Shown piece by piece: positions 1 to 64,000 of a DNA stretch of 64,000 nucleotides. The notes below the pieces were generated by a model. It had not been told where the DNA came from, made no database searches, and worked only from the letters and a program-made list of their open reading frames with translations. The stretch is from an uncultured Alphaproteobacteria bacterium. Lineage in GTDB: Bacteria > Pseudomonadota > Alphaproteobacteria > Rs-D84. The stretch is taken from contig CARVLU010000005.1 in assembly GCA_949082785.1 (NCBI GenBank), forward strand, positions 2,767-66,766, read 5' to 3'. The number at the start of each line of letters is the position of its first letter. Position 1 is the stretch's first letter. The translations under genes and the position numbers were made by a program.

Positions 1-43
1 CGCTGTATCAGAGCGGCATTCTAACCAACTGAACTACTGACCC
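1..43 (-). tRNA. tRNA-Ile(GAU), 5' portion only (rest lies beyond the window edge), in the 16S-23S spacer
   Basis: Reverse complement reads GGGTCAGTAGTTCAGTTGGTTAGAATGCCGCTCTGATACAGCG. This gives the acceptor 5' arm, D-arm, and anticodon stem CCGCT/AGCG with loop CTGATAC (anticodon GAT). Position just downstream of 16S is the canonical ITS location. Confidence 0.85.
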
Positions 44-128
44 AGCAGATTTATTACCCATATCAAAAAGAGATGTTCAGACAGTCGCATTCGGATTTGA
101 CCGTTTTCGTGGAAACGGTATTCTCTAT

Positions 129-1630
<1,502 letters not shown>

Positions 1631-1945
1631 TAAAAAACTTGGTGTTTAAGTCCTGTGCATAAAACAAAGCTGACATATAATATCAGTTCGTCTTTACATA
1701 TATATATTCGCAAGACAAGTTTTTAACGAGGTTTAATATGTAAACCTACTACCTGTCTAGGATATGCACATTTGACTTAGTCAAAGTTTGGATATTTCCA
1801 AATTCAACTGTCTGCACATCCCTTCTTGAATTTTGATGAGCTGCTTTTATTCACAATGTTGCGGACTTATCAGAGCTATCTGTAAACCGCGGAATTTCAG
1901 GGGTTGAGATCTTTTTTGTTTTGTTCTCAACTTGAAAGCCTGCAT

Positions 1946-1974
1946 AGTATGTGCTCAAACCTTTCAAAAGTCAA
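1946..1974 (-). promoter_or_regulatory. Candidate rRNA operon promoter (TTGACT-17 nt-CATACT) with AT-rich upstream block
   Basis: Minus strand reads AATCGCTTGACTtttgaaaggtttgagcaCATACT. It is preceded by AAAATTATTTTCCAAAAA. A second TTGACT lies about 50 nt further upstream. Hand-found only. Confidence 0.3.
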
Positions 1975-2112
1975 GCGATTTTTGGAAAATAATTTTAAGA
2001 AAGTTTCATTTTTACCCCAAGTCAATAGGAAAAAGGCCGGATTTCTGGGATTTTTTGGCCATAATTTTTTTTTAATTTTTTTTGTTTTTTTATGAAAAAA
2101 AGTCGTTTTTTC

Positions 2113-2330
2113 GATTCGGGACGGGCCAAAAACCGATTCAGTGACCCATTTTACCCCCCATTTTTGATAAAAGGCACCCCAATTATTCGACAATGATTCG
2201 GATTTCGCCCCCATGATTCGGTTTTTGGCACACGCCACCCCGCCCCAAACACCCCAAGTAATAGCGTTATATATATACGCGCGCGCGTGCGCGCATAGAA
2301 ACAGCCGGCATAAAATCACATTCGATTCGG
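2113..2330 (+). repeat. Cluster of same-orientation GATTCGG heptamers (4 exact, 2 variant)
   Basis: Exact copies at 2113-2119, 2195-2201, 2215-2221 and 2324-2330. Variants are GATTCAG at 2135 and TATTCGA at 2184. Two copies share the context ATGATTCGGnTTT spaced 20 bp apart. Confidence 0.6.
2268..2296. repeat. 29-nt perfectly alternating pyrimidine-purine tract (TA)5(CG)5TG(CG)2CAT
   Basis: Sequence tatatatatacgcgcgcgcgtgcgcgcat read directly. Every position alternates Y/R. Confidence 0.9.
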
Positions 2331-2387
2331 TTGCCAGTGCCCAAAACCGCAATTTTGTCTTTTCAATCGGGGCTTTTTTATGATATT

Positions 2388-3641
2388 ATGCGTATTATGA
2401 AATCAAAAATATCTGTTTTGGCGGCCTTGCTGTGTGTATGGGGGGCCGGCGCCGCACACGCGTCCGATTGTACGGGCGACGGGTGCATTATTGAACCAAT
2501 TAACCTGGGCGTGGTCCGGGAACCGACCGATTTGGCCCCGGCCGCGATGATTGCGGAATTTGCGGCGGTCGAATCGCCGACATATCTGACACCGGCGGTG
2601 GTGCAACCCACCCCCGTCATGTATCAGATGGTCGCGCCCGTCACCCCGCGCCCCATTGCCGTTGTCCCCGTCAGTCGGGACGCCCTGGGGACGCCATGGG
2701 ACGGTGTGCACGGCACATTCCGTCAACGTAAATATGACAAAACTGTTGATTGGCGCACCGGCGTGCCAATTTGGGACGATTCGATTTCCCATTACCGGGA
2801 CAAGGATTTTAGCGATTGGTACGACGAAATGGACATCGAATATGTCCCTGCCGCCGAAGAAAAGGTTGACGACGGCGATTGCAGTGCATCGCAACAGGTC
2901 GAAGCGTTATTGGCCCCCCGCCGCCCCAGCGGTGATTTATGGCTGAACAATCCGGAAAAGTACCAGGCCCAGGATTTGGGCTGCGCCGTGCGCGACGCAT
3001 TTAACGTCACCGTGACGGAAAACATGGCCGTGATTGAAAATCCGGACGGCTGCCCGTTTGAAAAGCCCGCCGAATGCGACATTTGGCGCCGCAAACCGAT
3101 GGTTCGCGAAACCGTCGCCCCGCGCAGTAAAAAAATCCGCGCGACAAATATCGATGCCTTTATTATCCAGGCAAAGTGCAGCCCCACCATCACCGCAAAC
3201 GAACCGGTGGCGGCGCCATTGCTGGACCGGTATAAAATGTTGATGAAATCGGCCCAGGCCTGTTGCACGGACGGCATGGTCTATGCGTTGAAAAATGCCG
3301 GCGCGACGGACGGTCTGATTTACAAATTTATGTCGGACGACGCGAACTTTTATAACCTGGGGGCGCGGTGCCTGATGACGACGGATGCGGAATTTGACAC
3401 CAAATATCCCAACACCGCGACGGCCGCCGTTGCGGCGGACGTGCGCAACGGATGTTTGTGCCGCGGACGCCAGTGGTTCACGGCCATGCTGGCCCCATTC
3501 CAAGAAGCATGGCGCGCCGCGCCGCAGTTTGCGGAATCCAAGTTCAATTATACATACACGGACGGCCTGCAACGCCAGGTAACGGTATCGGTCAACAACG
3601 ACGTTCGCAATGTGTTGAACCAATTGGCCCAGTGCCCATAA
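2388..3641 (+). CDS. Secreted Cys-rich protein, unknown family (carries the PRRPSGDLW motif)
   Basis: ORF-track frame 2331-3641, with the start moved to ATG 2388/2397. Signal peptide MKSKISVLAALLCVWGAGAAHA|SDC. Many Cys. A strong hairpin terminator follows directly. Confidence 0.8.
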   Translation: MRIMKSKISVLAALLCVWGAGAAHASDCTGDGCIIEPINLGVVREPTDLAPAAMIAEFAAVESPTYLTPAVVQPTPVMYQMVAPVTPRPIAVVPVSRDALGTPWDGVHGTFRQRKYDKTVDWRTGVPIWDDSISHYRDKDFSDWYDEMDIEYVPAAEEKVDDGDCSASQQVEALLAPRRPSGDLWLNNPEKYQAQDLGCAVRDAFNVTVTENMAVIENPDGCPFEKPAECDIWRRKPMVRETVAPRSKKIRATNIDAFIIQAKCSPTITANEPVAAPLLDRYKMLMKSAQACCTDGMVYALKNAGATDGLIYKFMSDDANFYNLGARCLMTTDAEFDTKYPNTATAAVAADVRNGCLCRGRQWFTAMLAPFQEAWRAAPQFAESKFNYTYTDGLQRQVTVSVNNDVRNVLNQLAQCP

Positions 3642-3669
3642 AAAAATCCCCCACCGGGGGATTTTTTTT
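3642..3669. terminator. Bidirectional intrinsic terminator AAAAAATCCCCC-ACCG-GGGGGATTTTTTTT
   Basis: Perfect GC-rich hairpin flanked by an A-tract and a T-tract, immediately after the stop at 3641. Confidence 0.85.
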
Positions 3670-3676
3670 ATCCCCG

Positions 3677-3840
3677 TTGTCATTGCGAGCCATCGGCGAA
3701 GCAATCCAGATAATAAGAAACAGACCACTATTCACTGGATTGCTTCACTGCGTTCGCAATGACAATGGTGTCTAATTTCCAGGAACTGCATCCCCTTTGT
3801 CATTGCGAGCAAGGCGGTACGCCGCCGCGTGGCAATCCAG
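3677..3840. repeat. Three palindromic R elements (TTGTCATTGCGAG-loop-GCAATCCAG and its inverse) with S2 and S1 spacers
   Basis: R at 3677-3709, inverted S2 (ataataagaaacagaccactattca), inverse R, S1 (tggtgtctaatttccaggaactgcatcccc), then R ending at 3840. Confidence 0.9.
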
Positions 3841-3844
3841 TAAT

Positions 3845-3865
3845 AAAATCCCCCATTCGGGGGAT
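3845..3865 (-). terminator. Terminator of cassette HTH gene copy 1
   Basis: Hairpin ATCCCCC-GAAT-GGGGGAT followed by TTTT on the minus strand, 4 nt after the stop codon. Confidence 0.75.
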
Positions 3866-3869
3866 GGCA

Positions 3870-4097
3870 TTACAAATTATCGCGGCTGCGCCGTATCACC
3901 AACATTGCAAACGCACCGTGGAAAAACCGGCGCAGTATGCCAATGTCAAACAACGCCTGGCCACGTTCACATTTTTTGTAATCTTTCTTGCTCATTTTCA
4001 ACAACGCGGCGGCATCGGCCACACTGATGCGCAGGTGTTGTCGCGCACACCGCATAATATTGCCGTAATAGTTTGCATCGATTAATAATTTTGCCAT
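3870..4097 (-). CDS. 75-aa XRE-family helix-turn-helix protein, cassette copy 1
   Basis: MAKLLIDANYYGNIMRCARQHLRISVADAAALLKMSKKDYKKCERGQALF... matches the HTH_3-type pattern (R..R....iS....A..L.......y...E.G). AAGGAG lies 9 nt before this ATG. The upstream in-frame ATG (4106) abuts the SD. This is 1 of 4 paralogs. Confidence 0.85.
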   Translation of the reverse strand: MAKLLIDANYYGNIMRCARQHLRISVADAAALLKMSKKDYKKCERGQALFDIGILRRFFHGAFAMLVIRRSRDNL

Positions 4098-4290
4098 TAT
4101 TTTCATCTCCTTTTAAGTTAATAAAACACCGCCCGTAAAAGCACAGGCGGTTGGAGGTTAATAGCTATTCGAAGAAATAGTGTGGCTTATTCGATATATT
4201 CGCCACCCTCCAACCAATGGTTGGAATGTTTTATGTCATTGCTGACATCTTCGAAACGGGCTATTAAACCCTACACCGGTTACCCAATGC
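4098..4290 (-). ncRNA. Candidate structured leader / cis-regulatory RNA, cassette copy 1
   Basis: Lies between the TATAAT box and the ORF. Contains the invariant GCATTGGGTAACCGGTGTAGGGT block. Helices H1-H5 are conserved with compensatory changes across the 4 copies. The terminator-like CCGCCTG-N8-CGGGCGG-TGTTTT lies at 4129-4150 in plus coordinates. Confidence 0.6.
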
Positions 4291-4296
4291 GTGTGA

Positions 4297-4325
4297 ATTA
4301 TATCGCACATAACGCGATTGTTCAA
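4297..4325 (-). promoter_or_regulatory. Cassette promoter copy 1: TTGAAC-17 nt-TATAAT with upstream AATAAATTTAAAT
   Basis: Minus strand reads CACACCAATAAATTTAAATTCCTTGAACaatcgcgttatgtgcgaTATAAT. The same arrangement occurs in all 4 copies. Confidence 0.7.
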
Positions 4326-4351
4326 GGAATTTAAATTTATTGGTGTGTTTT

Positions 4352-4711
4352 CTGGATTGCCACGCCACTGACGTGGCTCGCAATGACAAGGGTGTTTAAT
4401 TTCCCGGATACTTCATCCCCTTTGTCATTGCGAGTGCAGTGACGCAATCCAGTGAATAGTGGTCTGTTCCTTATTATCTGGATTGCCACGCCACTGACGT
4501 GGCTCGCAATGACAAGGGTGTTTAATTTCCCGGATACTTCATCCCCTTTGTCATTGCGAGTGCAGTGACGCAATCCAGTGAATAGTGGTCTGTTCCTTAT
4601 TATCTGGATTGCCACGCCACTGACGTGGCTCGCAATGACAAGGGTGTTTAATTTCCAGGAACTATATCTCCTTTGTCATTGCGAGGGAGCATCGCGACCG
4701 CGGCAATCCAG
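4352..4711. repeat. Array 1: 2.85 units of a 126-bp repeat (R1-S1-R2-S2)
   Basis: CTGGATTGCC recurs at 4352, 4478 and 4604. R1 is ctggattgccacgccactgacgtggctcgcaatgacaa. S1 is gggtgtttaatttcccggatacttcatcccc. R2 is tttgtcattgcgagtgcagtgacgcaatccag. S2 is tgaatagtggtctgttccttattat. Confidence 0.95.
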
Positions 4712-4735
4712 TAAATAATGTGCGCGCATGCACAA

Positions 4736-4760
4736 ACAAAAAATCCCGCCGGGGCGGGAT
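4736..4760 (-). terminator. fabZ terminator (ATCCCGCC-CCG-GCGGGAT + T-tract on minus strand)
   Basis: Hairpin plus T-run 3 nt after the fabZ stop. Confidence 0.8.
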
Positions 4761-4763
4761 GGA

Positions 4764-5204
4764 CTATTTATCCTTGGTATCCATGATGGCGGTAAAGGTT
4801 GCCTCTGCCACCTTTTTCCCGCCGACCATCGCGATGCCGTGGAATTTGTACAGACGCATCTTGGACATCAGCAATTCAACGTGCAATTCCAAAACGTCGC
4901 CCGGCATGACCATATGGGAAAACTTAATCTTTTCCATTGTCGTGAAATACCCCAGCGTGCTGCCATCGGTAATCCCCAGATTTTTCAGTGCGATAAAGCA
5001 TGCCGTTTGGGCCAATGCTTCGACCTGTAATACGCCGGGCATAATCGGTTTGCCCGGAAAATGGCCCGCACACCAAAATTCGTCATCACGGACATAGTGA
5101 ATCCCAACACCGCTGGATTCGTTAAATTCGCGGATTTCGTCAATCAGGCGCATATCGCCCCGATGCGGAATAATTTTTTCGATACCTGCTGCATCTACCA
5201 TCAT
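4764..5204 (-). CDS. fabZ: 3-hydroxyacyl-ACP dehydratase FabZ
   Basis: 146 aa. Contains IPHRGDMRLIDE and GHFPGKPIMPGVLQVEALAQ hot-dog motifs. Lies directly downstream of lpxD. Confidence 0.95.
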   Translation of the reverse strand: MMVDAAGIEKIIPHRGDMRLIDEIREFNESSGVGIHYVRDDEFWCAGHFPGKPIMPGVLQVEALAQTACFIALKNLGITDGSTLGYFTTMEKIKFSHMVMPGDVLELHVELLMSKMRLYKFHGIAMVGGKKVAEATFTAIMDTKDK

Positions 5205-5221
5205 GTGTTACCCCCTGTGGT

Positions 5222-6265
5222 TTATTGTTTACTGTGTTTGCGCAACCACGCATAGTGGCGCATAAATTCTGTGCCGGGTCCGGCCGGATATCCCATGTGC
5301 CGTTGGCCCGCGGGAACATCGCGGAAAACCCCGCTGTTGGCGCCAACTTCGGCATCGTCGCCGATGTGAACGCCATTGGCGACACCCACGTGTCCACCCA
5401 ACAATGCGCGGTCACCAACGACCGTCCCCCCCGCCAGGCCGCATCCAGACGCCAAGAAACATTCCGCCCCAACCACGACGCCATGCGCGATTTGGCACAA
5501 ATTATCAATCTTGGTCCCATCCCCGATGCGCGTGTCCGTCATCGCACCGCGGTCAATGCACGTGTTTGCGCCGACCGATACCCGGTTGCCCAATACCACG
5601 CGTCCCGTATGCGGGATAAATACGTTGTGGCCGTCCTGGCGGGTGTAACCAAACCCATCCTTGCCAATAATGGCGCCGGCGTTAATGACGCAATCCGCCC
5701 CGATGGTGGCGTTTTCAATATGTGCGCCGGTCTGGATAATCGTGCCCGCGCCAATGGTCACATTGCGCCCGATGTACGCCCCGGGATAAATTTTTACATC
5801 CGGTTCAATGACCGCGCCGCGTTCAACGGTCGCAAATTGCCCGATATAAACGGTCGATTTTTTCCGGAAAAATACCCCGCGTTCCACAACCGCGTTGGGC
5901 GACACGCCAAATCGCGGCGGTTCACGGTAAATTTCCCCCAAAATTTTAACGATGTTGCCGCGCGGGCTGTCGGTAATCAGCAATGTTGCACCCGCCGGGG
6001 CGTTTGCCACCTGTTCCGGTTGCAATAAAATCACACTGGCGCGGGTATTTTTCAAAACATCAATCGGCAAAATTTTAAACGCCGCACTGTTTTGTTCCGT
6101 GGAATAAAACGCCAATTGTCCGGGCCGCGCATCCGCGATGGGCGCAACACCACGCACCGGGGTCGCCGCATCACCACGCAGTTCCAATCCAAATTTTTCC
6201 GCCAATGCGCCGGCTGTTGTTTCTGTTCCCGCCGGCATAAACAGGGAACGTAAAAACGTAAACAT
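5222..6265 (-). CDS. lpxD: UDP-3-O-acylglucosamine N-acyltransferase LpxD
   Basis: 347 aa. Long run of hexapeptide (left-handed beta-helix) repeats after an LpxD-type N-domain. lpxD-fabZ adjacency. Confidence 0.92.
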   Translation of the reverse strand: MFTFLRSLFMPAGTETTAGALAEKFGLELRGDAATPVRGVAPIADARPGQLAFYSTEQNSAAFKILPIDVLKNTRASVILLQPEQVANAPAGATLLITDSPRGNIVKILGEIYREPPRFGVSPNAVVERGVFFRKKSTVYIGQFATVERGAVIEPDVKIYPGAYIGRNVTIGAGTIIQTGAHIENATIGADCVINAGAIIGKDGFGYTRQDGHNVFIPHTGRVVLGNRVSVGANTCIDRGAMTDTRIGDGTKIDNLCQIAHGVVVGAECFLASGCGLAGGTVVGDRALLGGHVGVANGVHIGDDAEVGANSGVFRDVPAGQRHMGYPAGPGTEFMRHYAWLRKHSKQ

Positions 6266-6339
6266 GGGCCGATTATACGCCGAAAAGATTCAAAATCAAA
6301 GCATAAAATCAAATCCCCCGCCGTGTGGCGTGGTTGGTA

Positions 6340-6527
6340 CTGGATTGCCGCGCCATACCGGCGCCCCGCAACGCCAAAGGGGACGCAGTGCCTGGAAATT
6401 AAATACCCCTGTCATTGCGAGTGTAACGAAGCAATCCAGTCAAATCATGAACTATTCCTTATTATTCCTGGATTGCCGCGGTCGTCCGTCTTCGCTGCGC
6501 TACGTCGCGACTCACTTGCAATGACAA
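6340..6527. repeat. R1(degenerate)-S1-R2-S2-R1 palindromic element group
   Basis: ctggattgccgcgccataccggcgccccgcaacgccaa ... tgtcattgcgagtgtaacgaagcaatccag ... ctggattgccgcggtcgtccgtcttcgctgcgctacgtcgcgactcacttgcaatgacaa. Confidence 0.9.
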
Positions 6528-6552
6528 CGGGGATGAATGCGGGGGCACAAAC

Positions 6553-6574
6553 AAAAAATCCCGCCGGGGCGGGA
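6553..6574 (-). terminator. Terminator of the 251-aa gene (TCCCGCC-CCG-GCGGGA + T-tract)
   Basis: Same hairpin type as the fabZ terminator, 6 nt after the stop at 6581. Confidence 0.75.
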
Positions 6575-6580
6575 CAGGAA

Positions 6581-7336
6581 TTATTTTGCCTGGGTGGCAC
6601 GCTGCTTATTCTGGTCATCTTCGATTTTGCGCATCACCTGGATATTCAAATCATACGCGCACGCATTGACCGCATCGCGATTGGTCGCAATTTTATTGCA
6701 CGTTGTCAATTCGCCGCCCTGGGGGGTGGTGTATTTGCCGGCCGCCCCCGAAATCGCGCCATACGATACGGCAAAGCCCAAATCTTTGTCCAATTGGCGT
6801 TTGGCGTCGCCAATATTGCCGCCCGCCACCGCGTTCAAGACAATGCGGATATTGTTTTGCAGACATTGCAGACCGGCCGTCGTACTGGTTTTCAGCAAAC
6901 AGTTTTCGGCCCCGCTTAACACTACGTTGCGGTCACCGGAACGGTATGACCCGGACGACCCGCCATTGTCATCGGTGGCACCGGCGGCCTGTAATTTGGT
7001 GGTCAAAATCGCCTTTTCCAACTGGGTGCGGAAACGGCGGATGGTCGCATCCAGATATTCATATTGTTTGTACATCTGTTGCGTCATGACGGTTGTTTTC
7101 AGCGCAACCACGTCCCGCATCAGCTGTTTGTCGGCATCACTTTCCGGATTTTGGACCAAACCGATATTATACGCATGCGTCGTGCACAGCGCCAATTCAG
7201 CCGAAATGCGGTCATTGTCTTCCCGGCTACAACCATTGTCGGCGGCGCGTACCGGCATCACCATGGCCGCACAAATGACCACGGTCGCCCCCAGCATTTT
7301 CATCCCGGCAAAGATTTTGTGTTCTGATATTTTCAT
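6581..7336 (-). CDS. Secreted protein, unknown family (paired Cys motifs)
   Basis: 251 aa. Signal peptide MKMLGATVVICAAMVMPVRA|ADNGC. The start overlaps the stop of the upstream gene (TAATG). Confidence 0.8.
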   Translation of the reverse strand: MKISEHKIFAGMKMLGATVVICAAMVMPVRAADNGCSREDNDRISAELALCTTHAYNIGLVQNPESDADKQLMRDVVALKTTVMTQQMYKQYEYLDATIRRFRTQLEKAILTTKLQAAGATDDNGGSSGSYRSGDRNVVLSGAENCLLKTSTTAGLQCLQNNIRIVLNAVAGGNIGDAKRQLDKDLGFAVSYGAISGAAGKYTTPQGGELTTCNKIATNRDAVNACAYDLNIQVMRKIEDDQNKQRATQAK

Positions 7337-9258
7337 TATTTTATAAATGTTTTTTGATATCCACGCATCAGGTTATAATCACATTGTTCCAACGCGCTTA
7401 ATTCCGACGCCCCACACCAACATTTGCCATCACGCCATGTGCCGTTGCGGTGTTCACAGCTGGATTTGTCCCAATTCAATTCAGTTGACGTCGAAACCGT
7501 TGTGCCTGTCAATGGTGATTTATTTTCCGATAATTTGAAATTCGATGTGACATACGCAAATTCGCATTGATTGTTAACCAATTTATAATTTTGCGGGCAA
7601 ACACACCCACCCCACCATGAACCACCAGAATTGCGGCATTTGCATTCATTGCTGTTGGCCCACATCGAACTGCTGCAATCCAAAATGGCCAGACCCGTCG
7701 CCGATGGCTGGGATACAGATGCGGCCTCGGTCACGGTGACGGCGCCGCCACCTTCCCAATCCGACACCAGCGTTTTATCCGCCACACACACCTTTTTCGG
7801 CAATTGTTTCAAACTGACCGATTTTTGCAATTCTTGCAGGCTTTCCGAATTCACCGCACAGAATTTCACACCGTCGGGATTGGGGTGCGTTGCCGTGCGC
7901 ATACGCGACGAACCGTATGTTGCCGGCGCGTCTTGTTCAATAATGCGTTGCAGGGTTTCAATATCAATTGTGGCCTGTTTCTTGCGCCCGCGGAACAGCA
8001 TGGAATTATCCAATGCTTCGGATGCGCAACCGACGCGCACTTCGCTGCGGACATTGTCATTGGAATCGACATTTTGTTCCGGATACAGCCAGTTTTGTTG
8101 AACTTCGTCATCACTGGTCAACATTTGAATCAATTGGCACCCGCCGTCCGACATCGGCACAACCTGGCCCACGGCGCAACGCGCCCCGCCACGGATATTG
8201 CCCGTCGCAACAGAACGGCCATCCTGGCAATTGGTGTTGGTGTAATGCATTACCTGGCCATCACTGCACAGATATTTTGCCCATGCGTTACATGTGCCGT
8301 TCAACATCATGTAAATATCGGTGATATCCACCCCAACGGATTGCGCCATAATCAGCGCGTCGTACAATTCGTCCAACACGTTTTCATACGGGTCAAAGAA
8401 ATTCAGTGCCTTTTGCTTGAACGTTTTCGCACGCTTGGGCCCGGTGCAATTGTTGCCCCGGTTGTCGCATCCGGCATACTGGAACGCATTTTCCATGGCG
8501 GCGCGTACTTCCTTTAACGATACGGCGGCATTGTCCAATTTGGTCATGATTTGGCCGGAAATCTGTTCACGGGCCAAAACATCCGCCGACACCCCGCGGG
8601 ATGCGGCATCCACCTGGGAATCGTTGGTCGTGCTGGTCTGGGCGGCGGTCGCCGCACTTACCGCGGCCGTTTGCGCCGCGGCGGCATCGGCAATCGCCTG
8701 GGCGGTTAATTGTTTCTGTTCTTCCAGTGCGGCCTGTAACTGGGCGGTGGCGGCTGCATTGGCGTTCGCCATTTCCGACTGCATCTGTTGCATCTGGGCC
8801 TGCATCTGTTGTAATTGCTGGGCGCTTTGCTGGGCGGCGGCCTGGGCCGCGGCATTTTGGGCGGCCGCCGCCTGGGCATTTGCCTTGGCCGTGGAATTAG
8901 CCACCAATTGCGCCGAAATATATTGAACCAGTTCGTCGCCGTATTGCTTGCACGCGTCGTTCGACATCACGCAACCGGACACAATCGGGGCCGCGATTTC
9001 CATCGTCGTGCATCCACCACTGGCACATTTGGGTTGCGCACAACGCAAAATCACAGAATTGCAATTTCCAAAATCCGCCGTGGCAGACGCCCCGCCGCGG
9101 GTGTTCATCATCTGGTTCCATGCGTTGTTATTCATGGCACCGGTATTGCCGTTAAATGCGGTTAAATTACTGCCCGCGGTGGTGGACACGGCGGCAATCG
9201 CCGGCGCGCACGGCACCAGTGTCAGGGCCAACAACAAAAATCTGGTTATGGATTTCAT
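7336..9258 (-). CDS. Large secreted Cys-rich protein with Ala/Gln coiled-coil segment and C-terminal CxC modules
   Basis: ORF-track frame 7336-9345, with the start moved to ATG 9258 (MKSITRFLLLALTLVPCAPAIAAVS signal peptide, GAGAG upstream). Contains AQAAAQQSAQQLQQMQAQMQQMQ. The C-terminus carries ECKCRNSGGSWWGGCVCPQNYKLVNNQC and SSCEHRNGTWRDGKCWCGASELSALEQC. Confidence 0.8.
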   Translation of the reverse strand: MKSITRFLLLALTLVPCAPAIAAVSTTAGSNLTAFNGNTGAMNNNAWNQMMNTRGGASATADFGNCNSVILRCAQPKCASGGCTTMEIAAPIVSGCVMSNDACKQYGDELVQYISAQLVANSTAKANAQAAAAQNAAAQAAAQQSAQQLQQMQAQMQQMQSEMANANAAATAQLQAALEEQKQLTAQAIADAAAAQTAAVSAATAAQTSTTNDSQVDAASRGVSADVLAREQISGQIMTKLDNAAVSLKEVRAAMENAFQYAGCDNRGNNCTGPKRAKTFKQKALNFFDPYENVLDELYDALIMAQSVGVDITDIYMMLNGTCNAWAKYLCSDGQVMHYTNTNCQDGRSVATGNIRGGARCAVGQVVPMSDGGCQLIQMLTSDDEVQQNWLYPEQNVDSNDNVRSEVRVGCASEALDNSMLFRGRKKQATIDIETLQRIIEQDAPATYGSSRMRTATHPNPDGVKFCAVNSESLQELQKSVSLKQLPKKVCVADKTLVSDWEGGGAVTVTEAASVSQPSATGLAILDCSSSMWANSNECKCRNSGGSWWGGCVCPQNYKLVNNQCEFAYVTSNFKLSENKSPLTGTTVSTSTELNWDKSSCEHRNGTWRDGKCWCGASELSALEQCDYNLMRGYQKTFIK

Positions 9259-9345
9259 ATTCTCTCGTCCCATTAATTTTACCATAAAAATGTCGGGGTG
9301 GAAAGACAAAAGTTCAAACAAAAAACCCGCCATGCGGCGGGTCAT

Positions 9346-10077
9346 TTATTTATTTGGCACCCATTCGCACACAATGGTCGCGTGTTCAACACCATCTGTC
9401 ATAATCCGATGCCGGCTGATGCAATCGCGACAGGCAACATCCACGATAACCTGGGGCTGGTCGGGACGAATTTCTTTCTTGAAATTCAGTTCGATGCGGC
9501 GCAGCTGATGCTGATTGCGGAATGGAAAGCCAACGCTTTCCGTTGCCCACACGGCATAGACGGCGTTGTTAATATGCTGATTCACATCGACATCGTCATA
9601 TCGGCACTTCATCACGTGTGATTTTTCCGGCACAAAATCCGGATGCCGGTCAAACGTGCGGTCCCATGCGCGTGCCGCCACCACATCCCAATGCGGCAAA
9701 TAATCCGCCAGACGCAGCGGCCGGCGCCGCGCCACATCAATCAAAATCCACTGTGACGTTGCCCGCACCATCAAACGCCCGTCCGCCCCGCGGATTTCAA
9801 AATCACGCGTCGCGCGCAGCGCATCTTGGACCGACGGCCACGTGGTGAACGTCAATTCTTCGGATTCGTTGGGCATTTCAATGATATCGACATAATAATG
9901 CGTCACGACCCAGGCCACATCATGGGCCAGACAGTACGACCGCCCCACCCCCAGAATTTCGGCATGATCATCGGCCAATGCCTGTAATTCATTCATCAAA
10001 ATCAGCGGCCGCACATGCCCGTATCGGTCACATTGATACGTCCGCAGGGCATGTGTGCGCGACAATTTTTCCGTCAT
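9346..10077 (-). CDS. Acyl-ACP thioesterase family protein
   Basis: 243 aa. Double hot-dog thioesterase-like sequence (YQCDRYGHVRPLILMNELQ ... DVAWVVTHYYVDI ... DVNQHINNAVY). Confidence 0.7.
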   Translation of the reverse strand: MTEKLSRTHALRTYQCDRYGHVRPLILMNELQALADDHAEILGVGRSYCLAHDVAWVVTHYYVDIIEMPNESEELTFTTWPSVQDALRATRDFEIRGADGRLMVRATSQWILIDVARRRPLRLADYLPHWDVVAARAWDRTFDRHPDFVPEKSHVMKCRYDDVDVNQHINNAVYAVWATESVGFPFRNQHQLRRIELNFKKEIRPDQPQVIVDVACRDCISRHRIMTDGVEHATIVCEWVPNK

Positions 10078-10083
10078 AATTGA

Positions 10084-12486
10084 TTACCCCTGAACATTTT
10101 GCGCAACGACAAAGTCAATTTCATCACCGGTCTGGATATCCATGGCGCGCGCCGCAGATTTAATCAGGCCATGCAACGCCGCCGGCGTCGCGGCCGGAAT
10201 GGTCAAACGTTCCAGCTTGGCGCCGTTGCCAACCTTGCGTTCTGTGCGCAGACCACGCACCGATTTCAAGATGTCCAGTGCGATTTGCATATCGGCCACA
10301 TCTGTGTTGTATTCGTCCATCACGCGCGGATACGCCGTCAGATGCAGTGTTTGGCCCCCTTCGAACGGCTGATAAATCTTTTGCCACAATTCTTCGGTGA
10401 TAAACGGGATGAACGGCGCGTACAGTCCCAAAATCGCGCGCAGAACCGTCCACAGCGTCCACTGGGCGGACAGCTTGGATTGCGCGCTGTATTTTTCCGG
10501 GGACCAGAACCGGTCCTTGATAAATTCCAGATACTGGTCGCAAAAGATATCGTAAAAGAACGTGTCAATCGCCGCGCGGGAATTATAATTATCGTATTTA
10601 TCCAAATTCCGACGAACGTCGGCCACCGCCCGATTTAATTCGGACAATACCCATCTGTCTTCGATAAAGCGGTCGGCAACCGCCACCGGCGCGGATGCGA
10701 CCGGGTCAAAGTCCGCCAAATTCATCAGAACGTATTTCGATGCATTCCACAGTTTCGTCAGCAGTTTTGAACCACGCTTTACTTCGTCATCACTGTAACG
10801 GATGTCGGTCCCAATCGGCGCGGTCGCAATCCAGTACCGCAACGCATCCGCACCGAATTTTTCCACCGTTTCCAGCGGGTCCGTGCCGTTACCCTTGGTC
10901 TTGGACATTTTTTGCCCCTTGCTGTCGCGGACCAGACCGTGGAAATTAACCGTGTGGAACGGGACATCGCCCATGATGTAAATCCCCATCATGACCATGC
11001 GTGCCACCCAGAAAAAGATGATATCCGGCCCCGTATATAGCAAATCCGTCGGGTAATATTTGGCCAGTTCCGGCGTCTGTTCCGGCCAACCCAATGTTGA
11101 AAACGGCCACATCCCGGATGAAAACCAGGTGTCCAAACACGATGTTTCACGTGTCAGCTGTTTGCCACCGGATTGTTTGATGGCGTCCGCTTCGGTTTCC
11201 GCGACATAGATGTTGCCGTCCGCATCGTACCATGCCGGGATTTGATGCCCCCACCACAGCTGGCGCGAAATGGACCATTCATGAATATCTTTCATCCATG
11301 CCATAAACAGGTTATAGCGGTGTTCGGGCATGAATTTGATTTTACCAGATTCCACCGCGGCAATGGCGGGTGCGGCCAATTTTTTGGCATCGACGAACCA
11401 TTCGTCGCGCACCATGTATTCAACAACCACCCCACCGCGTTCGGAATACGGGGTCGGAATAACCTTGTCTTCGATTTTAATCAACAGACCCGCCGCATCA
11501 ATATCCGCAATGATTTGCGCACGCGCGGCAAAGCGGTCCATCCCACGGTATTTTTCCGGCACCTGGGGAATCGCAGCCATCTTGGCATCGTTGGTCAAAA
11601 CGCATACCGCATCCAGATTGTGGCGCGCGCCAACCGCCCAGTCATCCTTGTCATGGGCGGGGGTGATTTTCACGGCGCCGGTCCCCTTGGCCGGGTCGGC
11701 ATGAATGTCGGCAATCACCGGGATTTCAATATCGGTCAGCGGGATAATCGCCGTGCGGCCAATCAAGTGTTTTAAATTTTCATTGTCCGGATGAACGGCA
11801 ATCGCCTGGTCCCCGAACAACGTTTCGGGCCGGGTGGTCGCGATTTCAATCACGCCGCCGTCTTTTAACGGATAATTGAAATAATAAAACTTTCCCTTTT
11901 CATCGCGGACATCAACTTCCAAATCGGAAATGGACGTCTGCTGTTTCGGGCACCAGTTAACCAAACGACGCGCCCGATAAATCAAACCGTCATTGTACAT
12001 CTTGACGAACATCTTAATCACGGCGCGCGACAGACCGTCGTCCATCGTGAACCGTTGGCGCGACCAGGCCGGCGTTGTGCCCAACGTATGCAGCTGGCCA
12101 ACTATCTGGCCACCTTTGTCCGCTTTGTACGCCCAGGCGGCGTCCAGCAATTGTTCATGGGTCAATGCGCGGGGATTAATGCCACGCTTGGACAAATCAC
12201 GTTCCACCATCAACTGCATCGCGATTGACGCATGGTCGGTCCCCGGTTGCCACAACACATCGTATCCATCCATGCGTTTGTACCGACAAATAATATCGGT
12301 CAACACATTATCCAACGCATGCCCCATATGCAGATTGCCCGTGACGTTCGGCGGCGGCATCATGATACAAAACGGTTTTTTATCCGATGTTACATCATTT
12401 TCCCAAAAACAATTTTTATCCCAGAATTCCTGAATCCGGGTTTCGATTTCACGCGCGTTGATATTTTTGCCAAGTTCGATATTCAT
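10084..12486 (-). CDS. valS: Valine--tRNA ligase
   Basis: 800 aa. Contains PPPNVTGNLHMGHAL (HIGH), KMSKTKGN (KMSKS) and a ValRS-type CP1/editing region (WCPKQQTSISDLEV). Confidence 0.93.
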   Translation of the reverse strand: MNIELGKNINAREIETRIQEFWDKNCFWENDVTSDKKPFCIMMPPPNVTGNLHMGHALDNVLTDIICRYKRMDGYDVLWQPGTDHASIAMQLMVERDLSKRGINPRALTHEQLLDAAWAYKADKGGQIVGQLHTLGTTPAWSRQRFTMDDGLSRAVIKMFVKMYNDGLIYRARRLVNWCPKQQTSISDLEVDVRDEKGKFYYFNYPLKDGGVIEIATTRPETLFGDQAIAVHPDNENLKHLIGRTAIIPLTDIEIPVIADIHADPAKGTGAVKITPAHDKDDWAVGARHNLDAVCVLTNDAKMAAIPQVPEKYRGMDRFAARAQIIADIDAAGLLIKIEDKVIPTPYSERGGVVVEYMVRDEWFVDAKKLAAPAIAAVESGKIKFMPEHRYNLFMAWMKDIHEWSISRQLWWGHQIPAWYDADGNIYVAETEADAIKQSGGKQLTRETSCLDTWFSSGMWPFSTLGWPEQTPELAKYYPTDLLYTGPDIIFFWVARMVMMGIYIMGDVPFHTVNFHGLVRDSKGQKMSKTKGNGTDPLETVEKFGADALRYWIATAPIGTDIRYSDDEVKRGSKLLTKLWNASKYVLMNLADFDPVASAPVAVADRFIEDRWVLSELNRAVADVRRNLDKYDNYNSRAAIDTFFYDIFCDQYLEFIKDRFWSPEKYSAQSKLSAQWTLWTVLRAILGLYAPFIPFITEELWQKIYQPFEGGQTLHLTAYPRVMDEYNTDVADMQIALDILKSVRGLRTERKVGNGAKLERLTIPAATPAALHGLIKSAARAMDIQTGDEIDFVVAQNVQG

Positions 12487-12489
12487 TTT

Positions 12490-13002
12490 TTATTTCCCCG
12501 TGGACGGCGTCCAGTTTTGTGTATTTAAATTCTGTAATTCGGCGGGCAATTTTTCCCCATCCAGCGGGCGCCAGGTTTGCGTCCGGCCAAACGGCCCGAT
12601 TTTCCCACGCACGTTCAGCGCCGCCCCATCGCGCCAGATAACGGACGAATAAACCTTGCCCGATTGGGGGTCCATGATTTTGCCATCCCCCCACCTGTTG
12701 TCATCGGCGTCCCATTGCATCCCCCAGATGATGTCCAACCCCACAAATTTGGGCGCACCGGTGACGTGCGACGCAACGCGTACGGGATTTTTCACCGTTT
12801 CGGCAATTGTCCCATCCGCCCCGTACAGCGCCACAATACGTCCCGCCAATTGGGCATCACCATATTCATACAGCGCGACAATGGATTTGGGTGTATTCGT
12901 TGCGTCATCAATGGTCTGGTACAATCCGGCATATGGCACCGCCCCAAATGCGGCGCCACCCACCATCATCATTCCCACCAGGGGTAAAAATTTAAAATTC
13001 AT
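12490..13002 (-). CDS. DUF2147-like periplasmic protein
   Basis: Start moved to ATG 13002 (MNFKFLPLVGMMMVGGAAFGA signal peptide). Contains W..GKIMDPQSGKVYSSVIW....LNVRGKIGPFGRTQTW, the DUF2147 signature as I remember it. Confidence 0.65.
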   Translation of the reverse strand: MNFKFLPLVGMMMVGGAAFGAVPYAGLYQTIDDATNTPKSIVALYEYGDAQLAGRIVALYGADGTIAETVKNPVRVASHVTGAPKFVGLDIIWGMQWDADDNRWGDGKIMDPQSGKVYSSVIWRDGAALNVRGKIGPFGRTQTWRPLDGEKLPAELQNLNTQNWTPSTGK

Positions 13003-13146
13003 TCTGTTTGCCTGTAATCTAACCCATAAATCGTACCAGAATAAAATCAAAATTCAAGATTCTTGTGCCAAATGCGGCCGCCTGCGCTTGAAAAAAACAA
13101 CAAAAGTGCTATTTTAAACACCACAATAAAACACAGGACGATTGAC

Positions 13147-13641
13147 ATGACAAAAGTACAGCGTATTAACCCAGACGTGAAAACAAATATCATTGACGCC
13201 ATTCATCACAGTGTTGTCATGGCGTACAACCCGGAAACCGCATCCATCAGCACGCGTATGCACATCGGTCCGGACGATGGAATTTATATCCAGTTGCGCC
13301 CGACCAGCATTCGCATCATTGATGAAAACACGTTACAGGCCGTGCGTATTTTGTCCGTCGCGCCACGCTTTGACACATTGAAACGCAGCGACATTCGTTT
13401 GTTAAAACAATACACCCCGACCACCAACCCGTTAAAGTACGGTTTGCGCGCGGTGCGTAAATTATTTAACAACGGGGCCATGACACGCCGTTATGCCGAC
13501 AACAGTGGCATTGCGCGCGATATTTATGGGCTGTATGCCATCGCACTGGGGCGCGTCGGGAAAAAGCACCCACGTGCCGAATTTAATCAGGCAGAAATCA
13601 TCCGCATTGCGGCATTTCTGCGGGGCGGACACGAACATTAA
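13147..13641 (+). CDS. Hypothetical protein (164 aa)
   Basis: ORF-track frame 13063-13641, with the start moved to ATG 13147 (MTKVQRINPD). No recognised motif. Confidence 0.55.
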   Translation: MTKVQRINPDVKTNIIDAIHHSVVMAYNPETASISTRMHIGPDDGIYIQLRPTSIRIIDENTLQAVRILSVAPRFDTLKRSDIRLLKQYTPTTNPLKYGLRAVRKLFNNGAMTRRYADNSGIARDIYGLYAIALGRVGKKHPRAEFNQAEIIRIAAFLRGGHEH

Positions 13642-14369
13642 ATCGCCCGCACCACACGACAGAATGTGACGCCATATACCGCCGATGCACCCGCCGCGAC
13701 CAAAACGCGGCGTAATTCACGAAACGTTGCGCCGGTTGTCATAACATCATCAACCAACAAAATCACACGGCCCCGAATGCGTTCGGGATGTGTCACGCGA
13801 AACACACCGCGAATATTTTCCGTACGTGCGGCGGCGTTCATATGTCCCATGTCGGGACGATATTTTCTGCGAACACTGGACGTGTCCATCCGTGCGCCCA
13901 AGACTTTGGCAATCGGACGCGCCAGCAGTGCCGCCTGATTATAACCGCGTTTGAACAATCTGCGCCACGCCAGTGGCACCGGCATCACAATATCCACATT
14001 TCCCGGAATCCCGTCCAGTGCGCCAATCATTGCGCGGGACATGATTTTTTGATATTTAATCCGACCGGCATGTTTGAACGGCAACATAATTGTGCGCGAC
14101 ACGTCGTCATAAACACACGCCGCCCGTAACCAGTCCAATTCGTTACGCCCCGCCGCACAGACCGGACACAGCGGCCGCGGTCCCAAATCCAAATCCGCCG
14201 GAAACGGATAACCGCAAATGTGACATTTGGGATTACTTATCCAGTTAAAGCATAACCAACAATCAAAGCACATCGTGCCATGTTCAGACACCGGCGCCCG
14301 GCAAATCGGACAGACGGGTGGGAACAGAAAATCAAGAATCTTGGACATATCAGAAAAAAGACCCGGCAT
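13638..14369 (-). CDS. comF: ComF family phosphoribosyltransferase-like protein
   Basis: 243 aa. N-terminal Cys4 cluster (CPICR...CFDCW...CHICG...CPVC) and PRTase motif ILLVDDVMTTGAT. Confidence 0.85.
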   Translation of the reverse strand: MPGLFSDMSKILDFLFPPVCPICRAPVSEHGTMCFDCWLCFNWISNPKCHICGYPFPADLDLGPRPLCPVCAAGRNELDWLRAACVYDDVSRTIMLPFKHAGRIKYQKIMSRAMIGALDGIPGNVDIVMPVPLAWRRLFKRGYNQAALLARPIAKVLGARMDTSSVRRKYRPDMGHMNAAARTENIRGVFRVTHPERIRGRVILLVDDVMTTGATFRELRRVLVAAGASAVYGVTFCRVVRAI

Positions 14370-14370
14370 A

Positions 14371-15780
14371 TTACCAGGTCATGTTTTTATATGTTTTTTT
14401 GCCAACGGTGTCGCCGAACATGTCACGCTTTTTCTGGGTCAGTGTTTCAAACTGATCACTGGAAATAATGCGCAAGACATAGGCATCTTCGTCCCGCTGG
14501 GCCAATACAGGCATGATACGCTGTTCCGACACGCCGGTATCACGCAAAACCTGTTCCACGATGGCCAAACGACGCGCGGCCAGTTTGCGGTCATCCATAT
14601 CACGTGTCACGCGTTCGGGGATGGACACCTGAATCGCGCGTTTGGGATTGCTGACCACAATGGACGCGTATTCGGACAACAAATTGTAATTTTCCCGCGA
14701 CAGCGACGAATCATCCCCGCGGAATCTGATTTTGATTTCCAGCGGACGCACCCCGCCCGCCTCGGACAGGTCACGCTTGGCGGTGAACCCTTCGACGGTG
14801 CTGGTCAAATCGCTGGCGACATCGAAACGGTCGTCGATTTGGAATGTGGACAGATGCTTGTTTTCCGACAGATATGTTTTCTTGAACGCCTTTTTCAATT
14901 CGGACGGCGACATGCGCGACAAATCATCACGAACGGCGGCAACGCGCGGTTCTTCGGAATGCGTCACCTGGCGAACAACGACATCCTGTTGCATGGGAAC
15001 GACCATGCGGCTGATGGTGATGTCATCGCTGTCGTCTGCAATATCTGCAACCGCGGGCGTGGGTTCGGATTTTTTCGCCACCTGCGCCGCGGGACGCGCC
15101 GTAATGCGCGTGGGGGCCGCGGGAATGTCGGCGGCCGCGATACGTGGGGCGACCGGTGCGCGACGCACGCTTTCGTCCGCCTTTTTCTGTAATTCGACCA
15201 GTTTTGCAATTTCCGCGTCCAACGCGCCACTGCGCGCCGATGCCATGGCCGCTTCATCGGATTTTTTTGGTGCAACCGTCACCGCCGGGGTGGCGACGCG
15301 CGCGGCGGCAACCCTGACCGGTTTTTTATCCAGGCTTTCTTCTGGTAACGCGTCATCGGAACGGATGACGGAAAATTCCTGGGGCTGGGGCAGACGCAAC
15401 GGACTGTCCATTTTGGCCCATAAATCACCACTGGGGCGGCGCGGGGATAAAATATCACCCGGGGCATTGTTGGCCGCAATTTCCGCACCAGTGTCAATGG
15501 ATGTGGTATTGGTGGTTGCGACCGGCGTCACCTTGGCCGGTTGGGACGCACGGGCGACAACCGTCTTTTTCTTTTTTTCGGGCGCAGATGATTCGGATTT
15601 TTTATCCGCACGCGCCAAAGGGGCAACCGTCACAGCCGGCGTCGATTTTACCGGCACATCACCGAACGCCGCACGCGCAGAAACCGCGCCCGCCGCGATA
15701 TTGACCACCGGCAAACGTGCATCGGCCAACGCCGGCACGCACGCAAGCATCGATAAAACAGAAGCTGTGACCAGTCGCAT
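14371..15780 (-). CDS. Secreted protein with divergent OmpA/MotB-like C-terminal domain and PRRPSGDLW motif
   Basis: 469 aa. Signal peptide MRLVTASVLSMLACVPALA. Repeated TPAVTVAP. The C-terminus LEIKIRFRGDDSSLSRENYNLLSEYA...RKLAARRLAIVEQVLRDTGVSEQRI resembles OmpA_C. Confidence 0.7.
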   Translation of the reverse strand: MRLVTASVLSMLACVPALADARLPVVNIAAGAVSARAAFGDVPVKSTPAVTVAPLARADKKSESSAPEKKKKTVVARASQPAKVTPVATTNTTSIDTGAEIAANNAPGDILSPRRPSGDLWAKMDSPLRLPQPQEFSVIRSDDALPEESLDKKPVRVAAARVATPAVTVAPKKSDEAAMASARSGALDAEIAKLVELQKKADESVRRAPVAPRIAAADIPAAPTRITARPAAQVAKKSEPTPAVADIADDSDDITISRMVVPMQQDVVVRQVTHSEEPRVAAVRDDLSRMSPSELKKAFKKTYLSENKHLSTFQIDDRFDVASDLTSTVEGFTAKRDLSEAGGVRPLEIKIRFRGDDSSLSRENYNLLSEYASIVVSNPKRAIQVSIPERVTRDMDDRKLAARRLAIVEQVLRDTGVSEQRIMPVLAQRDEDAYVLRIISSDQFETLTQKKRDMFGDTVGKKTYKNMTW

Positions 15781-15851
15781 AATTCCTTTCCTTCTGTCCT
15801 AATCATAGAACAAATGACGAATCACAGGCAAGCGGAAAAATCAGTCTGAAA

Positions 15852-16898
15852 TTATTTTGTTATTTCGGCGACAATTAATTCGACGGCATGGTTGGGCACG
15901 CATGCCTTTTGCGCCATTTTGACCAGACGTGACGGATTATCGAACAGTTCCGACAATGTCGCCGTCAACCATTTTGGCGTGAACTGCGTTTGGGGCACGG
16001 CAAACCCGCCGCCCAGTTTTGCGAACGCCGCTGCGTTGGCCGCCTGGTCTGGGTTAATGGCCAGTGGGACAAAAATCGCGGGCCGCCCAACGGTTTCCAA
16101 TTCCACAACCGTGCTGGCCCCGCTGCGTCCGATGACCAAATCGGCCCCGATGACCGCGCCCGCCATATCGTGGATAAAGGACAGGACATTCGCCTTTATC
16201 TTGTTATCGGCATAAAATTTTTGCAGACGCGCAACATTTTCCGGGCGCGTTTGATGGGTGATGAAAATCTTCTTGTTCTTTATCGCGGCGATGGCAACGG
16301 GGACGACATCATCCAAAATCTGGGCCCCCAGCGACCCGCCCGTCACCAGCAACCGCGACGCCCCCGGGATGGGTGATGCAGCGGCATTTAAAAATTCACG
16401 GCGCACCGGCAACCCGGTATAAACGACATTCGTCCGCCCCCCGGCCGGGATCCCCGCAACATCCGGGAAACTGGTCATCAGTGTCCGCACCCAGCGCAAC
16501 GCGAATTTATTCGCACGCCCAATTGCCGCGTTTTGTTCATGCAGCAATGTCGGCACACGCCACAGATGCGCGGCAAAGACCGCCGGCACCGACGCATACC
16601 CGCCAAAGGCCACCACCCGGTCGGGCCGCGCCACCATAAAGCGCAACGTCAACCCCATCGCTGACACCCCGATTTTAAACAGGGCCCACATCTGCTTTAC
16701 CTTGCTTTTTGCACCAACGCCCGACGCCCAGACATGCGCCATGCGCGCGCCCGCGGGGCGTCCCGCCGCCACCATCTGGCGCACGCGACCATCGCACGAA
16801 ATTGTAATCCGATGACCGCGGCGCGCCAATTCATCCGCCACACTTAACGCTGGGAACACATGCCCGCCGGTTCCACCTGTTGCAATCCAAATTTTCAT
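15852..16898 (-). CDS. murG: UDP-GlcNAc:lipid I N-acetylglucosaminyltransferase MurG
   Basis: 348 aa. Begins MKIWIATGGTGGHVFPALSVADEL. Lies downstream of ftsW. Confidence 0.93.
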   Translation of the reverse strand: MKIWIATGGTGGHVFPALSVADELARRGHRITISCDGRVRQMVAAGRPAGARMAHVWASGVGAKSKVKQMWALFKIGVSAMGLTLRFMVARPDRVVAFGGYASVPAVFAAHLWRVPTLLHEQNAAIGRANKFALRWVRTLMTSFPDVAGIPAGGRTNVVYTGLPVRREFLNAAASPIPGASRLLVTGGSLGAQILDDVVPVAIAAIKNKKIFITHQTRPENVARLQKFYADNKIKANVLSFIHDMAGAVIGADLVIGRSGASTVVELETVGRPAIFVPLAINPDQAANAAAFAKLGGGFAVPQTQFTPKWLTATLSELFDNPSRLVKMAQKACVPNHAVELIVAEITK

Positions 16899-16925
16899 GA
16901 ATACCCCACCCTTGGTTAAAAAACA

Positions 16926-18065
16926 CTATTTCCATTTATCTTCGCGGATAACGGCCAGAATCATACCGAACAGCAAACAGAACGACACAAACGAACTGCC
17001 CCCGTATGAAATGAATGGCAACGTCATTCCCTTTGGCGCGAACAGATGCAGCGCCGACATCATATTAATGCACACCTGGGTCCCGAACAGTGCGGCCGTC
17101 CCACTGGCGGCATAGAACACAAACGGGTCGCGCGCCGACAGTGCGTTTGTAAACAACCGCTTTAACACATACAGCAACGCGCACAGCAACGCGCACGCGA
17201 CGATGGCGCCGCTGTCTTCGGCGATGGCGGAAAAAACAAAGTCCGTATGCGCGTCGGGCAACGATTGTTTGACAAAGGCGTCGTCTCCACTGCCCAGCAA
17301 TCCCCCATGCTGAATGGATTGAATGGATTGGCGAATCTGGTAATCGTCGCCCGTCCCGGTAAAGAACGACATAATACGGTTATGCACGTGCGACATGGTA
17401 AAGAACGCGAACGTCCCGACCACCGCCACGCATCCGATTAACACCGGAATAATCACCAGCGGTAATCCCGCCATAAACAGCATCGATGACAGCACCAAGA
17501 AATACAGCATGGACGTCCCCAAATCGGGATGCGTCAGAATAATCAGGAACGCCGGCACAAACACCGCCAGATATGGCCACCAGCTGAGCCACCGCAAACG
17601 CCACGCTTCGCGGTTAAAGAAGATGTTGCCGCCAAACTTTTCCTTCATCGTGGCCAAGAACCACGCGGTAATCATGATAAATCCGGGCTTCATCATATCC
17701 GACGGCATGACGCTGACAAATCCCAAATCGACCCATCGGTTACTGCCCTTGACCGCGGCGGGCGCGACCAGCGTCACCAGCAACAGCAACAGACACGCCG
17801 CCACATCCATGGCCGACAACCGCAACACCCATTTTTTATTCAGACTGCTGGCCACGAACAGCGTCACCAACCCAATCCCGTAAAACGGCAAGGCCTTTAA
17901 TATAAAGAAATGCCACGGCATACCGATACGTTCGGCGGCCACACTGCCGGCGGACACCATGGCCCACATGCCGATAAAAATCAACCCCACCAGACACCAC
18001 ATCAGGCGCCGGTCGATTTCAAAATACCAGCTGGTCAGTTTGCTTTCTTCTGTTCGTTTTAACAT
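16926..18065 (-). CDS. ftsW: SEDS family peptidoglycan polymerase FtsW
   Basis: 379 aa polytopic protein. FtsW/RodA signature region (PDAHTDFVFSAIAEDSG ... TLPFISYGGSS). Lies between mraY and murG. Confidence 0.9.
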   Translation of the reverse strand: MLKRTEESKLTSWYFEIDRRLMWCLVGLIFIGMWAMVSAGSVAAERIGMPWHFFILKALPFYGIGLVTLFVASSLNKKWVLRLSAMDVAACLLLLLVTLVAPAAVKGSNRWVDLGFVSVMPSDMMKPGFIMITAWFLATMKEKFGGNIFFNREAWRLRWLSWWPYLAVFVPAFLIILTHPDLGTSMLYFLVLSSMLFMAGLPLVIIPVLIGCVAVVGTFAFFTMSHVHNRIMSFFTGTGDDYQIRQSIQSIQHGGLLGSGDDAFVKQSLPDAHTDFVFSAIAEDSGAIVACALLCALLYVLKRLFTNALSARDPFVFYAASGTAALFGTQVCINMMSALHLFAPKGMTLPFISYGGSSFVSFCLLFGMILAVIREDKWK

Positions 18066-18084
18066 ACCCCGGGCCCGTCGTTTA

Positions 18085-19173
18085 TTACGCGAATTTCAAC
18101 AATACCAACGCCAATCCCGAAAACAGAACCGACACAATGAAAAAGCGTTCAACAATCTTGGATTCGGTCCACCCCAGTTCTTCGAAATGGTGATGCAGGG
18201 GCGCGCGACGGAAAATCCGGCGACCGGTTCCCGTCATGCGGCGCGTGATTTTAAAGAACATTGTCTGCACGAACGACGACAACAGTATCAGCACCATCAT
18301 CCCCGCCGCAATACCCATAATGATTTCGGATTTCAACAGCATGGCGACCGTACCCATAAATCCGCCCAGCGCCAATGAACCCACATCCCCCATAAAGATG
18401 GACGCCGGTCGTGAATTGTACCATAAAAACCCCAGCACCGCGCCAAATGCCGCCCCCAGCACCGCGTACAAACCGCTGGCCGTTGGCAAAAACATGACCG
18501 TATCCATAAATCCGATACGCGTCGCCCCATACAGCGCAACCACCAGAACAATCAACACCGGCAAATACAGTTTCGCCAGCATGCCGTCCAGACCGTCTGT
18601 AATATTGGTGGCGTTGGCCGACCCACAGATAACGAAATACGCAAATACAAAGTAAAACAGCCCCAGCGGCAAAATGATTCCAAACGGCAGTGCCAGCGAC
18701 CATTCCGGAATATATGGGGGCATTGTGCGATTAATCAGATACGCCAAGGCGACGACGCACACCCCTTCCAGTGTTAACCGCATCAGCGGGGACAGACCAT
18801 TGGCGGCCTTTTTCGATTGGGACGTCACTTTTTTAAAATCATCGGCAAAACCGATTAACCCAAACAGCGCCAGCGCCAACAACGCAATCCATCCCGTCGG
18901 ATTGTGCATCGGCATGAACAAAATGCTGGGGATAATAATGGCAACCAACAGCAAAATCCCGCCCATGGTCGGGGTGCCGGCCTTTTTCAAATGTTGTGTT
19001 GGGACATTTTCACTGATGGGCTGTCCCTTTTTCTGCCAGGCGCGCATCGCGCGAATAAACGGCCGCCCAAATATCAGCATAATCAGAAACGACAACCCGA
19101 ACGCCGCCGCAAACTGCATCCAACCACTGGCGAAAAAAGTGTAACCATGACGTAATAAATAATCAGTCAGCAT
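18085..19173 (-). CDS. mraY: Phospho-N-acetylmuramoyl-pentapeptide transferase MraY
   Basis: 362 aa. Contains GTPTMGGILLL, NATNITDGLDGM, FMGDVGSLALGG and PLHHHFE motifs. Confidence 0.95.
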   Translation of the reverse strand: MLTDYLLRHGYTFFASGWMQFAAAFGLSFLIMLIFGRPFIRAMRAWQKKGQPISENVPTQHLKKAGTPTMGGILLLVAIIIPSILFMPMHNPTGWIALLALALFGLIGFADDFKKVTSQSKKAANGLSPLMRLTLEGVCVVALAYLINRTMPPYIPEWSLALPFGIILPLGLFYFVFAYFVICGSANATNITDGLDGMLAKLYLPVLIVLVVALYGATRIGFMDTVMFLPTASGLYAVLGAAFGAVLGFLWYNSRPASIFMGDVGSLALGGFMGTVAMLLKSEIIMGIAAGMMVLILLSSFVQTMFFKITRRMTGTGRRIFRRAPLHHHFEELGWTESKIVERFFIVSVLFSGLALVLLKFA

Positions 19174-19228
19174 AAAAATCCCCTTTCTATGCTGACCATT
19201 TTATCACAAAGAAATCGCAAAATAAATG

Positions 19229-19531
19229 TTATTTCGCGTCACAAACAAATGATTCTTCGTCATTTAAAAACATGGACCATTCGTCCCCCCGCCCCCACAA
19301 AGTAACGGTAATATCGTTCAATACACCCTGGTACCGGGCGCCCGATGCGGAAACCACGCGTTTCAGTGTCATGGCGTCCCCGTTAATATTGGCGTTCATC
19401 GTATCGCCGTCGTCCGCAAACGTCATTTCCACGCGGTATCCCCCGCATTGACGCACCAAAACATCATCCGCCGCCCGGTCACACGCGCCCAAGGCCGCCA
19501 GCACAAACATCCCCAACAAAAATTTTTTCAT
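19229..19531 (-). CDS. mliC: MliC-like lipoprotein (C-type lysozyme inhibitor family)
   Basis: Start moved to ATG 19531. Lipobox LAALGAC. Conserved SASGARY loop and flanking Cys pair, as in E. coli MliC. Confidence 0.75.
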   Translation of the reverse strand: MKKFLLGMFVLAALGACDRAADDVLVRQCGGYRVEMTFADDGDTMNANINGDAMTLKRVVSASGARYQGVLNDITVTLWGRGDEWSMFLNDEESFVCDAK

Positions 19532-19587
19532 AATAAATGGCCCCCCTTTGGGGACCATTATATCATATTGCGGATACAAAATTCACA

Positions 19588-21627
19588 TTAAAATATTCCG
19601 CCCATAACGGCGCCCGGACCGGCACTGGCCTTGGTCGGGGCGGGATTGGGGGATTGGCCGGCTTTGAACGCTTCCAATATAATAGTGCCGTTGGGGTCAT
19701 CTTTGGCGGCGGCGCCACTGCGGCGGTTCACGCGCATAAACGTCAGACCGTCCGGCACCGCAAAGGGCTGATTGGTGGTCCCCGCCAACGCGGCGGTCAT
19801 AAATTCGGCAAAAATCCGCGCAGCCATGTGGCTGCCGGCGCCCCGCCCCAGCGGCCGCGGCGTGTCATACCCCAGATAAACGCCCGCAATCAAATCCTTG
19901 GAAAAACCGACGAACCAAACATCTTTGACATCGTTGGTGGTGCCCGTTTTACCGGCAATGGTGTGACCGGCCACGCGCGCCTGTTTCCCGGTGCCGCGTT
20001 CGACGGCGCCCTGTAAAATCGAAACCATCTGATACAAGCTTTGCGCGTCGGACAACGGTTCGGATGTCGCCCCGGCTGCCGGCGGCAACAAATCGTCACG
20101 CCATTCAATTAATTCGGTCGCCGGACCATCGATAACGCGGCCATATCTGTCTTCGACATAATCGACCAGTTTGGGTTCGATGGCGCGCCCCCCATTGATG
20201 AACGCCGCGTACCCCAGCACCAGCTTTTCCAATGTGGTTTCGCCCGACCCCAACGCCATGGATAAATTCACATTGTTCAAATCCGCGGGGTAAACGCCGA
20301 AACGTTGGGCAACCTCTATCGCGTCGCGGGCACCGATTTGTTCGACCAGACGGACACTGGGGACATTGCGCGACGTTTCCAACGACAGCCGCAACGGCAC
20401 ATCGCCCAAAAATTTCTTGTCATAATTTTCCGGTTTCCACATTGTGTTGTTTTCGCGCCAACCGACGATGGGCGTATCCTGCAAGATGGCCTGGGGGCTG
20501 ATGCCGCGTTCCAACGCCGCCAGATACACAAACGGTTTGATGGTTGACCCGATTTGACGCATGGCCTGGGTTGCGCGGTTAAACGAACTTTCCGCGAACG
20601 ACCGGCCGCCCGCCATGGCCAAAATGCGCCCGGTGTGCGGGTTCATGGCGATGATGGCGCCCTGTAACTTTTCACTGCGCCCCGTGTTATACGCGTCCAG
20701 CGCGCGGTTCAGCGCCGCCGACGCCGCCCGCTGATATTCGGGGACGATGGTTGTTTTGATATACAGCCCCCCGTTATACAATGTTTCGCGTCCAATCCGC
20801 CCCAGCAATTGACGGCGCACATCTTCGGCAAAGTATTGGAAATCCGCTTCCATCTGGGCGGTAAAACCGCTGTTGATATTTAATTCTTCGGCGGCGGCGG
20901 CGTCCGCTTCGGCGCGGGTGATGTATCCTTCGTCCACCATGCGGCGCAATACATAATTTCGGCGTTCAACCGCGCGGTCGCGGTTATTCGGTGCCTTTGG
21001 CAGGGATGCCAGAAACGCGCATTCGGCCAGTGTCAATTCTGACACCGGTTTGTTAAAATACATCAGCGCGGCCGACCCCACACCATACGCACGCGCCCCC
21101 AAAAAGATTTGGTTCAGATACAGCGTCATCAAATGCTGCTTGGAAAACGCGCGTTCCAGTTTCAGCGCCAAAATCGCTTCCTTTATCTTGCGCGATAATG
21201 TGCGTTCGGACGTTAAAAAGAAATTTTTCGCCACCTGTTGCGTGATGGTGGACGCACCGGAAAAACCGACATTAAACCCGACCAGACGGGCCGCATTTCC
21301 CATCGCGGCGCGGGTAATCCCCTGGACATCGATACCGGGGTGGGTCCAGAAATTCTGATCTTCGGCGGCGACAAAGGCATTGACCAATTGCGGCGGCATA
21401 TCGACAAAATCGATAAAAACACGGCGTTCTTCGGCGTATTCAATCAACAGCGACCCGTCCGACGCATACAAACGCGTGGCCACCGGCGGTGCGTACGTCG
21501 CCAGTTTTTTGTAATCCGGCAAATCATTGCCATAGATTAAAACCAACGCCGCCAGCGCAGCAATCCCGGCGGTAAAGCACCAGAAAACAATGTTCAATAA
21601 AATGCGTAAAAACTTTTTAAATTTCAT
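19588..21627 (-). CDS. mrcA: Bifunctional class A penicillin-binding protein (PBP1A type)
   Basis: 679 aa. Glycosyltransferase motifs EDQNFWTHPGID and TITQQVAKN. Transpeptidase motifs STIKP, SRN and KTGTTND. Confidence 0.93.
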   Translation of the reverse strand: MKFKKFLRILLNIVFWCFTAGIAALAALVLIYGNDLPDYKKLATYAPPVATRLYASDGSLLIEYAEERRVFIDFVDMPPQLVNAFVAAEDQNFWTHPGIDVQGITRAAMGNAARLVGFNVGFSGASTITQQVAKNFFLTSERTLSRKIKEAILALKLERAFSKQHLMTLYLNQIFLGARAYGVGSAALMYFNKPVSELTLAECAFLASLPKAPNNRDRAVERRNYVLRRMVDEGYITRAEADAAAAEELNINSGFTAQMEADFQYFAEDVRRQLLGRIGRETLYNGGLYIKTTIVPEYQRAASAALNRALDAYNTGRSEKLQGAIIAMNPHTGRILAMAGGRSFAESSFNRATQAMRQIGSTIKPFVYLAALERGISPQAILQDTPIVGWRENNTMWKPENYDKKFLGDVPLRLSLETSRNVPSVRLVEQIGARDAIEVAQRFGVYPADLNNVNLSMALGSGETTLEKLVLGYAAFINGGRAIEPKLVDYVEDRYGRVIDGPATELIEWRDDLLPPAAGATSEPLSDAQSLYQMVSILQGAVERGTGKQARVAGHTIAGKTGTTNDVKDVWFVGFSKDLIAGVYLGYDTPRPLGRGAGSHMAARIFAEFMTAALAGTTNQPFAVPDGLTFMRVNRRSGAAAKDDPNGTIILEAFKAGQSPNPAPTKASAGPGAVMGGIF

Positions 21628-21675
21628 GTTCCATAGTATGGGATAAATATTTCATGAACGCAAGCGGGCGCTGAC

Positions 21676-22962
21676 TTATTTTTTGCGGATGATTTTCCAC
21701 CATTTCTGGGCGGTGGCGGACGACTTGGCCCACAGACCCGCGATATCTTTGCCGACCTGTCCGCCGAAACTGTCGTTGATGCTGCCGCCTATATCTTTGG
21801 CGAATTGTCCCGCCTTGGTCGCCAGATAGGCAACCAACACCCCAACCAACAGTGTCACAAAAAATCCGTCGTTTTCCAGACCCGGCACCGCCGCCGCCAA
21901 ATTGGAATCAATCACCCCCGACAGCAATGCCGCGCACAGCGCCACCACCGCCGCCAACGACACAAAGAAAATGGCCGCGTTGATAAATCGCTGAATCTGT
22001 TTATCCAGACTTTCCGCATTAAACAGGGATAAAAAACCGTTAAAGATGTCGCCAGCAATCCCCTTATACGTGGTTTTGCCAATCGTTTCCGCAATCGCGG
22101 TAAAGGGCAACAACAACACCGCCAGGAACAAATCCGCAATCACCCCCAGCGCCATCAGCGCGAATTTCCAAATGTTATAGATAAACAACACGACAAACGT
22201 AATGCCGACCGCAAACGTGAATGCGCTGTGCCCAATCCCGGCCAGCATCCATTTCCACCCGGCCGCCACCGCGGTATAGAAAAATCCCGACAGCCGCGTC
22301 GGCACACACAGCAAATCGGCCGCACTGCCCGCATCCATCAGCATGTTTGTCGGCGCGTTGGTCGCGACATAATTATGTATCGCGGCGCATGTATCGGGCA
22401 ACGCGGCGCCCGCCGCCCCCGACACCGCATTTAAAATCAAATCCGACAGATGTGTCCCGACACTGACAACCGGTCCCATAATCCACATAAACAACTGGGC
22501 GGGGCCCTGTTCCAGAATTAAAATCCAGATGGAAATCAACACACCCTTTTTCAATATATCCGACCACAGCTTTTGAACATTTTGGCCGTCGCGCATCATC
22601 TGGTACGCTTCGAACATGACCCAGAACGCGTACGCCACAATCAAAAATATCACCACAAACCGCACCAGTGAATTTTCCAAAACATCCCCAATCAGCGACA
22701 TCGCCCCCATAAAGGCCAGGCCGACCTTGGCTTCGACCGGAACATAGTTTTTGACCAAAACGTTTTGCTGGAAACTATCCTGGAACTGGGTCATGTCGCG
22801 CGTAATGTCGGTCGTGAACAATTCCAAATTATGCGCCGTGGTCCATGCGCCAAAATCCCCCACATCCCCGGCGGGCAAATTGGCGGCTGCGCCATGCGCC
22901 GCGCCACCCATCATGATGCACAGGCACAGCACCGATAAAAATTTCCGTATCCATGCGCGCAT
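21676..22962 (-). CDS. Polytopic membrane protein M1 (paralog family M1-M5; possibly TrbL/VirB6-like)
   Basis: 428 aa. Signal peptide, at least 6 hydrophobic spans, loop Cys pair (PDTCAAIH...LLCVPT), LLLPFTAIAE helix, C-terminus ...WWKIIRKK. The start overlaps the M2 stop (TAATG). Confidence 0.8.
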   Translation of the reverse strand: MRAWIRKFLSVLCLCIMMGGAAHGAAANLPAGDVGDFGAWTTAHNLELFTTDITRDMTQFQDSFQQNVLVKNYVPVEAKVGLAFMGAMSLIGDVLENSLVRFVVIFLIVAYAFWVMFEAYQMMRDGQNVQKLWSDILKKGVLISIWILILEQGPAQLFMWIMGPVVSVGTHLSDLILNAVSGAAGAALPDTCAAIHNYVATNAPTNMLMDAGSAADLLCVPTRLSGFFYTAVAAGWKWMLAGIGHSAFTFAVGITFVVLFIYNIWKFALMALGVIADLFLAVLLLPFTAIAETIGKTTYKGIAGDIFNGFLSLFNAESLDKQIQRFINAAIFFVSLAAVVALCAALLSGVIDSNLAAAVPGLENDGFFVTLLVGVLVAYLATKAGQFAKDIGGSINDSFGGQVGKDIAGLWAKSSATAQKWWKIIRKK

Positions 22963-24395
22963 TATTTTTTACCCCCCGCGGCGTTGGCGATTTTTTCAAA
23001 CAACATTTTCGGCGCATCCCACATACGCTGCCCCAGTTGCTTCATCCAACCGCCGAAATCAAATTTTTCCGCCCCGTCTTTGCCCAGCAATCCGTCGATT
23101 TTGGGATTAATGACATAGTAATACAGGAAAAACAGCCCGAACATCACCATCAAAAATTCCCATCCGTTGCCCATGAAATCAAATGCGCCCGGATACCGGC
23201 GTTCGACGGCTGCTCGGCTCGCGGTGAAACAATTCCGGAATTTATCCGCATCCATCTGGCCGTCGGTCAATCCCACCTGTTCGCACGTTTTGAAAACGTT
23301 AATCACCGACAGCGTCTGCGCATCCGGGTTTTCGGCGCGCGCCCCCATCAGCGGCGGCATAACCGCACTGTACCCGTCAACCGGCCCGGGGAACGTTGCA
23401 TCCGCCGCATAAGATATCGTGGCGTATAAAATCAAAACCTTTAACGTGATGGCGACAATACGCACCGCCGATTTGACCAGCATGTTTATCGCGCCGCGCA
23501 CAACACCGTCGGCGACGGCCCACACGCCTTCGAATGCGGCGGCCGCCAGAAACAGCGGCAAGAATATAATGATAAACACCAGTTTGAATACAACCGACAA
23601 CACCTGGAAAAACAAATCAAACCCGATAATCAGGAACAATATCACCAACGCCAATCCCGCCATCCATGTGAACGCGCCGCCCCCCATCCCCAGCCATGCG
23701 TAATTCATCATGGAAAATCCGCCGGACGCGCCCGCCAGCATCACCGAATTCAAATTCCCCATCACGCACATAAAAGGTTTCAGCACCGGGTTCAACACAT
23801 CGTCGGTTGTAATCGGCGCGCCGCAATGGGCACTGTCGTTGACGCCGGACGCGGCCATCGCCAATTCTGCCCCCACCAGCATCACCGGCGTCACCGTGAT
23901 ATTGGTCACCGTGCGCAATGCGGTCGTCCCGCCCATCCCCAGCGCCCCCAGCATCACGCCCACAATCATAATACGGGCGCCGGTGCGCCAAACCCGGTCA
24001 AACCAGGGTTGAAATTCCAGCTTTTTTTCCTTGTCATCCAACGTGGTTGTTTTGGACGCCGCGTCATACAGATATTTGGCCGTATGGATAAACAGAAAAA
24101 TCCCAAACCCAATCGCCATCACAATCCACAGATGGTCCACCATCACCGTCCAGAACTTTTCCGCGGACAAACCGATGGCGGCAAACAATTGCTGAATATA
24201 TCCGCACAGAAAGCATCCGTTGGCGTCACCAATATCGCCGCCGCCCGCCCCGATGGCGTTTAAAAATCCGGACACGCTGGTGTACGTCAAACTGGCCCCA
24301 CTGATGGATGACGACAGATACCATATCCCCACCCCCAGCGCAATGGCGCCCATAATCACACGCACGGCAATCATAATCAGTTTTGCTTTCAGCAT
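22962..24395 (-). CDS. Polytopic membrane protein M2 (paralog family M1-M5)
   Basis: 477 aa. Contains NGCFLCGYIQQLF, loop Cys pair (SAHCGAP...PFMCVMG) and IIFLPLFLAAAAFEG. C-terminus ...AAGGKK. The start abuts the M3 stop (TAAATG). Confidence 0.8.
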   Translation of the reverse strand: MLKAKLIMIAVRVIMGAIALGVGIWYLSSSISGASLTYTSVSGFLNAIGAGGGDIGDANGCFLCGYIQQLFAAIGLSAEKFWTVMVDHLWIVMAIGFGIFLFIHTAKYLYDAASKTTTLDDKEKKLEFQPWFDRVWRTGARIMIVGVMLGALGMGGTTALRTVTNITVTPVMLVGAELAMAASGVNDSAHCGAPITTDDVLNPVLKPFMCVMGNLNSVMLAGASGGFSMMNYAWLGMGGGAFTWMAGLALVILFLIIGFDLFFQVLSVVFKLVFIIIFLPLFLAAAAFEGVWAVADGVVRGAINMLVKSAVRIVAITLKVLILYATISYAADATFPGPVDGYSAVMPPLMGARAENPDAQTLSVINVFKTCEQVGLTDGQMDADKFRNCFTASRAAVERRYPGAFDFMGNGWEFLMVMFGLFFLYYYVINPKIDGLLGKDGAEKFDFGGWMKQLGQRMWDAPKMLFEKIANAAGGKK

Positions 24396-25598
24396 TTATT
24401 TCTTGTCCGTTTTGCCCGCGGCCGCCCCGTCGCCACCGTTGATAATGGTCTGGCCCACCTTTTTGGCGGTATCGACCACAACCTTGGTCAATTTTTCGGC
24501 ATCGGTCGCCAATTGTTCGCTTAACTGGTTTTCGGTGCCGACATCGAACGTATCCAGCACCATCTTGGTCACCTGGCCGCCAAGTCCCGTGATAAAATTC
24601 ACAACATAGACCAACACCACACACCCCATCAGCGTCAGTGCCGCCAGATTTTCATCCGACAAATCGGCCGCAAACACATCCCCATTTGTAATCAGGTGCA
24701 TTAATTGGGCGCCGTCCCCACCACTGGCGGTAAAAAATTTGGCAATAATGACCATCACAACCGTGTACGTCAGCACCCCAGACGCCAGCGCAACAATTGA
24801 TTTAATCACCCGTTTAAACTGGCCGACACCAACCGTTTTCCCCAGATTTTTCATCCACGACGGCGCGTCCCCCCCACGGAACACAAACATCACCAGTGAC
24901 AACGGAAAGAAAAACGCAAAGAACGTCATCGCCACAATAATATCCGCGAAATAGAAACAGAACCGCACGAACAACCGGAAAAAGCCATAAACCAGATACA
25001 GCCCCATAAAAAATATGATGATGTGTTTCAGCAATGCCCCCACCCCCAGCATGGCGCGCCATGTGAACGCACTGTCCATGACGGCGATGCCCAGTTTGAT
25101 ATAGGCCTGGAACTGGGTAATGGTTGTTTTCATCAGCATGATGATGGCATCGCGCAACTGGGGGCGATAAAATCCGGTATCCGACATCGGCATCGGCTGG
25201 TATGTGACGCGTTCTTCGATTGTGGCGGCGTCCATTTGCACAACGCTTTGCGTATATGTCAGGGCGATTTGCGCCACCGGTTCGAACGTCAGTGTTGTCA
25301 CAAACCGCGGCAACATCACGCCCATCCCCAGAAACGTTAACGCAAACAGTGAACTGATTATCGCGGGTTGCACAGATTTCTTGTACCAGGGGTCGGGGAC
25401 ATTATCCTTGATATTCTTCCACACGGCGTTCAAGACATAGAATGCAAACAGCACACAGAACAAAATCATGCAAAAGAACGCGAATTGTCCATATACCGCG
25501 CCGGCCGCCATCGACACCACCTGGAACAGGCGGTCAAACACCGGGCAGCCCCAACACTGCACCGCATTGTTTATCAAAGGATTCACAATCCCATTCAT
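24396..25598 (-). CDS. Polytopic membrane protein M3 (paralog family M1-M5)
   Basis: 400 aa. Contains VQCWGCPVFDRLF, LTFEPVAQIAL and FFFPLSLVMFVF. C-terminus ...GKTDKK. ATGA overlap with the M4 stop. Confidence 0.8.
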   Translation of the reverse strand: MNGIVNPLINNAVQCWGCPVFDRLFQVVSMAAGAVYGQFAFFCMILFCVLFAFYVLNAVWKNIKDNVPDPWYKKSVQPAIISSLFALTFLGMGVMLPRFVTTLTFEPVAQIALTYTQSVVQMDAATIEERVTYQPMPMSDTGFYRPQLRDAIIMLMKTTITQFQAYIKLGIAVMDSAFTWRAMLGVGALLKHIIIFFMGLYLVYGFFRLFVRFCFYFADIIVAMTFFAFFFPLSLVMFVFRGGDAPSWMKNLGKTVGVGQFKRVIKSIVALASGVLTYTVVMVIIAKFFTASGGDGAQLMHLITNGDVFAADLSDENLAALTLMGCVVLVYVVNFITGLGGQVTKMVLDTFDVGTENQLSEQLATDAEKLTKVVVDTAKKVGQTIINGGDGAAAGKTDKK

Positions 25599-26902
25599 TT
25601 CTTTTTAATCCACCCGGCGGCCCGGCCGATTTTTTTGCCCCAGTCGTTTGCGCCGCGCCACACGGACTTGGAATCACGGGTCACCTGGTTATACAGGCCA
25701 TCCATCCCGGACGCGTATTTCTTTAACTGGGCGCGTGTGCGTTCAAAAATTTGAATCATCAGATAAAAAGTCAGTATCGCCGACAGCCACAAAATCGAAT
25801 GCTGGCCAAATCCCATGGACGAATTGGCAATCTGGGGCACATTGGACATGGCGGCGCCACCGGCCGCGACATTGAACACCGACGTATTCCATTGGAACAG
25901 TGCGCGAATAATCGCGATATTGATGCACAGAATAAACGCGCACGCAATCATGGTGATGACCAATTGTTGCAATGCCTTTATAATACCGGAAAACACGGGC
26001 CAGATGTCGAACCATTTGCTGGCATCTTTGGGTTTTACCACCCAGACCAAGACCTGGAACGGGTACAAAATCAACGCCATACCGAAATTAAAGATGCCCT
26101 GGATAATCAGCAACGCCATAAATAAATTGCACCCGACAAAGGTCGATATCAGCAAGATGCCCGTGATTAAATTCAGAAAATCTTCGCCCCCATGCGGTAT
26201 CAGCGATAATAACCCGCGCAGCCCCCGGTTCACGAAATCAAATCCGCGCTTAATCACCTGATTATTTGCATGGGACAAATCCGACACCGGCTGGACCAGG
26301 AATGCGCAGCTTTCCGCGCTGATCCACCCCTGGACAACAACGTCGGGCGGGCATTCGATGCGCGGCGCCGCACTGCCCGGGACCGACACGGCATCACTGA
26401 TTTGTTCGGTATATATCGCCCCCAGTTGCAGGAACGGGTTCACCACCCATTCGGTGACATAGACCGGCTTAATCTGCAACAAAACCGTTGCGGCGATAAT
26501 GGCACGCAATGCGGGTTTGAACATATTTTCGGCAATGGTGGTGCCACTGGCCTTGCCATCCCACATTTCGCCGCCGCCCGAAAACCCGAAAAATGCCAAC
26601 CAATCCTTTGGGAAAAACATCTTGACCAGATACAGCCCCATGGTCAATCCCAAAAATCCCCAGATTAAAACATAGATAATCCCGCCGCCGCGCCCGACAA
26701 AGAAATCATACGCCCCCGTCGCCACCGCCATCAGCGCATCCAGCACCAGCGGCACAAACGGCGCCAGGTTCAGCGCGTCCACAATCCCACCCATCGCATG
26801 GGCCGGACCACACCACAGCGCCACCCCCGCCGCGACACAGGTCGCGCGGCCAATATAACGACAAAGCCGCGATACAAACAGACTCATTCCCCCAAATTTC
26901 AC
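25595..26902 (-). CDS. Polytopic membrane protein M4 (paralog family M1-M5)
   Basis: 435 aa. GTG start at 26902 or ATG at 26887. Signal-like N-terminus ...WCGPAHA. Contains VVNPFLQLGAI and loop Cys pair (RIECPP...AESCAF). C-terminus ...AAGWIKKK. Confidence 0.8.
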   Translation of the reverse strand: MKFGGMSLFVSRLCRYIGRATCVAAGVALWCGPAHAMGGIVDALNLAPFVPLVLDALMAVATGAYDFFVGRGGGIIYVLIWGFLGLTMGLYLVKMFFPKDWLAFFGFSGGGEMWDGKASGTTIAENMFKPALRAIIAATVLLQIKPVYVTEWVVNPFLQLGAIYTEQISDAVSVPGSAAPRIECPPDVVVQGWISAESCAFLVQPVSDLSHANNQVIKRGFDFVNRGLRGLLSLIPHGGEDFLNLITGILLISTFVGCNLFMALLIIQGIFNFGMALILYPFQVLVWVVKPKDASKWFDIWPVFSGIIKALQQLVITMIACAFILCINIAIIRALFQWNTSVFNVAAGGAAMSNVPQIANSSMGFGQHSILWLSAILTFYLMIQIFERTRAQLKKYASGMDGLYNQVTRDSKSVWRGANDWGKKIGRAAGWIKKK

Positions 26903-26952
26903 TTAATTGATTTCAATTATATCACATTTGGGACAAAATATGATATAGTTAA

Positions 26953-28248
26953 ATGGCAATGTGGCGCTTTAAAAAATTTTGGATTGTATTTTTATCCTTT
27001 CTGCCGTTTGGTGCGGGGGCGGTGGCGCCGTTTGTCGTGGGTGGTATTGCGGGTCTGGGGGTGATTGCGGGATTTTCCATTTATCGCACCGCCGCACCAG
27101 TCAACATGGCCGACGCGATGAATTTCTTTTCCACATGTTGGACGTGCCAGATGTTTTCCGACATTATGGCGACAATGTCGAATTTACTGCCGCGGGCGTA
27201 TCACGCCATCGGCACCGTGATAATTCCGTTTGCGGCGGTGTTGACCGCGATTTGGTTTGCCTGGCAATTGGTGTCGGGATATATGAATGCGCGCGTCGAT
27301 GACCCCTGGACCATCAGCAGTAATTTCGGCAAACACCTGATAAAGCTGACGTTTGTCATATCTTTGCTGGCGTTCCCGTTGCCGCGCCTGATAACAACGG
27401 TCGCCATTGAACCCATTTTTAATATCGGATTATCGCTGAACCGGATTGTGGCGGGCGACGACAAATTTGCCGAATGCGTTGTTGCAACCGCCATCGCCGA
27501 CCCGGTATCAATCGACAGTGAATCTGCCGCACGCGGCGCGTTTTCACCACGTCTGCGTCATAATTTGGCGTGCGAATTGGCCAACGTTCATCAAATGACG
27601 GGTCTGGGGATGACGGTGGGCTGGACAATGCTGAACATGGCGTTCAACGAAAAATACATGCACAAGATTATGTGGGACGTGCCGATTTTCCCAAATATAC
27701 CGGTGTTCTTTGCGGGGTTGCTGATTTTGGTGCTGTTCTTTTTTGCATTGCTGCCGGTGCCGCTGTATTTCTTGGACGTCTTTATCACATTGTCGATGGA
27801 TTTAATCATGTTGCCGCTGTTTCTGCTGGGCTGGCTGTTCAAGGGATGGTCGATTATCCCCGGCGGCGGCGGCAAATCGATTCAGGCGATTATTAACGAC
27901 GTCGTCAAATCGACGGTCGGGATTGCGATGGTGGGCGTCTTTATCACGTTTACGGTGATGTTCCTGAATTCTGTTTTTGGCAATTGGGATGGTGCATCCG
28001 CATTGGCTGCGGCGATGGCGTCGGGCGATTCGACAATTTTGATGGACGGCCTGATGATGCGCAACGACAGTTTGATTACAATTGTGCTGATGGGGCTGTT
28101 TATTGCGATGTTTATGTCAATGATTCCGGCCCTGGTCCAGACTTTGTTTAACATTGAAATATCCCAGACAACGTATGAAAAAACGAAAAAGAACCTGGAT
28201 ATCATGTGGCAAAACATCAAAAAATGGTACGCCGCGATAAAAAAATAA
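26953..28248 (+). CDS. Polytopic membrane protein M5 (paralog family M1-M5), divergent from M4
   Basis: 431 aa. Contains STCWTCQMFSDIM, VAIEPIFNIGL, loop Cys pair (FAECVV...LACELA) and IMLPLFLLGWLFKGW. C-terminus ...WYAAIKK. Only 50 bp separates it from the M4 start. Confidence 0.8.
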   Translation: MAMWRFKKFWIVFLSFLPFGAGAVAPFVVGGIAGLGVIAGFSIYRTAAPVNMADAMNFFSTCWTCQMFSDIMATMSNLLPRAYHAIGTVIIPFAAVLTAIWFAWQLVSGYMNARVDDPWTISSNFGKHLIKLTFVISLLAFPLPRLITTVAIEPIFNIGLSLNRIVAGDDKFAECVVATAIADPVSIDSESAARGAFSPRLRHNLACELANVHQMTGLGMTVGWTMLNMAFNEKYMHKIMWDVPIFPNIPVFFAGLLILVLFFFALLPVPLYFLDVFITLSMDLIMLPLFLLGWLFKGWSIIPGGGGKSIQAIINDVVKSTVGIAMVGVFITFTVMFLNSVFGNWDGASALAAAMASGDSTILMDGLMMRNDSLITIVLMGLFIAMFMSMIPALVQTLFNIEISQTTYEKTKKNLDIMWQNIKKWYAAIKK

Positions 28249-28316
28249 AAAATCAAGCGCTTTATTTAACACCCCCCACTTTTTTGTGCATTTGGTTTCT
28301 GATATAATTCACATTG

Positions 28317-28826
28317 ATGAAAACGTTTCCGATTCTTTATTGGCCCCGCCGGACAAAGGATGACGCCGATTATCAATTGGCGCGCAAAACCATTAATAAT
28401 GCGACGGGATTAATGCCGGAAATTATCACGGATGATTTGGATTTGGGGTCGCTGTTTGCGGCCAACCCGGATGCAACGGTTTATTTTCCGGTTTTTTGTG
28501 AATCGACCGGATGGTGGGGCGAATTGCTGGGGGCGGGCGCGGTTGTGACGGACAAAATGATAATATCGTCCGAATGCCAATTAATGGTAATACGCCACGA
28601 AGATCGGGCGCGTTCCCGCGGTGGGACCCAGTTGTTGGCGGCGGAAATCTATCCGGCCAGCGGATTTTTCAAGAAAATGAATTCCGGGATTGCGACGGTT
28701 GCCGACATGTTGGCGACGGATGCCGGGACGATATTGGCACTGTTTTCGGGCCGGAACCAGTCACAGTTTATCAACGTACTGGAATCGACGGGGAATTCAT
28801 ATTTGGGCTGTATTGGCCGGTATTAA
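28317..28826 (+). CDS. Hypothetical protein (169 aa)
   Basis: ORF-track frame 28314-28826, first ATG at 28317. An extended -10 (TGaTATAAT at 28300-28308) sits only about 8 nt upstream, so the mRNA may be leaderless. No recognised motif. Confidence 0.55.
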   Translation: MKTFPILYWPRRTKDDADYQLARKTINNATGLMPEIITDDLDLGSLFAANPDATVYFPVFCESTGWWGELLGAGAVVTDKMIISSECQLMVIRHEDRARSRGGTQLLAAEIYPASGFFKKMNSGIATVADMLATDAGTILALFSGRNQSQFINVLESTGNSYLGCIGRY

Positions 28827-28861
28827 ACAAATTGGGACGCGCGGCGGCCCTTTAATAATGC

Positions 28862-28889
28862 TTGATTTCCTGAAAATTAAGGGTATAAT
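28862..28889 (+). promoter_or_regulatory. rpmE promoter TTGATT-16 nt-TATAAT
   Basis: cTTGATTtcctgaaaattaagggTATAATtcgcggg, about 30 nt upstream of the rpmE ATG. Confidence 0.55.
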
Positions 28890-28920
28890 TCGCGGGCTAA
28901 AAAAATAAAAAGGGTAAGTT

Positions 28921-29133
28921 ATGAAACAAGGAATTCATCCCGAATATCATGAAATTAACGTCACCATGACGGATGGCAAGACTGTAAAAATGTATTCTTC
29001 GGTCAAAAAAGACCTGGTTTTGTCCACGGACAACCTGAATCATTCTGCCTGGACCGGTCAACGCAGCAATACCGGGGACAAGGGTCAGCGCGCAGCGGAA
29101 TTCAAATCCAAATTTGCCGGCTTTAATTTCTAA
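28921..29133 (+). CDS. rpmE: 50S ribosomal protein L31 (Cys-less type)
   Basis: 70 aa. MKQGIHPEYHEINVTMTDGKTV...HSAWTG matches alphaproteobacterial L31. Confidence 0.92.
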   Translation: MKQGIHPEYHEINVTMTDGKTVKMYSSVKKDLVLSTDNLNHSAWTGQRSNTGDKGQRAAEFKSKFAGFNF

Positions 29134-29163
29134 ATATCATCGGTCGGACGGGGGGATACGCAC

Positions 29164-29871
29164 ATGGATTTGTTGATCAAGGGTTCGTCGGAATTAAACA
29201 AAATGTTTGCGGCATTGCAACGGACTGCGTCCGGTTTGCGCCGCGATTTTGGCGAAGTGGAAAATTTACAACAATCCCTGCGCGGTGCCCGCGACTTCGT
29301 GGCCAAGGCCGCCAACCGCATCGAAGAAAGTATTTTAAACGACCTGTTGCTGGTGCGTCCGGCGGCGGGTTTGTTGACGCCGAACGTATCGCGTGACGGT
29401 GATGGCCGTGACGAATTTGTGCTGGCACTGTCGGGGGCGCCGAATTTTGTCCGCGCCAATCCGCACTTTGCAATTTCATTGGCACTGCGTTCGAACGACG
29501 AAACAAAAATCGCATTGATTTATTCACCGATTGACGAACGTCTGTATTACGCGGAACGCGGTGCGGGCGCATACGCATTTTCTGCATTTCATTCGGCAAA
29601 AATCCGTGTATCGAATTTGTCGAACCCGGCCGATTTGACGGTTGCATTTAATACCGCATCCCCGCGCCCGGGTATCATGGGCAACATCCGCATGACGGGA
29701 TGCCCGGCATTGGATTTGGCATGGGTTGCGGCGGGCCGTTTGGATGCATATGTATCTGACCCGTTGGATTATGCCGAAATCGCCGCCGGCGAACTGATTC
29801 TGGCCGAAGCGGGGGGTACCCTGGAAATGGGCGCCGATTTAATCGCCACCAATGGCCGGGTTGAATTATAA
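29164..29871 (+). CDS. Inositol monophosphatase/SuhB-fold protein with degenerate active site
   Basis: 235 aa. Aligns by eye to E. coli SuhB (PHFAISLAL, GCPALDLAWVAAGRLDAY, AAGELILAEAGG). However, WVIDPLDGTTNF is replaced by FVLALSGAPNF and ITEE by LTPN. Confidence 0.7.
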   Translation: MDLLIKGSSELNKMFAALQRTASGLRRDFGEVENLQQSLRGARDFVAKAANRIEESILNDLLLVRPAAGLLTPNVSRDGDGRDEFVLALSGAPNFVRANPHFAISLALRSNDETKIALIYSPIDERLYYAERGAGAYAFSAFHSAKIRVSNLSNPADLTVAFNTASPRPGIMGNIRMTGCPALDLAWVAAGRLDAYVSDPLDYAEIAAGELILAEAGGTLEMGADLIATNGRVEL

Positions 29872-29900
29872 AAATCCCCCCGTATGGGGGATTTTTTTTA
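29871..29900. terminator. Bidirectional terminator AAAAATCCCCC-CGTAT-GGGGGATTTTTTTT
   Basis: Starts within the suhB-like stop codon. Confidence 0.85.
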
Positions 29901-29906
29901 TCCCCG

Positions 29907-29945
29907 TTGTCATTGCGAGCAAGCGTAGCGCGCGCGGCAATCCAG
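29907..29945. repeat. Single R element
   Basis: ttgtcattgcgagcaagcgtagcgcgcgcggcaatccag, between two terminators. Confidence 0.9.
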
Positions 29946-29947
29946 TA

Positions 29948-29970
29948 ATAAAATCCCCCGTTCGGGGGAT
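29948..29970 (-). terminator. Terminator of cassette HTH gene copy 2
   Basis: ATCCCCC-GAAC-GGGGGAT + TTTT on the minus strand. Confidence 0.75.
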
Positions 29971-29974
29971 GGCA

Positions 29975-30202
29975 TTACAAATTATCGCGGCTGCGTTTTA
30001 TCACCAACAGTGCAAACGCACCGTGAAAGAAACGACGCAGCGTCCCTTCGGCGAACAGGTCGTGGCCACGTTCACATTTCTGATAATCTTTCTTGTTCAT
30101 TTTCAATAATTTTGCCGCGTCGGCAACACTGATTTTCAAATGTTGGCGCGCATGGCGCATAATATTGCCGTAATACTGGGCATCGATTAATAATTTTGCC
30201 AT
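29975..30202 (-). CDS. 75-aa XRE-family HTH protein, cassette copy 2
   Basis: MAKLLIDAQYYGNIMRHARQHLKISVADAAKLLKMNKKDYQKCERGHDLFAEGTL... AAGGAG lies 9 nt upstream. Confidence 0.88.
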   Translation of the reverse strand: MAKLLIDAQYYGNIMRHARQHLKISVADAAKLLKMNKKDYQKCERGHDLFAEGTLRRFFHGAFALLVIKRSRDNL

Positions 30203-30394
30203 AGTTTAAACTCCTTTTAAGTTATTAAAACACCGCCCGTAAAAGCACAGGCGGTTGGAGGTTCAAAGCTATTCACAGAAATAGTGTGGTTTATTCAATA
30301 TATTCACCACCCTCCAACCAATGGTTGGAATGTTTTTTGTCTTCGCAGACATCTGTGATATGGGCTTTGATACCCTACACCGGTTACCCAATGC
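30203..30394 (-). ncRNA. Candidate structured leader RNA, cassette copy 2
   Basis: Same block order as copy 1. H3 is GUGGU/ACCAC. Extra hairpin UGUCU-GCGA-AGACA. Confidence 0.6.
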
Positions 30395-30400
30395 GTGTGA

Positions 30401-30429
30401 ATTATATCGCATCACGCGCGAATGTTCAA
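30401..30429 (-). promoter_or_regulatory. Cassette promoter copy 2 (TTGAAC-17-TATAAT)
   Basis: Minus strand reads AATAAATTTAAATCCCTTGAACattcgcgcgtgatgcgaTATAAT. Confidence 0.7.
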
Positions 30430-30463
30430 GGGATTTAAATTTATTGGTGTGTGGGTTAATTTA

Positions 30464-30947
30464 CTGGATTGCCACGCGGCGGCGTACCGCCTTGCTCGCA
30501 ATGACAAGGGGGATGCAGTTCCTGGAAATTAGACACCGTTGTCATTGCGAGTGCAGTGACGCAATCCAGTGAATAGTGGTCTGTTCCTTATTATCTGGAT
30601 TGCCGCGCGCGCTACGCTTGCTCGCAATGACAAAGGAGATGCAGTGCCAAGCAATTCAACACCGTTGTCATTGCGAGTGTAACGAAGCAATCCAGTGAAT
30701 AGTGGTCTGTTCCTTATTATCTGGATTGCCACGCGCGCTACGCTTGCTCGCAATGACAAAGGGGATGCAGTTCCTGGAAATCAAACACTGTTGTCATTGC
30801 GAGTGTAACGAAGCAATCCAGTGAATGGTGGTCTGTTCCTTATTATCTGGATTGCCACGCGCGCTACGCTTACTCGCAATGACAAAGGAGATACAGTTCC
30901 TGGAAATTAAACACCGTTGTCATTGCGAGTGTAACGAAGCAATCCAG
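30464..30947. repeat. Array 2: 3.8 units (131/126/126 bp) of R1-S1-R2-S2
   Basis: CTGGATTGCC at 30464, 30595, 30721 and 30847. S1 is in the opposite orientation to array 1 (gggggatgcagttcctggaaattagacaccg), and an alternative S1 occurs (aggagatgcagtgccaagcaattcaacaccg). Confidence 0.95.
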
Positions 30948-30986
30948 TCGGTTATGCCGCGCGGATGCGCGTACCACCCACCCCCA

Positions 30987-31015
30987 TAAAAAATCCCCCA
31001 TTCGGGGGGATTTTA
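30987..31015. terminator. Bidirectional terminator AAAAAATCCCCC-ATTC-GGGGGGATTTT; overlaps the stop of the 31013 gene
   Basis: The hairpin and its 41-nt upstream flank (TCGGTTATGCCGCGCGGATGCGCGTACCACCCACCCCCAT) are repeated at 38472-38538. Confidence 0.8.
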
Positions 31016-31660
31016 TTTATTCGGGATGATTTTGATTTCCACGCGACGGTTCTGCTGGCGCCCGGCGGCGGTCGCATTCGACGCAATCGGATTCGACGGT
31101 CCCATGCCCATGATTTCAAACCGGGTGGATTTTACCCCCTGGCCCTGTAAATAGGCGGCCACGGCCGTCGCGCGTTGCTTTGACAATGTCATGTTATACG
31201 CGTCCGACCCCGTATTATCGGTAAAGCCCATAACCATCACGGTCGAATTGCTGTATTTATTCAAAACCTTGGCCACGGAATTCAGTGTCGCATAAAATCC
31301 AGCATTGATGTCTGCGGAATCTGTTTTAAATGTGATGTTGCCCGGCATAATTAAACGAATGCTGTCATCGGTGCGTTCAACGCTGACCCCGGTTGATGCC
31401 AGTTCCGCGCGCAGTTCGGCTTCTTGGACATCCAGATAGTATCCAACGCCGCCGCCAACCGCCGCCCCGGCCAGGCCACCCACAATGGCACCGGTGCCGC
31501 TTTTCTTGGCAACCAATGCGCCCGTCGCCGCACCGGTGGCCGCACCGATGGCGGTGCCCCAGACAGCCTTGGACGTTTGGGATTGGCCGGTATAAGGATT
31601 GGTTGTGGTGCACGCCGCCAACAATCCGGTCAGCGCACATAATGTGACAAATTTTTTCAT
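31013..31660 (-). CDS. OmpA-family lipoprotein with glycine-zipper segment
   Basis: Start moved to ATG 31660. Lipobox LLAACTT. Contains GTAIGAATGAATGALVA...GGLAGAAVGGGVGYY. OmpA_C motifs GFTDNTGSDAYNMTLSKQRATAVAAYL and NRRVEIKI. Confidence 0.88.
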   Translation of the reverse strand: MKKFVTLCALTGLLAACTTTNPYTGQSQTSKAVWGTAIGAATGAATGALVAKKSGTGAIVGGLAGAAVGGGVGYYLDVQEAELRAELASTGVSVERTDDSIRLIMPGNITFKTDSADINAGFYATLNSVAKVLNKYSNSTVMVMGFTDNTGSDAYNMTLSKQRATAVAAYLQGQGVKSTRFEIMGMGPSNPIASNATAAGRQQNRRVEIKIIPNK

Positions 31661-31730
31661 TTGTAATTCCCCCTTTTTCACAGGGGTATTTTACCCCATT
31701 TTTCCCAAAAACACAAAAAATAATAATGGG

Positions 31731-31786
31731 CAAAAAATAAATCGCCATAAATGGCGATTAAATCTTTGGTGGGTGTTGAGGGACTC
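31731..31786 (-). repeat. 56-nt duplicate of the tRNA-Val 3' end plus its terminator (att-like direct repeat)
   Basis: caaaaaataaatcgccataaatggcgattaaatctttggtgggtgttgagggactc is identical at 31731-31786 and 31898-31953. Confidence 0.9.
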
Positions 31787-31898
31787 CCTGGCGCGGGGCG
31801 CGGCGGGGCATTCGTTCCCGTCCGCGTTGCGGACTGCGCGCGCCCCAATGGCGCGCTGACTCATAGTCAAACCCCGGGTTTTCGTCCCCAACCCATAC

Positions 31899-31929
31899 AA
31901 AAAATAAATCGCCATAAATGGCGATTAAA
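31899..31929 (-). terminator. tRNA-Val terminator (AAATCGCCAT-TT-ATGGCGATTT + TTTTTT)
   Basis: Hairpin plus T-run on the minus strand, 4 nt after the CCA end. Confidence 0.75.
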
Positions 31930-31933
31930 TCTT

Positions 31934-32010
31934 TGGTGGGTGTTGAGGGACTCAAACCCCCGACCCTCTCGGTGTAAACGAGATGCTCTAATCAACTGAG
32001 CTAAACACCC
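31934..32010 (-). tRNA. tRNA-Val(UAC), CCA encoded
   Basis: Reverse complement is GGGTGTTTAGCTCAGTTGATTAGAGCATCTCGTTTACACCGAGAGGGTCGGGGGTTTGAGTCCCTCAACACCCACCA. Cloverleaf arms pair. The anticodon loop is TTTACAC. Confidence 0.92.
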
Positions 32011-32021
32011 AAAGCCCCACG

Positions 32022-32049
32022 ATTATAACAGAGTTTTTTCATATTGCAA
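32022..32049 (-). promoter_or_regulatory. tRNA-Val promoter TTGCAA-16 nt-TATAAT
   Basis: Minus strand reads TTGCAAtatgaaaaaactctgtTATAATcgtggggcttt, followed by the tRNA 5' end. Confidence 0.55.
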
Positions 32050-32053
32050 TATT

Positions 32054-32075
32054 AAAAAACGCCGCATCCGCGGCG
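32054..32075 (-). terminator. ybaB terminator
   Basis: CGCCGC-GGAT-GCGGCG + TTTTTT on the minus strand, just after the stop at 32081. Confidence 0.75.
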
Positions 32076-32080
32076 TATCT

Positions 32081-32380
32081 TTATTCCGGCATCGGCATTC
32101 CGGCGGTGGCTTCGCCCATGATGCGGTCGATGGTGGCATCGGCCTTGGCCTTGGCATCAATGAACGCCGTTTTCACCGCATCGACAACCGCGTCTGCGCC
32201 GCGCGACAAAATCGCGGGGTTAATCGTCAGATTCAACAAATCGTATTTGCCCGACATTTCAACGATGCAGTCGCCCGCACCGGCCAACCCTTTGACACTG
32301 GTTTTGCCCAACAAATCCTGGGCGGCGGCCACTTTGTCCTGTAATTCTTTGGCCTGTTGCATTAATGCGTCCATATCCAT
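32081..32380 (-). CDS. ybaB: Nucleoid-associated protein YbaB/EbfC
   Basis: Start moved to ATG 32380. MDMDALMQQAKELQDKVAAAQDLL...VEMSGKYDLLNLTINP is typical of the family. Confidence 0.88.
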   Translation of the reverse strand: MDMDALMQQAKELQDKVAAAQDLLGKTSVKGLAGAGDCIVEMSGKYDLLNLTINPAILSRGADAVVDAVKTAFIDAKAKADATIDRIMGEATAGMPMPE

Positions 32381-32448
32381 GGTGATTCCCCTGTGGTTAA
32401 TGATAAACAATGCGGGGACGCGGATATGCCCGCGCCCCCGGGTGGTTG

Positions 32449-34620
32449 TTACGCCTTTTTCACTTCGGCGCCGGTCTTTTGGTCAATACCGACCATCGAC
32501 AGACGAGTTTTGCCGCGTTTGTCCACGCCCAGGTATTTAACAAAGACTTTGTCGCCTTCTTTTAATTTGGCGTCTTCGATTTTGGCCAGACGTTCGCCGG
32601 TGATTTCAGAAATGTGAACCATCGATTCGAACCCGTTCATGATTTTTACGAACAGACCGAAATCTTTGACCCCGGACACCGTGCCGGCGTAAATCACGCC
32701 AACTTCGGGTTCGGCGACGATGTCTTTGATGCGCGCGATGGCGGCATCGGCATCTTCCTTGGACACGGCCATGATTTTAACCGTACCGTCATCCGACAAA
32801 TCAATCTGGGTGTTTGTTTCGCGGGTCAACGCCTGGATAACACTGCCACCCTTGCCGATGACTTCGCGGACCTTTTCCGGATTGATTTTCATGGTGTACG
32901 ACTGGGGCGCGAATTCGGACACTTTGTCACGCGGGGCCTTAATCGCCTTTTCAATCTTGCCCAAGATGTGCATACGGCCGTCTTTTGCCTGGGCCAATGC
33001 CTTTTCCATGATTTCAAATGTGATGGATGTGATTTTGATGTCCATCTGCAACGCTGTGATACCACGGTCGGTACCGGTCACCTTGAAATCCATGTCGCCC
33101 AGATGGTCTTCGTCACCCAGAATATCGGTCAAGATGGCGTAATCATCACCTTCCTTGATCAAACCCATGGCGATACCGGCAACCGGACGTGTCAACGGCA
33201 CACCGCCGTCCATCATCGCCAATGTGGCGCCGCATGTGGTCGCCATGGACGAAGAACCGTTGGATTCCAGAATATCGGACACAACGCGGATGACATAGTC
33301 AAACTGTTCGCGGGTCGGCACCATCGGGTGCAGCGCGCGCCACGCCAAATTCCCATGGCCCAGTTCGCGGCGCGACGGGGATTTCAGCCCCTTGCATTCG
33401 CCAACGGAATAACCCGGGAAATTATAGTTCAAGAAGAAATCTTTTTCTTCGGCCCCGTCCAGGGATTCGATGGGCAACGCGTCTTTGCCGCCACCCAGTG
33501 TCAGCGACACCAAAGCCTGAGTTTCGCCGCGTGTGAACAATGCGGAACCATGTGCGCGGGGCAAAACACCCAATTCGATTTCAATCGGACGCACAGTTTT
33601 GTTGTCGCGGCCGTCGATACGGGGACGCCCCGCCAAGATGTTGCCGCGCATAATGCGTGCGGTGATGTTTTCGACGATTTCGTCGGCCATCGATTCCAAT
33701 GTGGATGTGGCGACGGTTGTGTCGGGGAACAATTCGGCAATGCGCGCCTTGGCCGCGGCATGAATTTCGGACAGCGTGTCCAAACGCACCAATTTTTCTT
33801 TGATGGCCAATGCCGCTTCGATATCGCCGGCAAAGCGTTCAAAGTCCGATTCCATCGCGACATATTCCGCGGATTTCGCCGGGACCGCCCACGCGGCCTT
33901 GGCCGCCTGGGACGCCAATTCGTTAATCGCGTCAATAACCGCCTGTTGCGCGTCAAAACCGAATTTGACCGCGCCCAATGTTGTCGCTTCGTCCAGTTCG
34001 CCGATTTCGGATTCAACCATCAACACCCCATCGCGCGTTGCGGCAACAACCAAATCCATTTCGGAATCTTCGACGACTTTGCGTGACGGGTTCAAGATAT
34101 ATTGACCATCCATGTAACCAACGCGCGCGGCGCCAATGGGTCCCTGGAACGGAACGCCGGACAGTGCCAGCGCAGCACTGGACGCAATCATCGCCAAAAT
34201 ATCGGGCTGATTCTTTTTGTCATACGAAAAAACCTGGGCGATAATCTGCACCTTGTTCTTGAATGTTTCCGGGAACAGCGGGCGAATCGGGCGGTCAATC
34301 AAGCGCGCCGTCAATGTTTCGGCGGTCGATGCCTTGCCTTCGCGGCGGTCGCGGGAACCCGGGATACGGCCGGCGGATGCAAACTTTTCCTGATAATCCA
34401 CGGTCAAGGGAAAGAAATCCTGGCCTTCGACGGCGGATTTTTCCGCGCATACCGTGGCCAAGACCATTGTCCCACCCATTGTCGCCAAAACGGCACCGTT
34501 GGCCTGTTTCGCCATGCGGCCCGTTTCCAGTCGCAACGTTTCGTCCCCGTACGGGATTTCAACGGCGATTGGATTATTCAGATGTGTTTTATCATCCTTG
34601 TTAAATAAACCAAATAACAT
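32449..34620 (-). CDS. pnp: Polyribonucleotide nucleotidyltransferase (PNPase)
   Basis: 723 aa. Two RNase PH domains, then KH (VIGKGGSVIQ) and S1 (GTVSGVKDFGLFVKI) domains. Confidence 0.96.
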   Translation of the reverse strand: MLFGLFNKDDKTHLNNPIAVEIPYGDETLRLETGRMAKQANGAVLATMGGTMVLATVCAEKSAVEGQDFFPLTVDYQEKFASAGRIPGSRDRREGKASTAETLTARLIDRPIRPLFPETFKNKVQIIAQVFSYDKKNQPDILAMIASSAALALSGVPFQGPIGAARVGYMDGQYILNPSRKVVEDSEMDLVVAATRDGVLMVESEIGELDEATTLGAVKFGFDAQQAVIDAINELASQAAKAAWAVPAKSAEYVAMESDFERFAGDIEAALAIKEKLVRLDTLSEIHAAAKARIAELFPDTTVATSTLESMADEIVENITARIMRGNILAGRPRIDGRDNKTVRPIEIELGVLPRAHGSALFTRGETQALVSLTLGGGKDALPIESLDGAEEKDFFLNYNFPGYSVGECKGLKSPSRRELGHGNLAWRALHPMVPTREQFDYVIRVVSDILESNGSSSMATTCGATLAMMDGGVPLTRPVAGIAMGLIKEGDDYAILTDILGDEDHLGDMDFKVTGTDRGITALQMDIKITSITFEIMEKALAQAKDGRMHILGKIEKAIKAPRDKVSEFAPQSYTMKINPEKVREVIGKGGSVIQALTRETNTQIDLSDDGTVKIMAVSKEDADAAIARIKDIVAEPEVGVIYAGTVSGVKDFGLFVKIMNGFESMVHISEITGERLAKIEDAKLKEGDKVFVKYLGVDKRGKTRLSMVGIDQKTGAEVKKA

Positions 34621-34729
34621 CAGTTTTTACTCCATTTTATGTTAATCCGTGCGCCGCAGAAAAATTATTCGTTTCTGGGTTCTGGGCCGCCAAACACAGA
34701 AAAGAACAATTTCCCACGCGCACCCCATA

Positions 34730-34757
34730 ATTATAGAGTATAATCGCGCGTTTGCAA
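34730..34757 (-). promoter_or_regulatory. Candidate pnp promoter TTGCAA-16 nt-TATAAT
   Basis: Minus strand reads TTTGCAAacgcgcgattatactcTATAATtatgggg, about 110 nt upstream of the pnp ATG. Confidence 0.4.
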
Positions 34758-34772
34758 ATAATTTAATGTGGA

Positions 34773-36866
34773 TTATTTCGATATCTGGACAAATTGGCGG
34801 GCGACCTTTTTAATGCCGCGTTCGCGGAACGCAATGGTCAAGATGTCGCCATCAACTTCGATAATAACGCCGCGGCCCATTTCGGTATGCAAAACCAGTT
34901 TCCCGACCAGATTTTCCGACCGGGGTGCGCTGCGCCGTGGGGCGTTGCCGTACGATTGGGTAATACCGCGCGTGTTCAGTGTCCGCATCGCGCCCATGCC
35001 CACACCCTGGAACGTTAAAAATGCGGGGTCCATTTCGGATATAAACCGGCTGGGGGCGTTGTATTTGCGTTCGCCAAAGACCATGCGTGACATGGCATTG
35101 CTGATGACCACGCGCACCCGACCGCGCGTCACCGCAACATACGCCAGACGGCGTTCTTCTTCCAATGAACCATCGTTAATCGCCATTTCGTTCGGGAAAA
35201 TGCCATCTTCCCATCCGGGCAGAAATACCGTGTTGAATTCCAATCCCTTGGCCGCGTGGATGGTCATAATGCTGACGGCGTTGGTGTCGCTGGGGCTTTC
35301 CGTGTCGTTGTCATCGGTCATCATCAACGCCGCATGTTCCAAAAATTCGGCCATGGTGTCATATTTGGAAATAACGTTGGTTATTAATTCCCGGATATTT
35401 TCAATGCGTTCGGGGGCGTCCACATCACGGGAATCGCGCCACATTTTCATGTACCCCGATTGTTCCAGCAATGTCTGGGCCGCGTCCGCCGGGCGCATCG
35501 TGTCCCATGAAAAATCAAATGCCGCCAGAAATTCATCAGCCGCCACGCGCTGTTTGCCCGACAATGGCGCCGCGCGCAGCCCCGCCATCAAATTGGGGCC
35601 AAATCCGCGAATCTTGGCAATGGCGGACGGACCGAACCCCCGGCGCGGCTTTGCAATAACGCGCAGAAAAGATAAATCATCAAACGGATGGGCCAGCAAT
35701 CGCAGATACGCAATCGCGTCGCGGATTTCCATCCGGTCATAAAACTTGGTCGCACCGATTAAGCGGTACGGAATCCCGCGGGATGTGAATTCTTCTTCGA
35801 ACAGACGCGACAAACTGCCCGCGCGAATCAAAATGGCAAAATCGTTGTATTTGTTGTCGGCATTTCGGGTAATGGTGTCGGCAATCGCGCGCGCTTCGTC
35901 CCAGTCGGTCGGCACCGTCAAGACATAGACCGCTTCGCCTGCGTCCATGCCGGGGGCGGGGTGTAAATCCTTGCCCAGTCTGCCAGAATTGTGCCGTATC
36001 AGTGAATTGGCCGCGCCCAAAATGTTGGCCGTGGACCGGTAATTGGTTTCCAGACGAATAATCTGGGCGTTTTCGTACGTCTGGTCAAAATTCAGGATGT
36101 GTTTGATTTCCGCCCCGCGCCATGAATAAATCGATTGGTCATCATCGCCCACACAGCAAATGTTTTGCGCACCGCCCGCCGGGGTCAGCATCGTTAAAAA
36201 CTGCATCTGGGCACTGTTGGTATCCTGGAATTCGTCCACCAAGATATAATGAAACTGGCGCTGATAACGTTCCAGAACATCCGGCGCATTTTGAAACAAT
36301 TCCAAAACACGCAAAATAATATCCCCAAAATCGACGGCGTTTAACCGGGCCAGTTCCGCATTATACGCATCATAAATTTCGCCCATGCGCCCCCCCAAAT
36401 GGGCGGCGGCGTCCAATCCCTTGTCCTTTATCATGGAAATCTTTTCGACCCATGTGGCGGGGCTGTATTCCTTTGGGTCCAGGGCCATTTCGGCAAATAT
36501 GGATTTCAATACGGCCTTTTGATCATCTTCGCCAAAGACCAAAAAATCACGCCGCAGTCCCACCCGGTCACAATTGTATCGCAAAATCCGCAGACACACC
36601 GAATGGAACGTCCCGCACCAAATATCGGCGGCCGACCACGCGCCGCCCCCCATCTGCCCCAGACGGTTTTTCATTTCGTTGGCAGCCTTGTTCGTGAACG
36701 TCAGGGCCAAAATCTGCCACGGCGCGGCCAGCCCATTATTTAAAATATACGCGATGCGCGTGGTCAGCACGCGCGTTTTGCCCGTTCCCGCCCCAGACAA
36801 CACCAACAGCGGCCCATCGGTCGTTTCCACCGCCAGCCGCTGTTCGTTATTAAGATTTTCTAGCAT
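34773..36866 (-). CDS. uvrD: UvrD/PcrA/Rep-family ATP-dependent DNA helicase
   Basis: Start moved to ATG 36866. SF1 motifs GAGTGKT, DEFQDTN, GDDDQSIYSWRGA, TIHAAKGLEF and VAVTRGR. Confidence 0.9.
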   Translation of the reverse strand: MLENLNNEQRLAVETTDGPLLVLSGAGTGKTRVLTTRIAYILNNGLAAPWQILALTFTNKAANEMKNRLGQMGGGAWSAADIWCGTFHSVCLRILRYNCDRVGLRRDFLVFGEDDQKAVLKSIFAEMALDPKEYSPATWVEKISMIKDKGLDAAAHLGGRMGEIYDAYNAELARLNAVDFGDIILRVLELFQNAPDVLERYQRQFHYILVDEFQDTNSAQMQFLTMLTPAGGAQNICCVGDDDQSIYSWRGAEIKHILNFDQTYENAQIIRLETNYRSTANILGAANSLIRHNSGRLGKDLHPAPGMDAGEAVYVLTVPTDWDEARAIADTITRNADNKYNDFAILIRAGSLSRLFEEEFTSRGIPYRLIGATKFYDRMEIRDAIAYLRLLAHPFDDLSFLRVIAKPRRGFGPSAIAKIRGFGPNLMAGLRAAPLSGKQRVAADEFLAAFDFSWDTMRPADAAQTLLEQSGYMKMWRDSRDVDAPERIENIRELITNVISKYDTMAEFLEHAALMMTDDNDTESPSDTNAVSIMTIHAAKGLEFNTVFLPGWEDGIFPNEMAINDGSLEEERRLAYVAVTRGRVRVVISNAMSRMVFGERKYNAPSRFISEMDPAFLTFQGVGMGAMRTLNTRGITQSYGNAPRRSAPRSENLVGKLVLHTEMGRGVIIEVDGDILTIAFRERGIKKVARQFVQISK

Positions 36867-36938
36867 TAAATTCACGAAGTCATTATAATGCCAAAAACCA
36901 AACATAGCAAAAATTTATTTAGCCAACGGAACCGCACC

Positions 36939-37616
36939 ATGAATCGTATCATCTGCTTTGACATTGAAACAACCGGATTGGAATACAGCCGCGGTGACCG
37001 GTGCATTGAAATCGGCGCGGTCGAAGTGATTGACGGCAAAATCACGGATCGCACATTTCATGAATACATTAACCCAGACGGCAAAATCATCCCGCCCGAT
37101 TCGTACATGGTCCATAAAATTTCCAACGCATTTTTGGAAGACAAACCGAAATTCGCGGCCATTGCAAAACCGTTCCTGGATTTTATCGGCGACAGCCCCA
37201 TTGTCGCACACAACGGATTTGATTTTGACTTTCCGTTTATTAATTTTGAATTGGCCCAGTTGCGTCTGCCGCAAATTCCCCGCACCCAGCAACTGGATTC
37301 ACTGGTGATTGCGCGCAACCGTGTCTTTGGTCCCAAAACATATACGTTGGACGCGTTGGCCAAATGGTATGGCATCCCACTGACCGCCCGCGCAGAAGCG
37401 CACGGGGCCTTAATCGACGCGGAAATCCTGGCCAAGGTGTACCTGGAACTGGACAACACGGCGCCCGCCCCGGATATCAGTGAAATCATTGCCCAGCAAC
37501 ACGCGGCCCTGGAAAAGCAACAGCGTTTCGGTGCGAATTTCCCCCGCCGGTCGTTCCCGGTTCCCGACGCGGATTTGGCCGCACACCGGGCATTTATGGA
37601 AAAAATCACGGCATAA
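36939..37616 (+). CDS. dnaQ: DNA polymerase III epsilon subunit (3'-5' exonuclease)
   Basis: Start moved to ATG 36939. Exo motifs CFDIETTGL, VAHNGFDFDFPF and HGALIDAEILAKVY. Confidence 0.9.
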   Translation: MNRIICFDIETTGLEYSRGDRCIEIGAVEVIDGKITDRTFHEYINPDGKIIPPDSYMVHKISNAFLEDKPKFAAIAKPFLDFIGDSPIVAHNGFDFDFPFINFELAQLRLPQIPRTQQLDSLVIARNRVFGPKTYTLDALAKWYGIPLTARAEAHGALIDAEILAKVYLELDNTAPAPDISEIIAQQHAALEKQQRFGANFPRRSFPVPDADLAAHRAFMEKITA

Positions 37617-37636
37617 AAATCCCCCGTATGGGGGAC
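37616..37636. terminator. Shared convergent terminator (dnaQ / HTH copy 3)
   Basis: AAAAATCCCCC-GTAT-GGGGGA between the two stop codons. Confidence 0.75.
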
Positions 37637-37640
37637 AATG

Positions 37641-37868
37641 TTATAAATTGTCGCGGCTGCGTTTTATCACCAGCAGTGCAAATGCCCCGTGGAAAAACCG
37701 GCGCAATATGCCAATGTCAAACAGCGCCTGGCCCCGTTCACATTTCTGATAATCTTTCTTGTTCATTTTCAATAATTTTGCCGCGTCGGCCACACTGATT
37801 TTCAAATGTTCGCGCGCATGGCGCATGATATTGCCGTAATAATTGGCATCGATTAATAATTTTGCCAT
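37641..37868 (-). CDS. 75-aa XRE-family HTH protein, cassette copy 3
   Basis: MAKLLIDANYYGNIMRHAREHLKISVADAAKLLKMNKKDYQKCERGQALFDIGIL... Confidence 0.88.
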   Translation of the reverse strand: MAKLLIDANYYGNIMRHAREHLKISVADAAKLLKMNKKDYQKCERGQALFDIGILRRFFHGAFALLVIKRSRDNL

Positions 37869-38051
37869 AGTTTAAACTCCTTATGTTTTTTAAGCAAAAA
37901 AACACCGCCCGTAAAAGCACAGGCGGTTGGAGGTTAGTAACTACAAACAAGTATAGTGTCGCTTATTTAAGTATATCGCGACCCTCCAACCAATTGTCGG
38001 AGATTTTTTCTTACTTTTGGGTTACTACACCCTACACCGGTTACCCAATGC
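37869..38051 (-). ncRNA. Candidate structured leader RNA, cassette copy 3
   Basis: H3 is GUCGC/GCGAC. H4 is ACUAUA-N6-UGUAGU. It lacks the GNRA hairpin of copies 1 and 2. Confidence 0.6.
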
Positions 38052-38057
38052 GTGTGA

Positions 38058-38086
38058 ATTATATCGCATCCCACGCGAATGTTCAA
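38058..38086 (-). promoter_or_regulatory. Cassette promoter copy 3 (TTGAAC-17-TATAAT)
   Basis: Minus strand reads AATAAATTTAAATTCCTTGAACattcgcgtgggatgcgaTATAAT. Confidence 0.7.
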
Positions 38087-38120
38087 GGAATTTAAATTTA
38101 TTGGTGTGGGGGTTGATTTA

Positions 38121-38471
38121 CTGGATTGCCACGCGCGCTACGCTTGCTCGCAATGACAAAGGAGATGCAGTGCCAAGCAATTCAACACCATTGTCATTGC
38201 GAGTGCAACGAAGCAATCCAGTGAATGGTGGTCTGTTCCTTATTATCCGGATTGCCACGCCATACCGGCGCCCCGCAATGACAAAGGAGATACAGTGCCA
38301 AGCAATTCAACACCATTGTCATTGCGAGTGTAGTGACGCAATCCAGTGAATGGTGGTCTGTTCCTTATTATCTGGATTGCCGCGCCACTGACGTGGTTCG
38401 CAATGACAAAGGAGATACAGTGCCAAGCAATTCAACACCGTTGTCATTGCGAGTGCAGTGACGCAATCCAG
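38121..38471. repeat. Array 3: 2.8 units (126/125 bp) of R1-S1-R2-S2
   Basis: CTGGATTGCC-type starts at 38121, 38247 (ccggattgcc) and 38372. All S1 are of the gtgccaagcaattcaac type. Confidence 0.95.
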
Positions 38472-38511
38472 TCGGTTATGCCGCGCGGATGCGCGTACCA
38501 CCCACCCCCAT

Positions 38512-38538
38512 AAAAAATCCCCCGTGCGGGGGGATTTT
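38512..38538. terminator. Bidirectional terminator AAAAAATCCCCC-GTGC-GGGGGGATTTT; overlaps the stop of the 38537 gene
   Basis: Same sequence family and upstream flank as 30987-31015. Confidence 0.8.
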
Positions 38539-40813
38539 ACGTGTTATTTTTTTTGACGCATTTGCCGGAACTTTCTTCTGTGCCAACCGGGCATTGCGCG
38601 TAACATTGGTTGTTATACGGTTTGTACCCTTCGAAACACTGACAATGGTCGTTGACGTATCTGTTGACGCCGGCCGTCCCGGATGTCTGGGTGTAATTCG
38701 AATTATCGGGGCACAGCAACGACTGATAAAACATTTTGGAAATGCTTTCGATACATTGCTTTTCGCCATCCGCGCCATCGGTACAGGATTGCGGATCCTT
38801 TTCAAAAACGGCGTACGAACACGTCAGTGCGACATTCCGGCATGCACCGGTCATCACCTTGTAAATACTGTCAACACTGGCCACATTCGACCATGCGTTT
38901 ACCTGGGTTACCTGTTGGTTATAACATGTGGCGATTTCGGTCATACATGTGGACGCGTAATCGGAAATAATCTTGCGCTGGGCGGCCTGGATATTGACCA
39001 TGGCACGCTGGATATAATTCACGACAACATCGTTGTACGGCTGATAAGAATCGTTTTTGTATGTGTATTGCTGACACTTGTCCAACACCGCACGGCACAG
39101 CCCGTTGTCGGTCACCTTTTGACCGGTGCCGATTTTATCCATCAAATAACGCGCGATACATGCACCGTCGTTGCCGGTGCCCTTTTTGTCGGGGTTGGGC
39201 GCGGCCTTGCACATGTTGGTTGTTATCTGTTGCGACATGGCGTTACTTAAATATACACTGTCGATATTGGCATTGCTGTAATTGGTGGCATCCATAAACT
39301 GCTTGATATGCGTGATATTCTGCCCCAGAACGACATTGCCATTTTCGTCGATATATTTCTTGGTCGGGTCCAAACATTTCGTGTAATCTTCGCCGCAAAC
39401 CATTTCGTCGGTCATGCACGTGTTCAGCGCGGAAATACATCCCTTGGCATCGTATTGATTTTTATTTTGCAGAACGGCCAGTCGCGCCTTTTGCAGCATT
39501 AAATTCGCACTGCGCACATTGGATTTCAATGTGTCGTTCATTTTCGACAGACCCTGTTCGTATGCCAGGCAATCCTTGTCAATGGCCAAATCGTAATTGG
39601 CGGTAATTTGTTGGGATGTGGCGCCGACATCCTTGCACTGTTTCAAAATCGTGTTACAGCGCTTTTTGGCCGCGTTGTACAAATCGGCCCCGCGCATATT
39701 GGACAAACTGGATGAATTGTTACTTAAAAAATCCAGGCTGAACAAATCGCTGGAATCGGACGAAAAATCCAAATCCAGGTCCAATCCAGAAAAACTGTCG
39801 CCGGATGAATACGACGCGGAACTGGTCGGATCCTTAATCATGTCTTCGATTTGTTGCAACATGTTGCGGGATTCGGTCGTATCGCGTTTCCCCGACAGGG
39901 CTTCTTCGGCCTCGGTCGCGGACATAATGGCGCGGATTTCATCGGCCGACAAACCGATGTAACGGATACGCTGGGCAACTTCGTTCAATTGGGTGTTGGC
40001 GTCTTTGACGGCCGATTCCACCTTGGTATAACGCGACAAATTCGATGAACAGCTGCACCGTTTTTGATTGGCATCGATAACCGCACAGAACTGGTCCATG
40101 CAATCGTTGTATTGTTCCTGGCACGATTTGTTTAATTCCGCCGTCTGTTCCAGGCGTTCTTTGGCATCTGCAATGGTTTCACGGGTGGTGACTGTCGTGG
40201 CGGCGCGGGTTTGGACGGCGCGCACTTCGTTGCCAATATTCGACCCGGTTTGAACGCCGGTGCCGGCAATGGTGGCCCGGCCCCCAACTTCGGCCGTGCT
40301 GGGGCGCAGGGTGACGCCCGCGCGACGAACGGCGGCGGTGTTGTTAATGCTGGCCGCGCTGACGCGGGCATTACGACCAACCGTATTCACGGCGGCATCC
40401 AAATTATCACGGGCGGACGTCGCACCCGCCGGCGCGGCGGCGCGCGAATACGCGCCCGATTGACGCGCGGTCGCCCCATCACGGGTTGTGGGCGTGACAT
40501 CGGGCGTTGTCGAAACGGTGCGTGAAATGGTGGCCGAACGGGACGGTGTCACGTCCGACGCCGCCGCGCGCGCGGTAACGCCATCGGACGCGTCCATTGT
40601 TGTGGCGGCGGGTGCGGACGGGGTTGTTGCGACATCCCGCTTAATCGGGGTGCGGGTTGCAACCGCCGTGCGGGCCACGGTGGCGTCGGTATTGGCGGCG
40701 TTTGTATTTTGCGAATTTGATGTCGGCAGACTGCGCGACGGCGTCACGGCGGCGGCAAATTCACCGGACGCGCATAATGTCATTAAGAATAAACAGGTTG
40801 CAACCTTCTTCAT
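38537..40813 (-). CDS. Large secreted Cys-rich protein (758 aa), unknown family
   Basis: Signal peptide MKKVATCLFLMTLCASGEFAAA. Ala/Thr/Ser/Arg-rich N-terminal third. Then repeated C-x6/7-C-x4/5-C motifs (SCQEQYNDCMDQFC, GCISALNTCMTDEMVCGEDYTKC). C-terminus HCQCFEGYKPYNNQCYAQCPVGTEESSGKC. Confidence 0.8.
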   Translation of the reverse strand: MKKVATCLFLMTLCASGEFAAAVTPSRSLPTSNSQNTNAANTDATVARTAVATRTPIKRDVATTPSAPAATTMDASDGVTARAAASDVTPSRSATISRTVSTTPDVTPTTRDGATARQSGAYSRAAAPAGATSARDNLDAAVNTVGRNARVSAASINNTAAVRRAGVTLRPSTAEVGGRATIAGTGVQTGSNIGNEVRAVQTRAATTVTTRETIADAKERLEQTAELNKSCQEQYNDCMDQFCAVIDANQKRCSCSSNLSRYTKVESAVKDANTQLNEVAQRIRYIGLSADEIRAIMSATEAEEALSGKRDTTESRNMLQQIEDMIKDPTSSASYSSGDSFSGLDLDLDFSSDSSDLFSLDFLSNNSSSLSNMRGADLYNAAKKRCNTILKQCKDVGATSQQITANYDLAIDKDCLAYEQGLSKMNDTLKSNVRSANLMLQKARLAVLQNKNQYDAKGCISALNTCMTDEMVCGEDYTKCLDPTKKYIDENGNVVLGQNITHIKQFMDATNYSNANIDSVYLSNAMSQQITTNMCKAAPNPDKKGTGNDGACIARYLMDKIGTGQKVTDNGLCRAVLDKCQQYTYKNDSYQPYNDVVVNYIQRAMVNIQAAQRKIISDYASTCMTEIATCYNQQVTQVNAWSNVASVDSIYKVMTGACRNVALTCSYAVFEKDPQSCTDGADGEKQCIESISKMFYQSLLCPDNSNYTQTSGTAGVNRYVNDHCQCFEGYKPYNNQCYAQCPVGTEESSGKCVKKNNT

Positions 40814-41002
40814 TATGGATAAATTATATCACAACTTGTCGGCATGGGAAAGATGAAATTACGCGTGGCGCAAGAAATTACGTTTAAAAAACAGCCCCCA
40901 CATTCGCGACCAATCACACCGCCGGGCCGCGCATTCGTTTTAATTGTCCCCCCACGGATTGACGGTGGGGGTGATGCGTGAATAATGACCAATTCCTATT
41001 AC

Positions 41003-41103
41003 CTGGATTGCCGCGGTCGCGTTGCTCCCTCGCAATGACAAGGATGTTTAATTTCCAGGAACTTTATCTCCTTTGTCATTGCAGGTGTAACGAAGCAATC
41101 CAG
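41003..41103. repeat. R1-S1-R2 doublet (REPIN-like)
   Basis: ctggattgccgcggtcgcgttgctccctcgcaatgacaa / ggatgtttaatttccaggaactttatctcc / tttgtcattgcaggtgtaacgaagcaatccag. Confidence 0.9.
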
Positions 41104-41104
41104 T

Positions 41105-41131
41105 AAAAAATCCCCCGGGTGGGGGATTTTT
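41105..41131. terminator. Terminator AAAAAATCCCCC-GGGT-GGGGGATTTTT
   Basis: Ends 2 nt before the stop codon of the 41133 gene. Confidence 0.8.
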
Positions 41132-41132
41132 A

Positions 41133-44100
41133 TTAATCAACCGTTACGTTGATGATATCGCCATAGCTGCCGGCTTCGTCGCCACCGACATAGCATGTGA
41201 TGTGGTTACCAACACTGTTCATCCATGCTTCATAGGCCGCGCGTTGGTCCGCATTCAGGCTGGATTTCTGGATATCACCCGTCAGCTTGTTCAGCATGAT
41301 GCCCCCACCGACGCCACCAACAACCGTACCGATTGCCGTACCAATCCACTGGTTGTTCTTTTCAGCGTTAGCAGACTGTGCATCTTTTTCAACAGCCGAT
41401 TGACAGCTGGCTGATAATGCTGCAACAGCTTTATCCATACCATTTTCACCGTCTGTATATTTGACCGTGGTACCATCTATGGCTTTCAGTGCATTGATTC
41501 TGCCAGACATGTCAGCCAGACTCTTTTCATTCACCTTTGTCGCCATATCTTTCAGATAGACATAATTGCTTTTATAACTATTTTCGTCATAGATTTGACC
41601 GGCGATATAAGTGCAGTTCTGTTTCAATGTTTCAAACGATGTTTCGTTTTTGGCATTGGAATTCAGCCCCGTCAGTTTACCAAACACAGAACCGTTTTGG
41701 ATACCATTGCCCAGGTAAGCGCCACCGACACCGCCGCCAATCGCCCCCAACGCCGTCAACCAATTACGGGTTGTCTGTTGGGATTCGCGTTTGCCCGCAA
41801 CCGCTTCGTCGGCGACCGCGTTGGCGATGCTTTCCAGTGCACTGGCCGGAATCCAGCTGCCGCATGTAAATGTGTCACCGGTTGCAAAGTATGCAGTCGC
41901 CCAGTCTTTGCCTTCGCGCAGAACTTCCTGAATCCGTTTGTCGTCGGATTGGATGGTCACGCGCACGCGGCAGAACGAACCGTACAAATCATTGCTGGCC
42001 GTGAACTGGGTCGATTTTAACCCGTTGACCGAATAATTCTTGGGCACCTTGTTCGATTTCAGTTTCACCCACATGAATGTACTGCCCTGGTCACGATTCC
42101 CCATAACGCCACCGGCGTTGCCCGCCATACATGCGTTCTGTTCGCGTGTCAGTTTGGCGTTATATTTCGCCTGGGCTTCTTTTTCCAGGTCATAGACCAG
42201 GTCTTTGAACAATGACGACGCGGCCTGGCTTTCCACATATGTGGTGTAAGAGATATAGGCCGGTTTCGTGCACAGTTCGGTTCCGCACATGTCAACGTTA
42301 CAGCGGCCCGTGTCGAACCCGCCGGATTCGGCCGTGCACAACAGATTGCCGTTGGCGTCAATATCTTGGACCTGTTCGGTGGTGGCGGTCATCTTGGACG
42401 CGGAACCGGCATCAAACCAGCCATCGCGGACGGTGTTTGCCGAACCCCAAGACGATGCGGACGCATTGTTCGCCATTTTCAGTTTGTTGCGTTCAATCGC
42501 CAGATGTTCTTCGCACACGGACGCGTTTTTGACCGTATCCAGACACAGCCCCAGAACAATGGTGTAATCCAGTACACCGCCAACCTTGTTCATGGACTTG
42601 TCAAACGACGCGTCGCCGGTGTTGGTCAGCGAAGAATAGATATCCGTACGATTGCGATAGCAATTGACATAATCCGCCCCGCACAGGTTTTTCACGCACC
42701 CGCTGGCGACGGCCTGGCACTGGCGCTTCATATTGGCGATGGCGGCATCGCTGTAATTGTTGGCCAATGCGGCGTTCAAACTGGCAACCACGCCAATCGG
42801 GTCGTTTTCCGCCCCGTCATCAAATTCGGGGAACAATGTGTCGAACGCGTCATTATTAATATAGGCATAGTTATACGGGCCCGTTGCATCCGGGTTCGCC
42901 GCCGCATATTTACAATACGCATCGGTGTTGACAATCGACGCACATCCGGTTTTGATTTCATTATATGTCGCCGGGGCGTTGATGGATTTGTCGCGGGAAC
43001 CAAACACCTGGGAATAACAGGCGGCGCCACTGCCACTGCCGCATGTGCGCATGGCGCATGCCTTGATGGTTTCGGTGCACTTTTGCTTGGCCTTGGTATC
43101 GAATTTATCAACCAAATCGGCAATCTTGGCCTTCATCCCGGAATTCATGCGGGCGTTGTACGCTTCGTCATAAATTTCTTCTTGGTTGTCTTCGTCACGC
43201 AACTGGGAACTGGTCGGCATCGCGCCATTGCCCAGGAATGTCGCATAGCAATATTTGTTCGACCCAATGGTGTCCAGGCACGAATTTCTGATGTACGCAG
43301 AAATGCCGGCGCGGCTGATGGTGTCGGTTGCCACAGCATTTGCATCGCCCGCAACGGCTTCGTTGTTATTGATGGCTTCGACAATATTAACGACTGACTG
43401 CGCGCTGTTTTCATAGCATTTGTACGGATTTGTCGCGCACGCGTTCAAGATACACTGGTCCACCACCTTGTAACATGTTGACACCGCATTGACCGCGGCC
43501 AGGGCGGCGCCCTCGGTTATCATTTCGCCGATGCGGCTGGATGCGGCGGGCGTTGTGTTGGTGTTGTTCGACCCAAACAGTTCAATGACGCCATCGCTTT
43601 GGCAACGCGCCAGTGTGGAATCACAGAACACGCGCTGTTTTCTGAATTCTTTGTCGGTGGTGCACAATTCGAAATCGGCGCCACAGACGCTGTCCTTGCG
43701 CAGACAGGATGTGTACCGCTTGACACAGTTGGACGTGTCATATTTGTTGGAAATGGCCGCACCGATAATCAGCTGGCCCAGAACACTGCCGTCTGTGGGG
43801 TATGTATAATCCGTCACTTCGCCATAGCTGTTTTTTGTTGCGACATTGGACAATGCCGTGACGGTGGATGTCCCAAACAGGCTGGACACACCCGCGCCCG
43901 AACACTGGGCCAGTGTGGACAAACACTGCGGCATTTTGCCATGGAATAAAACCTTGGTCGTGCATTCTTCGAAATTGGAACCACAGGCATCACCACCCTT
44001 CATACACGATGTGTACGCATCAATACATTCCGCATTCGCCAACAGCGACGATGTCGTCGTCGATGTTGATGTGTTGGAACTGGTGATGTACGTTGACATT

Positions 44101-44216
44101 GTCGGCATCCGCGATGATGCGGCGCCAACAATGCTGGGGCGCGCAGTCAGGCCAAAAACCGACGGTGCGACCGCAAAAACAGCCATAAAACCAATTGTTT
44201 TGTTCAGAAAAGACAT
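41133..44216 (-). CDS. Very large secreted Cys-rich protein (1027 aa) with tandem N-terminal Cys modules and C-terminal glycine zippers
   Basis: Start moved to ATG 44216 (MSFLNKTIGFMAVFAVAPSVFG). Two ~55-aa modules: C..AYTSCMKGGDACGSNFEECTT...CLSTLAQC...LFG and C..RYTSCLRKDSVCGADFELCTT...CDSTLARC...LFG. Also WLTALGAIGGGVGGAYLGNGI and WIGTAIGTVVGGVGGGIML. Confidence 0.8.
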   Translation of the reverse strand: MSFLNKTIGFMAVFAVAPSVFGLTARPSIVGAASSRMPTMSTYITSSNTSTSTTTSSLLANAECIDAYTSCMKGGDACGSNFEECTTKVLFHGKMPQCLSTLAQCSGAGVSSLFGTSTVTALSNVATKNSYGEVTDYTYPTDGSVLGQLIIGAAISNKYDTSNCVKRYTSCLRKDSVCGADFELCTTDKEFRKQRVFCDSTLARCQSDGVIELFGSNNTNTTPAASSRIGEMITEGAALAAVNAVSTCYKVVDQCILNACATNPYKCYENSAQSVVNIVEAINNNEAVAGDANAVATDTISRAGISAYIRNSCLDTIGSNKYCYATFLGNGAMPTSSQLRDEDNQEEIYDEAYNARMNSGMKAKIADLVDKFDTKAKQKCTETIKACAMRTCGSGSGAACYSQVFGSRDKSINAPATYNEIKTGCASIVNTDAYCKYAAANPDATGPYNYAYINNDAFDTLFPEFDDGAENDPIGVVASLNAALANNYSDAAIANMKRQCQAVASGCVKNLCGADYVNCYRNRTDIYSSLTNTGDASFDKSMNKVGGVLDYTIVLGLCLDTVKNASVCEEHLAIERNKLKMANNASASSWGSANTVRDGWFDAGSASKMTATTEQVQDIDANGNLLCTAESGGFDTGRCNVDMCGTELCTKPAYISYTTYVESQAASSLFKDLVYDLEKEAQAKYNAKLTREQNACMAGNAGGVMGNRDQGSTFMWVKLKSNKVPKNYSVNGLKSTQFTASNDLYGSFCRVRVTIQSDDKRIQEVLREGKDWATAYFATGDTFTCGSWIPASALESIANAVADEAVAGKRESQQTTRNWLTALGAIGGGVGGAYLGNGIQNGSVFGKLTGLNSNAKNETSFETLKQNCTYIAGQIYDENSYKSNYVYLKDMATKVNEKSLADMSGRINALKAIDGTTVKYTDGENGMDKAVAALSASCQSAVEKDAQSANAEKNNQWIGTAIGTVVGGVGGGIMLNKLTGDIQKSSLNADQRAAYEAWMNSVGNHITCYVGGDEAGSYGDIINVTVD

Positions 44217-44289
44217 CCGACTCACTCCGTTATTAATTACTTTATTATAACACAAGCCAGCCGGATGACCAAGGAAAATATATAGATTT

Positions 44290-45264
44290 TTAAGCGTACT
44301 GGGCGTCGTCCAAAATAGCCTTTAATTCCTGCATGTCATCGGGCATACGGGATTTAAAACGCATGGGCGCGCCGGTGGTCGGATGGTTGAATTCCAAAAC
44401 TTCGGCATGCAACATCTGGCCGTCATGTGTTTTCAAAAATTCCAGCAATTCCGGATTGCGCACCGAACCCAATCGCGCCGCCCCCCGGCCATAGACCGGG
44501 TCGCACAGCACCGGGAACCCATGGACCGACAAATGAACGCGAATCTGGTGCGTGCGCCCCGTCAGCAACCGGCACCGCAACAACGATACCCGCGACCGGG
44601 ACCAGGTGTCGGCGACGGCCACCTCTGTATGTGCCGGTTTGCCCCCGGATTTGACCATGGTCATTTTCTGGCGGTTGCGCGACGACCGGGCGATGTTGCC
44701 GGTGATATCCGCACTTTCCCAATTGGGCAATCCCCACACAAATGTCACATATTTGCGCGTCAAATCGTGGGCCGCAAATGTTTTGACCAATTCGCGATAC
44801 GCCGCGTCCGATTTGGCAAAAACCATGACGCCACTGGTATCCTTGTCCAGGCGATGCACAACCCCCGGGCGCGTTTCCCCGCCCAGCGCCGACAAATGCG
44901 TGTGCGCCAAAATATTTTGCACCAACGTGCCCGTGTGATTGCCCGCCGACGGGTACATCACGACACCGCGCGGTTTGTTGATGACGATGATGTCATCATC
45001 TTCGTATAAAATATCCAATTCGAAATCGGGCGCGGGGGCGGCCACGGCGCATGACACGGCCGGCGCCGGAATTTCCACGCGGTACGCGTCGCCCGCGCGA
45101 ACGCGTTCGGACATCTTGGCCGCGGCGCCATCGGTGCGCGCAACCGTGAATTTTTGAATTTCACTGCGTGAATATTCGGGCATCTGGGCCGACAAAAATT
45201 TGTCCAGACGCACGCCTGCATCATCATCGTTTGCCGTGAAAATCCGTTCTTGTATTTCTGACAT
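44290..45264 (-). CDS. rluD: 23S rRNA pseudouridine synthase, RluD/RluA family
   Basis: 324 aa. S4-like N-terminus (RLDKFLS) and catalytic HRLDKDTSGV motif. The start overlaps the upstream stop (TAATG). Confidence 0.88.
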   Translation of the reverse strand: MSEIQERIFTANDDDAGVRLDKFLSAQMPEYSRSEIQKFTVARTDGAAAKMSERVRAGDAYRVEIPAPAVSCAVAAPAPDFELDILYEDDDIIVINKPRGVVMYPSAGNHTGTLVQNILAHTHLSALGGETRPGVVHRLDKDTSGVMVFAKSDAAYRELVKTFAAHDLTRKYVTFVWGLPNWESADITGNIARSSRNRQKMTMVKSGGKPAHTEVAVADTWSRSRVSLLRCRLLTGRTHQIRVHLSVHGFPVLCDPVYGRGAARLGSVRNPELLEFLKTHDGQMLHAEVLEFNHPTTGAPMRFKSRMPDDMQELKAILDDAQYA

Positions 45265-45755
45265 TATTTAAAATCATCCCAATTTTTGCCACGTACGCAT
45301 TTGGCCATATCGACCGTAAATTCCCGGTCGCCCGCAACCGGACATTCCAAAATGCCCGTGGTGGTTGTCTGGATGGCATCTTTCTTGGCGTGGCGCCATG
45401 CAAAATAAACCGTTTTGGGGGCATGCACGCACACCAGGCGCAGCCGGCCGTCCACCTGGCCGCGGGGCGAAATCCAGACGCGAACGCTGTCCGCTTCGCC
45501 GTAACAGGGAAAACTGTCCAAAAAGAACAGAACCAATCCCTGGGGGCCGATTAATTTTTTATCGGGGGAAAAGTTGCCTTCGTATTGGGCCCAGGGCAAA
45601 CCGGTGACGGCCGACCAATCGGTGCTGGTGGAAAAAATGCTGACCCGCGTCGGGGTCGGCGTGGGTTTATCACCAGGCTTGTCCGCATCGGCCGCAATTG
45701 CCGCCCCGCAGAACATCATTGCCATCAATCCCAAAATCATGCGTCGCATTTTCAT
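45264..45755 (-). CDS. Secreted hypothetical protein (163 aa)
   Basis: Signal peptide MKMRRMILGLMAMMFCGAAIAADA. 4 Cys. Operonic with the pilin-like genes and rluD. Confidence 0.65.
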   Translation of the reverse strand: MKMRRMILGLMAMMFCGAAIAADADKPGDKPTPTPTRVSIFSTSTDWSAVTGLPWAQYEGNFSPDKKLIGPQGLVLFFLDSFPCYGEADSVRVWISPRGQVDGRLRLVCVHAPKTVYFAWRHAKKDAIQTTTTGILECPVAGDREFTVDMAKCVRGKNWDDFK

Positions 45756-45764
45756 CCCCCCGCT

Positions 45765-46274
45765 TTATTCCGTCATGTCTTTTAATTCCAGTGTGATTTT
45801 TTTCACCCCGGCGGCCGGCGCCGACAGCGTGTGTGAAAACTGCGCCACGCCCCCCGCATCCAACAGCGTTGCCGACGGCATAAATTTCTGGCGGGCGACA
45901 ACATTGTCATTGGCATCGCGCGACACGACAATCAAATCCGGCACGCCCCAGATTTCATCCGACAGATTCCGGACAATGCCACTGACGACCAGATGGCCCA
46001 CCCCCGCGGCATCAACCACCGTGCGGATATCGGTAACCTGTGCGACCAGTGGTTGCTGGGCGCGGGCGGCCGCCTGGTGACGGGTGACCACGACCACGGC
46101 AAATATCACCGCCGACAACAACGCGCACAGCGCCGCCACAAAGACCAAAAATGTGTTTTTACGCGATGGCGCCGCCACCGTCCAGGTATGCCCGCACACC
46201 GCACACCGCACCGGCGCCGCCGGCGCGCGGTCCAGACTGTATTCCGTCTTGCAAAAATCGCACGTTATTTTCAT
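45765..46274 (-). CDS. ZitP-like protein: MJ0042-type zinc ribbon + TM + DUF3426-like domain
   Basis: N-terminus MKITCDFCKTEYSLDRAPAAPVRCAVCGHTW (CxxC-N17-CxxC). One TM (FLVFVAALCALLSAVIFAVVVV). C-terminal beta-rich domain as in DUF3426. Confidence 0.65.
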   Translation of the reverse strand: MKITCDFCKTEYSLDRAPAAPVRCAVCGHTWTVAAPSRKNTFLVFVAALCALLSAVIFAVVVVTRHQAAARAQQPLVAQVTDIRTVVDAAGVGHLVVSGIVRNLSDEIWGVPDLIVVSRDANDNVVARQKFMPSATLLDAGGVAQFSHTLSAPAAGVKKITLELKDMTE

Positions 46275-46293
46275 GATTGCTTTATACCATATA

Positions 46294-47616
46294 TTATTCC
46301 AAATTCAACTGGCGATATTTTATGCGGACGCGACGCTGGATTTCGGAAATCGCATTCATAAAATCGGCGGCGGTGGCGTTCTTGTTCGCGACGGTCGCCC
46401 CAAACAATTCGGTCGCCGCTGTCCCCGCCACGCGTTCACGCGCCGCAATCGTGGTCGCCATCTGCCCCAGTTCCATAAATGTCACATCCCGCAAATTTGC
46501 CGCCCCGCGATATGCGTCCCAATAATAATCCGGATTTATTGAATCTTCGATTAAATTGCGCACAAACAAACGCGGCGTTATCGACCCGGCAAAGGCCACA
46601 CTGGCAAACACCGCATCAATACGACCGGCCGTCATGTCCAAATTCTGGTTAATCTTTAAAATGGCGGGCCCCATATCAGTTCGAACCGACATCCCGCCCA
46701 GTGTTAAATTCGTGACCCACAAATCATCGGTGGTAAAACTGGAAAATTTCCCCAAATCGTTCAGGGTGAATGTATTTGCAATCTCCATCGAACGGGAATC
46801 CGATGATAACGCACCGGCGACCACCGCGGTTTGGGTTTCAAACTGGCGGTCAATTGTCGTGCGATTTTGGAATAAAACGGTGTCCGCAACGATTGTGTCG
46901 GCGGCCAAGACTTCGTCAAACTGGACCGCGGACGCGTCAAAGAATTTCGCGTTTGTGACGTCATGCCCCCCCAGATTCAGCGATGATTTCATCGTTGCAT
47001 CGGCCGCATTTTCAGACGGCAACCGCCACAGATATTTTGTATCTGCGCGCATCCGCGGGGTTAAATCGACAATACCCCCATTGGCATTAATCCCCAAATC
47101 AACCGCATCGGTGCGCCATGTACCGAACGCGCCGTATGCCCGATTATCTTCGACAAAGCCCATATTATCCCCGCCCAGGTTGATAATTTCACGCGTGCGT
47201 TTGGGCGAAATGTCGGCATCGGTAAAAACAATAATTCCCTGTAACGTTGGCTGGGCCGAATTGGACGCGGATTTCAAGACGCGCAATTGATACCGCGCGC
47301 CCTGGCCGTCGGCCATATCCTGGGGGACGCCATAATCGACCAAGTCCGCCAGATTTACCCGCGTGATATTTTTCCCAACCGGCGCCAGCAACGCATCCTG
47401 GTTATACATGATATAGCGTTCCAGGGACGCCTGGATTAATTCCATCTGCTGGGTCAGGGCGATGTTTTCCGCGCGCGTGACCGCATTTTGCTGATATCTG
47501 AAAACAAATGGGATAATGACCGCGGCCAATGCAACACTTAACATCAATTCGACCAACATCCCACCCCGCTGGGCGGCCGCATCGATTGGCTGTAAAAATT
47601 CTTTGATGTGTTTCAT
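46294..47616 (-). CDS. Large type IV pilin-like protein P3 (440 aa)
   Basis: N-terminus ...AAQRG|GMLVELMLSVALAAVIIPFVF (Gly -1, Glu +5, hydrophobic helix, PF). Beta-rich body carrying SLNLGGHDVTN. Confidence 0.7.
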   Translation of the reverse strand: MKHIKEFLQPIDAAAQRGGMLVELMLSVALAAVIIPFVFRYQQNAVTRAENIALTQQMELIQASLERYIMYNQDALLAPVGKNITRVNLADLVDYGVPQDMADGQGARYQLRVLKSASNSAQPTLQGIIVFTDADISPKRTREIINLGGDNMGFVEDNRAYGAFGTWRTDAVDLGINANGGIVDLTPRMRADTKYLWRLPSENAADATMKSSLNLGGHDVTNAKFFDASAVQFDEVLAADTIVADTVLFQNRTTIDRQFETQTAVVAGALSSDSRSMEIANTFTLNDLGKFSSFTTDDLWVTNLTLGGMSVRTDMGPAILKINQNLDMTAGRIDAVFASVAFAGSITPRLFVRNLIEDSINPDYYWDAYRGAANLRDVTFMELGQMATTIAARERVAGTAATELFGATVANKNATAADFMNAISEIQRRVRIKYRQLNLE

Positions 47617-47622
47617 TGTGTA

Positions 47623-48843
47623 TTATTTCCCCGCGGGTTGGATATCTTTCCATGATGACGACATCAACGCATCGAATTCACCACGCACGGGCGCCGCCGG
47701 AATCGTGGCGCGCGACAAATTAAATTCTTTGAACGACGGGGGCGTGGTTGACGGAAATGTCCACGAACCGATTTTCAGCGGCGGGTTCGTCGAATACAGC
47801 AATTCCCCAGACACCGTCAATCCGAAATTATCATAAAATATCATTTCCTGGGCCGACAGAAATGGTGTGTGCACGCCGTTGACACTGATGCCGTCAAATC
47901 CGCTGATGGTGCGCAGACTGTCCGATTTCAGTATTAAATCACGCCCCACATTAATGGAATTATTCACACTGGCGCGGTCGGTGATGATGCGCCCCGTTGT
48001 CGTGAATTTTTCCCCGTTCAGACGATCGGCGGTAATCGTACGAAACCCGGTCACGTCGCCCGTCACGCGCATGGACCCGACCGACGTCGCATTACCGTCC
48101 ATATTGGCCCCCGCGACAAAGAACACATTGCTGGCCGCCATGTCTTCGGCGGTGACAAAGACGGTGGACGCATCGACAACCTTGGCCGATTGGGCGCGCA
48201 CGGTCGATATGTCATATACATTAAACTGCCCCATGTCCAAATCGCGCATCATAACGTTCAAATCATCTTCGCCCGATGTCCCGCGGTGCAGATATTTCGA
48301 TTTGTCTTCGCCGGAAAAATCACGACTGATTCTGTACACCAAATCACCGGGCTGGAAATCCGGGGCCGCCACCGCCCAAGTATCGCCGTACGCCACGCCG
48401 TCGTCGCCAACCATCGCCGCGGCCGTGCCGATTTGGCGCACAATTTTCGACGTGCGCAAATCACTGTCGCCGCCGGCAAAGCCCAAATACACATCGGTCA
48501 CAGCCGCGCCCCGCACCATATATTTATCAATGAACCCGGCCGACGCCGCATCCGATATCGCCGCCAATTCATCGGGCGCCAATTTTATCTGGGCGTAATC
48601 CGGCCAGCGGTCCTGGTTCATGCGCACGAAATTCAGCGCCGCTTCGCGGACGGCAATAATATTGCGGGCGGCCGAAATATCTTGGATGTCGTGTGTGGTG
48701 TCTGTTATCTGCTTATACACGAACGGCGCCAGAAATGTCACCACCCCCAGGGCCAGTAACACTTCCAACATGCTGGCGCCGCGCATGTCGCGCGGATTTG
48801 CGTCGGCAAAGATGCGTGTTTTATTTACAATCACTGCGCCCAT
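47623..48843 (-). CDS. Large type IV pilin-like protein P2 (406 aa; alternative start 48786)
   Basis: N-terminus ...DMRG|ASMLEVLLALGVVTFLAPFVY (Gly -1, Glu +5). Contains RDLDMGQFNVYD. The ORF-track start overlaps the P1 end by 23 nt. Confidence 0.7.
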   Translation of the reverse strand: MGAVIVNKTRIFADANPRDMRGASMLEVLLALGVVTFLAPFVYKQITDTTHDIQDISAARNIIAVREAALNFVRMNQDRWPDYAQIKLAPDELAAISDAASAGFIDKYMVRGAAVTDVYLGFAGGDSDLRTSKIVRQIGTAAAMVGDDGVAYGDTWAVAAPDFQPGDLVYRISRDFSGEDKSKYLHRGTSGEDDLNVMMRDLDMGQFNVYDISTVRAQSAKVVDASTVFVTAEDMAASNVFFVAGANMDGNATSVGSMRVTGDVTGFRTITADRLNGEKFTTTGRIITDRASVNNSINVGRDLILKSDSLRTISGFDGISVNGVHTPFLSAQEMIFYDNFGLTVSGELLYSTNPPLKIGSWTFPSTTPPSFKEFNLSRATIPAAPVRGEFDALMSSSWKDIQPAGK

Positions 48844-50176
48844 CCATCATACATTTTTTGATATCAATGCGGTGTTCCAAACGTTGCCAGTAAACATATT
48901 GGCAAATCAAATACTGGGACAGCGACCGCTGATTATACACCTTGCCCAGGGAAGCAATAATCGACCGGCAATCGACCGTGTTGGATTCCGATGCGGCCGG
49001 ACGGGCCAAAATTTTGAACGCGCCGTTATCGACACCCGAAACCAGCGCATCGGGCAATATCGACGTATCGGCCGGACGCACATCGATAATCACGCGGCCC
49101 GACGCCCCGTCCAACAACGCGTCCGATGTTTGGTCGCGCAGCGTGATGTTGGAAATGGCCAGATTGTCCACCTCTATCCCACTGCGGGCGGCATATTCCA
49201 ATGTGTCGGGACTGATGTAAACATCCTGGCCGCGGGACGCGTTGATAAACGACGCAATTTCCAGCGTATCGACCGACAGATTGATTTTATCCGACACAAC
49301 GTTGCCGCGCACGTTCCATTGGGGCGGGCCATAAAAACTGGTGCGGCCGGCCGTCATGGAAAAGTCATAGACAGACGCCGCCCGCGACACGAAATTACCC
49401 GTGTCACCAAACCGCGAAATGGTTTTGGCATTCACACTGGACGCCGCCAACACCCCACGCGTCACCGTCAATGCGGCGGTGCCATCGGCACTTTGGAATG
49501 TGGTTTTGGTGGCGGATAAATTATCAATGTTGTTGCGGGATTTTCGGCCGTTTTCAACGCCCACAATGGACAACGTGTCCATCTGGCCAGATTCAAATTC
49601 CCCGTTGCGCGCAAACGCCGTGCCGATATTGTCCATCACGAAATTGCCCATATCCAAATCGGCCAGAAATCCGTTTTCATCCAGATTGGTTTCGTCGCGA
49701 CGCACAACGTCGGAAAATTCTTCGTCCAGCGGCACGGCCAAGACAACCGCATCATCGGCGGCGTGCGCATAAAATCCCAACCGGCGTGCCATTTCCGCGC
49801 GCTGTAACCCGGACAGTTTTCCACCCGACACGACCAGACGCGCGGTCACCAATTGCGGCGTCTTTTCAATTTCCAATGCGACATCCTGGCCCAGGGCCGT
49901 TCGCGCCACCGCCCCCAGCGGCAATCCATACGGTTCCAGCGTATCTGCAAACGCATTCCCTGCAATCACCGTCGTCCCATACGCCAACTGGCCCGCATTT
50001 TCCCGCACGAACAAACGCGCGGCGGTCTGGGCGGTTTCCAGTTGCTGGGTCACGGCAAACATTTGGGAATTTCTGTCACGGTCGGCCAATTTTTGCGCAA
50101 AAAAAGGCATAAAGGCAAATATCAACGTCACTGCCAACAAAGCCTGCAATAAAAAATTTCCGCTTTGGCGCGACAA
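48821..50176 (-). CDS. Large type IV pilin-like protein P1 (451 aa), Gln at +5
   Basis: N-terminus MSRQSG|NFLLQALLAVTLIFAFMPFF. Contains ADLDMGNFVMDN. Cys-containing C-terminus (CRSII...CQYVY...CMMDGRSDC). Confidence 0.7.
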   Translation of the reverse strand: MSRQSGNFLLQALLAVTLIFAFMPFFAQKLADRDRNSQMFAVTQQLETAQTAARLFVRENAGQLAYGTTVIAGNAFADTLEPYGLPLGAVARTALGQDVALEIEKTPQLVTARLVVSGGKLSGLQRAEMARRLGFYAHAADDAVVLAVPLDEEFSDVVRRDETNLDENGFLADLDMGNFVMDNIGTAFARNGEFESGQMDTLSIVGVENGRKSRNNIDNLSATKTTFQSADGTAALTVTRGVLAASSVNAKTISRFGDTGNFVSRAASVYDFSMTAGRTSFYGPPQWNVRGNVVSDKINLSVDTLEIASFINASRGQDVYISPDTLEYAARSGIEVDNLAISNITLRDQTSDALLDGASGRVIIDVRPADTSILPDALVSGVDNGAFKILARPAASESNTVDCRSIIASLGKVYNQRSLSQYLICQYVYWQRLEHRIDIKKCMMDGRSDCK

Positions 50177-50319
50177 AAGCCGACCCTCCTACGATGCGCA
50201 GGATAGCATTTGAAAAAAAATATTGCAAACAGTTTTCAGATGCTTTATTATCCCAACCGTTGCAGGAAAGCGGCAACAAATGCCGCGGAAAAATGTTCAC
50301 TTCCAAATAAAGAAAAAAT

Positions 50320-50613
50320 ATGCAAAACAAAAAAAGCCAGTCGTCTGTGGGTCAGATGATTCAACGTTGCCACAAATGGCGCCAGAAAAGAAAACAATAT
50401 ATGGACCAGGCACGCCAGACGGCGGACGAAATCGAACGCGAACGCTTGATGCAAACGGCCGAACATTACGGACGCATCGTGGCCGCAGAACAGGGAAAAA
50501 TCGATTCCACCCGCGACCCGCGTGACAAAACCCCGACCATCCCCGCCGACGATGCGATGACATCGGATGATGACGATGCGGGCTTTGCGGATTTTGTGTC
50601 GAATTTGAAATAA
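50320..50613 (+). CDS. Small charged protein, DUF4167-like
   Basis: 97 aa. KRKQYMDQARQTADEIERERLMQTAEHYGRIV resembles the alphaproteobacterial DUF4167 core (..QHAEHY.R). Acidic tail. Confidence 0.5.
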   Translation: MQNKKSQSSVGQMIQRCHKWRQKRKQYMDQARQTADEIERERLMQTAEHYGRIVAAEQGKIDSTRDPRDKTPTIPADDAMTSDDDDAGFADFVSNLK

Positions 50614-50681
50614 AACTTATCACTTTAATTGTTGAAATCTGACTTGGTTTTGCTATGCTTCTGCAAAAGGAAGTTTATAGC

Positions 50682-52310
50682 ATGGATACCAGTTACACCG
50701 TTTTGGCCCGCAAATATCGCAGCCAGGATTTTCAATCTTTAATCGGCCAGGATGTCTTGGTCAAAACACTGACGACCGCGATTAACACATCGCGTATTGC
50801 GCATGCCTATATCTTTACCGGTATCCGCGGGACGGGAAAAACCAGTACGGCCCGCATTCTGGCCAAGGCTTTGAATTGTCTGTCATCGGACCGCGCGACC
50901 GCGGCACCGTGCGGGACATGCGAAAACTGTCGCGCGATTGCCGCCGGCCAACATATCGACGTTTTGGAAATCGACGCCGCGTCACACACCGGGGTTGACA
51001 ACATGCGTGATATTTTGGATGCCGCGCAATACCGCCCGACCAATGGCCGGTACAAGGTTTATATTATCGACGAAGTCCACATGTTATCGACATCGGCGTT
51101 TAACGCGTTGCTGAAAACACTGGAAGAACCGCCGGCACACGTTATCTTTATCCTGGCGACCACCGAAATCAGAAAGGTGCCCGTCACCATTTTATCCCGA
51201 TGCCAACGATTTGACCTGGTGCGTGTGCCGGTCGAAACGTTAAAGAAACATTTTGCATGGATTGCGTCCCAGGAACAGGTGGAACTGTCCGACGGGGCAA
51301 ATGAATTATTGGCGCGCGCGGCCGACGGTTCGGTTCGCGACGGGCTGTCCCTGTTGGACCAGGCGATTGCCCAAACCGGCGGCCACGTGGACGAAGCGGC
51401 CGTCCTGGACATGTTAAAGCGTGCAGACCGCGGCGTCGTGGTTGATTTCATGCGCACATTGCTGTCGGGTAATGTTGCGGCGGCATTGGACCGCGCGGAC
51501 CAGATTTACACCAACGGTGCGGATTTGGCAATGCTGTTGACCGACATGATGGAATGGACGCACTGGGCGACGCGCATGCACCCGGCACTGCACGCGGGCG
51601 ACGCGACCAATTCGCCATACACCGCGGACCAGCGCGAACAAATCCGCGACATTAATAAAAACGTCAGTTTGAACACCCTGTCCCGTATATGGCAGGTGAT
51701 GGTGGCATCCGTTCCCGAAATGCAGGCGGCCGGCAATCAAAAACAATGCTTTGACATGTTGATTGTACGCTTGATGCACATTGCGGATATGCCGTCGGTC
51801 CCCGAATTGTTACGGCAACAGGCCGCCGCCCCGCGCCCCGCCAATGCGCGTGACGTCATGGCCGCCCGGAATGCGGCGCAGACCACCCCGCAAAGCGCAT
51901 CCGCGCCAACCATGCCATCGGCAATGACAACCGTGGCCGCGCCCCAACCGACTGATGCGCCCGCCGCCCCCACAATCACGATTACATCGGCGACGGAATT
52001 GGCAACCGCCCTGCAATCGGCCAAGGAAATTTTGCTGTATTCATATTACAGCAGCAATATCGAAATCGCCGATTTTGCAGATGGCAAAATGGTCTATTAC
52101 GATCGCAAGGGGGACGCCGATTTCCCGAAAAAGCTGGCCGTCTGGTTACAGGATAAAACGGGCCGCGCGTGGACACTGGAACGGTGCGAACAATCGCCCC
52201 ACAAACAAACCGTCACCGAACAAAAGAAAGAAGAACTGGTATCCGACCCATTGATTGCAAATGCGATGTCGCTGTTTGAAAATGCGGAAATCGTCGGCGT
52301 TTCAAAATAA
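50682..52310 (+). CDS. dnaX: DNA polymerase III subunit gamma/tau
   Basis: Start moved to ATG 50682. Contains YRSQDF..LIGQ, Walker A GIRGTGKTS, zinc module CGTCENC, DEVHMLS and SRCQRF. Confidence 0.94.
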   Translation: MDTSYTVLARKYRSQDFQSLIGQDVLVKTLTTAINTSRIAHAYIFTGIRGTGKTSTARILAKALNCLSSDRATAAPCGTCENCRAIAAGQHIDVLEIDAASHTGVDNMRDILDAAQYRPTNGRYKVYIIDEVHMLSTSAFNALLKTLEEPPAHVIFILATTEIRKVPVTILSRCQRFDLVRVPVETLKKHFAWIASQEQVELSDGANELLARAADGSVRDGLSLLDQAIAQTGGHVDEAAVLDMLKRADRGVVVDFMRTLLSGNVAAALDRADQIYTNGADLAMLLTDMMEWTHWATRMHPALHAGDATNSPYTADQREQIRDINKNVSLNTLSRIWQVMVASVPEMQAAGNQKQCFDMLIVRLMHIADMPSVPELLRQQAAAPRPANARDVMAARNAAQTTPQSASAPTMPSAMTTVAAPQPTDAPAAPTITITSATELATALQSAKEILLYSYYSSNIEIADFADGKMVYYDRKGDADFPKKLAVWLQDKTGRAWTLERCEQSPHKQTVTEQKKEELVSDPLIANAMSLFENAEIVGVSK

Positions 52311-52336
52311 GAAAATACAAAGGAAAGGATTTGCCC

Positions 52337-52795
52337 ATGAACCAACAATCTGGACGTTCGTTAATAGAAGTTATCGGTATCCTGGCCATATCGGCGATGA
52401 TGGCGGCCGGGGCGGTCACGATGTACGGAATGTTGCGCAATCGTCAAATCCGCACCATTGCGGTTTCCGAATTGGAACAAATTGCAAAAAACACGCGCCT
52501 GTTGATGGCGCCGCGTGGCGATTACACCGGCGTGTCCGTCGATTATCTGATAAAGGCGGGCGCCCTGGCCAATGCGAACGCGCCACTGGGGACGGACAAC
52601 TGGTCCGTCACGGCCACGGCCGACGGGGCGGCATTTTCAATCAATCTGATGGGGCTGTCGGCGGGGGAATGCAATTTCTTGGTTGCGTCCAAAACCGCAT
52701 GGGCGTCCCAGATGCGCGTCAACGGATATGAAACCACCGTCGATGATTATTGTCTGTCAACCGGTGACAACCAGGTTTCCTTTATCGTGGAATAA
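52337..52795 (+). CDS. Type IVa-like pilin (152 aa)
   Basis: MNQQSG|RSLIEVIGILAISAMMAAGAV (6-aa leader, Gly -1, Glu +5). C-terminal Cys pair (GECNFL...DDYC). AAGGAAAGGA SD lies 8 nt upstream. The ORF track starts at TTG 52331. Confidence 0.8.
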   Translation: MNQQSGRSLIEVIGILAISAMMAAGAVTMYGMLRNRQIRTIAVSELEQIAKNTRLLMAPRGDYTGVSVDYLIKAGALANANAPLGTDNWSVTATADGAAFSINLMGLSAGECNFLVASKTAWASQMRVNGYETTVDDYCLSTGDNQVSFIVE

Positions 52796-52804
52796 CACCA
52801 TTAA

Positions 52805-53479
52805 ATGATGCGGGGATTTGCGACGCTTTTGCTGATAATGATGACGATGACGTCATGCGTCACGTATCACAGTCCCGCGCGCCAAACATGGCCGACACTG
52901 TTGCGCGGCGCGTCCATGACCGACATGACAGAAATGTCACGCGTCGCCAAACGTCCGGTGTATCTGGGCGCGGGCGGACAACTGGTGACGGCAACCGAAA
53001 ATCCGGCCGCCGATTACGGGGATAAAATTGCCAACGAAAACGCCGCCGCGTTAAATTACATGGCCAAATTGGAATACGCACTGTACGACGCGCTGCGCAT
53101 GCCGGGCATATCGGTCCAACGGGCCGGCACGGACGTGGTGGTTATCATGGTGCGCGACGCACTGATGGAATTGGACGTGGCGGACATTTCACCCGACGGG
53201 GACCGCGCACTGAATATTATGGCCAAGATTTTGCGCCAATACGACGCGACATTTATCGAAATCGCCGGATATACCGACGCCATGCGCGACGGCGCCGCCG
53301 CGCGGTCATTGTCATTGGACATGGCGCAGCGGGTGGCCGTGTACCTGGCACAGCATAAAATCAACACCGCCCGCATGTTTATTGTCGGCCGTGGCGCAAC
53401 GCGCCCCATCGCCGCCCAGGATGATATCGGCCGTCTGACCAATCGGCGGGTGGAAATTCGCCTGGCACCGGCGCGGTAA
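52805..53479 (+). CDS. OmpA/MotB-domain lipoprotein
   Basis: 224 aa. Lipobox MMTMTSC. OmpA_C-like region GYTDAMRDGAAARSLSLDMAQRVAVYL...NRRVEIRL. Confidence 0.8.
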   Translation: MMRGFATLLLIMMTMTSCVTYHSPARQTWPTLLRGASMTDMTEMSRVAKRPVYLGAGGQLVTATENPAADYGDKIANENAAALNYMAKLEYALYDALRMPGISVQRAGTDVVVIMVRDALMELDVADISPDGDRALNIMAKILRQYDATFIEIAGYTDAMRDGAAARSLSLDMAQRVAVYLAQHKINTARMFIVGRGATRPIAAQDDIGRLTNRRVEIRLAPAR

Positions 53480-53559
53480 CGCGCGGTCGGGATAACTTTC
53501 CCTTTTCATTTCAAATTTTTGTTGCTATACTTTTTCCAACCAGACAAAAGGAAGGACAA

Positions 53560-54234
53560 ATGGCAAACAAAAACACATCTGCGACCGTCAACCCGGCCGC
53601 AAAAAACTATGCTAAAATCGGTATTATCGCCGCCATTGTTGTTGCGGTTGCGGCGGCGGGATTCTTTGCGGTACGCGCGATTAATCATCGTGGCGGCGCC
53701 AGTGTTGAACAATCGCTGGCGGCGGTATCCGCGGATGCGGCCAATGGCGCCGCGCTGCGCATTGCGGTTATCCGCATGGACGCCATCCAGGGCGAAGCGG
53801 CGGCACTGAAAGACCTGCGCAAGCAAAAGGAATCGTATGAATCCAAACTGCGCGATGAATTGACCCGTGACCAAAAGGCACTGGAAAAGGAAAAGGCGGA
53901 AATTGAAAAATCCCAGGATGTTTTGTCCCGTGACGCACTGCAACGCCGCGTTGTGGATTATCAAAACCGCGTGACGAAGTTACAGCGTGATTTGACCGAA
54001 CGCGCCCAAAGCATCGAAGTCGCGTTTCAAAACGCCCTGAACGAAGTCCAGGCCAAACATCTGGACCCGTTAATCGAAGGGATTATCGCAAAAAAGAATC
54101 TGTCGTTGGTTATCGACGGCCGCTTTGCCCGCGTTGGCAACGACGCCCAGAATCTGGACATCACCGACGAAGTGATTTCGGCCCTGAACAAGAAAGTGTC
54201 CAACGTCAAAATGGCCACCCCAAAGGGATTCTAA
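53560..54234 (+). CDS. skp: OmpH/Skp-family periplasmic chaperone
   Basis: 224 aa. N-terminal anchor or signal, then a long charged coiled coil (LRKQKESYESKLRDELTRDQKALEKEKAEIEKSQ) typical of Skp. Confidence 0.75.
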   Translation: MANKNTSATVNPAAKNYAKIGIIAAIVVAVAAAGFFAVRAINHRGGASVEQSLAAVSADAANGAALRIAVIRMDAIQGEAAALKDLRKQKESYESKLRDELTRDQKALEKEKAEIEKSQDVLSRDALQRRVVDYQNRVTKLQRDLTERAQSIEVAFQNALNEVQAKHLDPLIEGIIAKKNLSLVIDGRFARVGNDAQNLDITDEVISALNKKVSNVKMATPKGF

Positions 54235-54244
54235 GCCACACATG

Positions 54245-54270
54245 AAAAAACCCGCCATTGGCGGGTTTTT
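54245..54270. terminator. skp terminator AAAAAACCCGCC-ATTG-GCGGGTTTTT
   Basis: Hairpin plus T-run 10 nt after the stop. Confidence 0.8.
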
Positions 54271-54383
54271 CTTCGTTCCAAGGCAGAAAAAAGGCGCCGG
54301 ATAAAACCTGCGCCTTTTCTTTGATTGCGGATAGAGTAGATAAACGCCATCACGCAATGCCATGGACCAATCAAACCATGGGT

Positions 54384-55724
54384 TTATTGGTCAAATGGAT
54401 TATCCGCTTTTTTATACTCGATTACAACAGGCAAATGTTCCCAGTGTAATGCCGTGGCCAACCCGCGACGCAGATAACGGGTGTATGATTCCGGGATATC
54501 GGACGCGCCGCCCACATTAATCGTGATACGCATCGGATGGCGGCCCGTCTGGGATGCAAACTTGATTTTCATCGGCCGCTTTAAACGGGACAACGGCGGC
54601 TGGCGCTGTTCCACCAGCTTTTCAACGATGCGGTTCACCAGACTGGTCGGCGCCTGGGCATTGGATAAATCCCACTGTTCATAAATCCGCTTGAACATGT
54701 TTTGGACACCGGTTCCCTTTTCTGCGGAAATGGCCAGAATCATCGGCTTGATAATCTGATGAAATGAATTGGCAAACTGATGCTTTAACTTCAACAGTTT
54801 TTCATCGCGCAGCGCCGGTTCCACCAAATCCCATTTGTTCAGCGCGACGCACAAAATCTTGCCCGCGTCGTAAACACGCGCCGCAATCGACAGCGCCTGG
54901 TTTTCAATATCGCGCGTCGCATCAACCATTAAAATGACAACATTCGCCTTGCCCACCGCGTCCAGCGATTTTAACGCCGACAGTGTTTCCACGTCATCGG
55001 TAACGCCCGCCTTGCGGCGCAGACCCGCCGTATCCATCAAAACGATATCCCGCCCGTAAAAGCGTACGGGAATTTTCACCGTGTCACGCGTCACGCCCGG
55101 TTCGTCTTTGACAATCTGACGCTGTTGGCCCAAAACGCGGTTCACAAATGTGGATTTACCGACGTTTGGCTGGCCCATGACGGCAATTTTCAAACGCGCG
55201 TCGGTGTCCGCCGGGGCGGCATCCGTATCCGACCCAATTTTGTCCAAGAATTCATAAATCTGGGAAAATCCACGTTTGTGTTCCGCCGAAATCAGTTCCG
55301 GTTCCCCAAACCCCAGTTTGTAAAAATCATCCAGATTACCCAAACGGCGGTCCGATTCGGCCTTGTTCACCAGCAATAAAACCGGCGCACGGCTGTTACG
55401 ACGCACGGTACGGGCCCAATCCAAATCTTCGGGTAATAATCCCGCGCGGCCGTCCACCACGAACAAGATGGCGTCCGCCCCCTTAATCGCGTTCAGCGCC
55501 ATGTCGGTCGAATGCGCCGCAATCCCGGTTTTGGCGCGTTCCAACCCCGCCGTGTCAAAGATTTCCCATGCGCGCGCCACCATGACGCCGCCAATGACAT
55601 CGCGCGTCACGCCCGGCCGGTCATGGACCAGCGCATCACGCGTCCCGGTCAAACCGTTGAACAATGTTGATTTACCTGTGTTGGGTCGCCCCACAATTGC
55701 CAGTTTCTTCATAACTTTTTCCAT
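54384..55724 (-). CDS. der: Ribosome-associated GTPase Der/EngA
   Basis: 446 aa. Two GTPase domains (GRPNTGKST...DTAG; GQPNVGKST...DTAG...NKWD) plus a KH-like C-terminus. Confidence 0.94.
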   Translation of the reverse strand: MEKVMKKLAIVGRPNTGKSTLFNGLTGTRDALVHDRPGVTRDVIGGVMVARAWEIFDTAGLERAKTGIAAHSTDMALNAIKGADAILFVVDGRAGLLPEDLDWARTVRRNSRAPVLLLVNKAESDRRLGNLDDFYKLGFGEPELISAEHKRGFSQIYEFLDKIGSDTDAAPADTDARLKIAVMGQPNVGKSTFVNRVLGQQRQIVKDEPGVTRDTVKIPVRFYGRDIVLMDTAGLRRKAGVTDDVETLSALKSLDAVGKANVVILMVDATRDIENQALSIAARVYDAGKILCVALNKWDLVEPALRDEKLLKLKHQFANSFHQIIKPMILAISAEKGTGVQNMFKRIYEQWDLSNAQAPTSLVNRIVEKLVEQRQPPLSRLKRPMKIKFASQTGRHPMRITINVGGASDIPESYTRYLRRGLATALHWEHLPVVIEYKKADNPFDQ

Positions 55725-55776
55725 TGATTTTTTTCAATTATAAAGCAAAAATAGAAATAATCAAACGGAGTGTGCC

Positions 55777-56373
55777 ATGAAGCATAAAATTAAAAAGTGG
55801 GCGTCCAGTATCGTCAGCATTTTGACCCAGCCCAAGCGTTTTTTCACAAAAATTGTTGCGGATGGCAATCTGGAAGAATCGATGTTGCGGGCCTTTATGT
55901 ACGGCCTGTTGGGTGGCGGATTGGTGTTGTTGCTGCGCCTGGTCGGTGGGGCGACGATTACAATCGGCGCGGTATTCACGGCAATTATTGTTATCCCGGT
56001 GCTGGCGGTGGCGTTGCTGTTCGTGCTGGGCGGGCTGTTGATGCTGATGTCGGAAATCACGGGGGGCGAACGCGATTGGGAAATCGCGATAAAGGGATTG
56101 GCGTCCGTATTCTTTATCTATCCGGTGATTTTGGTGTTGAACGCACTGGCGTTTAATTGCACATCGCTGTGGGTAATCAGTTTGCTGGTTGACGGCTATA
56201 TCTTGTTCCTGTTTTATAACATCAGTGTTTATTGCATGCGGGGCAAGCGCCAGAACGTCCTGATTGTGATGGCGATTTTGGTATTGTTTATGGCAACGGT
56301 TTACGCAACCGATTACCGCATTGGCTGGTTTATGTTAAAAAATACCAGCGCAGCCCTGGCCTGTCTGTTATAA
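55777..56373 (+). CDS. Yip1-domain membrane protein
   Basis: 198 aa. N-terminal SILTQPKRFFTKI followed by 5 hydrophobic spans. Confidence 0.6.
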   Translation: MKHKIKKWASSIVSILTQPKRFFTKIVADGNLEESMLRAFMYGLLGGGLVLLLRLVGGATITIGAVFTAIIVIPVLAVALLFVLGGLLMLMSEITGGERDWEIAIKGLASVFFIYPVILVLNALAFNCTSLWVISLLVDGYILFLFYNISVYCMRGKRQNVLIVMAILVLFMATVYATDYRIGWFMLKNTSAALACLL

Positions 56374-56399
56374 AAATCCCCCCATGCGGGGGATTTTTT
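56372..56399. terminator. Terminator AAAAATCCCCCC-ATGC-GGGGGATTTTTT
   Basis: Begins within the stop codon of the Yip1-like gene. Confidence 0.85.
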
Positions 56400-56417
56400 G
56401 TTTTTATATTATATCCT

Positions 56418-56461
56418 TTGTCATTGCGAGCAAGGCGGTACGCCGCCGCGTGGCAATCCAG
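56418..56461. repeat. Single R element preceding cassette promoter copy 4
   Basis: ttgtcattgcgagcaaggcggtacgccgccgcgtggcaatccag, identical to the R at 3797-3840. Confidence 0.9.
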
Positions 56462-56495
56462 TAAATCAACCCCCACACCAATAAATTTAAATCCC

Positions 56496-56524
56496 TTGAA
56501 CATTCGCGTGGGATGCGATATAAT
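56496..56524 (+). promoter_or_regulatory. Cassette promoter copy 4 (TTGAAC-17-TATAAT)
   Basis: CACACCAATAAATTTAAATCCCTTGAACattcgcgtgggatgcgaTATAAT, read directly on the plus strand. Confidence 0.7.
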
Positions 56525-56530
56525 TCACAC

Positions 56531-56706
56531 GCATTGGGTAACCGGTGTAGGGTGTCAAGACCCGTAAACAAGAAAAAAATCTCCAACCCGGTTGGAGGGC
56601 TCGCGAATAACCAATAAGCGGCACTATACTTGTTTGTAGTCTTGAACCTCCAACCGCCCACAATAACGTCGGGCGGTGTTTTAATAACTTAAAAGGAGTT
56701 TAAACT
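56531..56706 (+). ncRNA. Candidate structured leader RNA, cassette copy 4
   Basis: GCATTGGGTAACCGGTGTAGGGT block. H2 CTCCAAC-CCG-GTTGGAG (56581-56597). CCTCCAACC (56647-56655). CCGCCC-N11-GGGCGG-TGTTTT (56654-56682). AAGGAG (56693-56698). Confidence 0.6.
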
Positions 56707-56934
56707 ATGGCAAAATTATTAATCGACGCCAATTACTATGGCAGTGTGATGCGCCATGCGCGCCAACATTTGAAAATCAGTGTGGCCGACGCGGCAAAAT
56801 TACTGAAAATGAACAAGAAAGATTATCAGAAATGTGAACGTGGCCACGACCTGTTCGCCGAAGGGACGCTGCGCCGGTTTTTCCACGGGGCATTTGCCAT
56901 GCTGGTGATAAAACGCAGCCGCGATAATTTGTAA
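56707..56934 (+). CDS. 75-aa XRE-family HTH protein, cassette copy 4
   Basis: MAKLLIDANYYGSVMRHARQHLKISVADAAKLLKMNKKDYQKCERGHDLFAEGTL... Confidence 0.88.
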   Translation: MAKLLIDANYYGSVMRHARQHLKISVADAAKLLKMNKKDYQKCERGHDLFAEGTLRRFFHGAFAMLVIKRSRDNL

Positions 56935-56935
56935 C

Positions 56936-56960
56936 ATTGTCCCCCGAATGGGGGATTTTA
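56936..56960 (+). terminator. Terminator of cassette HTH gene copy 4
   Basis: TCCCCC-GAAT-GGGGGA + TTTTATT, 3 nt after the stop. Confidence 0.75.
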
Positions 56961-56963
56961 TTA

Positions 56964-57146
56964 CTGGATTGCCACGCGGCGTCCGTCTTCGCTGCGCTAC
57001 GTCGCGACTTGCTCGCAATGACAAAGGAGATACAGCGCCAGCCACCGTTGTCATTGCGAACGCAGTGAAGCAATCCAGTAAATAATGAACATTGCCACTT
57101 CCCTGGATTGCCACGCGGCGGCATACCGCCTTGCTCGCAATGACAA
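56964..57146. repeat. R1-S1-R2-S2-R1 group downstream of cassette copy 4
   Basis: R1 at 56964-57024 (long loop gtccgtcttcgctgcgctacgtcgcgac, also seen at 6479-6510), R2 at 57048-57078, R1 at 57103-57146. Confidence 0.9.
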
Positions 57147-57168
57147 GAGAGAGTAAGTGCCCAGTCTT

Positions 57169-57197
57169 AAAAAAAATCCCCCATGCGGGGGATTTTT
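57169..57197. terminator. rpsO terminator AAAAAAAATCCCCC-ATGC-GGGGGATTTTT; overlaps the rpsO stop
   Basis: The hairpin T-tract contains the reverse-strand TAA at 57196-57198. Confidence 0.85.
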
Positions 57198-57468
57198 ATT
57201 TACGCAGACCCAATTTCTTAATCAGTTCTTCGTATTCGGAAACATTACGTTTCTTGATGTAGGCCAACAATTTCTTGCGGCGGTTCACCATCAGCAATAA
57301 ACCGCGTTTGGAATGCTGATCCTTGTGATTGGCCTTCATATGTTCGGTCAAATTGCGGATGCGTTCCGTCAAAACCGCAACCTGGGACGCGGCGCTGCCG
57401 CCGTTGTCTTTGTCTGTGGTTTTGTACGCGTTAATCAATTCAGTTTTTTTTGCTTTTGTAACGGACAT
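57196..57468 (-). CDS. rpsO: 30S ribosomal protein S15
   Basis: 90 aa. Contains [47 protein letters not shown]. Confidence 0.95.
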
Positions 57469-57488
57469 TATATTTCCTTTTGTTTATC

Positions 57489-58355
57489 TTATTTAATTGT
57501 TCGTTTGGGGCGCAGAATTCCGTCCGACACAACGCCAATACCGATTAACCCGGCATCATCGTACACACGCGCCAAACCGTCCGCATATGCCCCGCCGATA
57601 AAGCCGCCGTGTTTATAAAAATCCGCGTCTTTATCATTCAGATTCAGAACCGGAATGTCCCCCAGTCCAAAATCAATCGGTTGCAGATATTCCTGCAAAT
57701 CCCCGCCATTATGAAACAAATTTTCCAGAAAATCAAGTTTCACGGCATTTTTTATGTGCAACCCGTTCGTTTCCACGCGCCGTATCATGTCAACCGTCGC
57801 CAGTGCCCCGCACGCATTTGCGATATCGCGCCCCAGTGAACGCACATATGTCCCGGCGGTGCAACGCACCCGAAAATGGTATGACGCGCCCCGCGCCCCC
57901 AGAAATTCCAGTGCGTAAATATGAACCCGGCGTGGCGGGATATCAACGACGCGCCCCGCGCGGGCCAATTTGTGGGCGCGCACGCCGCCGACGTGCACCG
58001 CGCTGTACATCGGGGGCACCTGGTCGATATCACCGATAAATTGGGACAGCACCGCCGTCACCGCATCCGCGCCTGGGATAATGTCATTGCGTTTGGTAAT
58101 TGCGCCCGTGATATCCAGCGTGTCTGTTTCAAAACCAAATTGCATAGAAAACAGATATTCTTTGACGCATTCGGTCTGCATAAACGGAATAACCCGCGTT
58201 GCGGCCCCCAACGCAATCGGCAATAATCCCGACGCCATCGGGTCCAGTGTCCCGATATGCCCGAATGTCGGCGCATCAAACATGCGCATGCACCGCGCGC
58301 CACATGCGCGGCTGGATATATTTTCGGGCTTGTCCAAGATTATCCATCCGTCCAT
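57489..58355 (-). CDS. truB: tRNA pseudouridine-55 synthase TruB
   Basis: 288 aa. Contains GHIGTLDPMASGLLPI with the catalytic Asp. truB-rpsO adjacency. Confidence 0.92.
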   Translation of the reverse strand: MDGWIILDKPENISSRACGARCMRMFDAPTFGHIGTLDPMASGLLPIALGAATRVIPFMQTECVKEYLFSMQFGFETDTLDITGAITKRNDIIPGADAVTAVLSQFIGDIDQVPPMYSAVHVGGVRAHKLARAGRVVDIPPRRVHIYALEFLGARGASYHFRVRCTAGTYVRSLGRDIANACGALATVDMIRRVETNGLHIKNAVKLDFLENLFHNGGDLQEYLQPIDFGLGDIPVLNLNDKDADFYKHGGFIGGAYADGLARVYDDAGLIGIGVVSDGILRPKRTIK

Positions 58356-58361
58356 CTGCGT

Positions 58362-60953
58362 TTATCCAAACAGTGACAATTGCGGTGCCACATCCGATTG
58401 ATTGACGCGCCCCCGGGGTGCGGCGCGCGGCGTCGGTGCGGCCGGCGTTGTGGGCGCCGCAGATACAGGCGTGGTTATGGCGGCGGGCGCGCATTGCGCA
58501 CCACCGTGACGTGATTCCAGCGCACCCAACACAGATTCCGCGCGCGCAACAACCGACGCCGGCATGCCCGCCATTTTCGCCACATGAATCCCGTATGACC
58601 GATTGGCGACGCCCGGCACGATTTTGTGCATAAAGATGATTTCGTTGTTGTGTTCGCGCACATCAATGGTCAGACACGACACACCGTCCAACTGGTCGGG
58701 GGCATCCCCCACCAACGCGGTTAATTCATGATAGTGCGTTGCAAACAACGTGCGCGGCCCCAGGTTATTTAAAAATTCCAGCACCGCCTGGGCGATGGCC
58801 ATACCGTCATATGTCGCGGTGCCGCGCCCAATTTCGTCAAAGATAATAAACGACCGTTCCGTCGCACGGTTCAGGATGTTGGCAGTTTCAGTCATTTCCA
58901 CCATAAATGTGGATTGGCCCGCCGCCAAATTGTCCGACGCGCCAACGCGGCTGAACAATTGGTCGCAAATGCCGATGGTGGCGCTGGTTGCCGGAACAAA
59001 CGACCCCAGATGCGCCAACACGACCAGAATGGCATTCTGGCGCAGATATGTTGATTTACCCGCCATATTCGGCCCCGTCAGCAACGCGATGGACCGCGTA
59101 TCCAGGTTACAGTCATTTTTCACAAAATTATCCCCGCGCGCCCGCAAAACATATTCAATCACCGGATGGCGGCCGCCCCGGATATCCATGGCGCGGTCTT
59201 CGCTGATGGTGGGGCGCACCCATTGCCAGCGGCCCGCGCATTCGGCCAATGCATACCAAACGTCCGCATCCGCAATTAGTTCGGCCGTATTCATCAAATC
59301 GTCGGCAATTTCGCGGATTTTTTCGATAAAGCCGGTGACCAGTTCGGCTTCGATGGCGGCGGCCTTTTCCCCGGCGCTGCGCACGTCATTGTCCAAATCA
59401 ATTAACCGCGTCGTGGTAAAGCGCATATTACCCGCCATCGTCTGTCGATGGATAAATCCGCCGTCGGGTTGCATCATGACATCGGCGCGGGCGGATGGAA
59501 CTTCTATGAAATATCCCAGGATATTGTTGTACTTGATTTTCAGGGTATGGATACCGGTCTGGGCGGCGTATTCGGCCTGCAATGCGGCAATCGTTTCCTT
59601 GGCCCCGTGGGACAATCCCCGCATATGGTCCAGCGCCGCGTCAAACCCATCGCGGATAACCCCGCCATCGCGGAAAAATGTCGGCAATTCATCACTTAGC
59701 GCGAACTTCAATTCCCCGGCCAGTTTATCATGGCTGTTGATTTCGGCAAAGCGTGCGGCCATATCCGCATCCAACGAACGCCCGCGGGCACGCGCCCCGG
59801 GCAACGCCAACAGAAAATCCGACACAGACCGCATATCGCGCGGCGTCCCGCGCCCCGACAGCAAACGCGTCAAACTGCGCCCAACGTCGGGAATCGCCCC
59901 CAGCATTTGCGCCAATCCACCCATTGCATCCATATTCAGCAACAAATGGCCGATGTGTTCCTGGCGGCGGCGAATTTCACCAATATCCGCCGACAGCGTG
60001 CGCAGATACGACCGCAACCGGCGCGCACCCGCGGCCGTCTTGGTCTGGTCCAACACGTCCAGCAAACATGCCCCGCCGTCATTAATGGGGGCATCGATTT
60101 CCAGGCTTTTCCACGTGGCCGAATCAATCAGCAATTGGCGCCCGGATTTAAAGGCATATGGTGCGCGAAACGCCATCGGCGCATCACGCTGGGTATTAAA
60201 CAAATATCCCGCCAGCAATGCGACCACGCCGTTCGGCGCGTCGCCGCGAATAACGCATCCCGCGTCCGCCGCATCCACATTTTGCCCGAACACCCGCGAC
60301 ACAATTTGGCCGATATCGGTGCGGTTGTATAATTTTTCATAAACCGGCGTTGTCTTAAACACATCGCGCAGGGTTTGAACATACGCATCTTCGGCGGCGG
60401 ATTCTGGATAAATAACTTCGGCCGGGTTGATGCGCACCAAATCGTCCAGCGCATTGTCCGTGTGGCCGATAAAAAATTCGCCGGTTGAAATATCGCACCC
60501 GGCGATATCAAACATCCCACGTCCCCCCGATACCGGGACCACCGCGACCAAGAAATTGGAATTTTTCGGCGTCAACAGATTTTCATCCGTCAGCGTTCCC
60601 GGCGTCAACACGCGCACCACGCGGCGGTCAATGTATTTGTGGCCGCGGGCCTTGGCCTGGGCCGGGGTTTCCATTTGTTCGACCAAGGCCACGCTGTACC
60701 CCGCGCGCACCAGCCGTCCAAAATAGTTATCCGCCGCATGCCACGGAATACCGCACATCGGAATATCGTTTCCGGCGGCGTCTGTTCCGCGCTGGGTCAA
60801 TACCAGGGACAAAGTCGTACTGATTGTTTTGGCGTCTTCGAAAAACGCTTCGTAAAAATCGCCCAGACGAAACATCAACAACGCGTCGGGGTTTTCAGCC
60901 TTCATGTCAACATATTGTTGCATGACGGGTGTCAATTTGCTTTTTTCGGTCAC
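58362..60953 (-). CDS. mutS: DNA mismatch repair protein MutS
   Basis: 863 aa. N-terminal TPVMQQY...K......LMFRLGDFYE mismatch-binding motif. Walker A GPNMAGKST. Also FIIFDEIGRGT and ATHYHEL. Confidence 0.96.
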   Translation of the reverse strand: MTEKSKLTPVMQQYVDMKAENPDALLMFRLGDFYEAFFEDAKTISTTLSLVLTQRGTDAAGNDIPMCGIPWHAADNYFGRLVRAGYSVALVEQMETPAQAKARGHKYIDRRVVRVLTPGTLTDENLLTPKNSNFLVAVVPVSGGRGMFDIAGCDISTGEFFIGHTDNALDDLVRINPAEVIYPESAAEDAYVQTLRDVFKTTPVYEKLYNRTDIGQIVSRVFGQNVDAADAGCVIRGDAPNGVVALLAGYLFNTQRDAPMAFRAPYAFKSGRQLLIDSATWKSLEIDAPINDGGACLLDVLDQTKTAAGARRLRSYLRTLSADIGEIRRRQEHIGHLLLNMDAMGGLAQMLGAIPDVGRSLTRLLSGRGTPRDMRSVSDFLLALPGARARGRSLDADMAARFAEINSHDKLAGELKFALSDELPTFFRDGGVIRDGFDAALDHMRGLSHGAKETIAALQAEYAAQTGIHTLKIKYNNILGYFIEVPSARADVMMQPDGGFIHRQTMAGNMRFTTTRLIDLDNDVRSAGEKAAAIEAELVTGFIEKIREIADDLMNTAELIADADVWYALAECAGRWQWVRPTISEDRAMDIRGGRHPVIEYVLRARGDNFVKNDCNLDTRSIALLTGPNMAGKSTYLRQNAILVVLAHLGSFVPATSATIGICDQLFSRVGASDNLAAGQSTFMVEMTETANILNRATERSFIIFDEIGRGTATYDGMAIAQAVLEFLNNLGPRTLFATHYHELTALVGDAPDQLDGVSCLTIDVREHNNEIIFMHKIVPGVANRSYGIHVAKMAGMPASVVARAESVLGALESRHGGAQCAPAAITTPVSAAPTTPAAPTPRAAPRGRVNQSDVAPQLSLFG

Positions 60954-60983
60954 GATAATCCTCTTGTGACGATGATAAATAAA

Positions 60984-61190
60984 TTACTGTGCTGTGCCCA
61001 CTTTCAGTGTTTCGATTTTCAGTTCGGCTTCTTTTAACAATTGTTCGCAATACGCCTTTAACTTAATGCCCTGTTCGTATGCGGCAACCGACGCCGCCAG
61101 GGGCAATTCGCCCGATTCCATCTTCTTGACCAATTCGGTCAGTTGTTTGTACGCTTCTTCAAACGACAGCTTGTCCTGGTCCATAATCAA
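60984..61190 (-). CDS. xseB: Exodeoxyribonuclease VII small subunit
   Basis: 68 aa. Contains SFEEAYKQLTELVKKMESGELPLAASVAAYEQGIKL. Confidence 0.85.
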   Translation of the reverse strand: MIMDQDKLSFEEAYKQLTELVKKMESGELPLAASVAAYEQGIKLKAYCEQLLKEAELKIETLKVGTAQ

Positions 61191-61251
61191 TTCCTTTCGT
61201 TAACATGGACACGATACAAAAATAAATCGGGAAATGCAAATTAAACATATG

Positions 61252-61281
61252 AAAAAACGCCGCGTTTTGCGGCGCTTTTTT

Positions 61282-61283
<2 letters not shown>
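61252..61283. terminator. mreB terminator AAAAAACGCCGC-GTTTT-GCGGCGCTTTTTTTT; overlaps the mreB stop
   Basis: Hairpin with flanking A- and T-tracts. The reverse-strand TAA lies at 61282-61284. Confidence 0.8.
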
Positions 61284-62421
<1,138 letters not shown>

Positions 62422-62459
62422 TTATTTGATTATCGTGATATTTTGTTATTATAGGGGCC

Positions 62460-62813
62460 ATGCGTGATACAATAAAAAGACATGACGATTTTATAATGAC
62501 GGAAACGGACCTGTCGGCCCGGTGCGGTGCGTTTATTATCCGGGCGCGGACAACGCGATTCCCCGGGGATGCGCGATACGGGCTGGTGGCGACAAAAAAA
62601 ACATTCCGTCACGCGGTGGACCGCAACCGGGCGAAACGTGTTCTGCGCGTTTGGATTCGGGGCAACGAATCGTGGCTGGACGATGGGCGTGATTATGTGT
62701 TTATCGCCCGTCCGTCGATTTTGGCGTGGCAGCATACCGACGGCATGGTCGCCATGAAGAAGGCACTGCGTTACCTGCGCAAACAAAAGATTGATGGCGT
62801 CCCACAACAATAA
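62460..62813 (+). CDS. rnpA: Ribonuclease P protein component
   Basis: 117 aa. Contains [20 protein letters not shown] (RNR motif region). Confidence 0.85.
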
Positions 62814-63048
62814 ATCTTGTGCAATCGCCCCAACGTCGCGCGCGGCCATGTGGTGCATACGCGCGTATCAAATGTTCATTTCCCCATTGATTGGCGGGCG
62901 CGCCGCGTGCCGCTTTACCCCCAGTTGCAGCGAATATACCCGCACCGCCATCGCGCGGTATGGGCTGTGGCGTGGGGGGCTGATGGGATTGCGCCGAATT
63001 GGGCGATGCCGACCCGGTGGCGGGTGTGGGTATGACCCGGTGCCTTGA
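62794..63048 (+). CDS. yidD: Membrane protein insertion efficiency factor YidD
   Basis: Contains [34 protein letters not shown]...[14 protein letters not shown]. The start is uncertain (ATG 62794 or 62848). Confidence 0.88.
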
Positions 63049-63120
63049 CATCCGCGTTCATTGTGATAAAATTCGGTTCAACTGAAATAAACCAGTCAAA
63101 CAGATTAAAAAGGATATATA

Positions 63121-63573
63121 ATGTCATTTCGTGCAACTGTTGAATCCATGTCCAAAATTATGGACGAAATGGGTATTACGGAATTGGATTTGGAACGCCA
63201 GTTCTTGTTTGGTGTTTACCGCAAACACATTCATTTGTCCAAGCAACAGGCCGCCGCGGCCGTCATGCCCAGCTTTGCCGTTTCGGAAAACAAGCGGCCC
63301 GGTCTGGACGCGCCGGCGTCCGACGAACCGAAAATTTCGGGTCACGTGCTGAAATCCCCGATGGTGGGCGTTGCGTACCTGGCGCCGGAACCGGGTGCGA
63401 AACCGTTCGTGACGGTTGGCGCATCGGTCAAATCGGGTGACACGGTCGCCCTGGTCGAAGCGATGAAGACATTCAACCCGATTAAATCCGACAAAGACGG
63501 CGTCGTCAAAGAAATCTTGGTTTCCGACGGCCAGGCGGTTGAATTCGACCAAGCCTTGATTGTGATTGAATAA
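63121..63573 (+). CDS. accB: Biotin carboxyl carrier protein AccB
   Basis: 150 aa. Biotinyl-lysine motif [15 protein letters not shown] in a C-terminal lipoyl-like domain. Confidence 0.93.
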
Positions 63574-63587
63574 GAAAGCGAAAAGCC

Positions 63588-64000
63588 ATGCCACAAATTA
63601 AAAAAGTATTAATTGCCAACCGCGGGGAAATCGCCCTGCGCATTATCCGCGCGTGCCGCGATATGGGCATTCGTACGGTTGCGGTTTATTCCACGGTTGA
63701 TAAAAACGCAATGCACGTGCAATTGGCGGACGAATCCGTCTGTATCGGCCCCGGCCCATCCAAGGATTCTTATCTGAACGAATCCGCGATTTTGACGGCG
63801 GCGTTACTGACCAATTCCGACGCGATTCACCCGGGATATGGATTTTTGTCCGAACGCGCCGATTTCGTTCGCAAGGTGGAACAGCACGGTCTGATTTGGG
63901 TTGGGCCGACCGCCGCGATGATTGAAAAAATGGGGGACAAGGTTAATGCCAAACGCACCGCGATTGAATGCGGTTTGCCGGTTGTTCCCGGTTCCGACGG
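63588..64000 (+). CDS. accC: Biotin carboxylase AccC (5' part; runs off the window)
   Basis: My own translation from ATG 63588: [35 protein letters not shown]...HPGYGFLSE. It is not in the ORF track because there is no stop in the window. Confidence 0.9.

Follow-up and report, generated by a model that had tools for sequence, protein, structure and literature searches.

Five divergent tandem TrbL/VirB6-like paralogs of Candidatus Enterousia, a probable inner-membrane platform of a dispersed type IV secretion system

Introduction

At the base of the type IV secretion stalk sits a pentamer of TrbL/VirB6, a polytopic protein of the inner membrane. VirB6 has been described as a pentamer (PMC9259494), and the Rickettsiales encode four to five tandem, divergent RvhB6 paralogs (PMC8035066). 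Candidatus Enterousia, placed in order Rs-D84 by GTDB, is a gut bacterium with a genome of <1 Mb that lacks standard nutrient transporters and, by prediction, relies on a partner organism (PMC12306168). The genus and its order occur widely in the guts of humans and animals, and their interaction machinery is undescribed; the genome paper on Enterousia names no secretion system (PMC12306168).

Here we analyze five adjacent membrane protein genes, M1–M5, in the 64-kb window (the whole stretch of uncultured alphaproteobacterial DNA under study, 64,000 nucleotides). We think it probable, at roughly 0.6, that M1–M5 are five ancient, very divergent TrbL/VirB6 paralogs that form the inner-membrane platform of a T4SS with dispersed genes. 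They are best read as an rvh-like multi-VirB6 set in a new lineage, possibly assembled as a heteropentamer.

Results

Layout and conservation of the gene block

A sequence-only reading of the window had called five tandem ORFs of 400–477 aa, and all five were present exactly where it placed them (Table 1). From the coordinates, M4 and M3 overlap by 4 nt, M3 and M2 abut, and M2 and M1 overlap by 1 nt, in agreement with the translational coupling and the divergent orientation of M5 described in that reading. These −4/−1/0 nt junctions are kept in the majority of about 78 other species (the M4/M3 4-nt overlap in 47 of 79), where the M4–M5 spacer is 38–73 bp. Both promoters presumably lie in the 50-bp spacer, and one promoter-like site was found there (26921–26949, plus strand) in a scan that gave background-level results. 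No sixth paralog is encoded in the 64-kb window.

Table 1 Coordinates of the M1–M5 block and its neighbor within the window
Feature	Coordinates	Strand	Remarks
M1, VirB6-like paralog, 428 aa	21676..22962	-	ORF; last in M4-M3-M2-M1 operon
M2, VirB6-like paralog, 477 aa	22962..24395	-	ORF, family alignment
M3, VirB6-like paralog, 400 aa	24396..25598	-	ORF; nearest paralog is M5
M4, VirB6-like paralog, 435 aa, GTG start	25595..26902	-	Heads four-gene operon
M4-M5 intergenic region, 50 bp, divergent	26903..26952	none	
M5, VirB6-like paralog, 431 aa	26953..28248	+	ORF, AF2 model
P170, soluble, 170 aa	28314..28826	+	Directly 3' of M5

The block M1–M4/M5–P170 has an identical layout, in fixed order, in about 80 Enterousia species, and related lineages have arrays of their own. 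The loci come from records named for Candidatus Enterousia or for uncultured Alphaproteobacteria, and a few carry the label "uncultured Rickettsiales". Ortholog identity is 58–70%, on par with FtsW and UvrD, indicating housekeeping-level constraint; M1 orthologs were found in 75 species (median identity 58%) and M5 homologs in 229. The five paralogs are non-redundant and are kept in the same order in the ~80 species. P170 follows M5 in 79–81 loci (median identity 76%), with a spacer of exactly 68 nt in 71 of 81. It has no Pfam, NCBIfam or PDB sequence match, is unrelated to M1–M5 by profile comparison and was not found beside the out-group arrays. P170 is a candidate accessory protein, or just a co-transcribed housekeeping gene.

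The proposal that the operon runs on into mrcA did not survive comparison with other genomes. The 48-nt gap to mrcA does lack a terminator-like site, as had been reported, but the adjacency is a minority inversion: in most Enterousia species the neighbor of M1 is uvrD, which abuts it, and the mrcA cluster sits beyond the other end of the block, downstream of IMPase.

M1–M5 are distant paralogs

Each protein has 6–8 hydrophobic spans by the Kyte–Doolittle method (seven in M1), consistent with the earlier estimate of at least six, and all five end in KK, as first noticed. The CxxC motif occurs in M2, M3 and M5 only. The loop Cys pair, P154, G223, G255, F262 and P288 are near-invariant or invariant in the family alignment. 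M1 is the most divergent member and has no CxxC motif, M2 carries a Cys-rich insertion of ~45 aa in its C-terminal half, the N terminus of M4 is signal-peptide-like, and M5 is the most consensus-like and best conserved of the five.

Pairwise identity among M1–M5 is 19–25%. The distant paralogy is above chance, both in pairwise BLAST/phmmer comparisons (M3–M5, E 1e-11 to 1e-15; M2–M5, 2e-8) and when ortholog profiles were aligned using hhalign. The latter alignments were full-length and collinear (M3–M5 96%, M1–M4 95%, M1–M5 91%, M1–M2 82%), and M4–M5 gave 72%. A family profile search recovered 1,205 protein clusters, and none of the 734 M2 homologs is annotated.

Sequence evidence for TrbL/VirB6 homology

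Neither the Pfam TrbL model (PF04610, gathering score 25.9 bits) nor any other Pfam or NCBIfam VirB6 model matched M1–M5 directly, even at E ≤ 10. There were also weak NCBIfam matches to one T4SS protein family and TrbL_P. The TrbL/VirB6 likeness proposed in the sequence-only reading is supported by transitive Pfam TrbL matches, a weak but specific profile–profile match and the fold search given below.

PF04610 was matched at E < 0.01 by 17 of 77 distant family members, most of them below the gathering threshold. The only member above it, P0370, scored 34.5 bits over residues 349–447. This region lies inside the stretch matched by the M profile (residues 284–521), and P0370 scored 55 bits against an HMM built from Enterousia M5 only. 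In relatives, the TrbL matches always fall on HMM positions ~74–203 and on a single, shared part of the M profile. When aligned by hhalign to a four-sequence alignment of Agrobacterium-type VirB6, the family profile gave 27–36% probability over ~48 residues, compared with 0.1–0.2% for the MraY and FtsW controls. The alignment pairs M5 ~276–326, the conserved Pro-containing helix region, with VirB6 residues ~174–221, and in family members it is this helix region of the profile that TrbL HMM positions ~74–203 cover. Family HMM searches detected neither A. tumefaciens VirB6 nor TrwI.

Predicted fold of M5

An AF2 model of M5 built on a 98-sequence alignment (pLDDT 85.2, pTM 0.79) is all-helical, with long hydrophobic helices. 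When 350,542 PDB chains were searched with this model using Foldseek, TrwI/VirB6 of plasmid R388 was the only meaningful match, its chains occupying ranks 2–6 (probability 0.92–1.00, TM 0.48–0.50 to the target, ~340 columns), while all other proteins had TM ≤0.3. The identity of the matched chains as TrwI was confirmed, and a second, lower-confidence M5 model gave the same result. By this comparison M5 shares the fold of this solved VirB6, although the match is borderline in absolute terms, with a Foldseek E of ~0.03, an rmsd of ~9 Å and a TM of ~0.5, which is the threshold value. VirB6 homology holds at the levels of fold and remote profile.

Transporters and GT-C proteins were considered and rejected. 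Foldseek transporter matches all had TM ≤0.2 and rmsd >25 Å, and Pfam and NCBIfam gave only sub-threshold noise, so the HMM or fold match to such a family that the sequence-only reading had named as contrary evidence was not found, and TrwI/VirB6 stood as the top meaningful structural match.

M1–M5 could instead be an unrelated helical membrane family (a transporter or channel) that resembles VirB6 by convergence or through hydrophobic composition. The lack of a direct PF04610 match, the failure to detect TrwI or A. tumefaciens VirB6 by sequence, the sub-threshold scores of most of the 17 TrbL matches and the modest Foldseek statistics all point that way. However, TrwI/VirB6 was the sole PDB fold with TM >0.3, and this with two independent models; the TrbL matches fall in one region of both HMM and M profile rather than being scattered; other polytopic proteins scored far below VirB6 in hhalign; and transporter and GT-C families and folds went unmatched. 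Moreover, tandem arrays of about five members and a co-conserved VirD4 (see below) suit VirB6 biology. We regard non-homology as quite improbable.

Out-group arrays

Seven out-group lineages carry tandem arrays of 5, 5, 5, 5, 5 and 4 members, plus three detected members in L090; five-member arrays thus occur in 5/7. In one lineage, the first, third and fourth proteins matched the M5, M3 and M2 HMMs, respectively (L088.1, 108 bits; L088.3, 65 bits; L088.4, 118 bits), and L091.4 scored 68 bits against the M2 HMM. Out-group positions 1, 3 and 4 correspond to M5, M3 and M2, and of the five positions only these three show clear positional orthology. Some out-group members are extended (570–1292 aa), and in some an M23 peptidoglycan endopeptidase domain is fused to the protein. 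Only uncharacterized, P-loop-free proteins flank the seven arrays; upstream is a small two-TM protein that gave no VirB3 or VirB2 signal.

A conserved VirD4 and the search for other VirB genes

As the sequence-only reading had stated, neither a T4SS ATPase nor a further VirB gene was detectable in the 64-kb window. VirB2–B5 and VirB8–B11 were not found in the window, within ±10 kb of >80 Enterousia and seven out-group loci, or beside VirD4, and neither VirB3 nor VirB4 was upstream of the array in any locus examined. The wider search for T4SS genes succeeded in part: VirB4 and VirB8–B11 were not found in the ~30–80 kb available per genome, but VirD4 was. This bona fide coupling ATPase was found in L075, L058 and L044 (PF02534, 184 bits), lies 2–7 kb from the block in three species and is encoded by a solitary gene represented by >120 clusters at 70–92% identity. 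VirD4 and an M5 ortholog occurred together once, on one 201,727-bp contig.

The conserved VirD4 encoded elsewhere indicates that these genomes have a T4SS at least in part. It shifts the finding toward an outcome that the sequence-only reading had itself named as refuting, namely ordinary VirB6 copies belonging to a T4SS located elsewhere, as in rvh-like biology. The earlier suggestion of an orphan module is thereby made doubtful.

Several observations would fit a module in which the five VirB6-like proteins, with or without VirD4, form a stand-alone channel in the inner membrane or an envelope complex that works independently of a canonical T4SS. In some 90 loci, and beside VirD4, no VirB4, VirB11 or VirB8–B10 was seen, and the out-group arrays have only uncharacterized, P-loop-free neighbors. 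The M23 fusions, the proximity of the mrcA-mraY-ftsW-murG cluster to the block in most species, and the genome paper, which describes missing nutrient transporters and no secretion system (PMC12306168), point the same way. Such a module might serve envelope biogenesis or the exchange of metabolites or macromolecules between the bacterium and a partner cell. Yet the missing VirB genes were judged from ~30–80 kb per genome only, T4SS genes are widely scattered in the Rickettsiales (PMC8035066), and VirD4 at 70–92% identity in a genome of <1 Mb implies a working T4SS. A functional T4SS lacking VirB4 is not known, with which PMC12857230 is consistent. On balance such a module is a doubtful, though real, possibility. 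That Enterousia and kindred gut Alphaproteobacteria with reduced genomes have neither VirB4 nor the VirB7–B10 envelope core, the lone VirD4 ATPase feeding a heteropentameric ring of five specialized VirB6 paralogs, seems unlikely; if they do, this new kind of minimal machine could carry metabolites or macromolecules to and from the partner cell on which the bacterium depends.

VirB6 and VirD4 are typical conjugation genes, and a 56-nt direct repeat overlaps a nearby tRNA-Val, as might be expected if the block were carried by, or left over from, an integrated conjugative element or plasmid. This origin is extremely improbable: the block occupies a fixed site among housekeeping genes in about 80 species, its GC content is that of its surroundings, its divergence follows that of housekeeping genes, the 64-kb window contains no relaxase, integrase or other transfer gene, and tblastn searches of 72,556 plasmids gave no match.

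Discussion

We favor the reading of M1–M5 as a divergent VirB6 set serving a dispersed T4SS. The five proteins would be made in near-equal amounts and would assemble as a 1:1:1:1:1 heteropentamer in place of the VirB6 homopentamer of conjugative systems; we infer the heteropentamer solely from the number five and the gene organization. In a domesticated T4SS whose genes are dispersed as in the Rickettsiales rvh system, it would act as platform or translocon at the inner membrane. VirD4 would hand it substrates to be exported to a host or partner cell, or exchanged with one, and the conserved Cys pairs may stabilize a periplasmic helical domain.

As VirB6 homologs, the five proteins and the 1,205 related unannotated clusters would point to a T4SS-like apparatus as the partner-interaction machinery of Enterousia, which the conserved VirD4 supports, and would extend multi-VirB6 arrays beyond the Rickettsiales. 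Given that VirB6 is a pentamer, that arrays of five recur and that gene order is partly conserved, one can now test directly the long-standing question of why such systems retain four to five VirB6 paralogs and whether these form a hetero-oligomeric ring. A VirB4-less machine, if real, would derive from a T4SS yet lack the superfamily's defining ATPase. Since the current Pfam and NCBIfam models miss the whole subfamily, T4SS content is under-called in gut MAGs.

The minimal T4SSs of Gram-positive bacteria and mycoplasmas likewise retain few recognizable components, VirD4 and VirB6 among them. However, VirB4 is always present in them, there is only one VirB6, and an ICE usually carries the system. 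The extended-VirB6 subfamily is similar in comprising VirB6-like proteins that carry extra domains. The best structural match, R388 TrwI/VirB6 (PDB 7O3V, 8RT9, 8RTD; TM ~0.5, probability ≤1.0), is also polytopic with long hydrophobic helices, and its pentameric stoichiometry parallels the five M paralogs. In contrast, TrwI is a homopentamer of ~300–340 aa subunits, and its single-copy gene is flanked by virB5 and virB7/8 within a complete operon, whereas M1–M5 are 400–477 aa, lie outside any T4SS cluster, carry one more TM at the N terminus together with a CxxC motif and loops with Cys pairs, and show no detectable direct sequence similarity to it.

The rvh array directly follows rvhB3-rvhB4 in obligate intracellular Rickettsiales. 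The Enterousia array, found in an extracellular-looking gut lineage of order Rs-D84, has no virB3-virB4 upstream, its M5 is inverted, its VirD4 is a lone gene outside any virB8-B11-D4 operon, and its copies are compact and escape PF04610. The analogy drawn in the sequence-only reading is apt all the same. In both systems, four to five VirB6 paralogs (five in Enterousia) that differ greatly from one another lie in tandem on the chromosome of a reduced-genome alphaproteobacterium; in Enterousia, where VirD4 was found elsewhere, the T4SS genes would likewise be dispersed rather than gathered in one operon. Extended VirB6 forms are a further likeness, seen in the out-group arrays, and in rvh and M1–M5 alike all paralogs are retained, implying non-redundancy.

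Sequence features and paralogy of M1-M5

All five ORFs lie exactly where the sequence-only reading had placed them. From the coordinates, M4 and M3 overlap by 4 nt, the M3 and M2 codons abut, M2 and M1 overlap by 1 nt and the divergent M4-M5 spacer is 50 bp. Strongly hydrophobic 19-residue windows number 6-8 per protein, all five end in Lys-Lys as had been noted, and M2, M3 and M5 carry a CxxC motif. The residues W119, P154, G223, G255, F262 and P288 (M5 numbering) are invariant across a 54-sequence family alignment, in which conservation of C62, C65, C175 and C207 is 90% or more.

Single-sequence comparisons gave weak signals of paralogy (E values of 1e-11 to 1e-15 for M3-M5, 2e-8 for M2-M5 and about 3e-3 for M1-M4 and M1-M2). 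The proposed paralogy was borne out by profiles of about 80 orthologs per protein, which paired full-length and collinearly for M3-M5 (96%), M1-M4 (95%), M1-M5 (91%), M1-M2 (82%), M4-M5 (72%) and M2-M5 (64%). A sixth paralog was sought within the 64-kb window and none was found; P170, the soluble 170-aa protein encoded directly downstream of M5, is unrelated to M1-M5.

Locations of features in the window and in related loci
Feature	Location	Strand	Remarks
16S rRNA gene, complete	window 129-1630	-	Rfam SSU_rRNA_bacteria, 1528 bits
Unannotated gene after murG	window 14371-15780	-	469 aa
Inverted M1...IMPase segment	window 21627-29871
M1	window 21676-22962	-	428 aa
M2	window 22962-24395	-	477 aa
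M3	window 24396-25598	-	400 aa
M4	window 25595-26902	-	435 aa, GTG start
M5	window 26953-28248	+	431 aa
M5-P170 spacer	window 28249-28313		65 nt
Hairpin-plus-T-run elements	window 29870-29901, 30989-31020		G/C-rich
126-nt tandem array	window 30459-30948		core also at 29897-29919
56-nt direct repeat	window 31731-31786, 31898-31953		perfect, 167 nt apart
tRNA-Val(tac)	window 31934-32010	-
Gene for 758-aa protein	window 38537-40813	-
Gene for 1040-aa protein	window 41133-44255	-
Unannotated gene run	window 45264-50176	-	163, 169 (Zn-ribbon), 440, 406, 451 aa
VirD4 gene	L075 12960-15209, L058 17355-19598, L044 3999-6260	-	roughly 750 aa
VirD4 gene	L096-L099 10001-12274
Small two-TM gene	L088:9768-10004, L087:6361-6621, L091:6061-6327
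Small two-TM gene	L092:7780-8055, L085:2669-2842, L084:13964-14185
P0364/P0398 gene	L085:10001-13879		1292 aa

Relationship of M1-M5 to VirB6/TrbL proteins

Pfam and NCBIfam searches of M1-M5 returned only noise, with no direct match to PF04610 (TrbL/VirB6). Among PDB sequences nothing relevant was found for M5 or P170 using phmmer, nor for the family profile. Evidence of kinship came from predicted structure. A first AF2 model of M5, built on the 54-sequence alignment, was mediocre (pLDDT 64.6), and its five best PDB matches in Foldseek were all chains of TrwI, the VirB6 of plasmid R388, from the stalk of the R388 type IV secretion system (T4SS). With the alignment deepened to 98 sequences the model became confident (pLDDT 85.2, pTM 0.79), and TrwI/VirB6 chains occupied ranks 2-6 with probabilities of 0.92-1.00 (TM 0.48-0.50 normalised to the target, ~340 aligned columns, rmsd 8.6-9.4 A), matches that in absolute terms are borderline (E ~0.03, TM ~0.5). 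The matched chains are indeed TrwI, as Agrobacterium AvhB6 fits that PDB sequence at 6e-30. With TM 0.14 and rmsd 26 A, the rank-1 match, PNS1 (9f63), is spurious and was discarded. No transporter exceeded TM 0.2; a transporter or GT-C fold is not supported.

Transitive sequence matches point the same way. An exhaustive search with an HMM of the family alignment recovered 1,205 clusters, defined at 50% identity, at E <= 1e-3, 469 of them at E <= 1e-10. PF04610 matched 17 of 77 more distant family representatives at E < 0.01, and one of these distant members, P0370, scored above the gathering threshold (34.5 vs 25.9 bits) over residues 349-447, inside the segment matched by the M profile (284-521). 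Five other relatives show the same overlap, at HMM positions of about 74-203, and an HMM restricted to Enterousia M5 orthologs still detected P0370 at 55 bits. Bona fide VirB6 proteins from complete virB operons, brought into a small alignment for profile-profile comparison, matched the M family over ~48 residues in the region of the conserved Pro-containing helix with 27-36% probability (E 4-7e-4), compared with 0.1-0.2% for the MraY and FtsW controls. By sequence, neither A. tumefaciens VirB6 (among Ti vir region ORFs) nor TrwI was detected with the family HMMs. That M1-M5 are not VirB6 homologs at all nevertheless seems very unlikely. Fold, transitive PF04610 matches and profile-profile comparison, three independent lines of evidence, together support the suspected likeness, and M1-M5 are very probably a highly divergent subfamily of the VirB6/TrbL superfamily.

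Conservation in Enterousia and gene order

Unannotated homologs of 65-92% identity number in the hundreds for both M5 and M2. When one genome per GTDB species was scanned, an M5 relative turned up in 229 species, and the best 80 of the 229 loci are labelled Candidatus Enterousia, uncultured Alphaproteobacteria or, for a few, uncultured Rickettsiales. Enterousia, of the order Rs-D84, has a genome of <1 Mb and lacks respiration and the standard sugar, amino-acid or peptide importers (PMC12306168); one closed MAG chromosome among the M5-carrying genomes is 958,618 bp.

Wherever the contig was long enough, the 80 loci had the constant order M1-M2-M3-M4 (-) / M5-P170-(L31)-IMPase (+), and the gene junctions of -4/-1/0 nt are kept in most Enterousia species. 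The M5-P170 spacer is exactly 68 nt in 71/81 Enterousia species, unusually constant for an intergenic region. Median identities of M1-M5 to the window proteins at these loci (58-70%) are similar to those of FtsW (68.5%), UvrD (68%) and ComF (67%). Such housekeeping-like divergence, together with the fixed chromosomal position and ambient GC content, makes it scarcely credible that the block is mobile-element cargo. Neither M5 nor the TrbL-positive P0370 had a tblastn match among 72,556 plasmids, and on this search and the same position and GC content an origin from an ICE or plasmid was discarded.

In the majority layout of the 80 loci uvrD adjoins M1, and mrcA-mliC-mraY-ftsW-murG lies on the other side, beyond IMPase. 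The window has the M1...IMPase segment inverted relative to the majority arrangement (L003-L082), with ompA-ybaB-pnp between IMPase and uvrD. Its 48-nt gap toward mrcA contains no terminator-like site. The M1-mrcA adjacency is a minority inversion, and the suggested continuation of the operon into mrcA is therefore not conserved; co-transcription with mrcA as a conserved feature was rejected on gene order across loci.

Repeats near the array

The ORF-free gap from the IMPase gene to ompA holds 3-4 tandem copies of a 126-nt unit that are 90-92% identical and contain a conserved 23-nt core, ...ACACCGTTGTCATTGCGAG. The second copy of a 56-nt direct repeat overlaps the 3' end of tRNA-Val(tac); by sequence, the repeat resembles an att-type duplication or a scar left by integration.

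Search for other T4SS components

All sizeable ORFs of the window were scanned. At relaxed Pfam/NCBIfam thresholds the unannotated ORFs gave no VirB-like signal, none of them contains a Walker A motif, and phmmer plus hhalign against VirB1-B11 and VirD4 of four reference operons found nothing in the window, upholding the absence of a T4SS ATPase gene from these 64 kb. Each protein of the unannotated gene run has a single N-terminal hydrophobic segment. The N-terminus of the 440-aa member weakly resembles the pseudopilin GspK (E 0.022), and the protein of 1040 aa, which like that of 758 aa is unannotated, has a weak T4SS_pilin match (E 0.098); hhalign gave no VirB-like signal for the unannotated proteins of 38537-50176.

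A phmmer search over all ORFs in 1.87 Mb of related loci found VirD4 in three Enterousia species; its gene is absent from the window. The ORFs of L075, L058 and L044 unambiguously encode a VirD4/TraG coupling protein (PF02534 at 178-184 bits, plus TraG-D_C and TrwB_AAD_bind). Homologs at 70-92% identity fall into >120 clusters; NCBI or JGI annotation names several of them T4SS coupling protein or VirD4, and one shares a 201,727-bp contig with an M5 ortholog. In every genome inspected VirD4 is solitary: it is transcribed divergently from rsmE-rluA-TPR, its neighbors are housekeeping genes, and neither virB8-B11 nor any other vir gene adjoins it. At least one T4SS ATPase is thus strongly constrained in this lineage, whose T4SS genes are scattered singly. 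The published Enterousia genome analysis does not mention a secretion system (PMC12306168). The suggested orphan multi-VirB6 module is made unlikely by this conserved VirD4 elsewhere.

We favor, with a probability of about 0.6, the reading that M1-M5 supply the VirB6 part of a domesticated T4SS with dispersed genes, resembling the Rickettsiales vir homolog (rvh) system, and probably form a heteropentameric platform in the inner membrane. VirD4 would be the substrate receptor of this T4SS, which may support the way of life of Enterousia in dependence on a partner or host. A truly VirB4-less minimal VirB6 complex, or one independent of any T4SS, seems somewhat unlikely. Should VirB4 and VirB8-B10 really be missing genome-wide, which we consider rather improbable, this would be a new type of machine.

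Related arrays outside Enterousia

Relatives outside Enterousia, from other uncultured Alphaproteobacteria, are all annotated as hypothetical. Five loci (L084, L087, L088, L091 and L092) carry tandem arrays of five family members each; L085 has four, and in L090 three were detected. The array proteins are 405-1292 aa, like "extended VirB6" proteins in size (PMC12857230).

Mutual best hits (96-189 bits) link the position 4 proteins of L087, L088, L091 and L092, which correspond to M2, and L088 positions 1 and 3 are the counterparts of M5 (108 bits) and M3 (65 bits). At positions 2 and 5 divergence is too great for assignment by best hits. Positional orthology with M1-M5 is thus shown in part. 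It agrees with M5-M4-M3-M2-M1 as the ancestral order, which corresponds to the order of transcription in Enterousia once M5 is inverted, and argues that the five-fold duplication is old and that every copy was kept.

The out-group arrays come with a small protein of 57-91 aa that has two TM segments and, mostly, a tail rich in Lys and Glu; its gene is directly upstream of the array in five loci and inside it in L084. L088 and L091 share a divergent operon beside an AsmA gene, encoding a large soluble protein, proteins of about 350, 185 and 147 aa, and an RHH protein. The two-TM and operon proteins belong to no recognisable family and have no homolog in the Enterousia window. The accessory proteins examined (small two-TM proteins and soluble proteins of 438-921 aa) gave no P-loop, no VirB2/B3/B4 signal and no window homolog.

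In P0364/P0398 the VirB6-like part is fused to a Peptidase_M23 domain (peptidoglycan endopeptidase) at the N-terminus and to a VgrG3-like domain at the C-terminus; P0384, also from the out-group, has such a fusion as well. The M23 fusion would build a VirB1-like wall-cutting function into a VirB6 paralog. The 469-aa window protein, which has a weak OmpA/Pal-like C-terminus, is homologous (E 2e-23) to L087:17448-18929, the gene immediately 3' of the five-gene array.

Comparison with known VirB6 systems

The base of the R388 stalk is a VirB6 pentamer that contacts VirB3 and is a proposed platform for pilin assembly (PMC9259494). The number five, the coupled translation and the fact that no copy was lost make a 1:1:1:1:1 heteropentamer of M1-M5 a natural inference. 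Tandem divergent RvhB6 paralogs number five in Rickettsia and four in Anaplasmataceae and Wolbachia, and their role has been called a mystery (PMC8035066; 2025 Wolbachia preprint).

Multi-VirB6 arrays as a kind are thus known from Rickettsiales. What is new here is the lineage, gut Rs-D84 instead of Rickettsiales; the extreme divergence of a family of >1,200 clusters hidden from Pfam and NCBIfam; and, unlike the known Rickettsiales kind, the detachment from virB3/virB4 with a solitary VirD4. Also new is the recurrent five-gene array, its order partly conserved, which ties paralog number to the VirB6 pentamer.

Follow-up and report, generated by a model that had tools for sequence, protein, structure and literature searches.

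A terminated structured RNA repeatedly precedes mini-XRE and secreted-protein genes in uncultured Alphaproteobacteria

The DNA analysed here, which we call the window, is a stretch of 64,000 nucleotides from an uncultured Alphaproteobacteria bacterium and contains four loci, or cassettes, with one common architecture: copy 1 (3670-4711, minus strand), copy 2 (29901-31015, minus), copy 3 (37617-38538, minus) and copy 4 (56400-57168, plus). A preliminary description had given these coordinates and strands and had listed R elements (palindromic repeats), a TTGAAC-17-TATAAT promoter, a structured leader, an AAGGAG sequence and an intact 75-aa XRE-like ORF, all of which were found. The leader is indeed structured, but it also has an intrinsic terminator of its own at its end (30232-30255 in copy 2) that the description had missed. 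The distal boundary said to be common to copies 2 and 3 corresponds to a hairpin together with a block of 40 nt (30948-30987 and 38472-38511). The genes flanking the cassettes are housekeeping genes (FabA-like, LpxD, class-I tRNA synthetase, PNPase, UvrD, DnaQ-like, DnaX, OmpA, Der, S15, TruB, MutS and MreB). The features are listed below; bit scores are those of our covariance model (CM) R1.

Copy 2
30993-31011, no strand: border hairpin ATCCCCC-ATTC-GGGGGGAT with A/T runs on both sides (hairpin scan); doubles as terminator of the OmpA-family gene 31013-31681 (Pfam OmpA)
30948-30987, minus: distal 40-nt block ATGGGGGTGGGTGGTACGCGCATCCGCGCGGCATAACCGA, identical in copy 3 (38472-38511; read directly)
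30464-30947, minus: R array, 8 TGTC-tagged REP-like hairpins whose orientation alternates (tandem period 126 bp, 3.8 copies)
30433-30453, minus: CACACC box and A/T-rich AATAAATTTAAAT tract
30401-30429, minus: sigma-70-type promoter TTGAAC-17-TATAAT
30225-30397, minus: structured RNA (CM R1 164.7 bits; fold z = -5.6)
30232-30255, minus: intrinsic terminator forming the 3' end of the RNA (10-bp stem and T run)
29975-30202, minus: gene for the 75-aa XRE-like mini-protein (SD AAGGAG at 30211-30216)
29953-29970, minus: post-ORF terminator hairpin ATCCCCC-GAAC-GGGGGAT
29907-29945, no strand: single R element 3' of the ORF, inverted relative to the promoter-adjacent R
29874-29892, no strand: border hairpin, a bidirectional terminator shared with the convergent inositol-monophosphatase-family gene 29164-29871

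Copy 1
4352-4711: upstream R array
4297-4325: promoter
4121-4293, minus: RNA (CM 165.3 bits)
3870-4097, minus: mini-XRE gene, with hairpins at 3848-3865 and 3646-3662; use of an in-frame ATG further upstream (4106) would lengthen the protein by MKI
3677-3840: downstream R elements

Copy 3
38517-38535: border hairpin
38472-38511: 40-nt block
38121-38471: R array
37897-38054, minus: RNA without hairpin H3 (CM 144.1 bits)
37641-37868, minus: mini-XRE gene, whose terminator adjoins the convergent DnaQ-like gene 36888-37616

Copy 4
56376-56394: border hairpin
56418-56461: single R element
56528-56684, plus: RNA without H3 (CM 127.7 bits)
56707-56934, plus: mini-XRE gene
56964-57146: three R elements
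57176-57193: border hairpin

R clusters without RNA or ORF
6340-6527, no strand: three R elements
41003-41127, no strand: R doublet and ATCCCCC hairpin; the orthologous site in MAG JAIDWS01 holds a complete module (L015 and L016)

Three layers, separable from one another, make up each cassette: an RNA-bearing core, a cargo ORF and a repeat decoration. The core is a self-contained transcription unit that consists of an A/T-rich tract, a strong sigma-70 promoter, a structured RNA of ~170 nt and an intrinsic terminator. The cargo is always a mini-XRE gene in the window and mostly a gene for a Cys-rich signal-peptide protein in related genomes, while the decoration comprises TGTC-tagged REP-type R elements and stereotyped hairpin terminators that accumulate around the units in the window's clade. 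It is the RNA, not the R elements, that is the conserved entity of the cassettes. The core pattern GGTTGGRGG-N35-60-AACCTCCAACC occurs four times in the window (0.00 expected), and the cassettes also share a CACACCAATAAATTTAAAT box and the promoter (10/12 match). The part conserved in all copies of the window's clade has its left edge at the CACACC box and AATAAATTTAAAT tract, to which the AATAAATTTGCAA tracts in L156, L012 and L013 are related; box and tract may represent a putative UP element or operator. A promoter lies at the matching distance from 76 of 98 RNA copies, compared with 34 of 2000 random positions (1.7%).

The leader of copy 2 folds with an MFE of -66.1 kcal/mol, and none of 200 shuffled sequences folds as well. 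From the 5' end the RNA contains P1 (CAUUGG-GNRA-CCGGUG), the long-range helices A:A' and B:B', hairpin H3 and the segments seg1 (CUCCAACC) and seg2 (GGUUGGAGG); its 3' part contains hairpin H4b (loop GAAUAUAUUGAAUAA), H5 and seg3 (CCUCCAACC), followed by the intrinsic terminator. CM R1 retrieved more than 100 full-length copies from metagenomes. Across the copies 95.8% of the cells are paired, a level that none of 500 shuffles reached and that compares with ~40% in slid controls, and 37 of 45 pairs show compensatory changes, so that the RNA has a covariation-supported conserved domain, one of the features expected of a riboswitch or attenuator. Double changes affect 5 of 7 pairs in the A:A' helix and 5 of 5 in H4b, the G-U pairs fix the transcribed strand, and the H5 loop pairs with the upstream segment B of its own copy (5.4 contiguous bp for cognate and 3.2 for non-cognate combinations; 90 distinct loops). 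Virtually every copy has the intrinsic terminator, with 97% pairing in helix 9, and an independent promoter together with a Rho-independent terminator is also a feature of trans-acting sRNAs. Because the pattern used to recruit the metagenome copies included seg2 and seg3, part of the invariance of both segments reflects ascertainment; the same seg2 and seg3 sequences nevertheless recur in copies found through the protein or the CM. Units also stand alone or in tandem with their own promoter and terminator and no ORF, four of them in a row in L103, and about 10 RNA copies with ample downstream sequence are followed by no ORF.

An SD sequence and ORF on the same strand follow the RNA in 79 of 99 copies, with a median gap of 24 nt and a gap of at most 40 nt in 64 of the 79. 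These ORFs encode 30 mini-XRE proteins, 37 signal-peptide proteins (mostly Cys-rich) and 12 other proteins; Flg_new or Ephrin_rec_like repeats were detected in some of these secreted proteins. Each window copy has a 75-codon ORF behind AAGGAG, with a mean column identity of 90% among the four, and the most divergent pair differs at 13 of 75 residues (83% identical), as reported before. The suggestion that the protein is selected agrees with the purifying selection that we find (median dN/dS 0.12; dS 0.35-1.2 among the window copies). The name XRE/HTH_3-like fared less evenly. By sequence it is weak, since HTH_31 is matched at E ~1e-4 with 20.5-22.7 bits (cut-off 27) and HTH_3 with 12.6 bits (cut-off 23), both below the Pfam gathering threshold, and NCBIfam gives matches far below its cut-offs, with weak similarity to antitoxin HTH domains (MqsA, HipB-like). 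The predicted fold gives it some support: an AF2 model (pLDDT 71, four helices) has as its top Foldseek PDB matches only XRE-type proteins (ClgR, C.BclI, HipB), at E ~0.02 and TM ~0.6, and other matches are ribosome-contacting XRE-type HTH proteins (rabbit 80S entry 7o81; yeast Mbf1 entry 9f9s).

The mini-XRE family (70-86 aa) has a conserved and unusual N-terminal extension, L(V/I)DA+YYG (the LIDAxYYG motif), and the RNA lies upstream of every homologue examined, including distant ones down to ~30% identity. With C-proteins, HipB/MqsA-type antitoxin HTH domains and ClgR the mini-XRE proteins share a size of ~75 aa, a probable XRE fold of four to five helices and a position behind a strong promoter. 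They differ in having no partner toxin or restriction-modification genes, in scoring below all curated family thresholds, in the LIDAxYYG motif, which is unique to them, and in numbering at least 17 paralogues per genome, behind the structured RNA in every case examined.

The window contains 33 R elements, 28 within the four cassettes and 5 elsewhere (6340-6527, 41003-41103). All 33 follow the pattern TGTC-ATTGC...GCAAT-CCA(G), starting with TGTC and ending with CCAG; they are 31-61 nt long, with a basal stem of 5-6 bp and a variable interior of 10-40 nt. In the cassettes they form tandem repeats with a period of 125-126 bp (2.6-3.8 copies), and their orientations alternate, so that inverted, hairpin-capable doublets with conserved 31-nt and 25-nt spacers arise, as in REPIN/RAYT systems. 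ATCCCCC-N4-GGGGGAT hairpins occur nine times in the window (0.005 expected), always at the border of a cassette or R cluster, and bracket every cassette. The R elements are ordinary repeats, separable from the RNA unit and dispensable for it: they are missing upstream of 5 of the first 15 related-MAG copies examined (L004, L005, L008, L010 and L014), they are not near 60 of 71 distant RNA copies, and R clusters also occur without a module.

The R elements fit the CGTC-tagged REP superfamily, which is defined by a CGTC, TGTC or CCTC terminal tag, an AT-initial stem and a 3-nt CCA tail and which reportedly has no dedicated transposase (Di Nocera et al. 2013, PMC3733652). They share with it the tag (TGTC), the stem start (ATTGC...GCAAT), the tail, a mainly alphaproteobacterial distribution, inverted dimers with conserved 25-31-nt spacers and an extragenic position beside terminators with no associated transposase. 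They differ from it in their short stem of 5-6 bp and long interior of 10-40 nt, where published families have stems of 8-9 bp and loops of 4-5 nt, and in building long tandem arrays, where clusters are described as rare (PMC3733652). The preliminary description had compared the layout with REPIN/RAYT systems. Inverted REP doublets with a short spacer, the potential for a larger hairpin and extragenic over-representation are indeed common to both (Bertels & Rainey 2011, PMC3116915), but the framing does not hold: a REP unit of that type has a GTAG-type tag at one end (PMC3733652), which the R elements lack, no RAYT was found in the 50 window ORFs scanned, and the R elements are separable from the unit. 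Because the RNA/XRE unit has no R element at all in most genomes, it is not REPIN cargo. The clustered form of the R elements is comparable to the dRS3/NIME arrays of Neisseria. The statement that no described class applies can be kept for the protein and the RNA, which stay below curated thresholds, and has to be given up for the R elements.

Copies in relatives had been named as a check. The related MAG JAIDWS01 has at least 17 on many contigs, and the cassette is thus an insulated module that recurs, not a local duplication, in agreement with the view taken at the outset. In one MAG at least 25 RNA copies were found in the ~100 kb sampled. Single genomes of uncultured Alphaproteobacteria, as NCBI labels the MAGs, contain many copies of the family, which occurs on gut, sediment and other metagenome contigs; phage and plasmid collections gave no match. 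Presence/absence polymorphism, the other proposed check, was found in two reciprocal cases at orthologous sites of the window and MAG JAIDWS01: the whole copy 3 cassette is absent from the MAG, and the MAG module L015/L016 is absent from the window at 40813-41133. The filled site has two similar flanking hairpin terminators and the empty site has one, and neither clean terminal inverted repeats nor a target-site duplication were seen at the two polymorphic sites compared. Two of the four cassette positions are conserved between the species. The MAG gene in the position orthologous to copy 1 has diverged to dS 1.5, which suggests that the cassette may have been replaced there, and copy 4 is a mosaic whose RNA resembles copy 3 and whose protein resembles copy 2. 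Since the paralogues are old (dS 0.35-1.2), there has been no recent transposition burst.

The ~170-nt RNA belongs to a large family without a matching model in Rfam 15. At the gathering threshold no family was reached by the RNA (the window gave only rRNA and tRNA, and eight RNA-bearing loci gave nothing), and in E-value scans the best match had 30.6 bits. This was a match of one RNA copy to sRNA-Xcc1 (RF02221; threshold 53 bits), which neither the window copy nor 20 other loci matched. Conversely, a model of our 3' domain scored 22 and 16.5 bits on two genuine RF02221 members, in the correct place and on the correct strand, and the full-length RNA model found no RF02221 member. sRNA-Xcc1 is a Northern-verified sRNA of 88 nt that is multi-copy and in tandem in Xylella (PMC2996969; PMC12189769). 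The two RNAs are alike in their 3' domain (a 9-bp closing helix GGnnGGnGG/CCnCCnnCC, two hairpins and a 7-nt U-rich linker), in their position directly upstream of small DNA-binding-type genes (for sRNA-Xcc1, KilA-N and Bro-N in our analysis and symE and ORF6N in the literature) and in that both may be multi-copy or tandem. They are unlike in that the window RNA is twice as long, has an extra 5' domain (P1, A, B, H3, seg1) and an obligatory terminator, and is chromosomal, whereas sRNA-Xcc1 resides on integrons, phages or plasmids. Because the scores are below threshold, the RNA is longer with an added domain and the genomic setting differs, we regard sRNA-Xcc1 as a weak look-alike of the 3' domain whose homology is possible, not established.

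The CcsR or 'cuckoo' sRNAs of Rhodobacter are multi-copy, carry CCUCCUCCC motifs and are linked to a small protein gene (PMC8034643, PMC4615179). Like the window RNA they are alphaproteobacterial, have C/U-rich anti-SD-like motifs and are co-transcribed with a gene for a very small protein; they differ in that the protein gene is upstream of the sRNAs, that the sRNAs are simple hairpins, that the protein (CcaF1) is a DUF1127 RNA-binding protein and not of XRE fold, and that Rfam detects no similarity.

Terminator-type riboswitches and attenuators include the multi-copy c-di-GMP-I leaders before surface-protein genes and the trp-type 1:2 / 2:3 / 3:4 arrangement, and riboswitch expression platforms are usually variable. 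The window RNA resembles them in having a conserved 5' domain closed by long-range helices and followed by an intrinsic terminator and an ORF, in apparently mutually exclusive pairings with covariation for both, and in many copies per genome before secreted or surface proteins and regulators. It differs in having no known ligand or leader peptide, in a terminator that is universal and thermodynamically dominant, and in its lone or tandem units with promoters of their own.

The alternative pairings involve the three segments. These covary jointly in L035:10057-10277 (CUCCUGA / GGUCAGGAGG / CCUCCUGACC), and compensatory changes preserve seg1:seg2 in unit 2 of L103 and seg2:seg3 in L013:3152 and L143:4030. 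The joint covariation of seg1, seg2 and seg3 leads us to an attenuator-like 1:2 / 2:3 / terminator layout, and we would interpret the RNA as a cis-acting attenuator or riboswitch-like leader that is gained and lost between species (rough probability 0.5). Because the spacing of ~24 nt leaves no room for a separate promoter, the ORF would be expressed only by terminator read-through. In the mechanism that we propose, seg2 would pair alternatively with seg1 or seg3, the last ACC of which is the base of the terminator stem. With 1:2 and the long-range closing helices formed, the terminator would form, and this default state would yield an abundant short RNA. A signal (ligand, protein or kinetic) favouring 2:3 would remove the three terminator bp beside the U tract and let the polymerase read on into the downstream gene, whether XRE or secreted-protein. 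The regulatory output would be the mini-XRE proteins, which would probably act on DNA as repressors or autoregulators. The R elements and hairpin terminators supply insulation and homology for recombination, and copies would turn over through recombination at the flanking repeats, not through a dedicated transposase.

Several observations speak against the attenuator reading. In 80 of 91 copies the MFE fold is the terminator-forming one, which exceeds the seg2:seg3 fold in stability by a mean of 11 kcal/mol; the seg2:seg3 fold disrupts just 3 of ~8 terminator pairs and keeps a terminator stem of 5-7 bp. The terminator is universal, where riboswitch platforms usually vary, and the ORF-less lone or tandem units fit a free-standing sRNA better. 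The RNA could thus be primarily a trans-acting 'sibling' sRNA family, with free-standing genes, an anti-SD-like CCUCC seed and downstream genes reached by leak-through, and we consider this somewhat unlikely. It would account for the promoter and terminator in nearly every copy, the tandem complete units of L103, the terminated form as thermodynamic default and the invariant motifs CCUCCAACC and GGUUGGAGG, and it has a parallel in sRNA-Xcc1, to which the 3' domain is weakly and reciprocally similar (PMC2996969; PMC12189769), and an alphaproteobacterial precedent in the CcsR sRNAs (PMC8034643, PMC4615179). It does not readily explain why 64 of 79 ORFs, from unrelated gene families, begin at most 40 nt after the RNA end, behind a good SD and without promoter space, in a systematic cis layout; moreover, the CCUCC motif is base-paired in both modelled folds, and an architecture of ~45 bp with joint covariation of three segments exceeds what a seed-bearing sRNA needs. 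The pairing of RNA and mini-protein could alternatively be a dedicated RNP or feedback pair in which the XRE-fold protein binds its own leader, instead of or besides DNA. Such binding would suit a protein family seen only directly behind the RNA, an RNA more conserved than the protein, the unusual N-terminal extension and the ribosome-contacting XRE-type HTH proteins among the fold matches (7o81, 9f9s), and small RNA-binding partners of multi-copy alphaproteobacterial sRNAs exist (CcaF1, PMC8034643). Most RNA copies, however, precede other genes with no adjacent XRE gene, and the best fold matches, with their weak E-values, are classical DNA-binding repressors, so we find a pair of this kind improbable.

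The view taken in the preliminary description, of a non-autonomous mobile element with R or ATCCCCC-hairpin ends, an enzyme encoded elsewhere and the mini-HTH as accessory or recognition factor, seems to us quite unlikely. The reciprocal presence and absence of modules, the two similar hairpins at the filled and one at the empty site, the position of 9 of 9 hairpins at cassette or R borders and of 28 of 33 R elements in cassettes, the 40-nt block common to copies 2 and 3 and the dS of 1.5 at the copy 1 site are all in its favour. Against it, a Pfam scan (E<=1e-5) of 50 of the 54 non-overlapping window ORFs with a length of 90 aa or more detected no transposase, integrase or Y1/RAYT domain (the other 4 are located in the cassettes), as had already been stated of transposases; the polymorphic sites show no clean ends or target-site duplication; the paralogues are old and two of four positions are kept; and phage and plasmid collections lack a match. 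CGTC-type REPs are themselves reported without a dedicated transposase (PMC3733652), and since R elements are missing from most RNA units outside the clade, they cannot be a general target of the XRE protein. Also disfavoured, and highly improbable, is an addiction or defence module of a type III-like toxin-antitoxin or acr/aca-like kind, in which the RNA would be the antitoxin or inhibitor and the HTH protein its regulator. The succession of strong promoter, RNA, terminator and small HTH gene and the similarity to MqsA, HipB and C-proteins recall such modules, but the units read show neither a toxin nor a nuclease gene as partner, the RNA lacks internal repeats and is followed by a 75-aa HTH-like protein, where type III systems have a tandem-repeat antitoxin RNA and then an endoribonuclease toxin gene, the setting is one of chromosomal housekeeping genes with no phage or plasmid match, and the same RNA fronts secreted-protein genes.

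Extending the cis-leader reading, the RNA might be a new class of signal-responsive leader (a riboswitch or protein-gated attenuator) that forms, together with a mini-XRE family found only behind it, a genome-wide circuit for Cys-rich surface or secreted proteins in uncultured host-associated Alphaproteobacteria; the mini-XRE proteins might act on the RNA, and the 3' domain might be anciently related to sRNA-Xcc1, an orphan sRNA that would then be recast as a cis leader of small DNA-binding-protein genes. We put this forward tentatively and judge it unlikely as a whole. If it is true, the window reveals an abundant structured RNA family outside Rfam 15 with a switch-like three-segment core, which would connect two unannotated gene sets, a private mini-XRE family and lineage-specific, mostly Cys-rich secreted proteins, and would offer for the long-uncharacterised sRNA-Xcc1 the hypothesis of a cis leader of small DNA-binding-protein genes. 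The locus also illustrates how REP-type repeats and stereotyped terminators can give an ordinary regulatory unit the look of a mobile element. For this poorly known group of Alphaproteobacteria the RNA would provide a testable handle on the control of the cell surface.

The cassette is real. We read all four loci directly and confirmed that they share one order of parts on the strands first assigned to them:

3670-4711, minus strand, cassette copy 1
29901-31015, minus strand, cassette copy 2
37617-38538, minus strand, cassette copy 3
56400-57168, plus strand, cassette copy 4

Each begins with one or more arrays of the palindromic R element, followed by CACACCAATAAATTTAAAT, a TTGAAC-17-TATAAT promoter that agrees with 10 of 12 consensus positions, a structured stretch, AAGGAG, a 75-codon ORF and a hairpin terminator, with further R elements 3' of the terminator in copies 1, 2 and 4. 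The preliminary description overlooked the strong intrinsic terminator that closes the "leader" (30232-30255) as well as the ATCCCCC-N4-GGGGGAT hairpins that bracket each cassette. Palindromic AAAAATCCCCC-N4-GGGGGATTTT hairpins occur nine times in the window (0.005 expected), all of them at borders of cassettes or R clusters and none at the ends of other window genes:

3646-3662, border hairpin
3848-3865, border hairpin
29874-29892, border hairpin
29953-29970, border hairpin
30993-31011, border hairpin
38517-38535, border hairpin
41110-41127, border hairpin
56376-56394, border hairpin
57176-57193, border hairpin

These hairpins may be a separate repeat family or recombination sites of cassette turnover. 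The R arrays have a period of 125-126 bp and 2.6-3.8 copies (Tandem Repeats Finder), and a regular-expression census counted 33 R elements in the window, 28 of them inside cassettes. Conservation of the "spacers" from one R element to the next ruled out a CRISPR-like array. The cassette neighbours are housekeeping genes according to Pfam. The claim that there is no transposase held in a Pfam scan of 50 of the 54 non-overlapping window ORFs of at least 90 aa (the four left out are those inside the cassettes), which revealed no transposase, integrase or Y1 domain.

The core of the cassette is an RNA family that is absent from Rfam 15. Our alignment covered 330 nt of upstream sequence from the first 15 copies in the related MAG JAIDWS01 and from the four window copies. 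Five MAG copies without an upstream R element (L004, L005, L008, L010 and L014) retain the promoter, the ~170-nt stretch, the terminator and the SD, and the same RNA stands directly upstream of distant homologues of the 75-aa protein with ~30-40% identity (L017, L021-L025, L153-L156); conservation is higher in the RNA core than in the protein. Scanning metagenome and viral contigs for GGTTGGRGG-N35-60-AACCTCCAACC gave at least 120 loci in the metagenome contigs, and the full-length covariance model R1, built after these scans, identified more than 100 full-length copies. The model alignment of 99 sequences has 95.8% of its cells paired and changes on both sides at 37 of 45 pairs, a level reached by 0 of 500 shuffles, with slid controls at ~40%. 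At the gathering threshold Rfam 15 gave no match for the RNA in the window or in eight RNA-bearing loci; a known RNA family was rejected, as E-value-threshold Rfam scans also gave nothing useful except one 30.6-bit match to sRNA-Xcc1. A sequence-word search of the literature with the cores of the R element and of two conserved RNA segments (seg2 and seg3) found nothing relevant. A phage or plasmid origin was rejected because blastn against 50,697 phage and 72,556 plasmid records gave no match. Full-length RNA units (88-112 bits) were seen on four viral-classified IMG/VR contigs (L148, L149, L151 and L152), where they precede secreted or other genes; these contigs may be prophages or chromosomal sequence wrongly classed as viral.

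The RNA contains the following conserved or optional elements:

P1, CAUUGG-GNRA-CCGGUG
hairpin H3, GNRA-type loop, optional and missing in copies 3 and 4
hairpin H4b, conserved loop GA(A)UAU..AAUAA
seg1, near-invariant segment, CUCCAACC
seg2, near-invariant segment, GGUUGGAGG(G)
seg3, near-invariant segment, AACCUCCAACC

The long-range helix A:A' shows compensatory changes at 5 of 7 pairs and is extended by AGG:CCU; a local H2 hairpin (GGG...CCC) was weakly supported and was rejected, RNAalifold and MFE favouring AGG:CCU with A:A'. Another variable pairing, B:B', connects the H5 hairpin loop with the segment that follows A, with 5.4 contiguous bp in cognate versus 3.2 in non-cognate combinations (90 different loops). 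The terminator stem has the last ACC of seg3 at its base. Two partners are possible for seg2, namely seg1 or seg3, and compensation supports each pairing: seg1 and seg2 co-change in unit 2 of L103, seg2 and seg3 in L013:3152 and L143:4030, and all three in L035:10057-10277 (CUCCUGA / GGUCAGGAGG / CCUCCUGACC). This layout has the 1:2 / 2:3 / 3:4 topology of an attenuator. The terminator state dominates thermodynamically: it is the MFE structure for 80 of 91 copies, and the 2:3 state lies ~11 kcal/mol higher and retains a terminator in shortened form. A leader peptide or small ORF within the RNA was rejected because reading frames, compared by eye, are not conserved between copies.

The likeliest reading, with a probability of about 0.5, is that the RNA acts as a cis-acting terminator-type leader. 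A sigma-70-type promoter ends 3-4 nt ahead of the model start in 76 of 98 copies (against 1.7% of random positions), and an SD with a same-strand ORF follows the RNA in 79 of 99. The gap between RNA and ORF has a median of 24 nt and is at most 40 nt in 64 of these 79; the downstream ORFs are left without space for a separate promoter. The main rival, which we consider rather unlikely, is that the RNA is a trans-acting sibling sRNA. Some RNA units are solitary or tandem, and L103:157-1002 (plus strand) has a row of four complete tandem units that all carry a -35/-10 and a terminator of their own. An 84-aa ORF without a family assignment follows these tandem units, and a weak mini-XRE homologue lies behind a fifth unit, at 5133-5290 on the opposite strand. 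The function of the RNA, its ligand and the target of the mini-XRE protein are all putative.

The closest known RNA is the sRNA-Xcc1 family (RF02221). The single Rfam match, L103:699-773, scored 30.6 bits where the threshold is 53, and RF02221 matched none of 20 other loci. The layout of sRNA-Xcc1 equals that of the 3' domain of our RNA, with a closing helix of 9 bp (GGnnGGnGG/CCnCCnnCC), two hairpins and a 7-nt linker rich in U. Genuine members from viral contigs (L225 and L228, 65 bits) are both found by R2, the 3'-domain model, at the exact place and strand with 22.1 and 16.5 bits, matches that are weaker than they appear because these contigs were picked by the closing helix; the full-length model gave no match on either. 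In these IMG/VR contigs sRNA-Xcc1 lies directly upstream of a KilA-N gene (L225:3534-3621) and a Bro-N gene (L228:10873-10957), a placement suggesting that it, too, might be the 5' leader of genes for small DNA-binding proteins. In the literature it lies upstream of symE and an ORF6N gene, and seven copies are reported in Xylella, five of them in tandem (PMC2996969; PMC12189769). The likeness of the two RNAs in architecture and context is suggestive, and homology is possible.

The ORFs behind the RNA fall into mini-XRE genes (30), signal-peptide genes that are mostly Cys-rich (37) and others (12), with Listeria-Bacteroides or ephrin-receptor-like repeats in some of the secreted products. MAG loci surrounding XRE-type units contain eight additional RNA units, several ahead of Cys-rich secreted-protein genes. 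The window has large ORFs of this appearance, along with other features outside the cassettes:

129-1630, minus strand, complete 16S rRNA gene (1528 bits)
2331-3641, plus strand, Cys-rich ORF
7336-9345, minus strand, Cys-rich ORF
21676-28248, consecutive 400-480-aa ORFs, no Pfam match
31934-32010, minus strand, tRNA-Val(TAC)
38537-40813, minus strand, Cys-rich ORF
41133-44255, minus strand, Cys-rich ORF
46294-50176, minus strand, consecutive 400-480-aa ORFs, no Pfam match

The four large Cys-rich ORFs (436-1040 aa) match no Pfam family; their cysteine content is 3-4%, their N termini look like signal peptides, and three of them adjoin cassette 1 or 3. In appearance they are like the Cys-rich secreted proteins encoded behind the RNA in other genomes, but here no RNA unit lies upstream. 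The three ORFs at 46294-50176 have prepilin-like hydrophobic N termini (for example ...GGMLVELMLSVALAAVII...). Among distant loci, L017 (2560-2713 and 2540-2620) has an extra, 5'-truncated RNA copy (52.6 bits) upstream of a full unit; a short tandem repeat of GTTAGTG(T/G) type comes before this extra copy, and similar GTGGTTAGTG repeats occur in L024. A GC-rich hairpin of ~65 nt (CCCCGCC...GGCGGGG) is inserted between RNA terminator and mini-XRE SD in L021:2935-3000 and L022:2936-3000, which come from another genome than that of the window.

The R element reads TGTC-ATTGC...GCAAT-CCA(G). The CGTC-tagged REP superfamily is defined by its tag, AT-start stem and CCA tail, is mainly alphaproteobacterial and dimer-forming, and reportedly lacks a dedicated transposase (PMC3733652). 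The R elements share these three traits, but their stem and loop sizes differ and they form long arrays. Of 71 RNA units from beyond the window's clade, 60 lack an R element in their vicinity, and therefore R elements are passengers or neighbours outside the functional unit; R-like elements occur elsewhere on 25 of the 61 loci concerned. They are REP-like elements of a known kind, separable from the rest of the cassette, and R binding cannot be the general function of the XRE protein.

The four window proteins have a mean column identity of 90%, the most divergent pair being 83% identical. The suggestion that the protein is under selection was borne out by codon analysis of 17 paralogues: a median dN/dS of 0.12, with dS of 0.35-1.2 between window copies, indicates purifying selection and old copies. 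In a word-indexed search the protein had close relatives only, namely 36 proteins at E <= 0.001; identity was 72% or more for those of full length, and all named ones were labelled "Alphaproteobacteria bacterium". A single MAG out of 185,579 species-representative genomes, JAIDWS01, has the protein, at 16 loci on many contigs plus a 17th, diverged copy, and therefore a local segmental duplication is excluded. A profile run against 1.84 billion representative proteins gave 42 matches, nearly all of 70-86 aa and nearly all sharing the motif M..L(V/I)DA+YYG...R.AR...DAA..L....Y...E.G..(I/L)PE. The protein P0081 was recorded on 244 contigs. No curated sequence model matched the mini-XRE protein at threshold; its predicted fold (pLDDT 71) best matches the XRE-type repressors ClgR, C.BclI and HipB, all weakly. 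The broad protein alignment contains no conserved 7-10-column block. A TCGC-N7-GCGA inverted repeat within the promoter spacer is kept only in the window's clade, and since distant XRE-type units share no motif, we claim no operator. One homologue, P0013 (75 aa, K2L95 MAG), bears the NCBI name "CRISPR-associated endonuclease Cas1", which is probably a mis-annotation from a spurious TIGR03639 match such as the weak one of the homologue P0047 (E 0.012).

Comparison with JAIDWS01, whose matched syntenic flanks are ~80-88% identical to the window, shows cassettes both kept and lost. The positions of copy 1 (L009) and copy 2 (L001) are conserved. Copy 3 is absent from the MAG, where one hairpin terminator lies between the DnaQ-like gene and a 758-aa gene; conversely, a full MAG module (overlapping L015 and L016) corresponds to an R doublet and hairpin only at window 41003-41127. 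Copy 1 is highly diverged from the gene at its orthologous site (dN 0.24, dS 1.5; copy 2 and its orthologue have dS 0.28), and this dS suggests replacement. Copy 4 is a mosaic whose RNA resembles copy 3 and whose protein resembles copy 2; this mosaicism and the copy 1 divergence point to gene conversion or cassette swapping. Turnover would proceed by recombination among the R arrays, the hairpins and the units themselves, although a dedicated enzyme encoded elsewhere may be responsible; no terminal repeats or target duplications were evident at the compared sites. The metagenome contig L044 (OFGQ01002876.1), 98.6% identical to window 57178-64000, joins sequence past the window's end to the copy 3 flank (compared: window 36835-38292 and 57178-64000), through either genome rearrangement at repeats or an assembly chimera.

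What is surprising is that a private mini-XRE family is paired exclusively with this RNA, and also that the RNA has a second role, in which it fronts secreted-protein genes.

Follow-up and report, generated by a model that had tools for sequence, protein, structure and literature searches.

Organization of the locus

The analyzed window is a 64,000-nucleotide stretch of DNA from Candidatus Enterousia, an uncultured gut bacterium of the order Rs-D84. On the minus strand, six closely spaced genes occupy positions 44290-50176 and encode three large proteins (P1, P2, and P3), a zinc-ribbon protein, a 163-aa secreted protein, and RluD. The features considered here are the following:

48821..50176, minus strand: P1, 451 aa, PilV-like modular pilin paralog (open reading frame and start, family alignment, hhalign)
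47623..48843, minus strand: P2, 406 aa, PilV-like modular pilin paralog (family alignments, AlphaFold2, hhalign)
46294..47616, minus strand: P3, 440 aa, PilV-like modular pilin paralog (family alignment, PDB sequence match, hhalign)
45765..46274, minus strand: zinc-ribbon/TM/DUF3426-like bitopic protein, 169 aa (Pfam, NCBIfam, synteny)
45264..45755, minus strand: secreted protein, family unassigned, 163 aa (Sec signal peptide, four Cys; position conserved)
44290..45264, minus strand: rluD-type pseudouridine synthase (TIGR00005, 1.3e-74; synteny)
52337..52795, plus strand: type IV pilin, candidate major subunit, 152 aa (Pfam PilS, N_methyl; orthologs)
50247..50276, minus strand: promoter-like site 5' of P1, TTGCCG-18-GATAAT with extended TG (consensus scan alone)

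Gene order and coordinates agree with the preliminary description, as do the intergenic gaps of 6, 19, and 9 nt and the TAATG in which the 163-aa gene and rluD have a single base in common. There is a 23-nt overlap between P1 and P2, and P2 is on record as the 406-aa gene call. P1 starts at a TTG codon with AGGAGG 9 nt before it. The housekeeping gene rluD is probably co-transcribed with the genes upstream. The 163-aa protein occurred at the same position in 80 loci with 41-70% identity, and family searches with it returned no match.

The 169-aa protein consists of an N-terminal CxxC-x15-CxxC zinc ribbon, a TM helix, and a periplasmic DUF3426/FxLYD-like domain. This is the ZitP-type architecture that had been proposed for the fourth gene, and HMM and profile checks agree on it, with matches to Zn_ribbon_4 (8e-7), the NCBIfam model MJ0042 (6e-5), and DUF3426 (5e-4, under the Pfam cut-off). 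Zn_ribbon_4 was matched by 13 of 14 orthologs and DUF3426 by 7 of 14, while the protein's profile matched the zinc-ribbon structures of AgmX (E 7e-4) and of ZitP type (E 4.5e-3).

Prepilin signals

All three large proteins begin with a class III signal as previously described, with Gly at -1, Pro at +18, and at +5 either Glu (P2, P3) or Gln (P1); these residues are near-universal among homologs matching the motif. The leader of P1 has six residues (MSRQSG/NFLLQ, with the slash at the predicted cleavage site), followed by Gln +5 and Pro +18, while those of P2 and P3 have 22 and 18 residues with predicted cleavage at RG/ASMLE and RG/GMLVE, respectively. In full-length homologs, the combination Gly(-1)/Glu(+5)/Pro(+18) was found in 116/120 relatives of P3 and 47/56 of P2, and Gly/Gln/Pro in 118/120 of P1. 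Gln +5 is limited to Rs-D84, and the P1 ortholog of a termite-gut lineage carries Glu. A six-frame scan of the whole window for G-x4-E with a 14-residue hydrophobic stretch returned five occurrences, three of which were real gene N-termini (P2, P3, and the 152-aa pilin) and two internal false positives. Chance does not account for the prepilin-like N-termini.

The leaders drift, with column identities of 0.24-0.38 except for the six-residue leader of P1 (0.64), and the residues just past the predicted cleavage site are conserved (0.50-0.77). A Pro-Phe pair noted near +20 is indeed conserved, but its true site is +18/+19. With Pro at +18, the hydrophobic segment of alpha1N lacks four residues, or one helical turn, relative to canonical pilins, and P1-P3 could pack unlike ordinary pilin subunits.

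Fold and module structure

P1, P2, and P3 are mutual paralogs (hhalign 96-99%) whose sequences diverge mainly past a common N-terminal region of approximately 215 residues. The AlphaFold2 model of P2 comprises a helix at residues 25-79 and a beta-sheet, with pLDDT above 90 over residues 30-170, and that of P3 a helix at residues 15-71 plus strands with pLDDT of 70-85. Together with the conserved class III signal, the predicted pilin fold of P2 bears out their description as oversized type IV pilin-like proteins. Foldseek against the PDB returned one match of appreciable probability, a minor pseudopilin of a T2SS (0.77; TM 0.51 to the target), while the best PDB sequence match of P3 was a type IV pilin N-terminus. 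Each protein is best explained as two modules, namely a PilV-type pilin module of about 215 residues, made up of the class III signal, a ~55-residue alpha1 helix, a beta-sheet, and a DL(D/N)MGG..(I/V).N signature, followed by a lineage-specific beta-rich module of about 200-250 residues.

The C-terminal modules had no matches to anything searched, and that of P1 contains four invariant Cys. The short repeats once suggested for the protein bodies were not detected by profile self-comparison, and a beta-helix was not supported.

Homology to PilV

In the type IVb thin pilus of IncI/R64, PilV is a minor pilin of 430-475 aa and an adhesin. Although P1-P3 themselves remained below every Pfam and NCBIfam threshold, profile comparison identifies them as remote PilV homologs. 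Against a 10-member PilV alignment, hhalign gave 99.2% (E 7.5e-20) for the P2 family, 98.9% (E 1.1e-17) for the P3 family, and 96.7% (E 4.5e-10) for the P1 family. The P2 profile matched R64 PilV alone with 96.3% (E 1.6e-9) over 199 columns that take in both signal peptide and signature motif. In a third lineage, triad members matched Pfam Shufflon_N directly (E ~1.4e-3), and R64 PilV as a plain tblastn query matched triad genes in 15 sources with E down to 5e-4. The homology is confined to the N-terminal half of P1-P3.

The motif DLDMG/LNLGGHD, earlier likened to phage tail fibres, is the signature motif of the PilV family, DRLYRF..LN.M..IDMGGN.L.N, and the resemblance to tail fibres was non-significant (hmmsearch E 0.34; best BFVD Foldseek match E 3.7e-3 with TM below 0.2).

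Homology to PilV, a known minor-pilin adhesin, makes minor pilins the best reading of P1-P3. Of the earlier proposal of giant minor pilins, the minor-pilin part thus stands, while the notion of a new class falls: the triad is clearly homologous to a minor-pilin set described before, which the proposal itself had named as refuting it, and is therefore a chromosomal variant, triplicated and fixed, of a known family and no new system.

The neighbouring 152-aa pilin

The gene of the 152-aa pilin, a length that agrees with the gene call on record, lies 2.2 kb from the triad. Its leader reads MNQQSG/RSLIE, and the mature part contains two conserved Cys. The protein matched Pfam PilS with 3e-4, just under the Pfam cut-off, and N_methyl with 0.014; PilS was also matched by 9/11 of its orthologs, and hhalign against R64 PilS was not significant. 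Of 79 orthologs, 72 have G(-1)/E(+5) in register and 78 have both Cys. On these matches the pilin appears weakly PilS-like.

Conservation across lineages

The gene order of the triad is kept in approximately 80 Rs-D84 species or loci and in two more distant lineages, with three copies in fixed order in every lineage seen and one-to-one orthology (P1 with P1, and likewise for P2 and P3) that holds to identities as low as about 30%. The zinc-ribbon gene follows P3 in 80 loci. Neither this gene nor rluD lies 3' of the triad in the two distant lineages, and the termite-gut lineages and L090 keep the triad alone.

A possible attachment filament

We consider it somewhat probable that P1-P3, as ancient PilV-family paralogs, are co-assembled with the 152-aa PilS-like pilin in an attachment filament. 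A prepilin peptidase encoded elsewhere would cut them after the conserved Gly, and the mature proteins would enter the filament of the 152-aa pilin, most likely jointly as a priming or tip complex. Their C-terminal modules may bind surface structures on partner or host cells, with the ZitP-like protein and the 163-aa secreted protein as putative accessory factors of assembly or positioning. Such a filament could serve cell-to-cell attachment, like PilV in mating-pair stabilization. The tip location and the heterotrimer are proposed by analogy. Modular pilins, like minor-pilin tips built as heterotrimers, are already established concepts (PMC12075869, PMC8179133). The genomes of Rs-D84/Enterousia measure less than 1 Mb, with predicted partner dependence (PMC12306168), and the PilV-like triad leads to the testable idea of adhesion to partner cells by Ca. 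Enterousia.

Among the alternatives, the least improbable, though still unlikely, is that P1-P3 are alternative adhesins used singly, as a hard-wired equivalent of the shufflon with one kind per filament, each perhaps a homotrimer like CofB/TcpB, and no heteromeric complex. The concentration of differences past residue ~215 is in line with this, and PilV specificity on IncI plasmids is diversified through alternative C-termini (PMC9045228). However, exchangeable adhesins under host-range selection should vary in number and sequence, whereas the triad shows fixed copies and order with one-to-one orthology, and variability in its C-terminal modules does not exceed that in the pilin modules. The conserved C-terminal modules and the constant copy number of three therefore point to a structural unit and away from interchangeable adhesins.

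Genes for an assembly ATPase, platform protein, prepilin peptidase, or secretin were found neither in the 64-kb window, where the lack of PilB/PilC/PilD/PilQ-type genes had been noted before, nor within 10 kb of the triad in approximately 90 loci. A genome survey covering Rs-D84 attributed type IV pilus genes to a different lineage and mentioned none for Rs-D84 (PMC12306168), and the triad is surrounded by the housekeeping genes dnaX, rluD, infB, and nusA. These observations would fit loss of the machinery in genome reduction, with P1-P3 as uncleaved relics anchored in the inner membrane, whose periplasmic beta-rich domains have a non-filament envelope function. We regard this as improbable. 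Type IV pilus genes are often dispersed around genomes, and a genuine small pilin that also carries the Gly -1/Glu +5 motif adjoins the triad in 79 loci. Moreover, Gly -1 and the buried Glu +5 are kept in nearly all motif-matching homologs down to 25% identity, while the leaders vary freely right up to that Gly, as one would expect under continued selection for cleavage and filament packing.

Slightly less probable again is a T2SS-like pseudopilus, with the 152-aa protein as major pseudopilin and P1-P3 as a GspI/J/K-like tip exporting Cys-rich proteins encoded nearby (at least five large, secreted ones in the window, one directly downstream): the N-termini weakly match GspK, GspG, and ComGE models, PGAP and IMG label a distant family member GspH/PulG, the top Foldseek probability belongs to an Xcp minor pseudopilin, and some extracellular Rickettsiales have three-pseudopilin T2SS sets (bioRxiv 10.1101/479196), but the far stronger and specific homology is to type IVb PilV (E down to 7.5e-20), the 152-aa pilin matches PilS and not GspG, and gsp genes were not found nearby.

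Comparison with known systems

In Caulobacter crescentus, ZitP is a zinc-finger/TM/DUF3426 protein that regulates the biogenesis of the polar Cpa pilus and the positioning of PopZ. The 169-aa protein shares this three-part architecture, and its gene is linked to pilin genes. It differs in length (169 against 311 aa) and in the spacing of the zinc ribbon (CxxC-x15-CxxC against x19), and the partners of Caulobacter ZitP are the Tad/Cpa pilus and CpaM, not PilV-type pilins (PMC5182063).

Three pilin-like proteins are likewise encoded together in GspI/J/K (T2SS), KilL/M/N and TadE/F/G (Tad), and PilA/B/C (Streptococcus sanguinis), with CofB/TcpB trimers (type IVb) as a further parallel. These complexes, some with bulky grafted modules, are thought to cap and prime the filament (PMC12075869, PMC8179133). 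In contrast to all of these families, P1-P3 are uniformly large, alike in size, and mutually paralogous, and searches showed no sequence relation to them beyond the generic N-terminus.

The closest counterpart is PilV of the IncI1/IncI2 thin pili (R64, TP114; PF04917, Shufflon_N), with the related PilVs of conjugative type IVb pili of the Salmonella Typhi SPI-7 and PAPI-1 type. In IncI1/IncI2 thin pili, PilS is the major pilin. PilV as minor-pilin adhesin binds recipient LPS and is required for mating in broth and gut (PMC9045228). The triad and PilV share the class III signal, the homologous N-terminal ~200-225 residues with the signature, a similar size (406-451 aa against 420-533 aa in the PilVs compared), and a PilS-like small pilin encoded nearby. 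Unlike plasmid-borne PilV, the triad is chromosomal, in a genome under 1 Mb, and without adjoining pilL-pilU machinery. Its C-terminal modules are unrelated to those of PilV, the conserved PilV Cys pair is missing in P2 and P3, and the alpha1N segment is shorter. The triad locus lacks the shufflon, sfx repeats, and Rci recombinase of IncI PilV; a single pilV with a DNA-shuffled C-terminus is replaced here by three fixed paralogous genes.

Gene arrangement

Six tightly packed genes occupy the minus strand of the window at 44290-50176. The first three encode the large proteins P1, P2, and P3, referred to as the triad, and a gene for a small pilin of 152 aa is located nearby on the opposite strand.

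Genes of the operon and the nearby small pilin
48821-50176, minus strand: P1, 451 aa, start codon TTG 9 nt after AGGAGG
47623-48843, minus strand: P2, 406 aa, 23-nt overlap with P1
46294-47616, minus strand: P3, 440 aa
45765-46274, minus strand: zinc-ribbon protein, 169 aa, fourth gene of the operon
45264-45755, minus strand: 163-aa protein with a Sec signal
44290-45264, minus strand: rluD, last gene of the operon, one base in common with the 163-aa gene
52337-52795, plus strand: 152-aa pilin, 2.2 kb from the triad

The intergenic gaps of the operon measure 6, 19, and 9 nt. Upstream of P1 there is a promoter-like site. The genes, the gaps, and the one-base overlap at the operon end are the same as in the preliminary description. 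The 152-aa pilin gene is followed by genes for an OmpA-like lipoprotein and a predicted member of the OmpH/Skp family. The space between dnaX and the promoter region of P1 holds a 97-aa ORF of high charge (50320-50613, plus strand), which is kept in 82 loci at 59-97% identity and has no family match.

N-terminal signals of the triad

Prepilin-like N-termini had been noted earlier in P1-P3, and motif counts and conservation indicate that they are real and under selection. Among full-length homologs, the motif G(-1)-x4-E(+5)-x12-P(+18) occurred in 116 of 120 P3 relatives and 47 of 56 P2 relatives, and the P1 version with Gln at +5 occurred in 118 of 120 P1 relatives. Gly at -1 was present in every motif-matching homolog of the three proteins. 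The +5 residue is Glu in the P2 and P3 families, Gln in the P1 of Rs-D84, and Glu in a distant P1 ortholog. The leaders of P2 and P3 are variable, with column identities of 0.24-0.38 that jump to 0.50-0.77 directly after the conserved Gly, the profile expected of a leader that is cleaved. P1-P3 fit the pattern of a class III signal, in which a short basic leader with a terminal Gly is followed by Glu at +5 and a hydrophobic stretch of about 20 residues. The Pfam N_methyl model did not match any of them. Relative to canonical pilins, their hydrophobic alpha1N segment lacks four residues, which puts the conserved Pro at +18 instead of +22. When the whole window was scanned, the motif appeared at gene N-termini in P2, P3, and the 152-aa pilin only.

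Two more specific assignments did not hold. The idea that P1, being without Glu5, is the tip-most subunit in the manner of GspK was weakened by the Glu5 of the distant P1 ortholog. Membership in TadE/F/G was rejected because PF07811 was not matched and the Pro lies at +18 rather than at about +11, its place in the Tad pilin motif.

Relationship to PilV

Pfam and NCBIfam returned nothing above threshold for P1-P3. The Pfam family Shufflon_N (PF04917, gathering threshold 27.5 bits) represents the constant region of PilV, a minor pilin of 430-475 aa that serves as the adhesin in the thin (type IVb) pili of IncI plasmids. P1-P3 of the window gave no match to it at E up to 1, and two of the three triad proteins of a distant lineage from JGI metagenomes (L090) matched it weakly (E about 1.4e-3, 18.5-18.7 bits). 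A family profile built from R64 PilV and nine other plasmid PilVs (26-61% identity to R64 PilV) was aligned by hhalign to P2, P3, and P1 with probabilities of 99.2% (E 7.5e-20), 98.9% (E 1.1e-17), and 96.7% (E 4.5e-10), respectively. R64 PilV alone reached 96.3% (E 1.6e-9) against the P2 profile, and tblastn with R64 PilV also matched the triad genes. The family alignments cover 197-226 columns, starting at the class III signal, taking in alpha1 and the pilin module, and ending at the PilV signature DRLYRFqv.GRPeLN.MhTAIDMGGNnLnN, and they place P1-P3 as remote homologs of PilV in its N-terminal constant region.

The three proteins are also paralogs of one another. Profile-profile comparison gave 99.2% for P2 and P3 (E 2e-19), 98.8% for P2 and P1 (E 5.5e-17), and 96.3% for P3 and P1 (E 2e-9), with mutual alignments of 190-300 columns in which the motif DLDMG.F.V / LNLGGHDVTN aligns across all three. 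The preliminary description had proposed giant minor pilins and had named homology to a described minor-pilin set as the result that would refute their novelty. The first proposal is supported, and the PilV alignments, at up to 99.2%, supply that homology; as remote relatives of a known minor-pilin family, P1-P3 are not a new class. A shufflon was sought at 44000-51000, where only chance-level short repeats and no recombinase in the operon were found, and the orthologs of P1 and P3 are full-length and colinear.

Three distant matches from the P2 search, P0332 (796 aa), P0343 (716 aa), and P0333 (471 aa), have the same short alpha1N type (G at -1, E at +5, P at +18, then LY) fused to long Cys-rich modules, which suggests that related lineages use the pilin module to carry modules of various kinds.

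Predicted structure and C-terminal modules

The AlphaFold2 model of P2, based on an alignment of 39 sequences with 25-53% identity, has pLDDT above 90 at residues 30-170, where a helix of 55 residues (25-79) is followed by a beta-sheet. Long beta-strands at residues 234-305 were modeled with pLDDT of about 64-79, mostly above 70. The model of P3 was poorer (pLDDT 51.6) and has the same helix-plus-sheet N-terminal domain, with a helix at 15-71 and strands at pLDDT 70-85. Both predictions thus present a pilin fold, i.e., an alpha1 helix of about 50 residues on an antiparallel beta-sheet. Foldseek gave this fold weak support, with no match that reached significance.

About 200-250 residues at the C-terminus of P1-P3 did not align to PilV or to anything else. 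The motif that had been likened to phage tail fibers is the PilV signature itself, and the tail-fiber similarity is not significant. The P2 profile matched only the phiTE tail fiber among PDB sequences (E 0.34), and Foldseek of the P2 model against viral structures (BFVD) gave tail-protein matches only, with a best E of 3.7e-3 and TM below 0.2. The short repeats earlier described in the protein bodies were not recovered, as profile self-comparison detected no internal repeat above 30% probability. Membership among phage tail-fiber-like beta-helical repeat proteins was rejected on both grounds.

Small pilin and assembly genes

The 152-aa protein has a six-residue leader (MNQQSG, followed by RSLIE) with Arg at +1, and two conserved Cys. 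Against Pfam PilS, the family of the thin-pilus major pilin, it scored 21.2 bits (E 3e-4), just under the cut-off of 22, and PilS was matched by 9 of 11 orthologs. Its hhalign comparison with R64 PilS alone was not significant. Arg at +1 is found in most orthologs as well; the +1 position of pilins is normally an N-methylated Phe, Met, or Leu.

The R64 thin pilus is assembled by the products of pilL-pilU, which include the secretin PilN, the ATPase PilQ, the platform PilR, and the peptidase PilU. No ATPase, platform, peptidase, or secretin gene was found in the window or in any of about 90 fetched loci by motif, by clustering of the non-window ORFs of all loci, or by tblastn with R64 Pil proteins, and for the prepilin peptidase neither the GxGD(V/I)K motif nor a PilU homolog was detected there. 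The earlier remark that the window is free of pilus machinery genes is thereby confirmed. The type IV pilus genes named in a survey of Rs-D84 are those of another lineage (PMC12306168).

Other genes of the window were recorded alongside. A group of five adjacent polytopic membrane proteins that look like paralogs (428, 477, 400, 435, and 431 aa) is encoded at 21676-28248, four on the minus strand and one on the plus strand, with no Pfam match even at E up to 5. In layout they recall the tandem VirB6-like genes of Rickettsiales, and a 433-aa homolog lies near the triad in a termite-gut lineage (L086:19752-21053). A ComFC-like protein (13638-14369, minus strand) combines a double zinc ribbon with a phosphoribosyltransferase domain; ComFC is often linked to DNA uptake, and the window showed no further competence genes. 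A contig of 209 kb from the same strain (L088) has a stretch of about 6 kb without called genes at 13883-19992, which lies some 2.6-8.7 kb outside the window on the side of position 1 and is probably an rRNA operon.

Zinc-ribbon protein

In Caulobacter, ZitP binds PopZ, recruits CpaM, and is needed for pilus biogenesis. The fourth gene of the operon encodes a CxxC-x15-CxxC zinc ribbon, a TM helix, and a DUF3426/FxLYD-like domain. DUF3426 remained under the gathering score in the window protein and was picked up in 7 of the 14 orthologs, at E 5.2e-6 in the best case. The zinc-ribbon profile matched the AgmX zinc ribbon and PDB entry 2nb9, which is taken to be the Caulobacter ZitP zinc finger from its sequence and from the NMR structure reported for that domain (PMC5182065). 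ZitP consists of an N-terminal zinc ribbon, a TM helix, and a periplasmic DUF3426 (PMC5182063). The ZitP-like character claimed for the fourth gene was upheld at the level of these three parts, the ribbon being of the CXXC-CXXC type (PF13717/PF13719). This architecture is widespread, and the likeness to ZitP is one of domain layout. The 163-aa secreted protein has no family match.

Conservation across lineages

Relatives of the triad proteins belong to metagenome-assembled genomes from the gut that are labeled Alphaproteobacteria, 'Rickettsiales', or Candidatus Enterousia. For P3 the searches yielded 863 relatives and for P1 905, all unnamed or 'hypothetical'. For P2, an exhaustive search of 1.84 billion representatives yielded only 104 clusters (50% identity). 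In a collection with one genome per species, a P1 relative was encoded in 250 stretches, and two complete chromosomes of 959 and 717 kb are among the records with P1 relatives. Enterousia belongs to the order Rs-D84 and has genomes under 1 Mb, without most biosynthesis and predicted to be partner-dependent (PMC12306168).

The block Skp-OmpA-pilin-dnaX-small ORF / P1-P2-P3-Zn-163aa-rluD-1040aa is kept in essentially all of about 80 loci. Two deeper lineages have the triad in the same order, namely L090 and the termite-gut 'Rickettsiales bacterium' genomes (L084-L087), the latter with triad proteins of 28-33% identity. Neither lineage has the zinc-ribbon, 163-aa, and rluD genes after the triad, whose neighbors there are housekeeping genes. 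This distribution marks the triad as the ancient unit and the rest of the operon as specific to Rs-D84. Immediately downstream of the triad in L090, a VirD4/TraG-type coupling protein of type IV secretion is encoded (12772-14940, minus strand; T4SS-DNA_transf, 9.6e-53).

Possible function of the triad

We consider it reasonably probable that P1-P3 are fixed, triplicated minor pilins of the PilV type, built with the PilS-like pilin into a cell-binding filament. Their leaders would be cleaved by a peptidase encoded elsewhere, the mature proteins would join, probably as a group at the tip, a filament made of the PilS-like pilin, and the lineage-specific C-terminal modules would bind other cells. 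PilV-mediated mating-pair stabilization (PMC9045228) and heterotrimeric modular tip complexes (PMC12075869, PMC8179133) were counted as backing for this reading.

Three other explanations were weighed. That P1-P3 act as alternative single adhesins is unlikely; the three genes keep their order in all lineages with the triad, and the C-terminal modules show the same degree of conservation as the pilin modules. That they are relic membrane anchors without any machinery is decidedly unlikely; the empty searches for assembly genes speak for it, and the retained Gly at -1 and Glu at +5 speak against it. The last concerns a T2SS-like pseudopilus serving the many Cys-rich secreted proteins of the window, at least five in number (251-1040 aa), each having a Sec signal and matching no family.

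Secreted Cys-rich proteins of the window
2331-3641, plus strand
6581-7336, minus strand
7336-9345, minus strand
38537-40813, minus strand
41133-44255, minus strand

The only match of appreciable probability between the P2 model and the PDB was a T2SS minor pseudopilin in an Xcp pseudopilus model (Foldseek probability 0.77, E 0.5, TM 0.51 to the target), and the P3 model matched nothing meaningful. Of the three explanations, a pseudopilus is given the least credence. The Cys-rich proteins are possibly surface or effector proteins of a partner-dependent bacterium; the 1040-aa one lies directly after rluD and is kept there in 68 loci.

With PilV-type minor pilins as the preferred reading, a further idea is put forward as a long shot. 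Rs-D84 may be without a conventional type IV pilus or T2SS set, and a minimal or non-canonical machine, perhaps coupled to type IV secretion parts of the lineage, could assemble the triad and the small pilin, with the triad as a heterotrimeric spike by which the obligately partner-dependent bacterium docks onto other cells for nutrient or DNA acquisition. The coupling to a T4SS is drawn from the VirD4-like gene next to the triad in one lineage; the PilV pili of IncI plasmids act together with a conjugative T4SS.

The uncultured gut lineage Rs-D84/Enterousia is widespread and is assumed to depend on other cells for its living, and to our knowledge its means of attachment has not been described. 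Throughout the order, four pilin genes stand in a fixed arrangement, and three of them are relatives of the PilV adhesin, which makes them a concrete and testable candidate for holding a partner. The main value of the analysis lies in this attachment hypothesis for an uncultured gut lineage with reduced genomes and in the annotation of three families (860-900 detected homologs each, the P2 set being smaller) that are nameless in Pfam, NCBIfam, and the source databases.

PilV is the adhesin by which conjugative plasmids seize recipient bacteria in the gut, and the relationship described here extends its family far past plasmids and genomic islands of Gammaproteobacteria. In PilV of IncI plasmids the C-terminus is variable through a shufflon (sfx repeats and Rci), whereas the triad, for which no shufflon was found, presents an alternative in the form of fixed paralogs.
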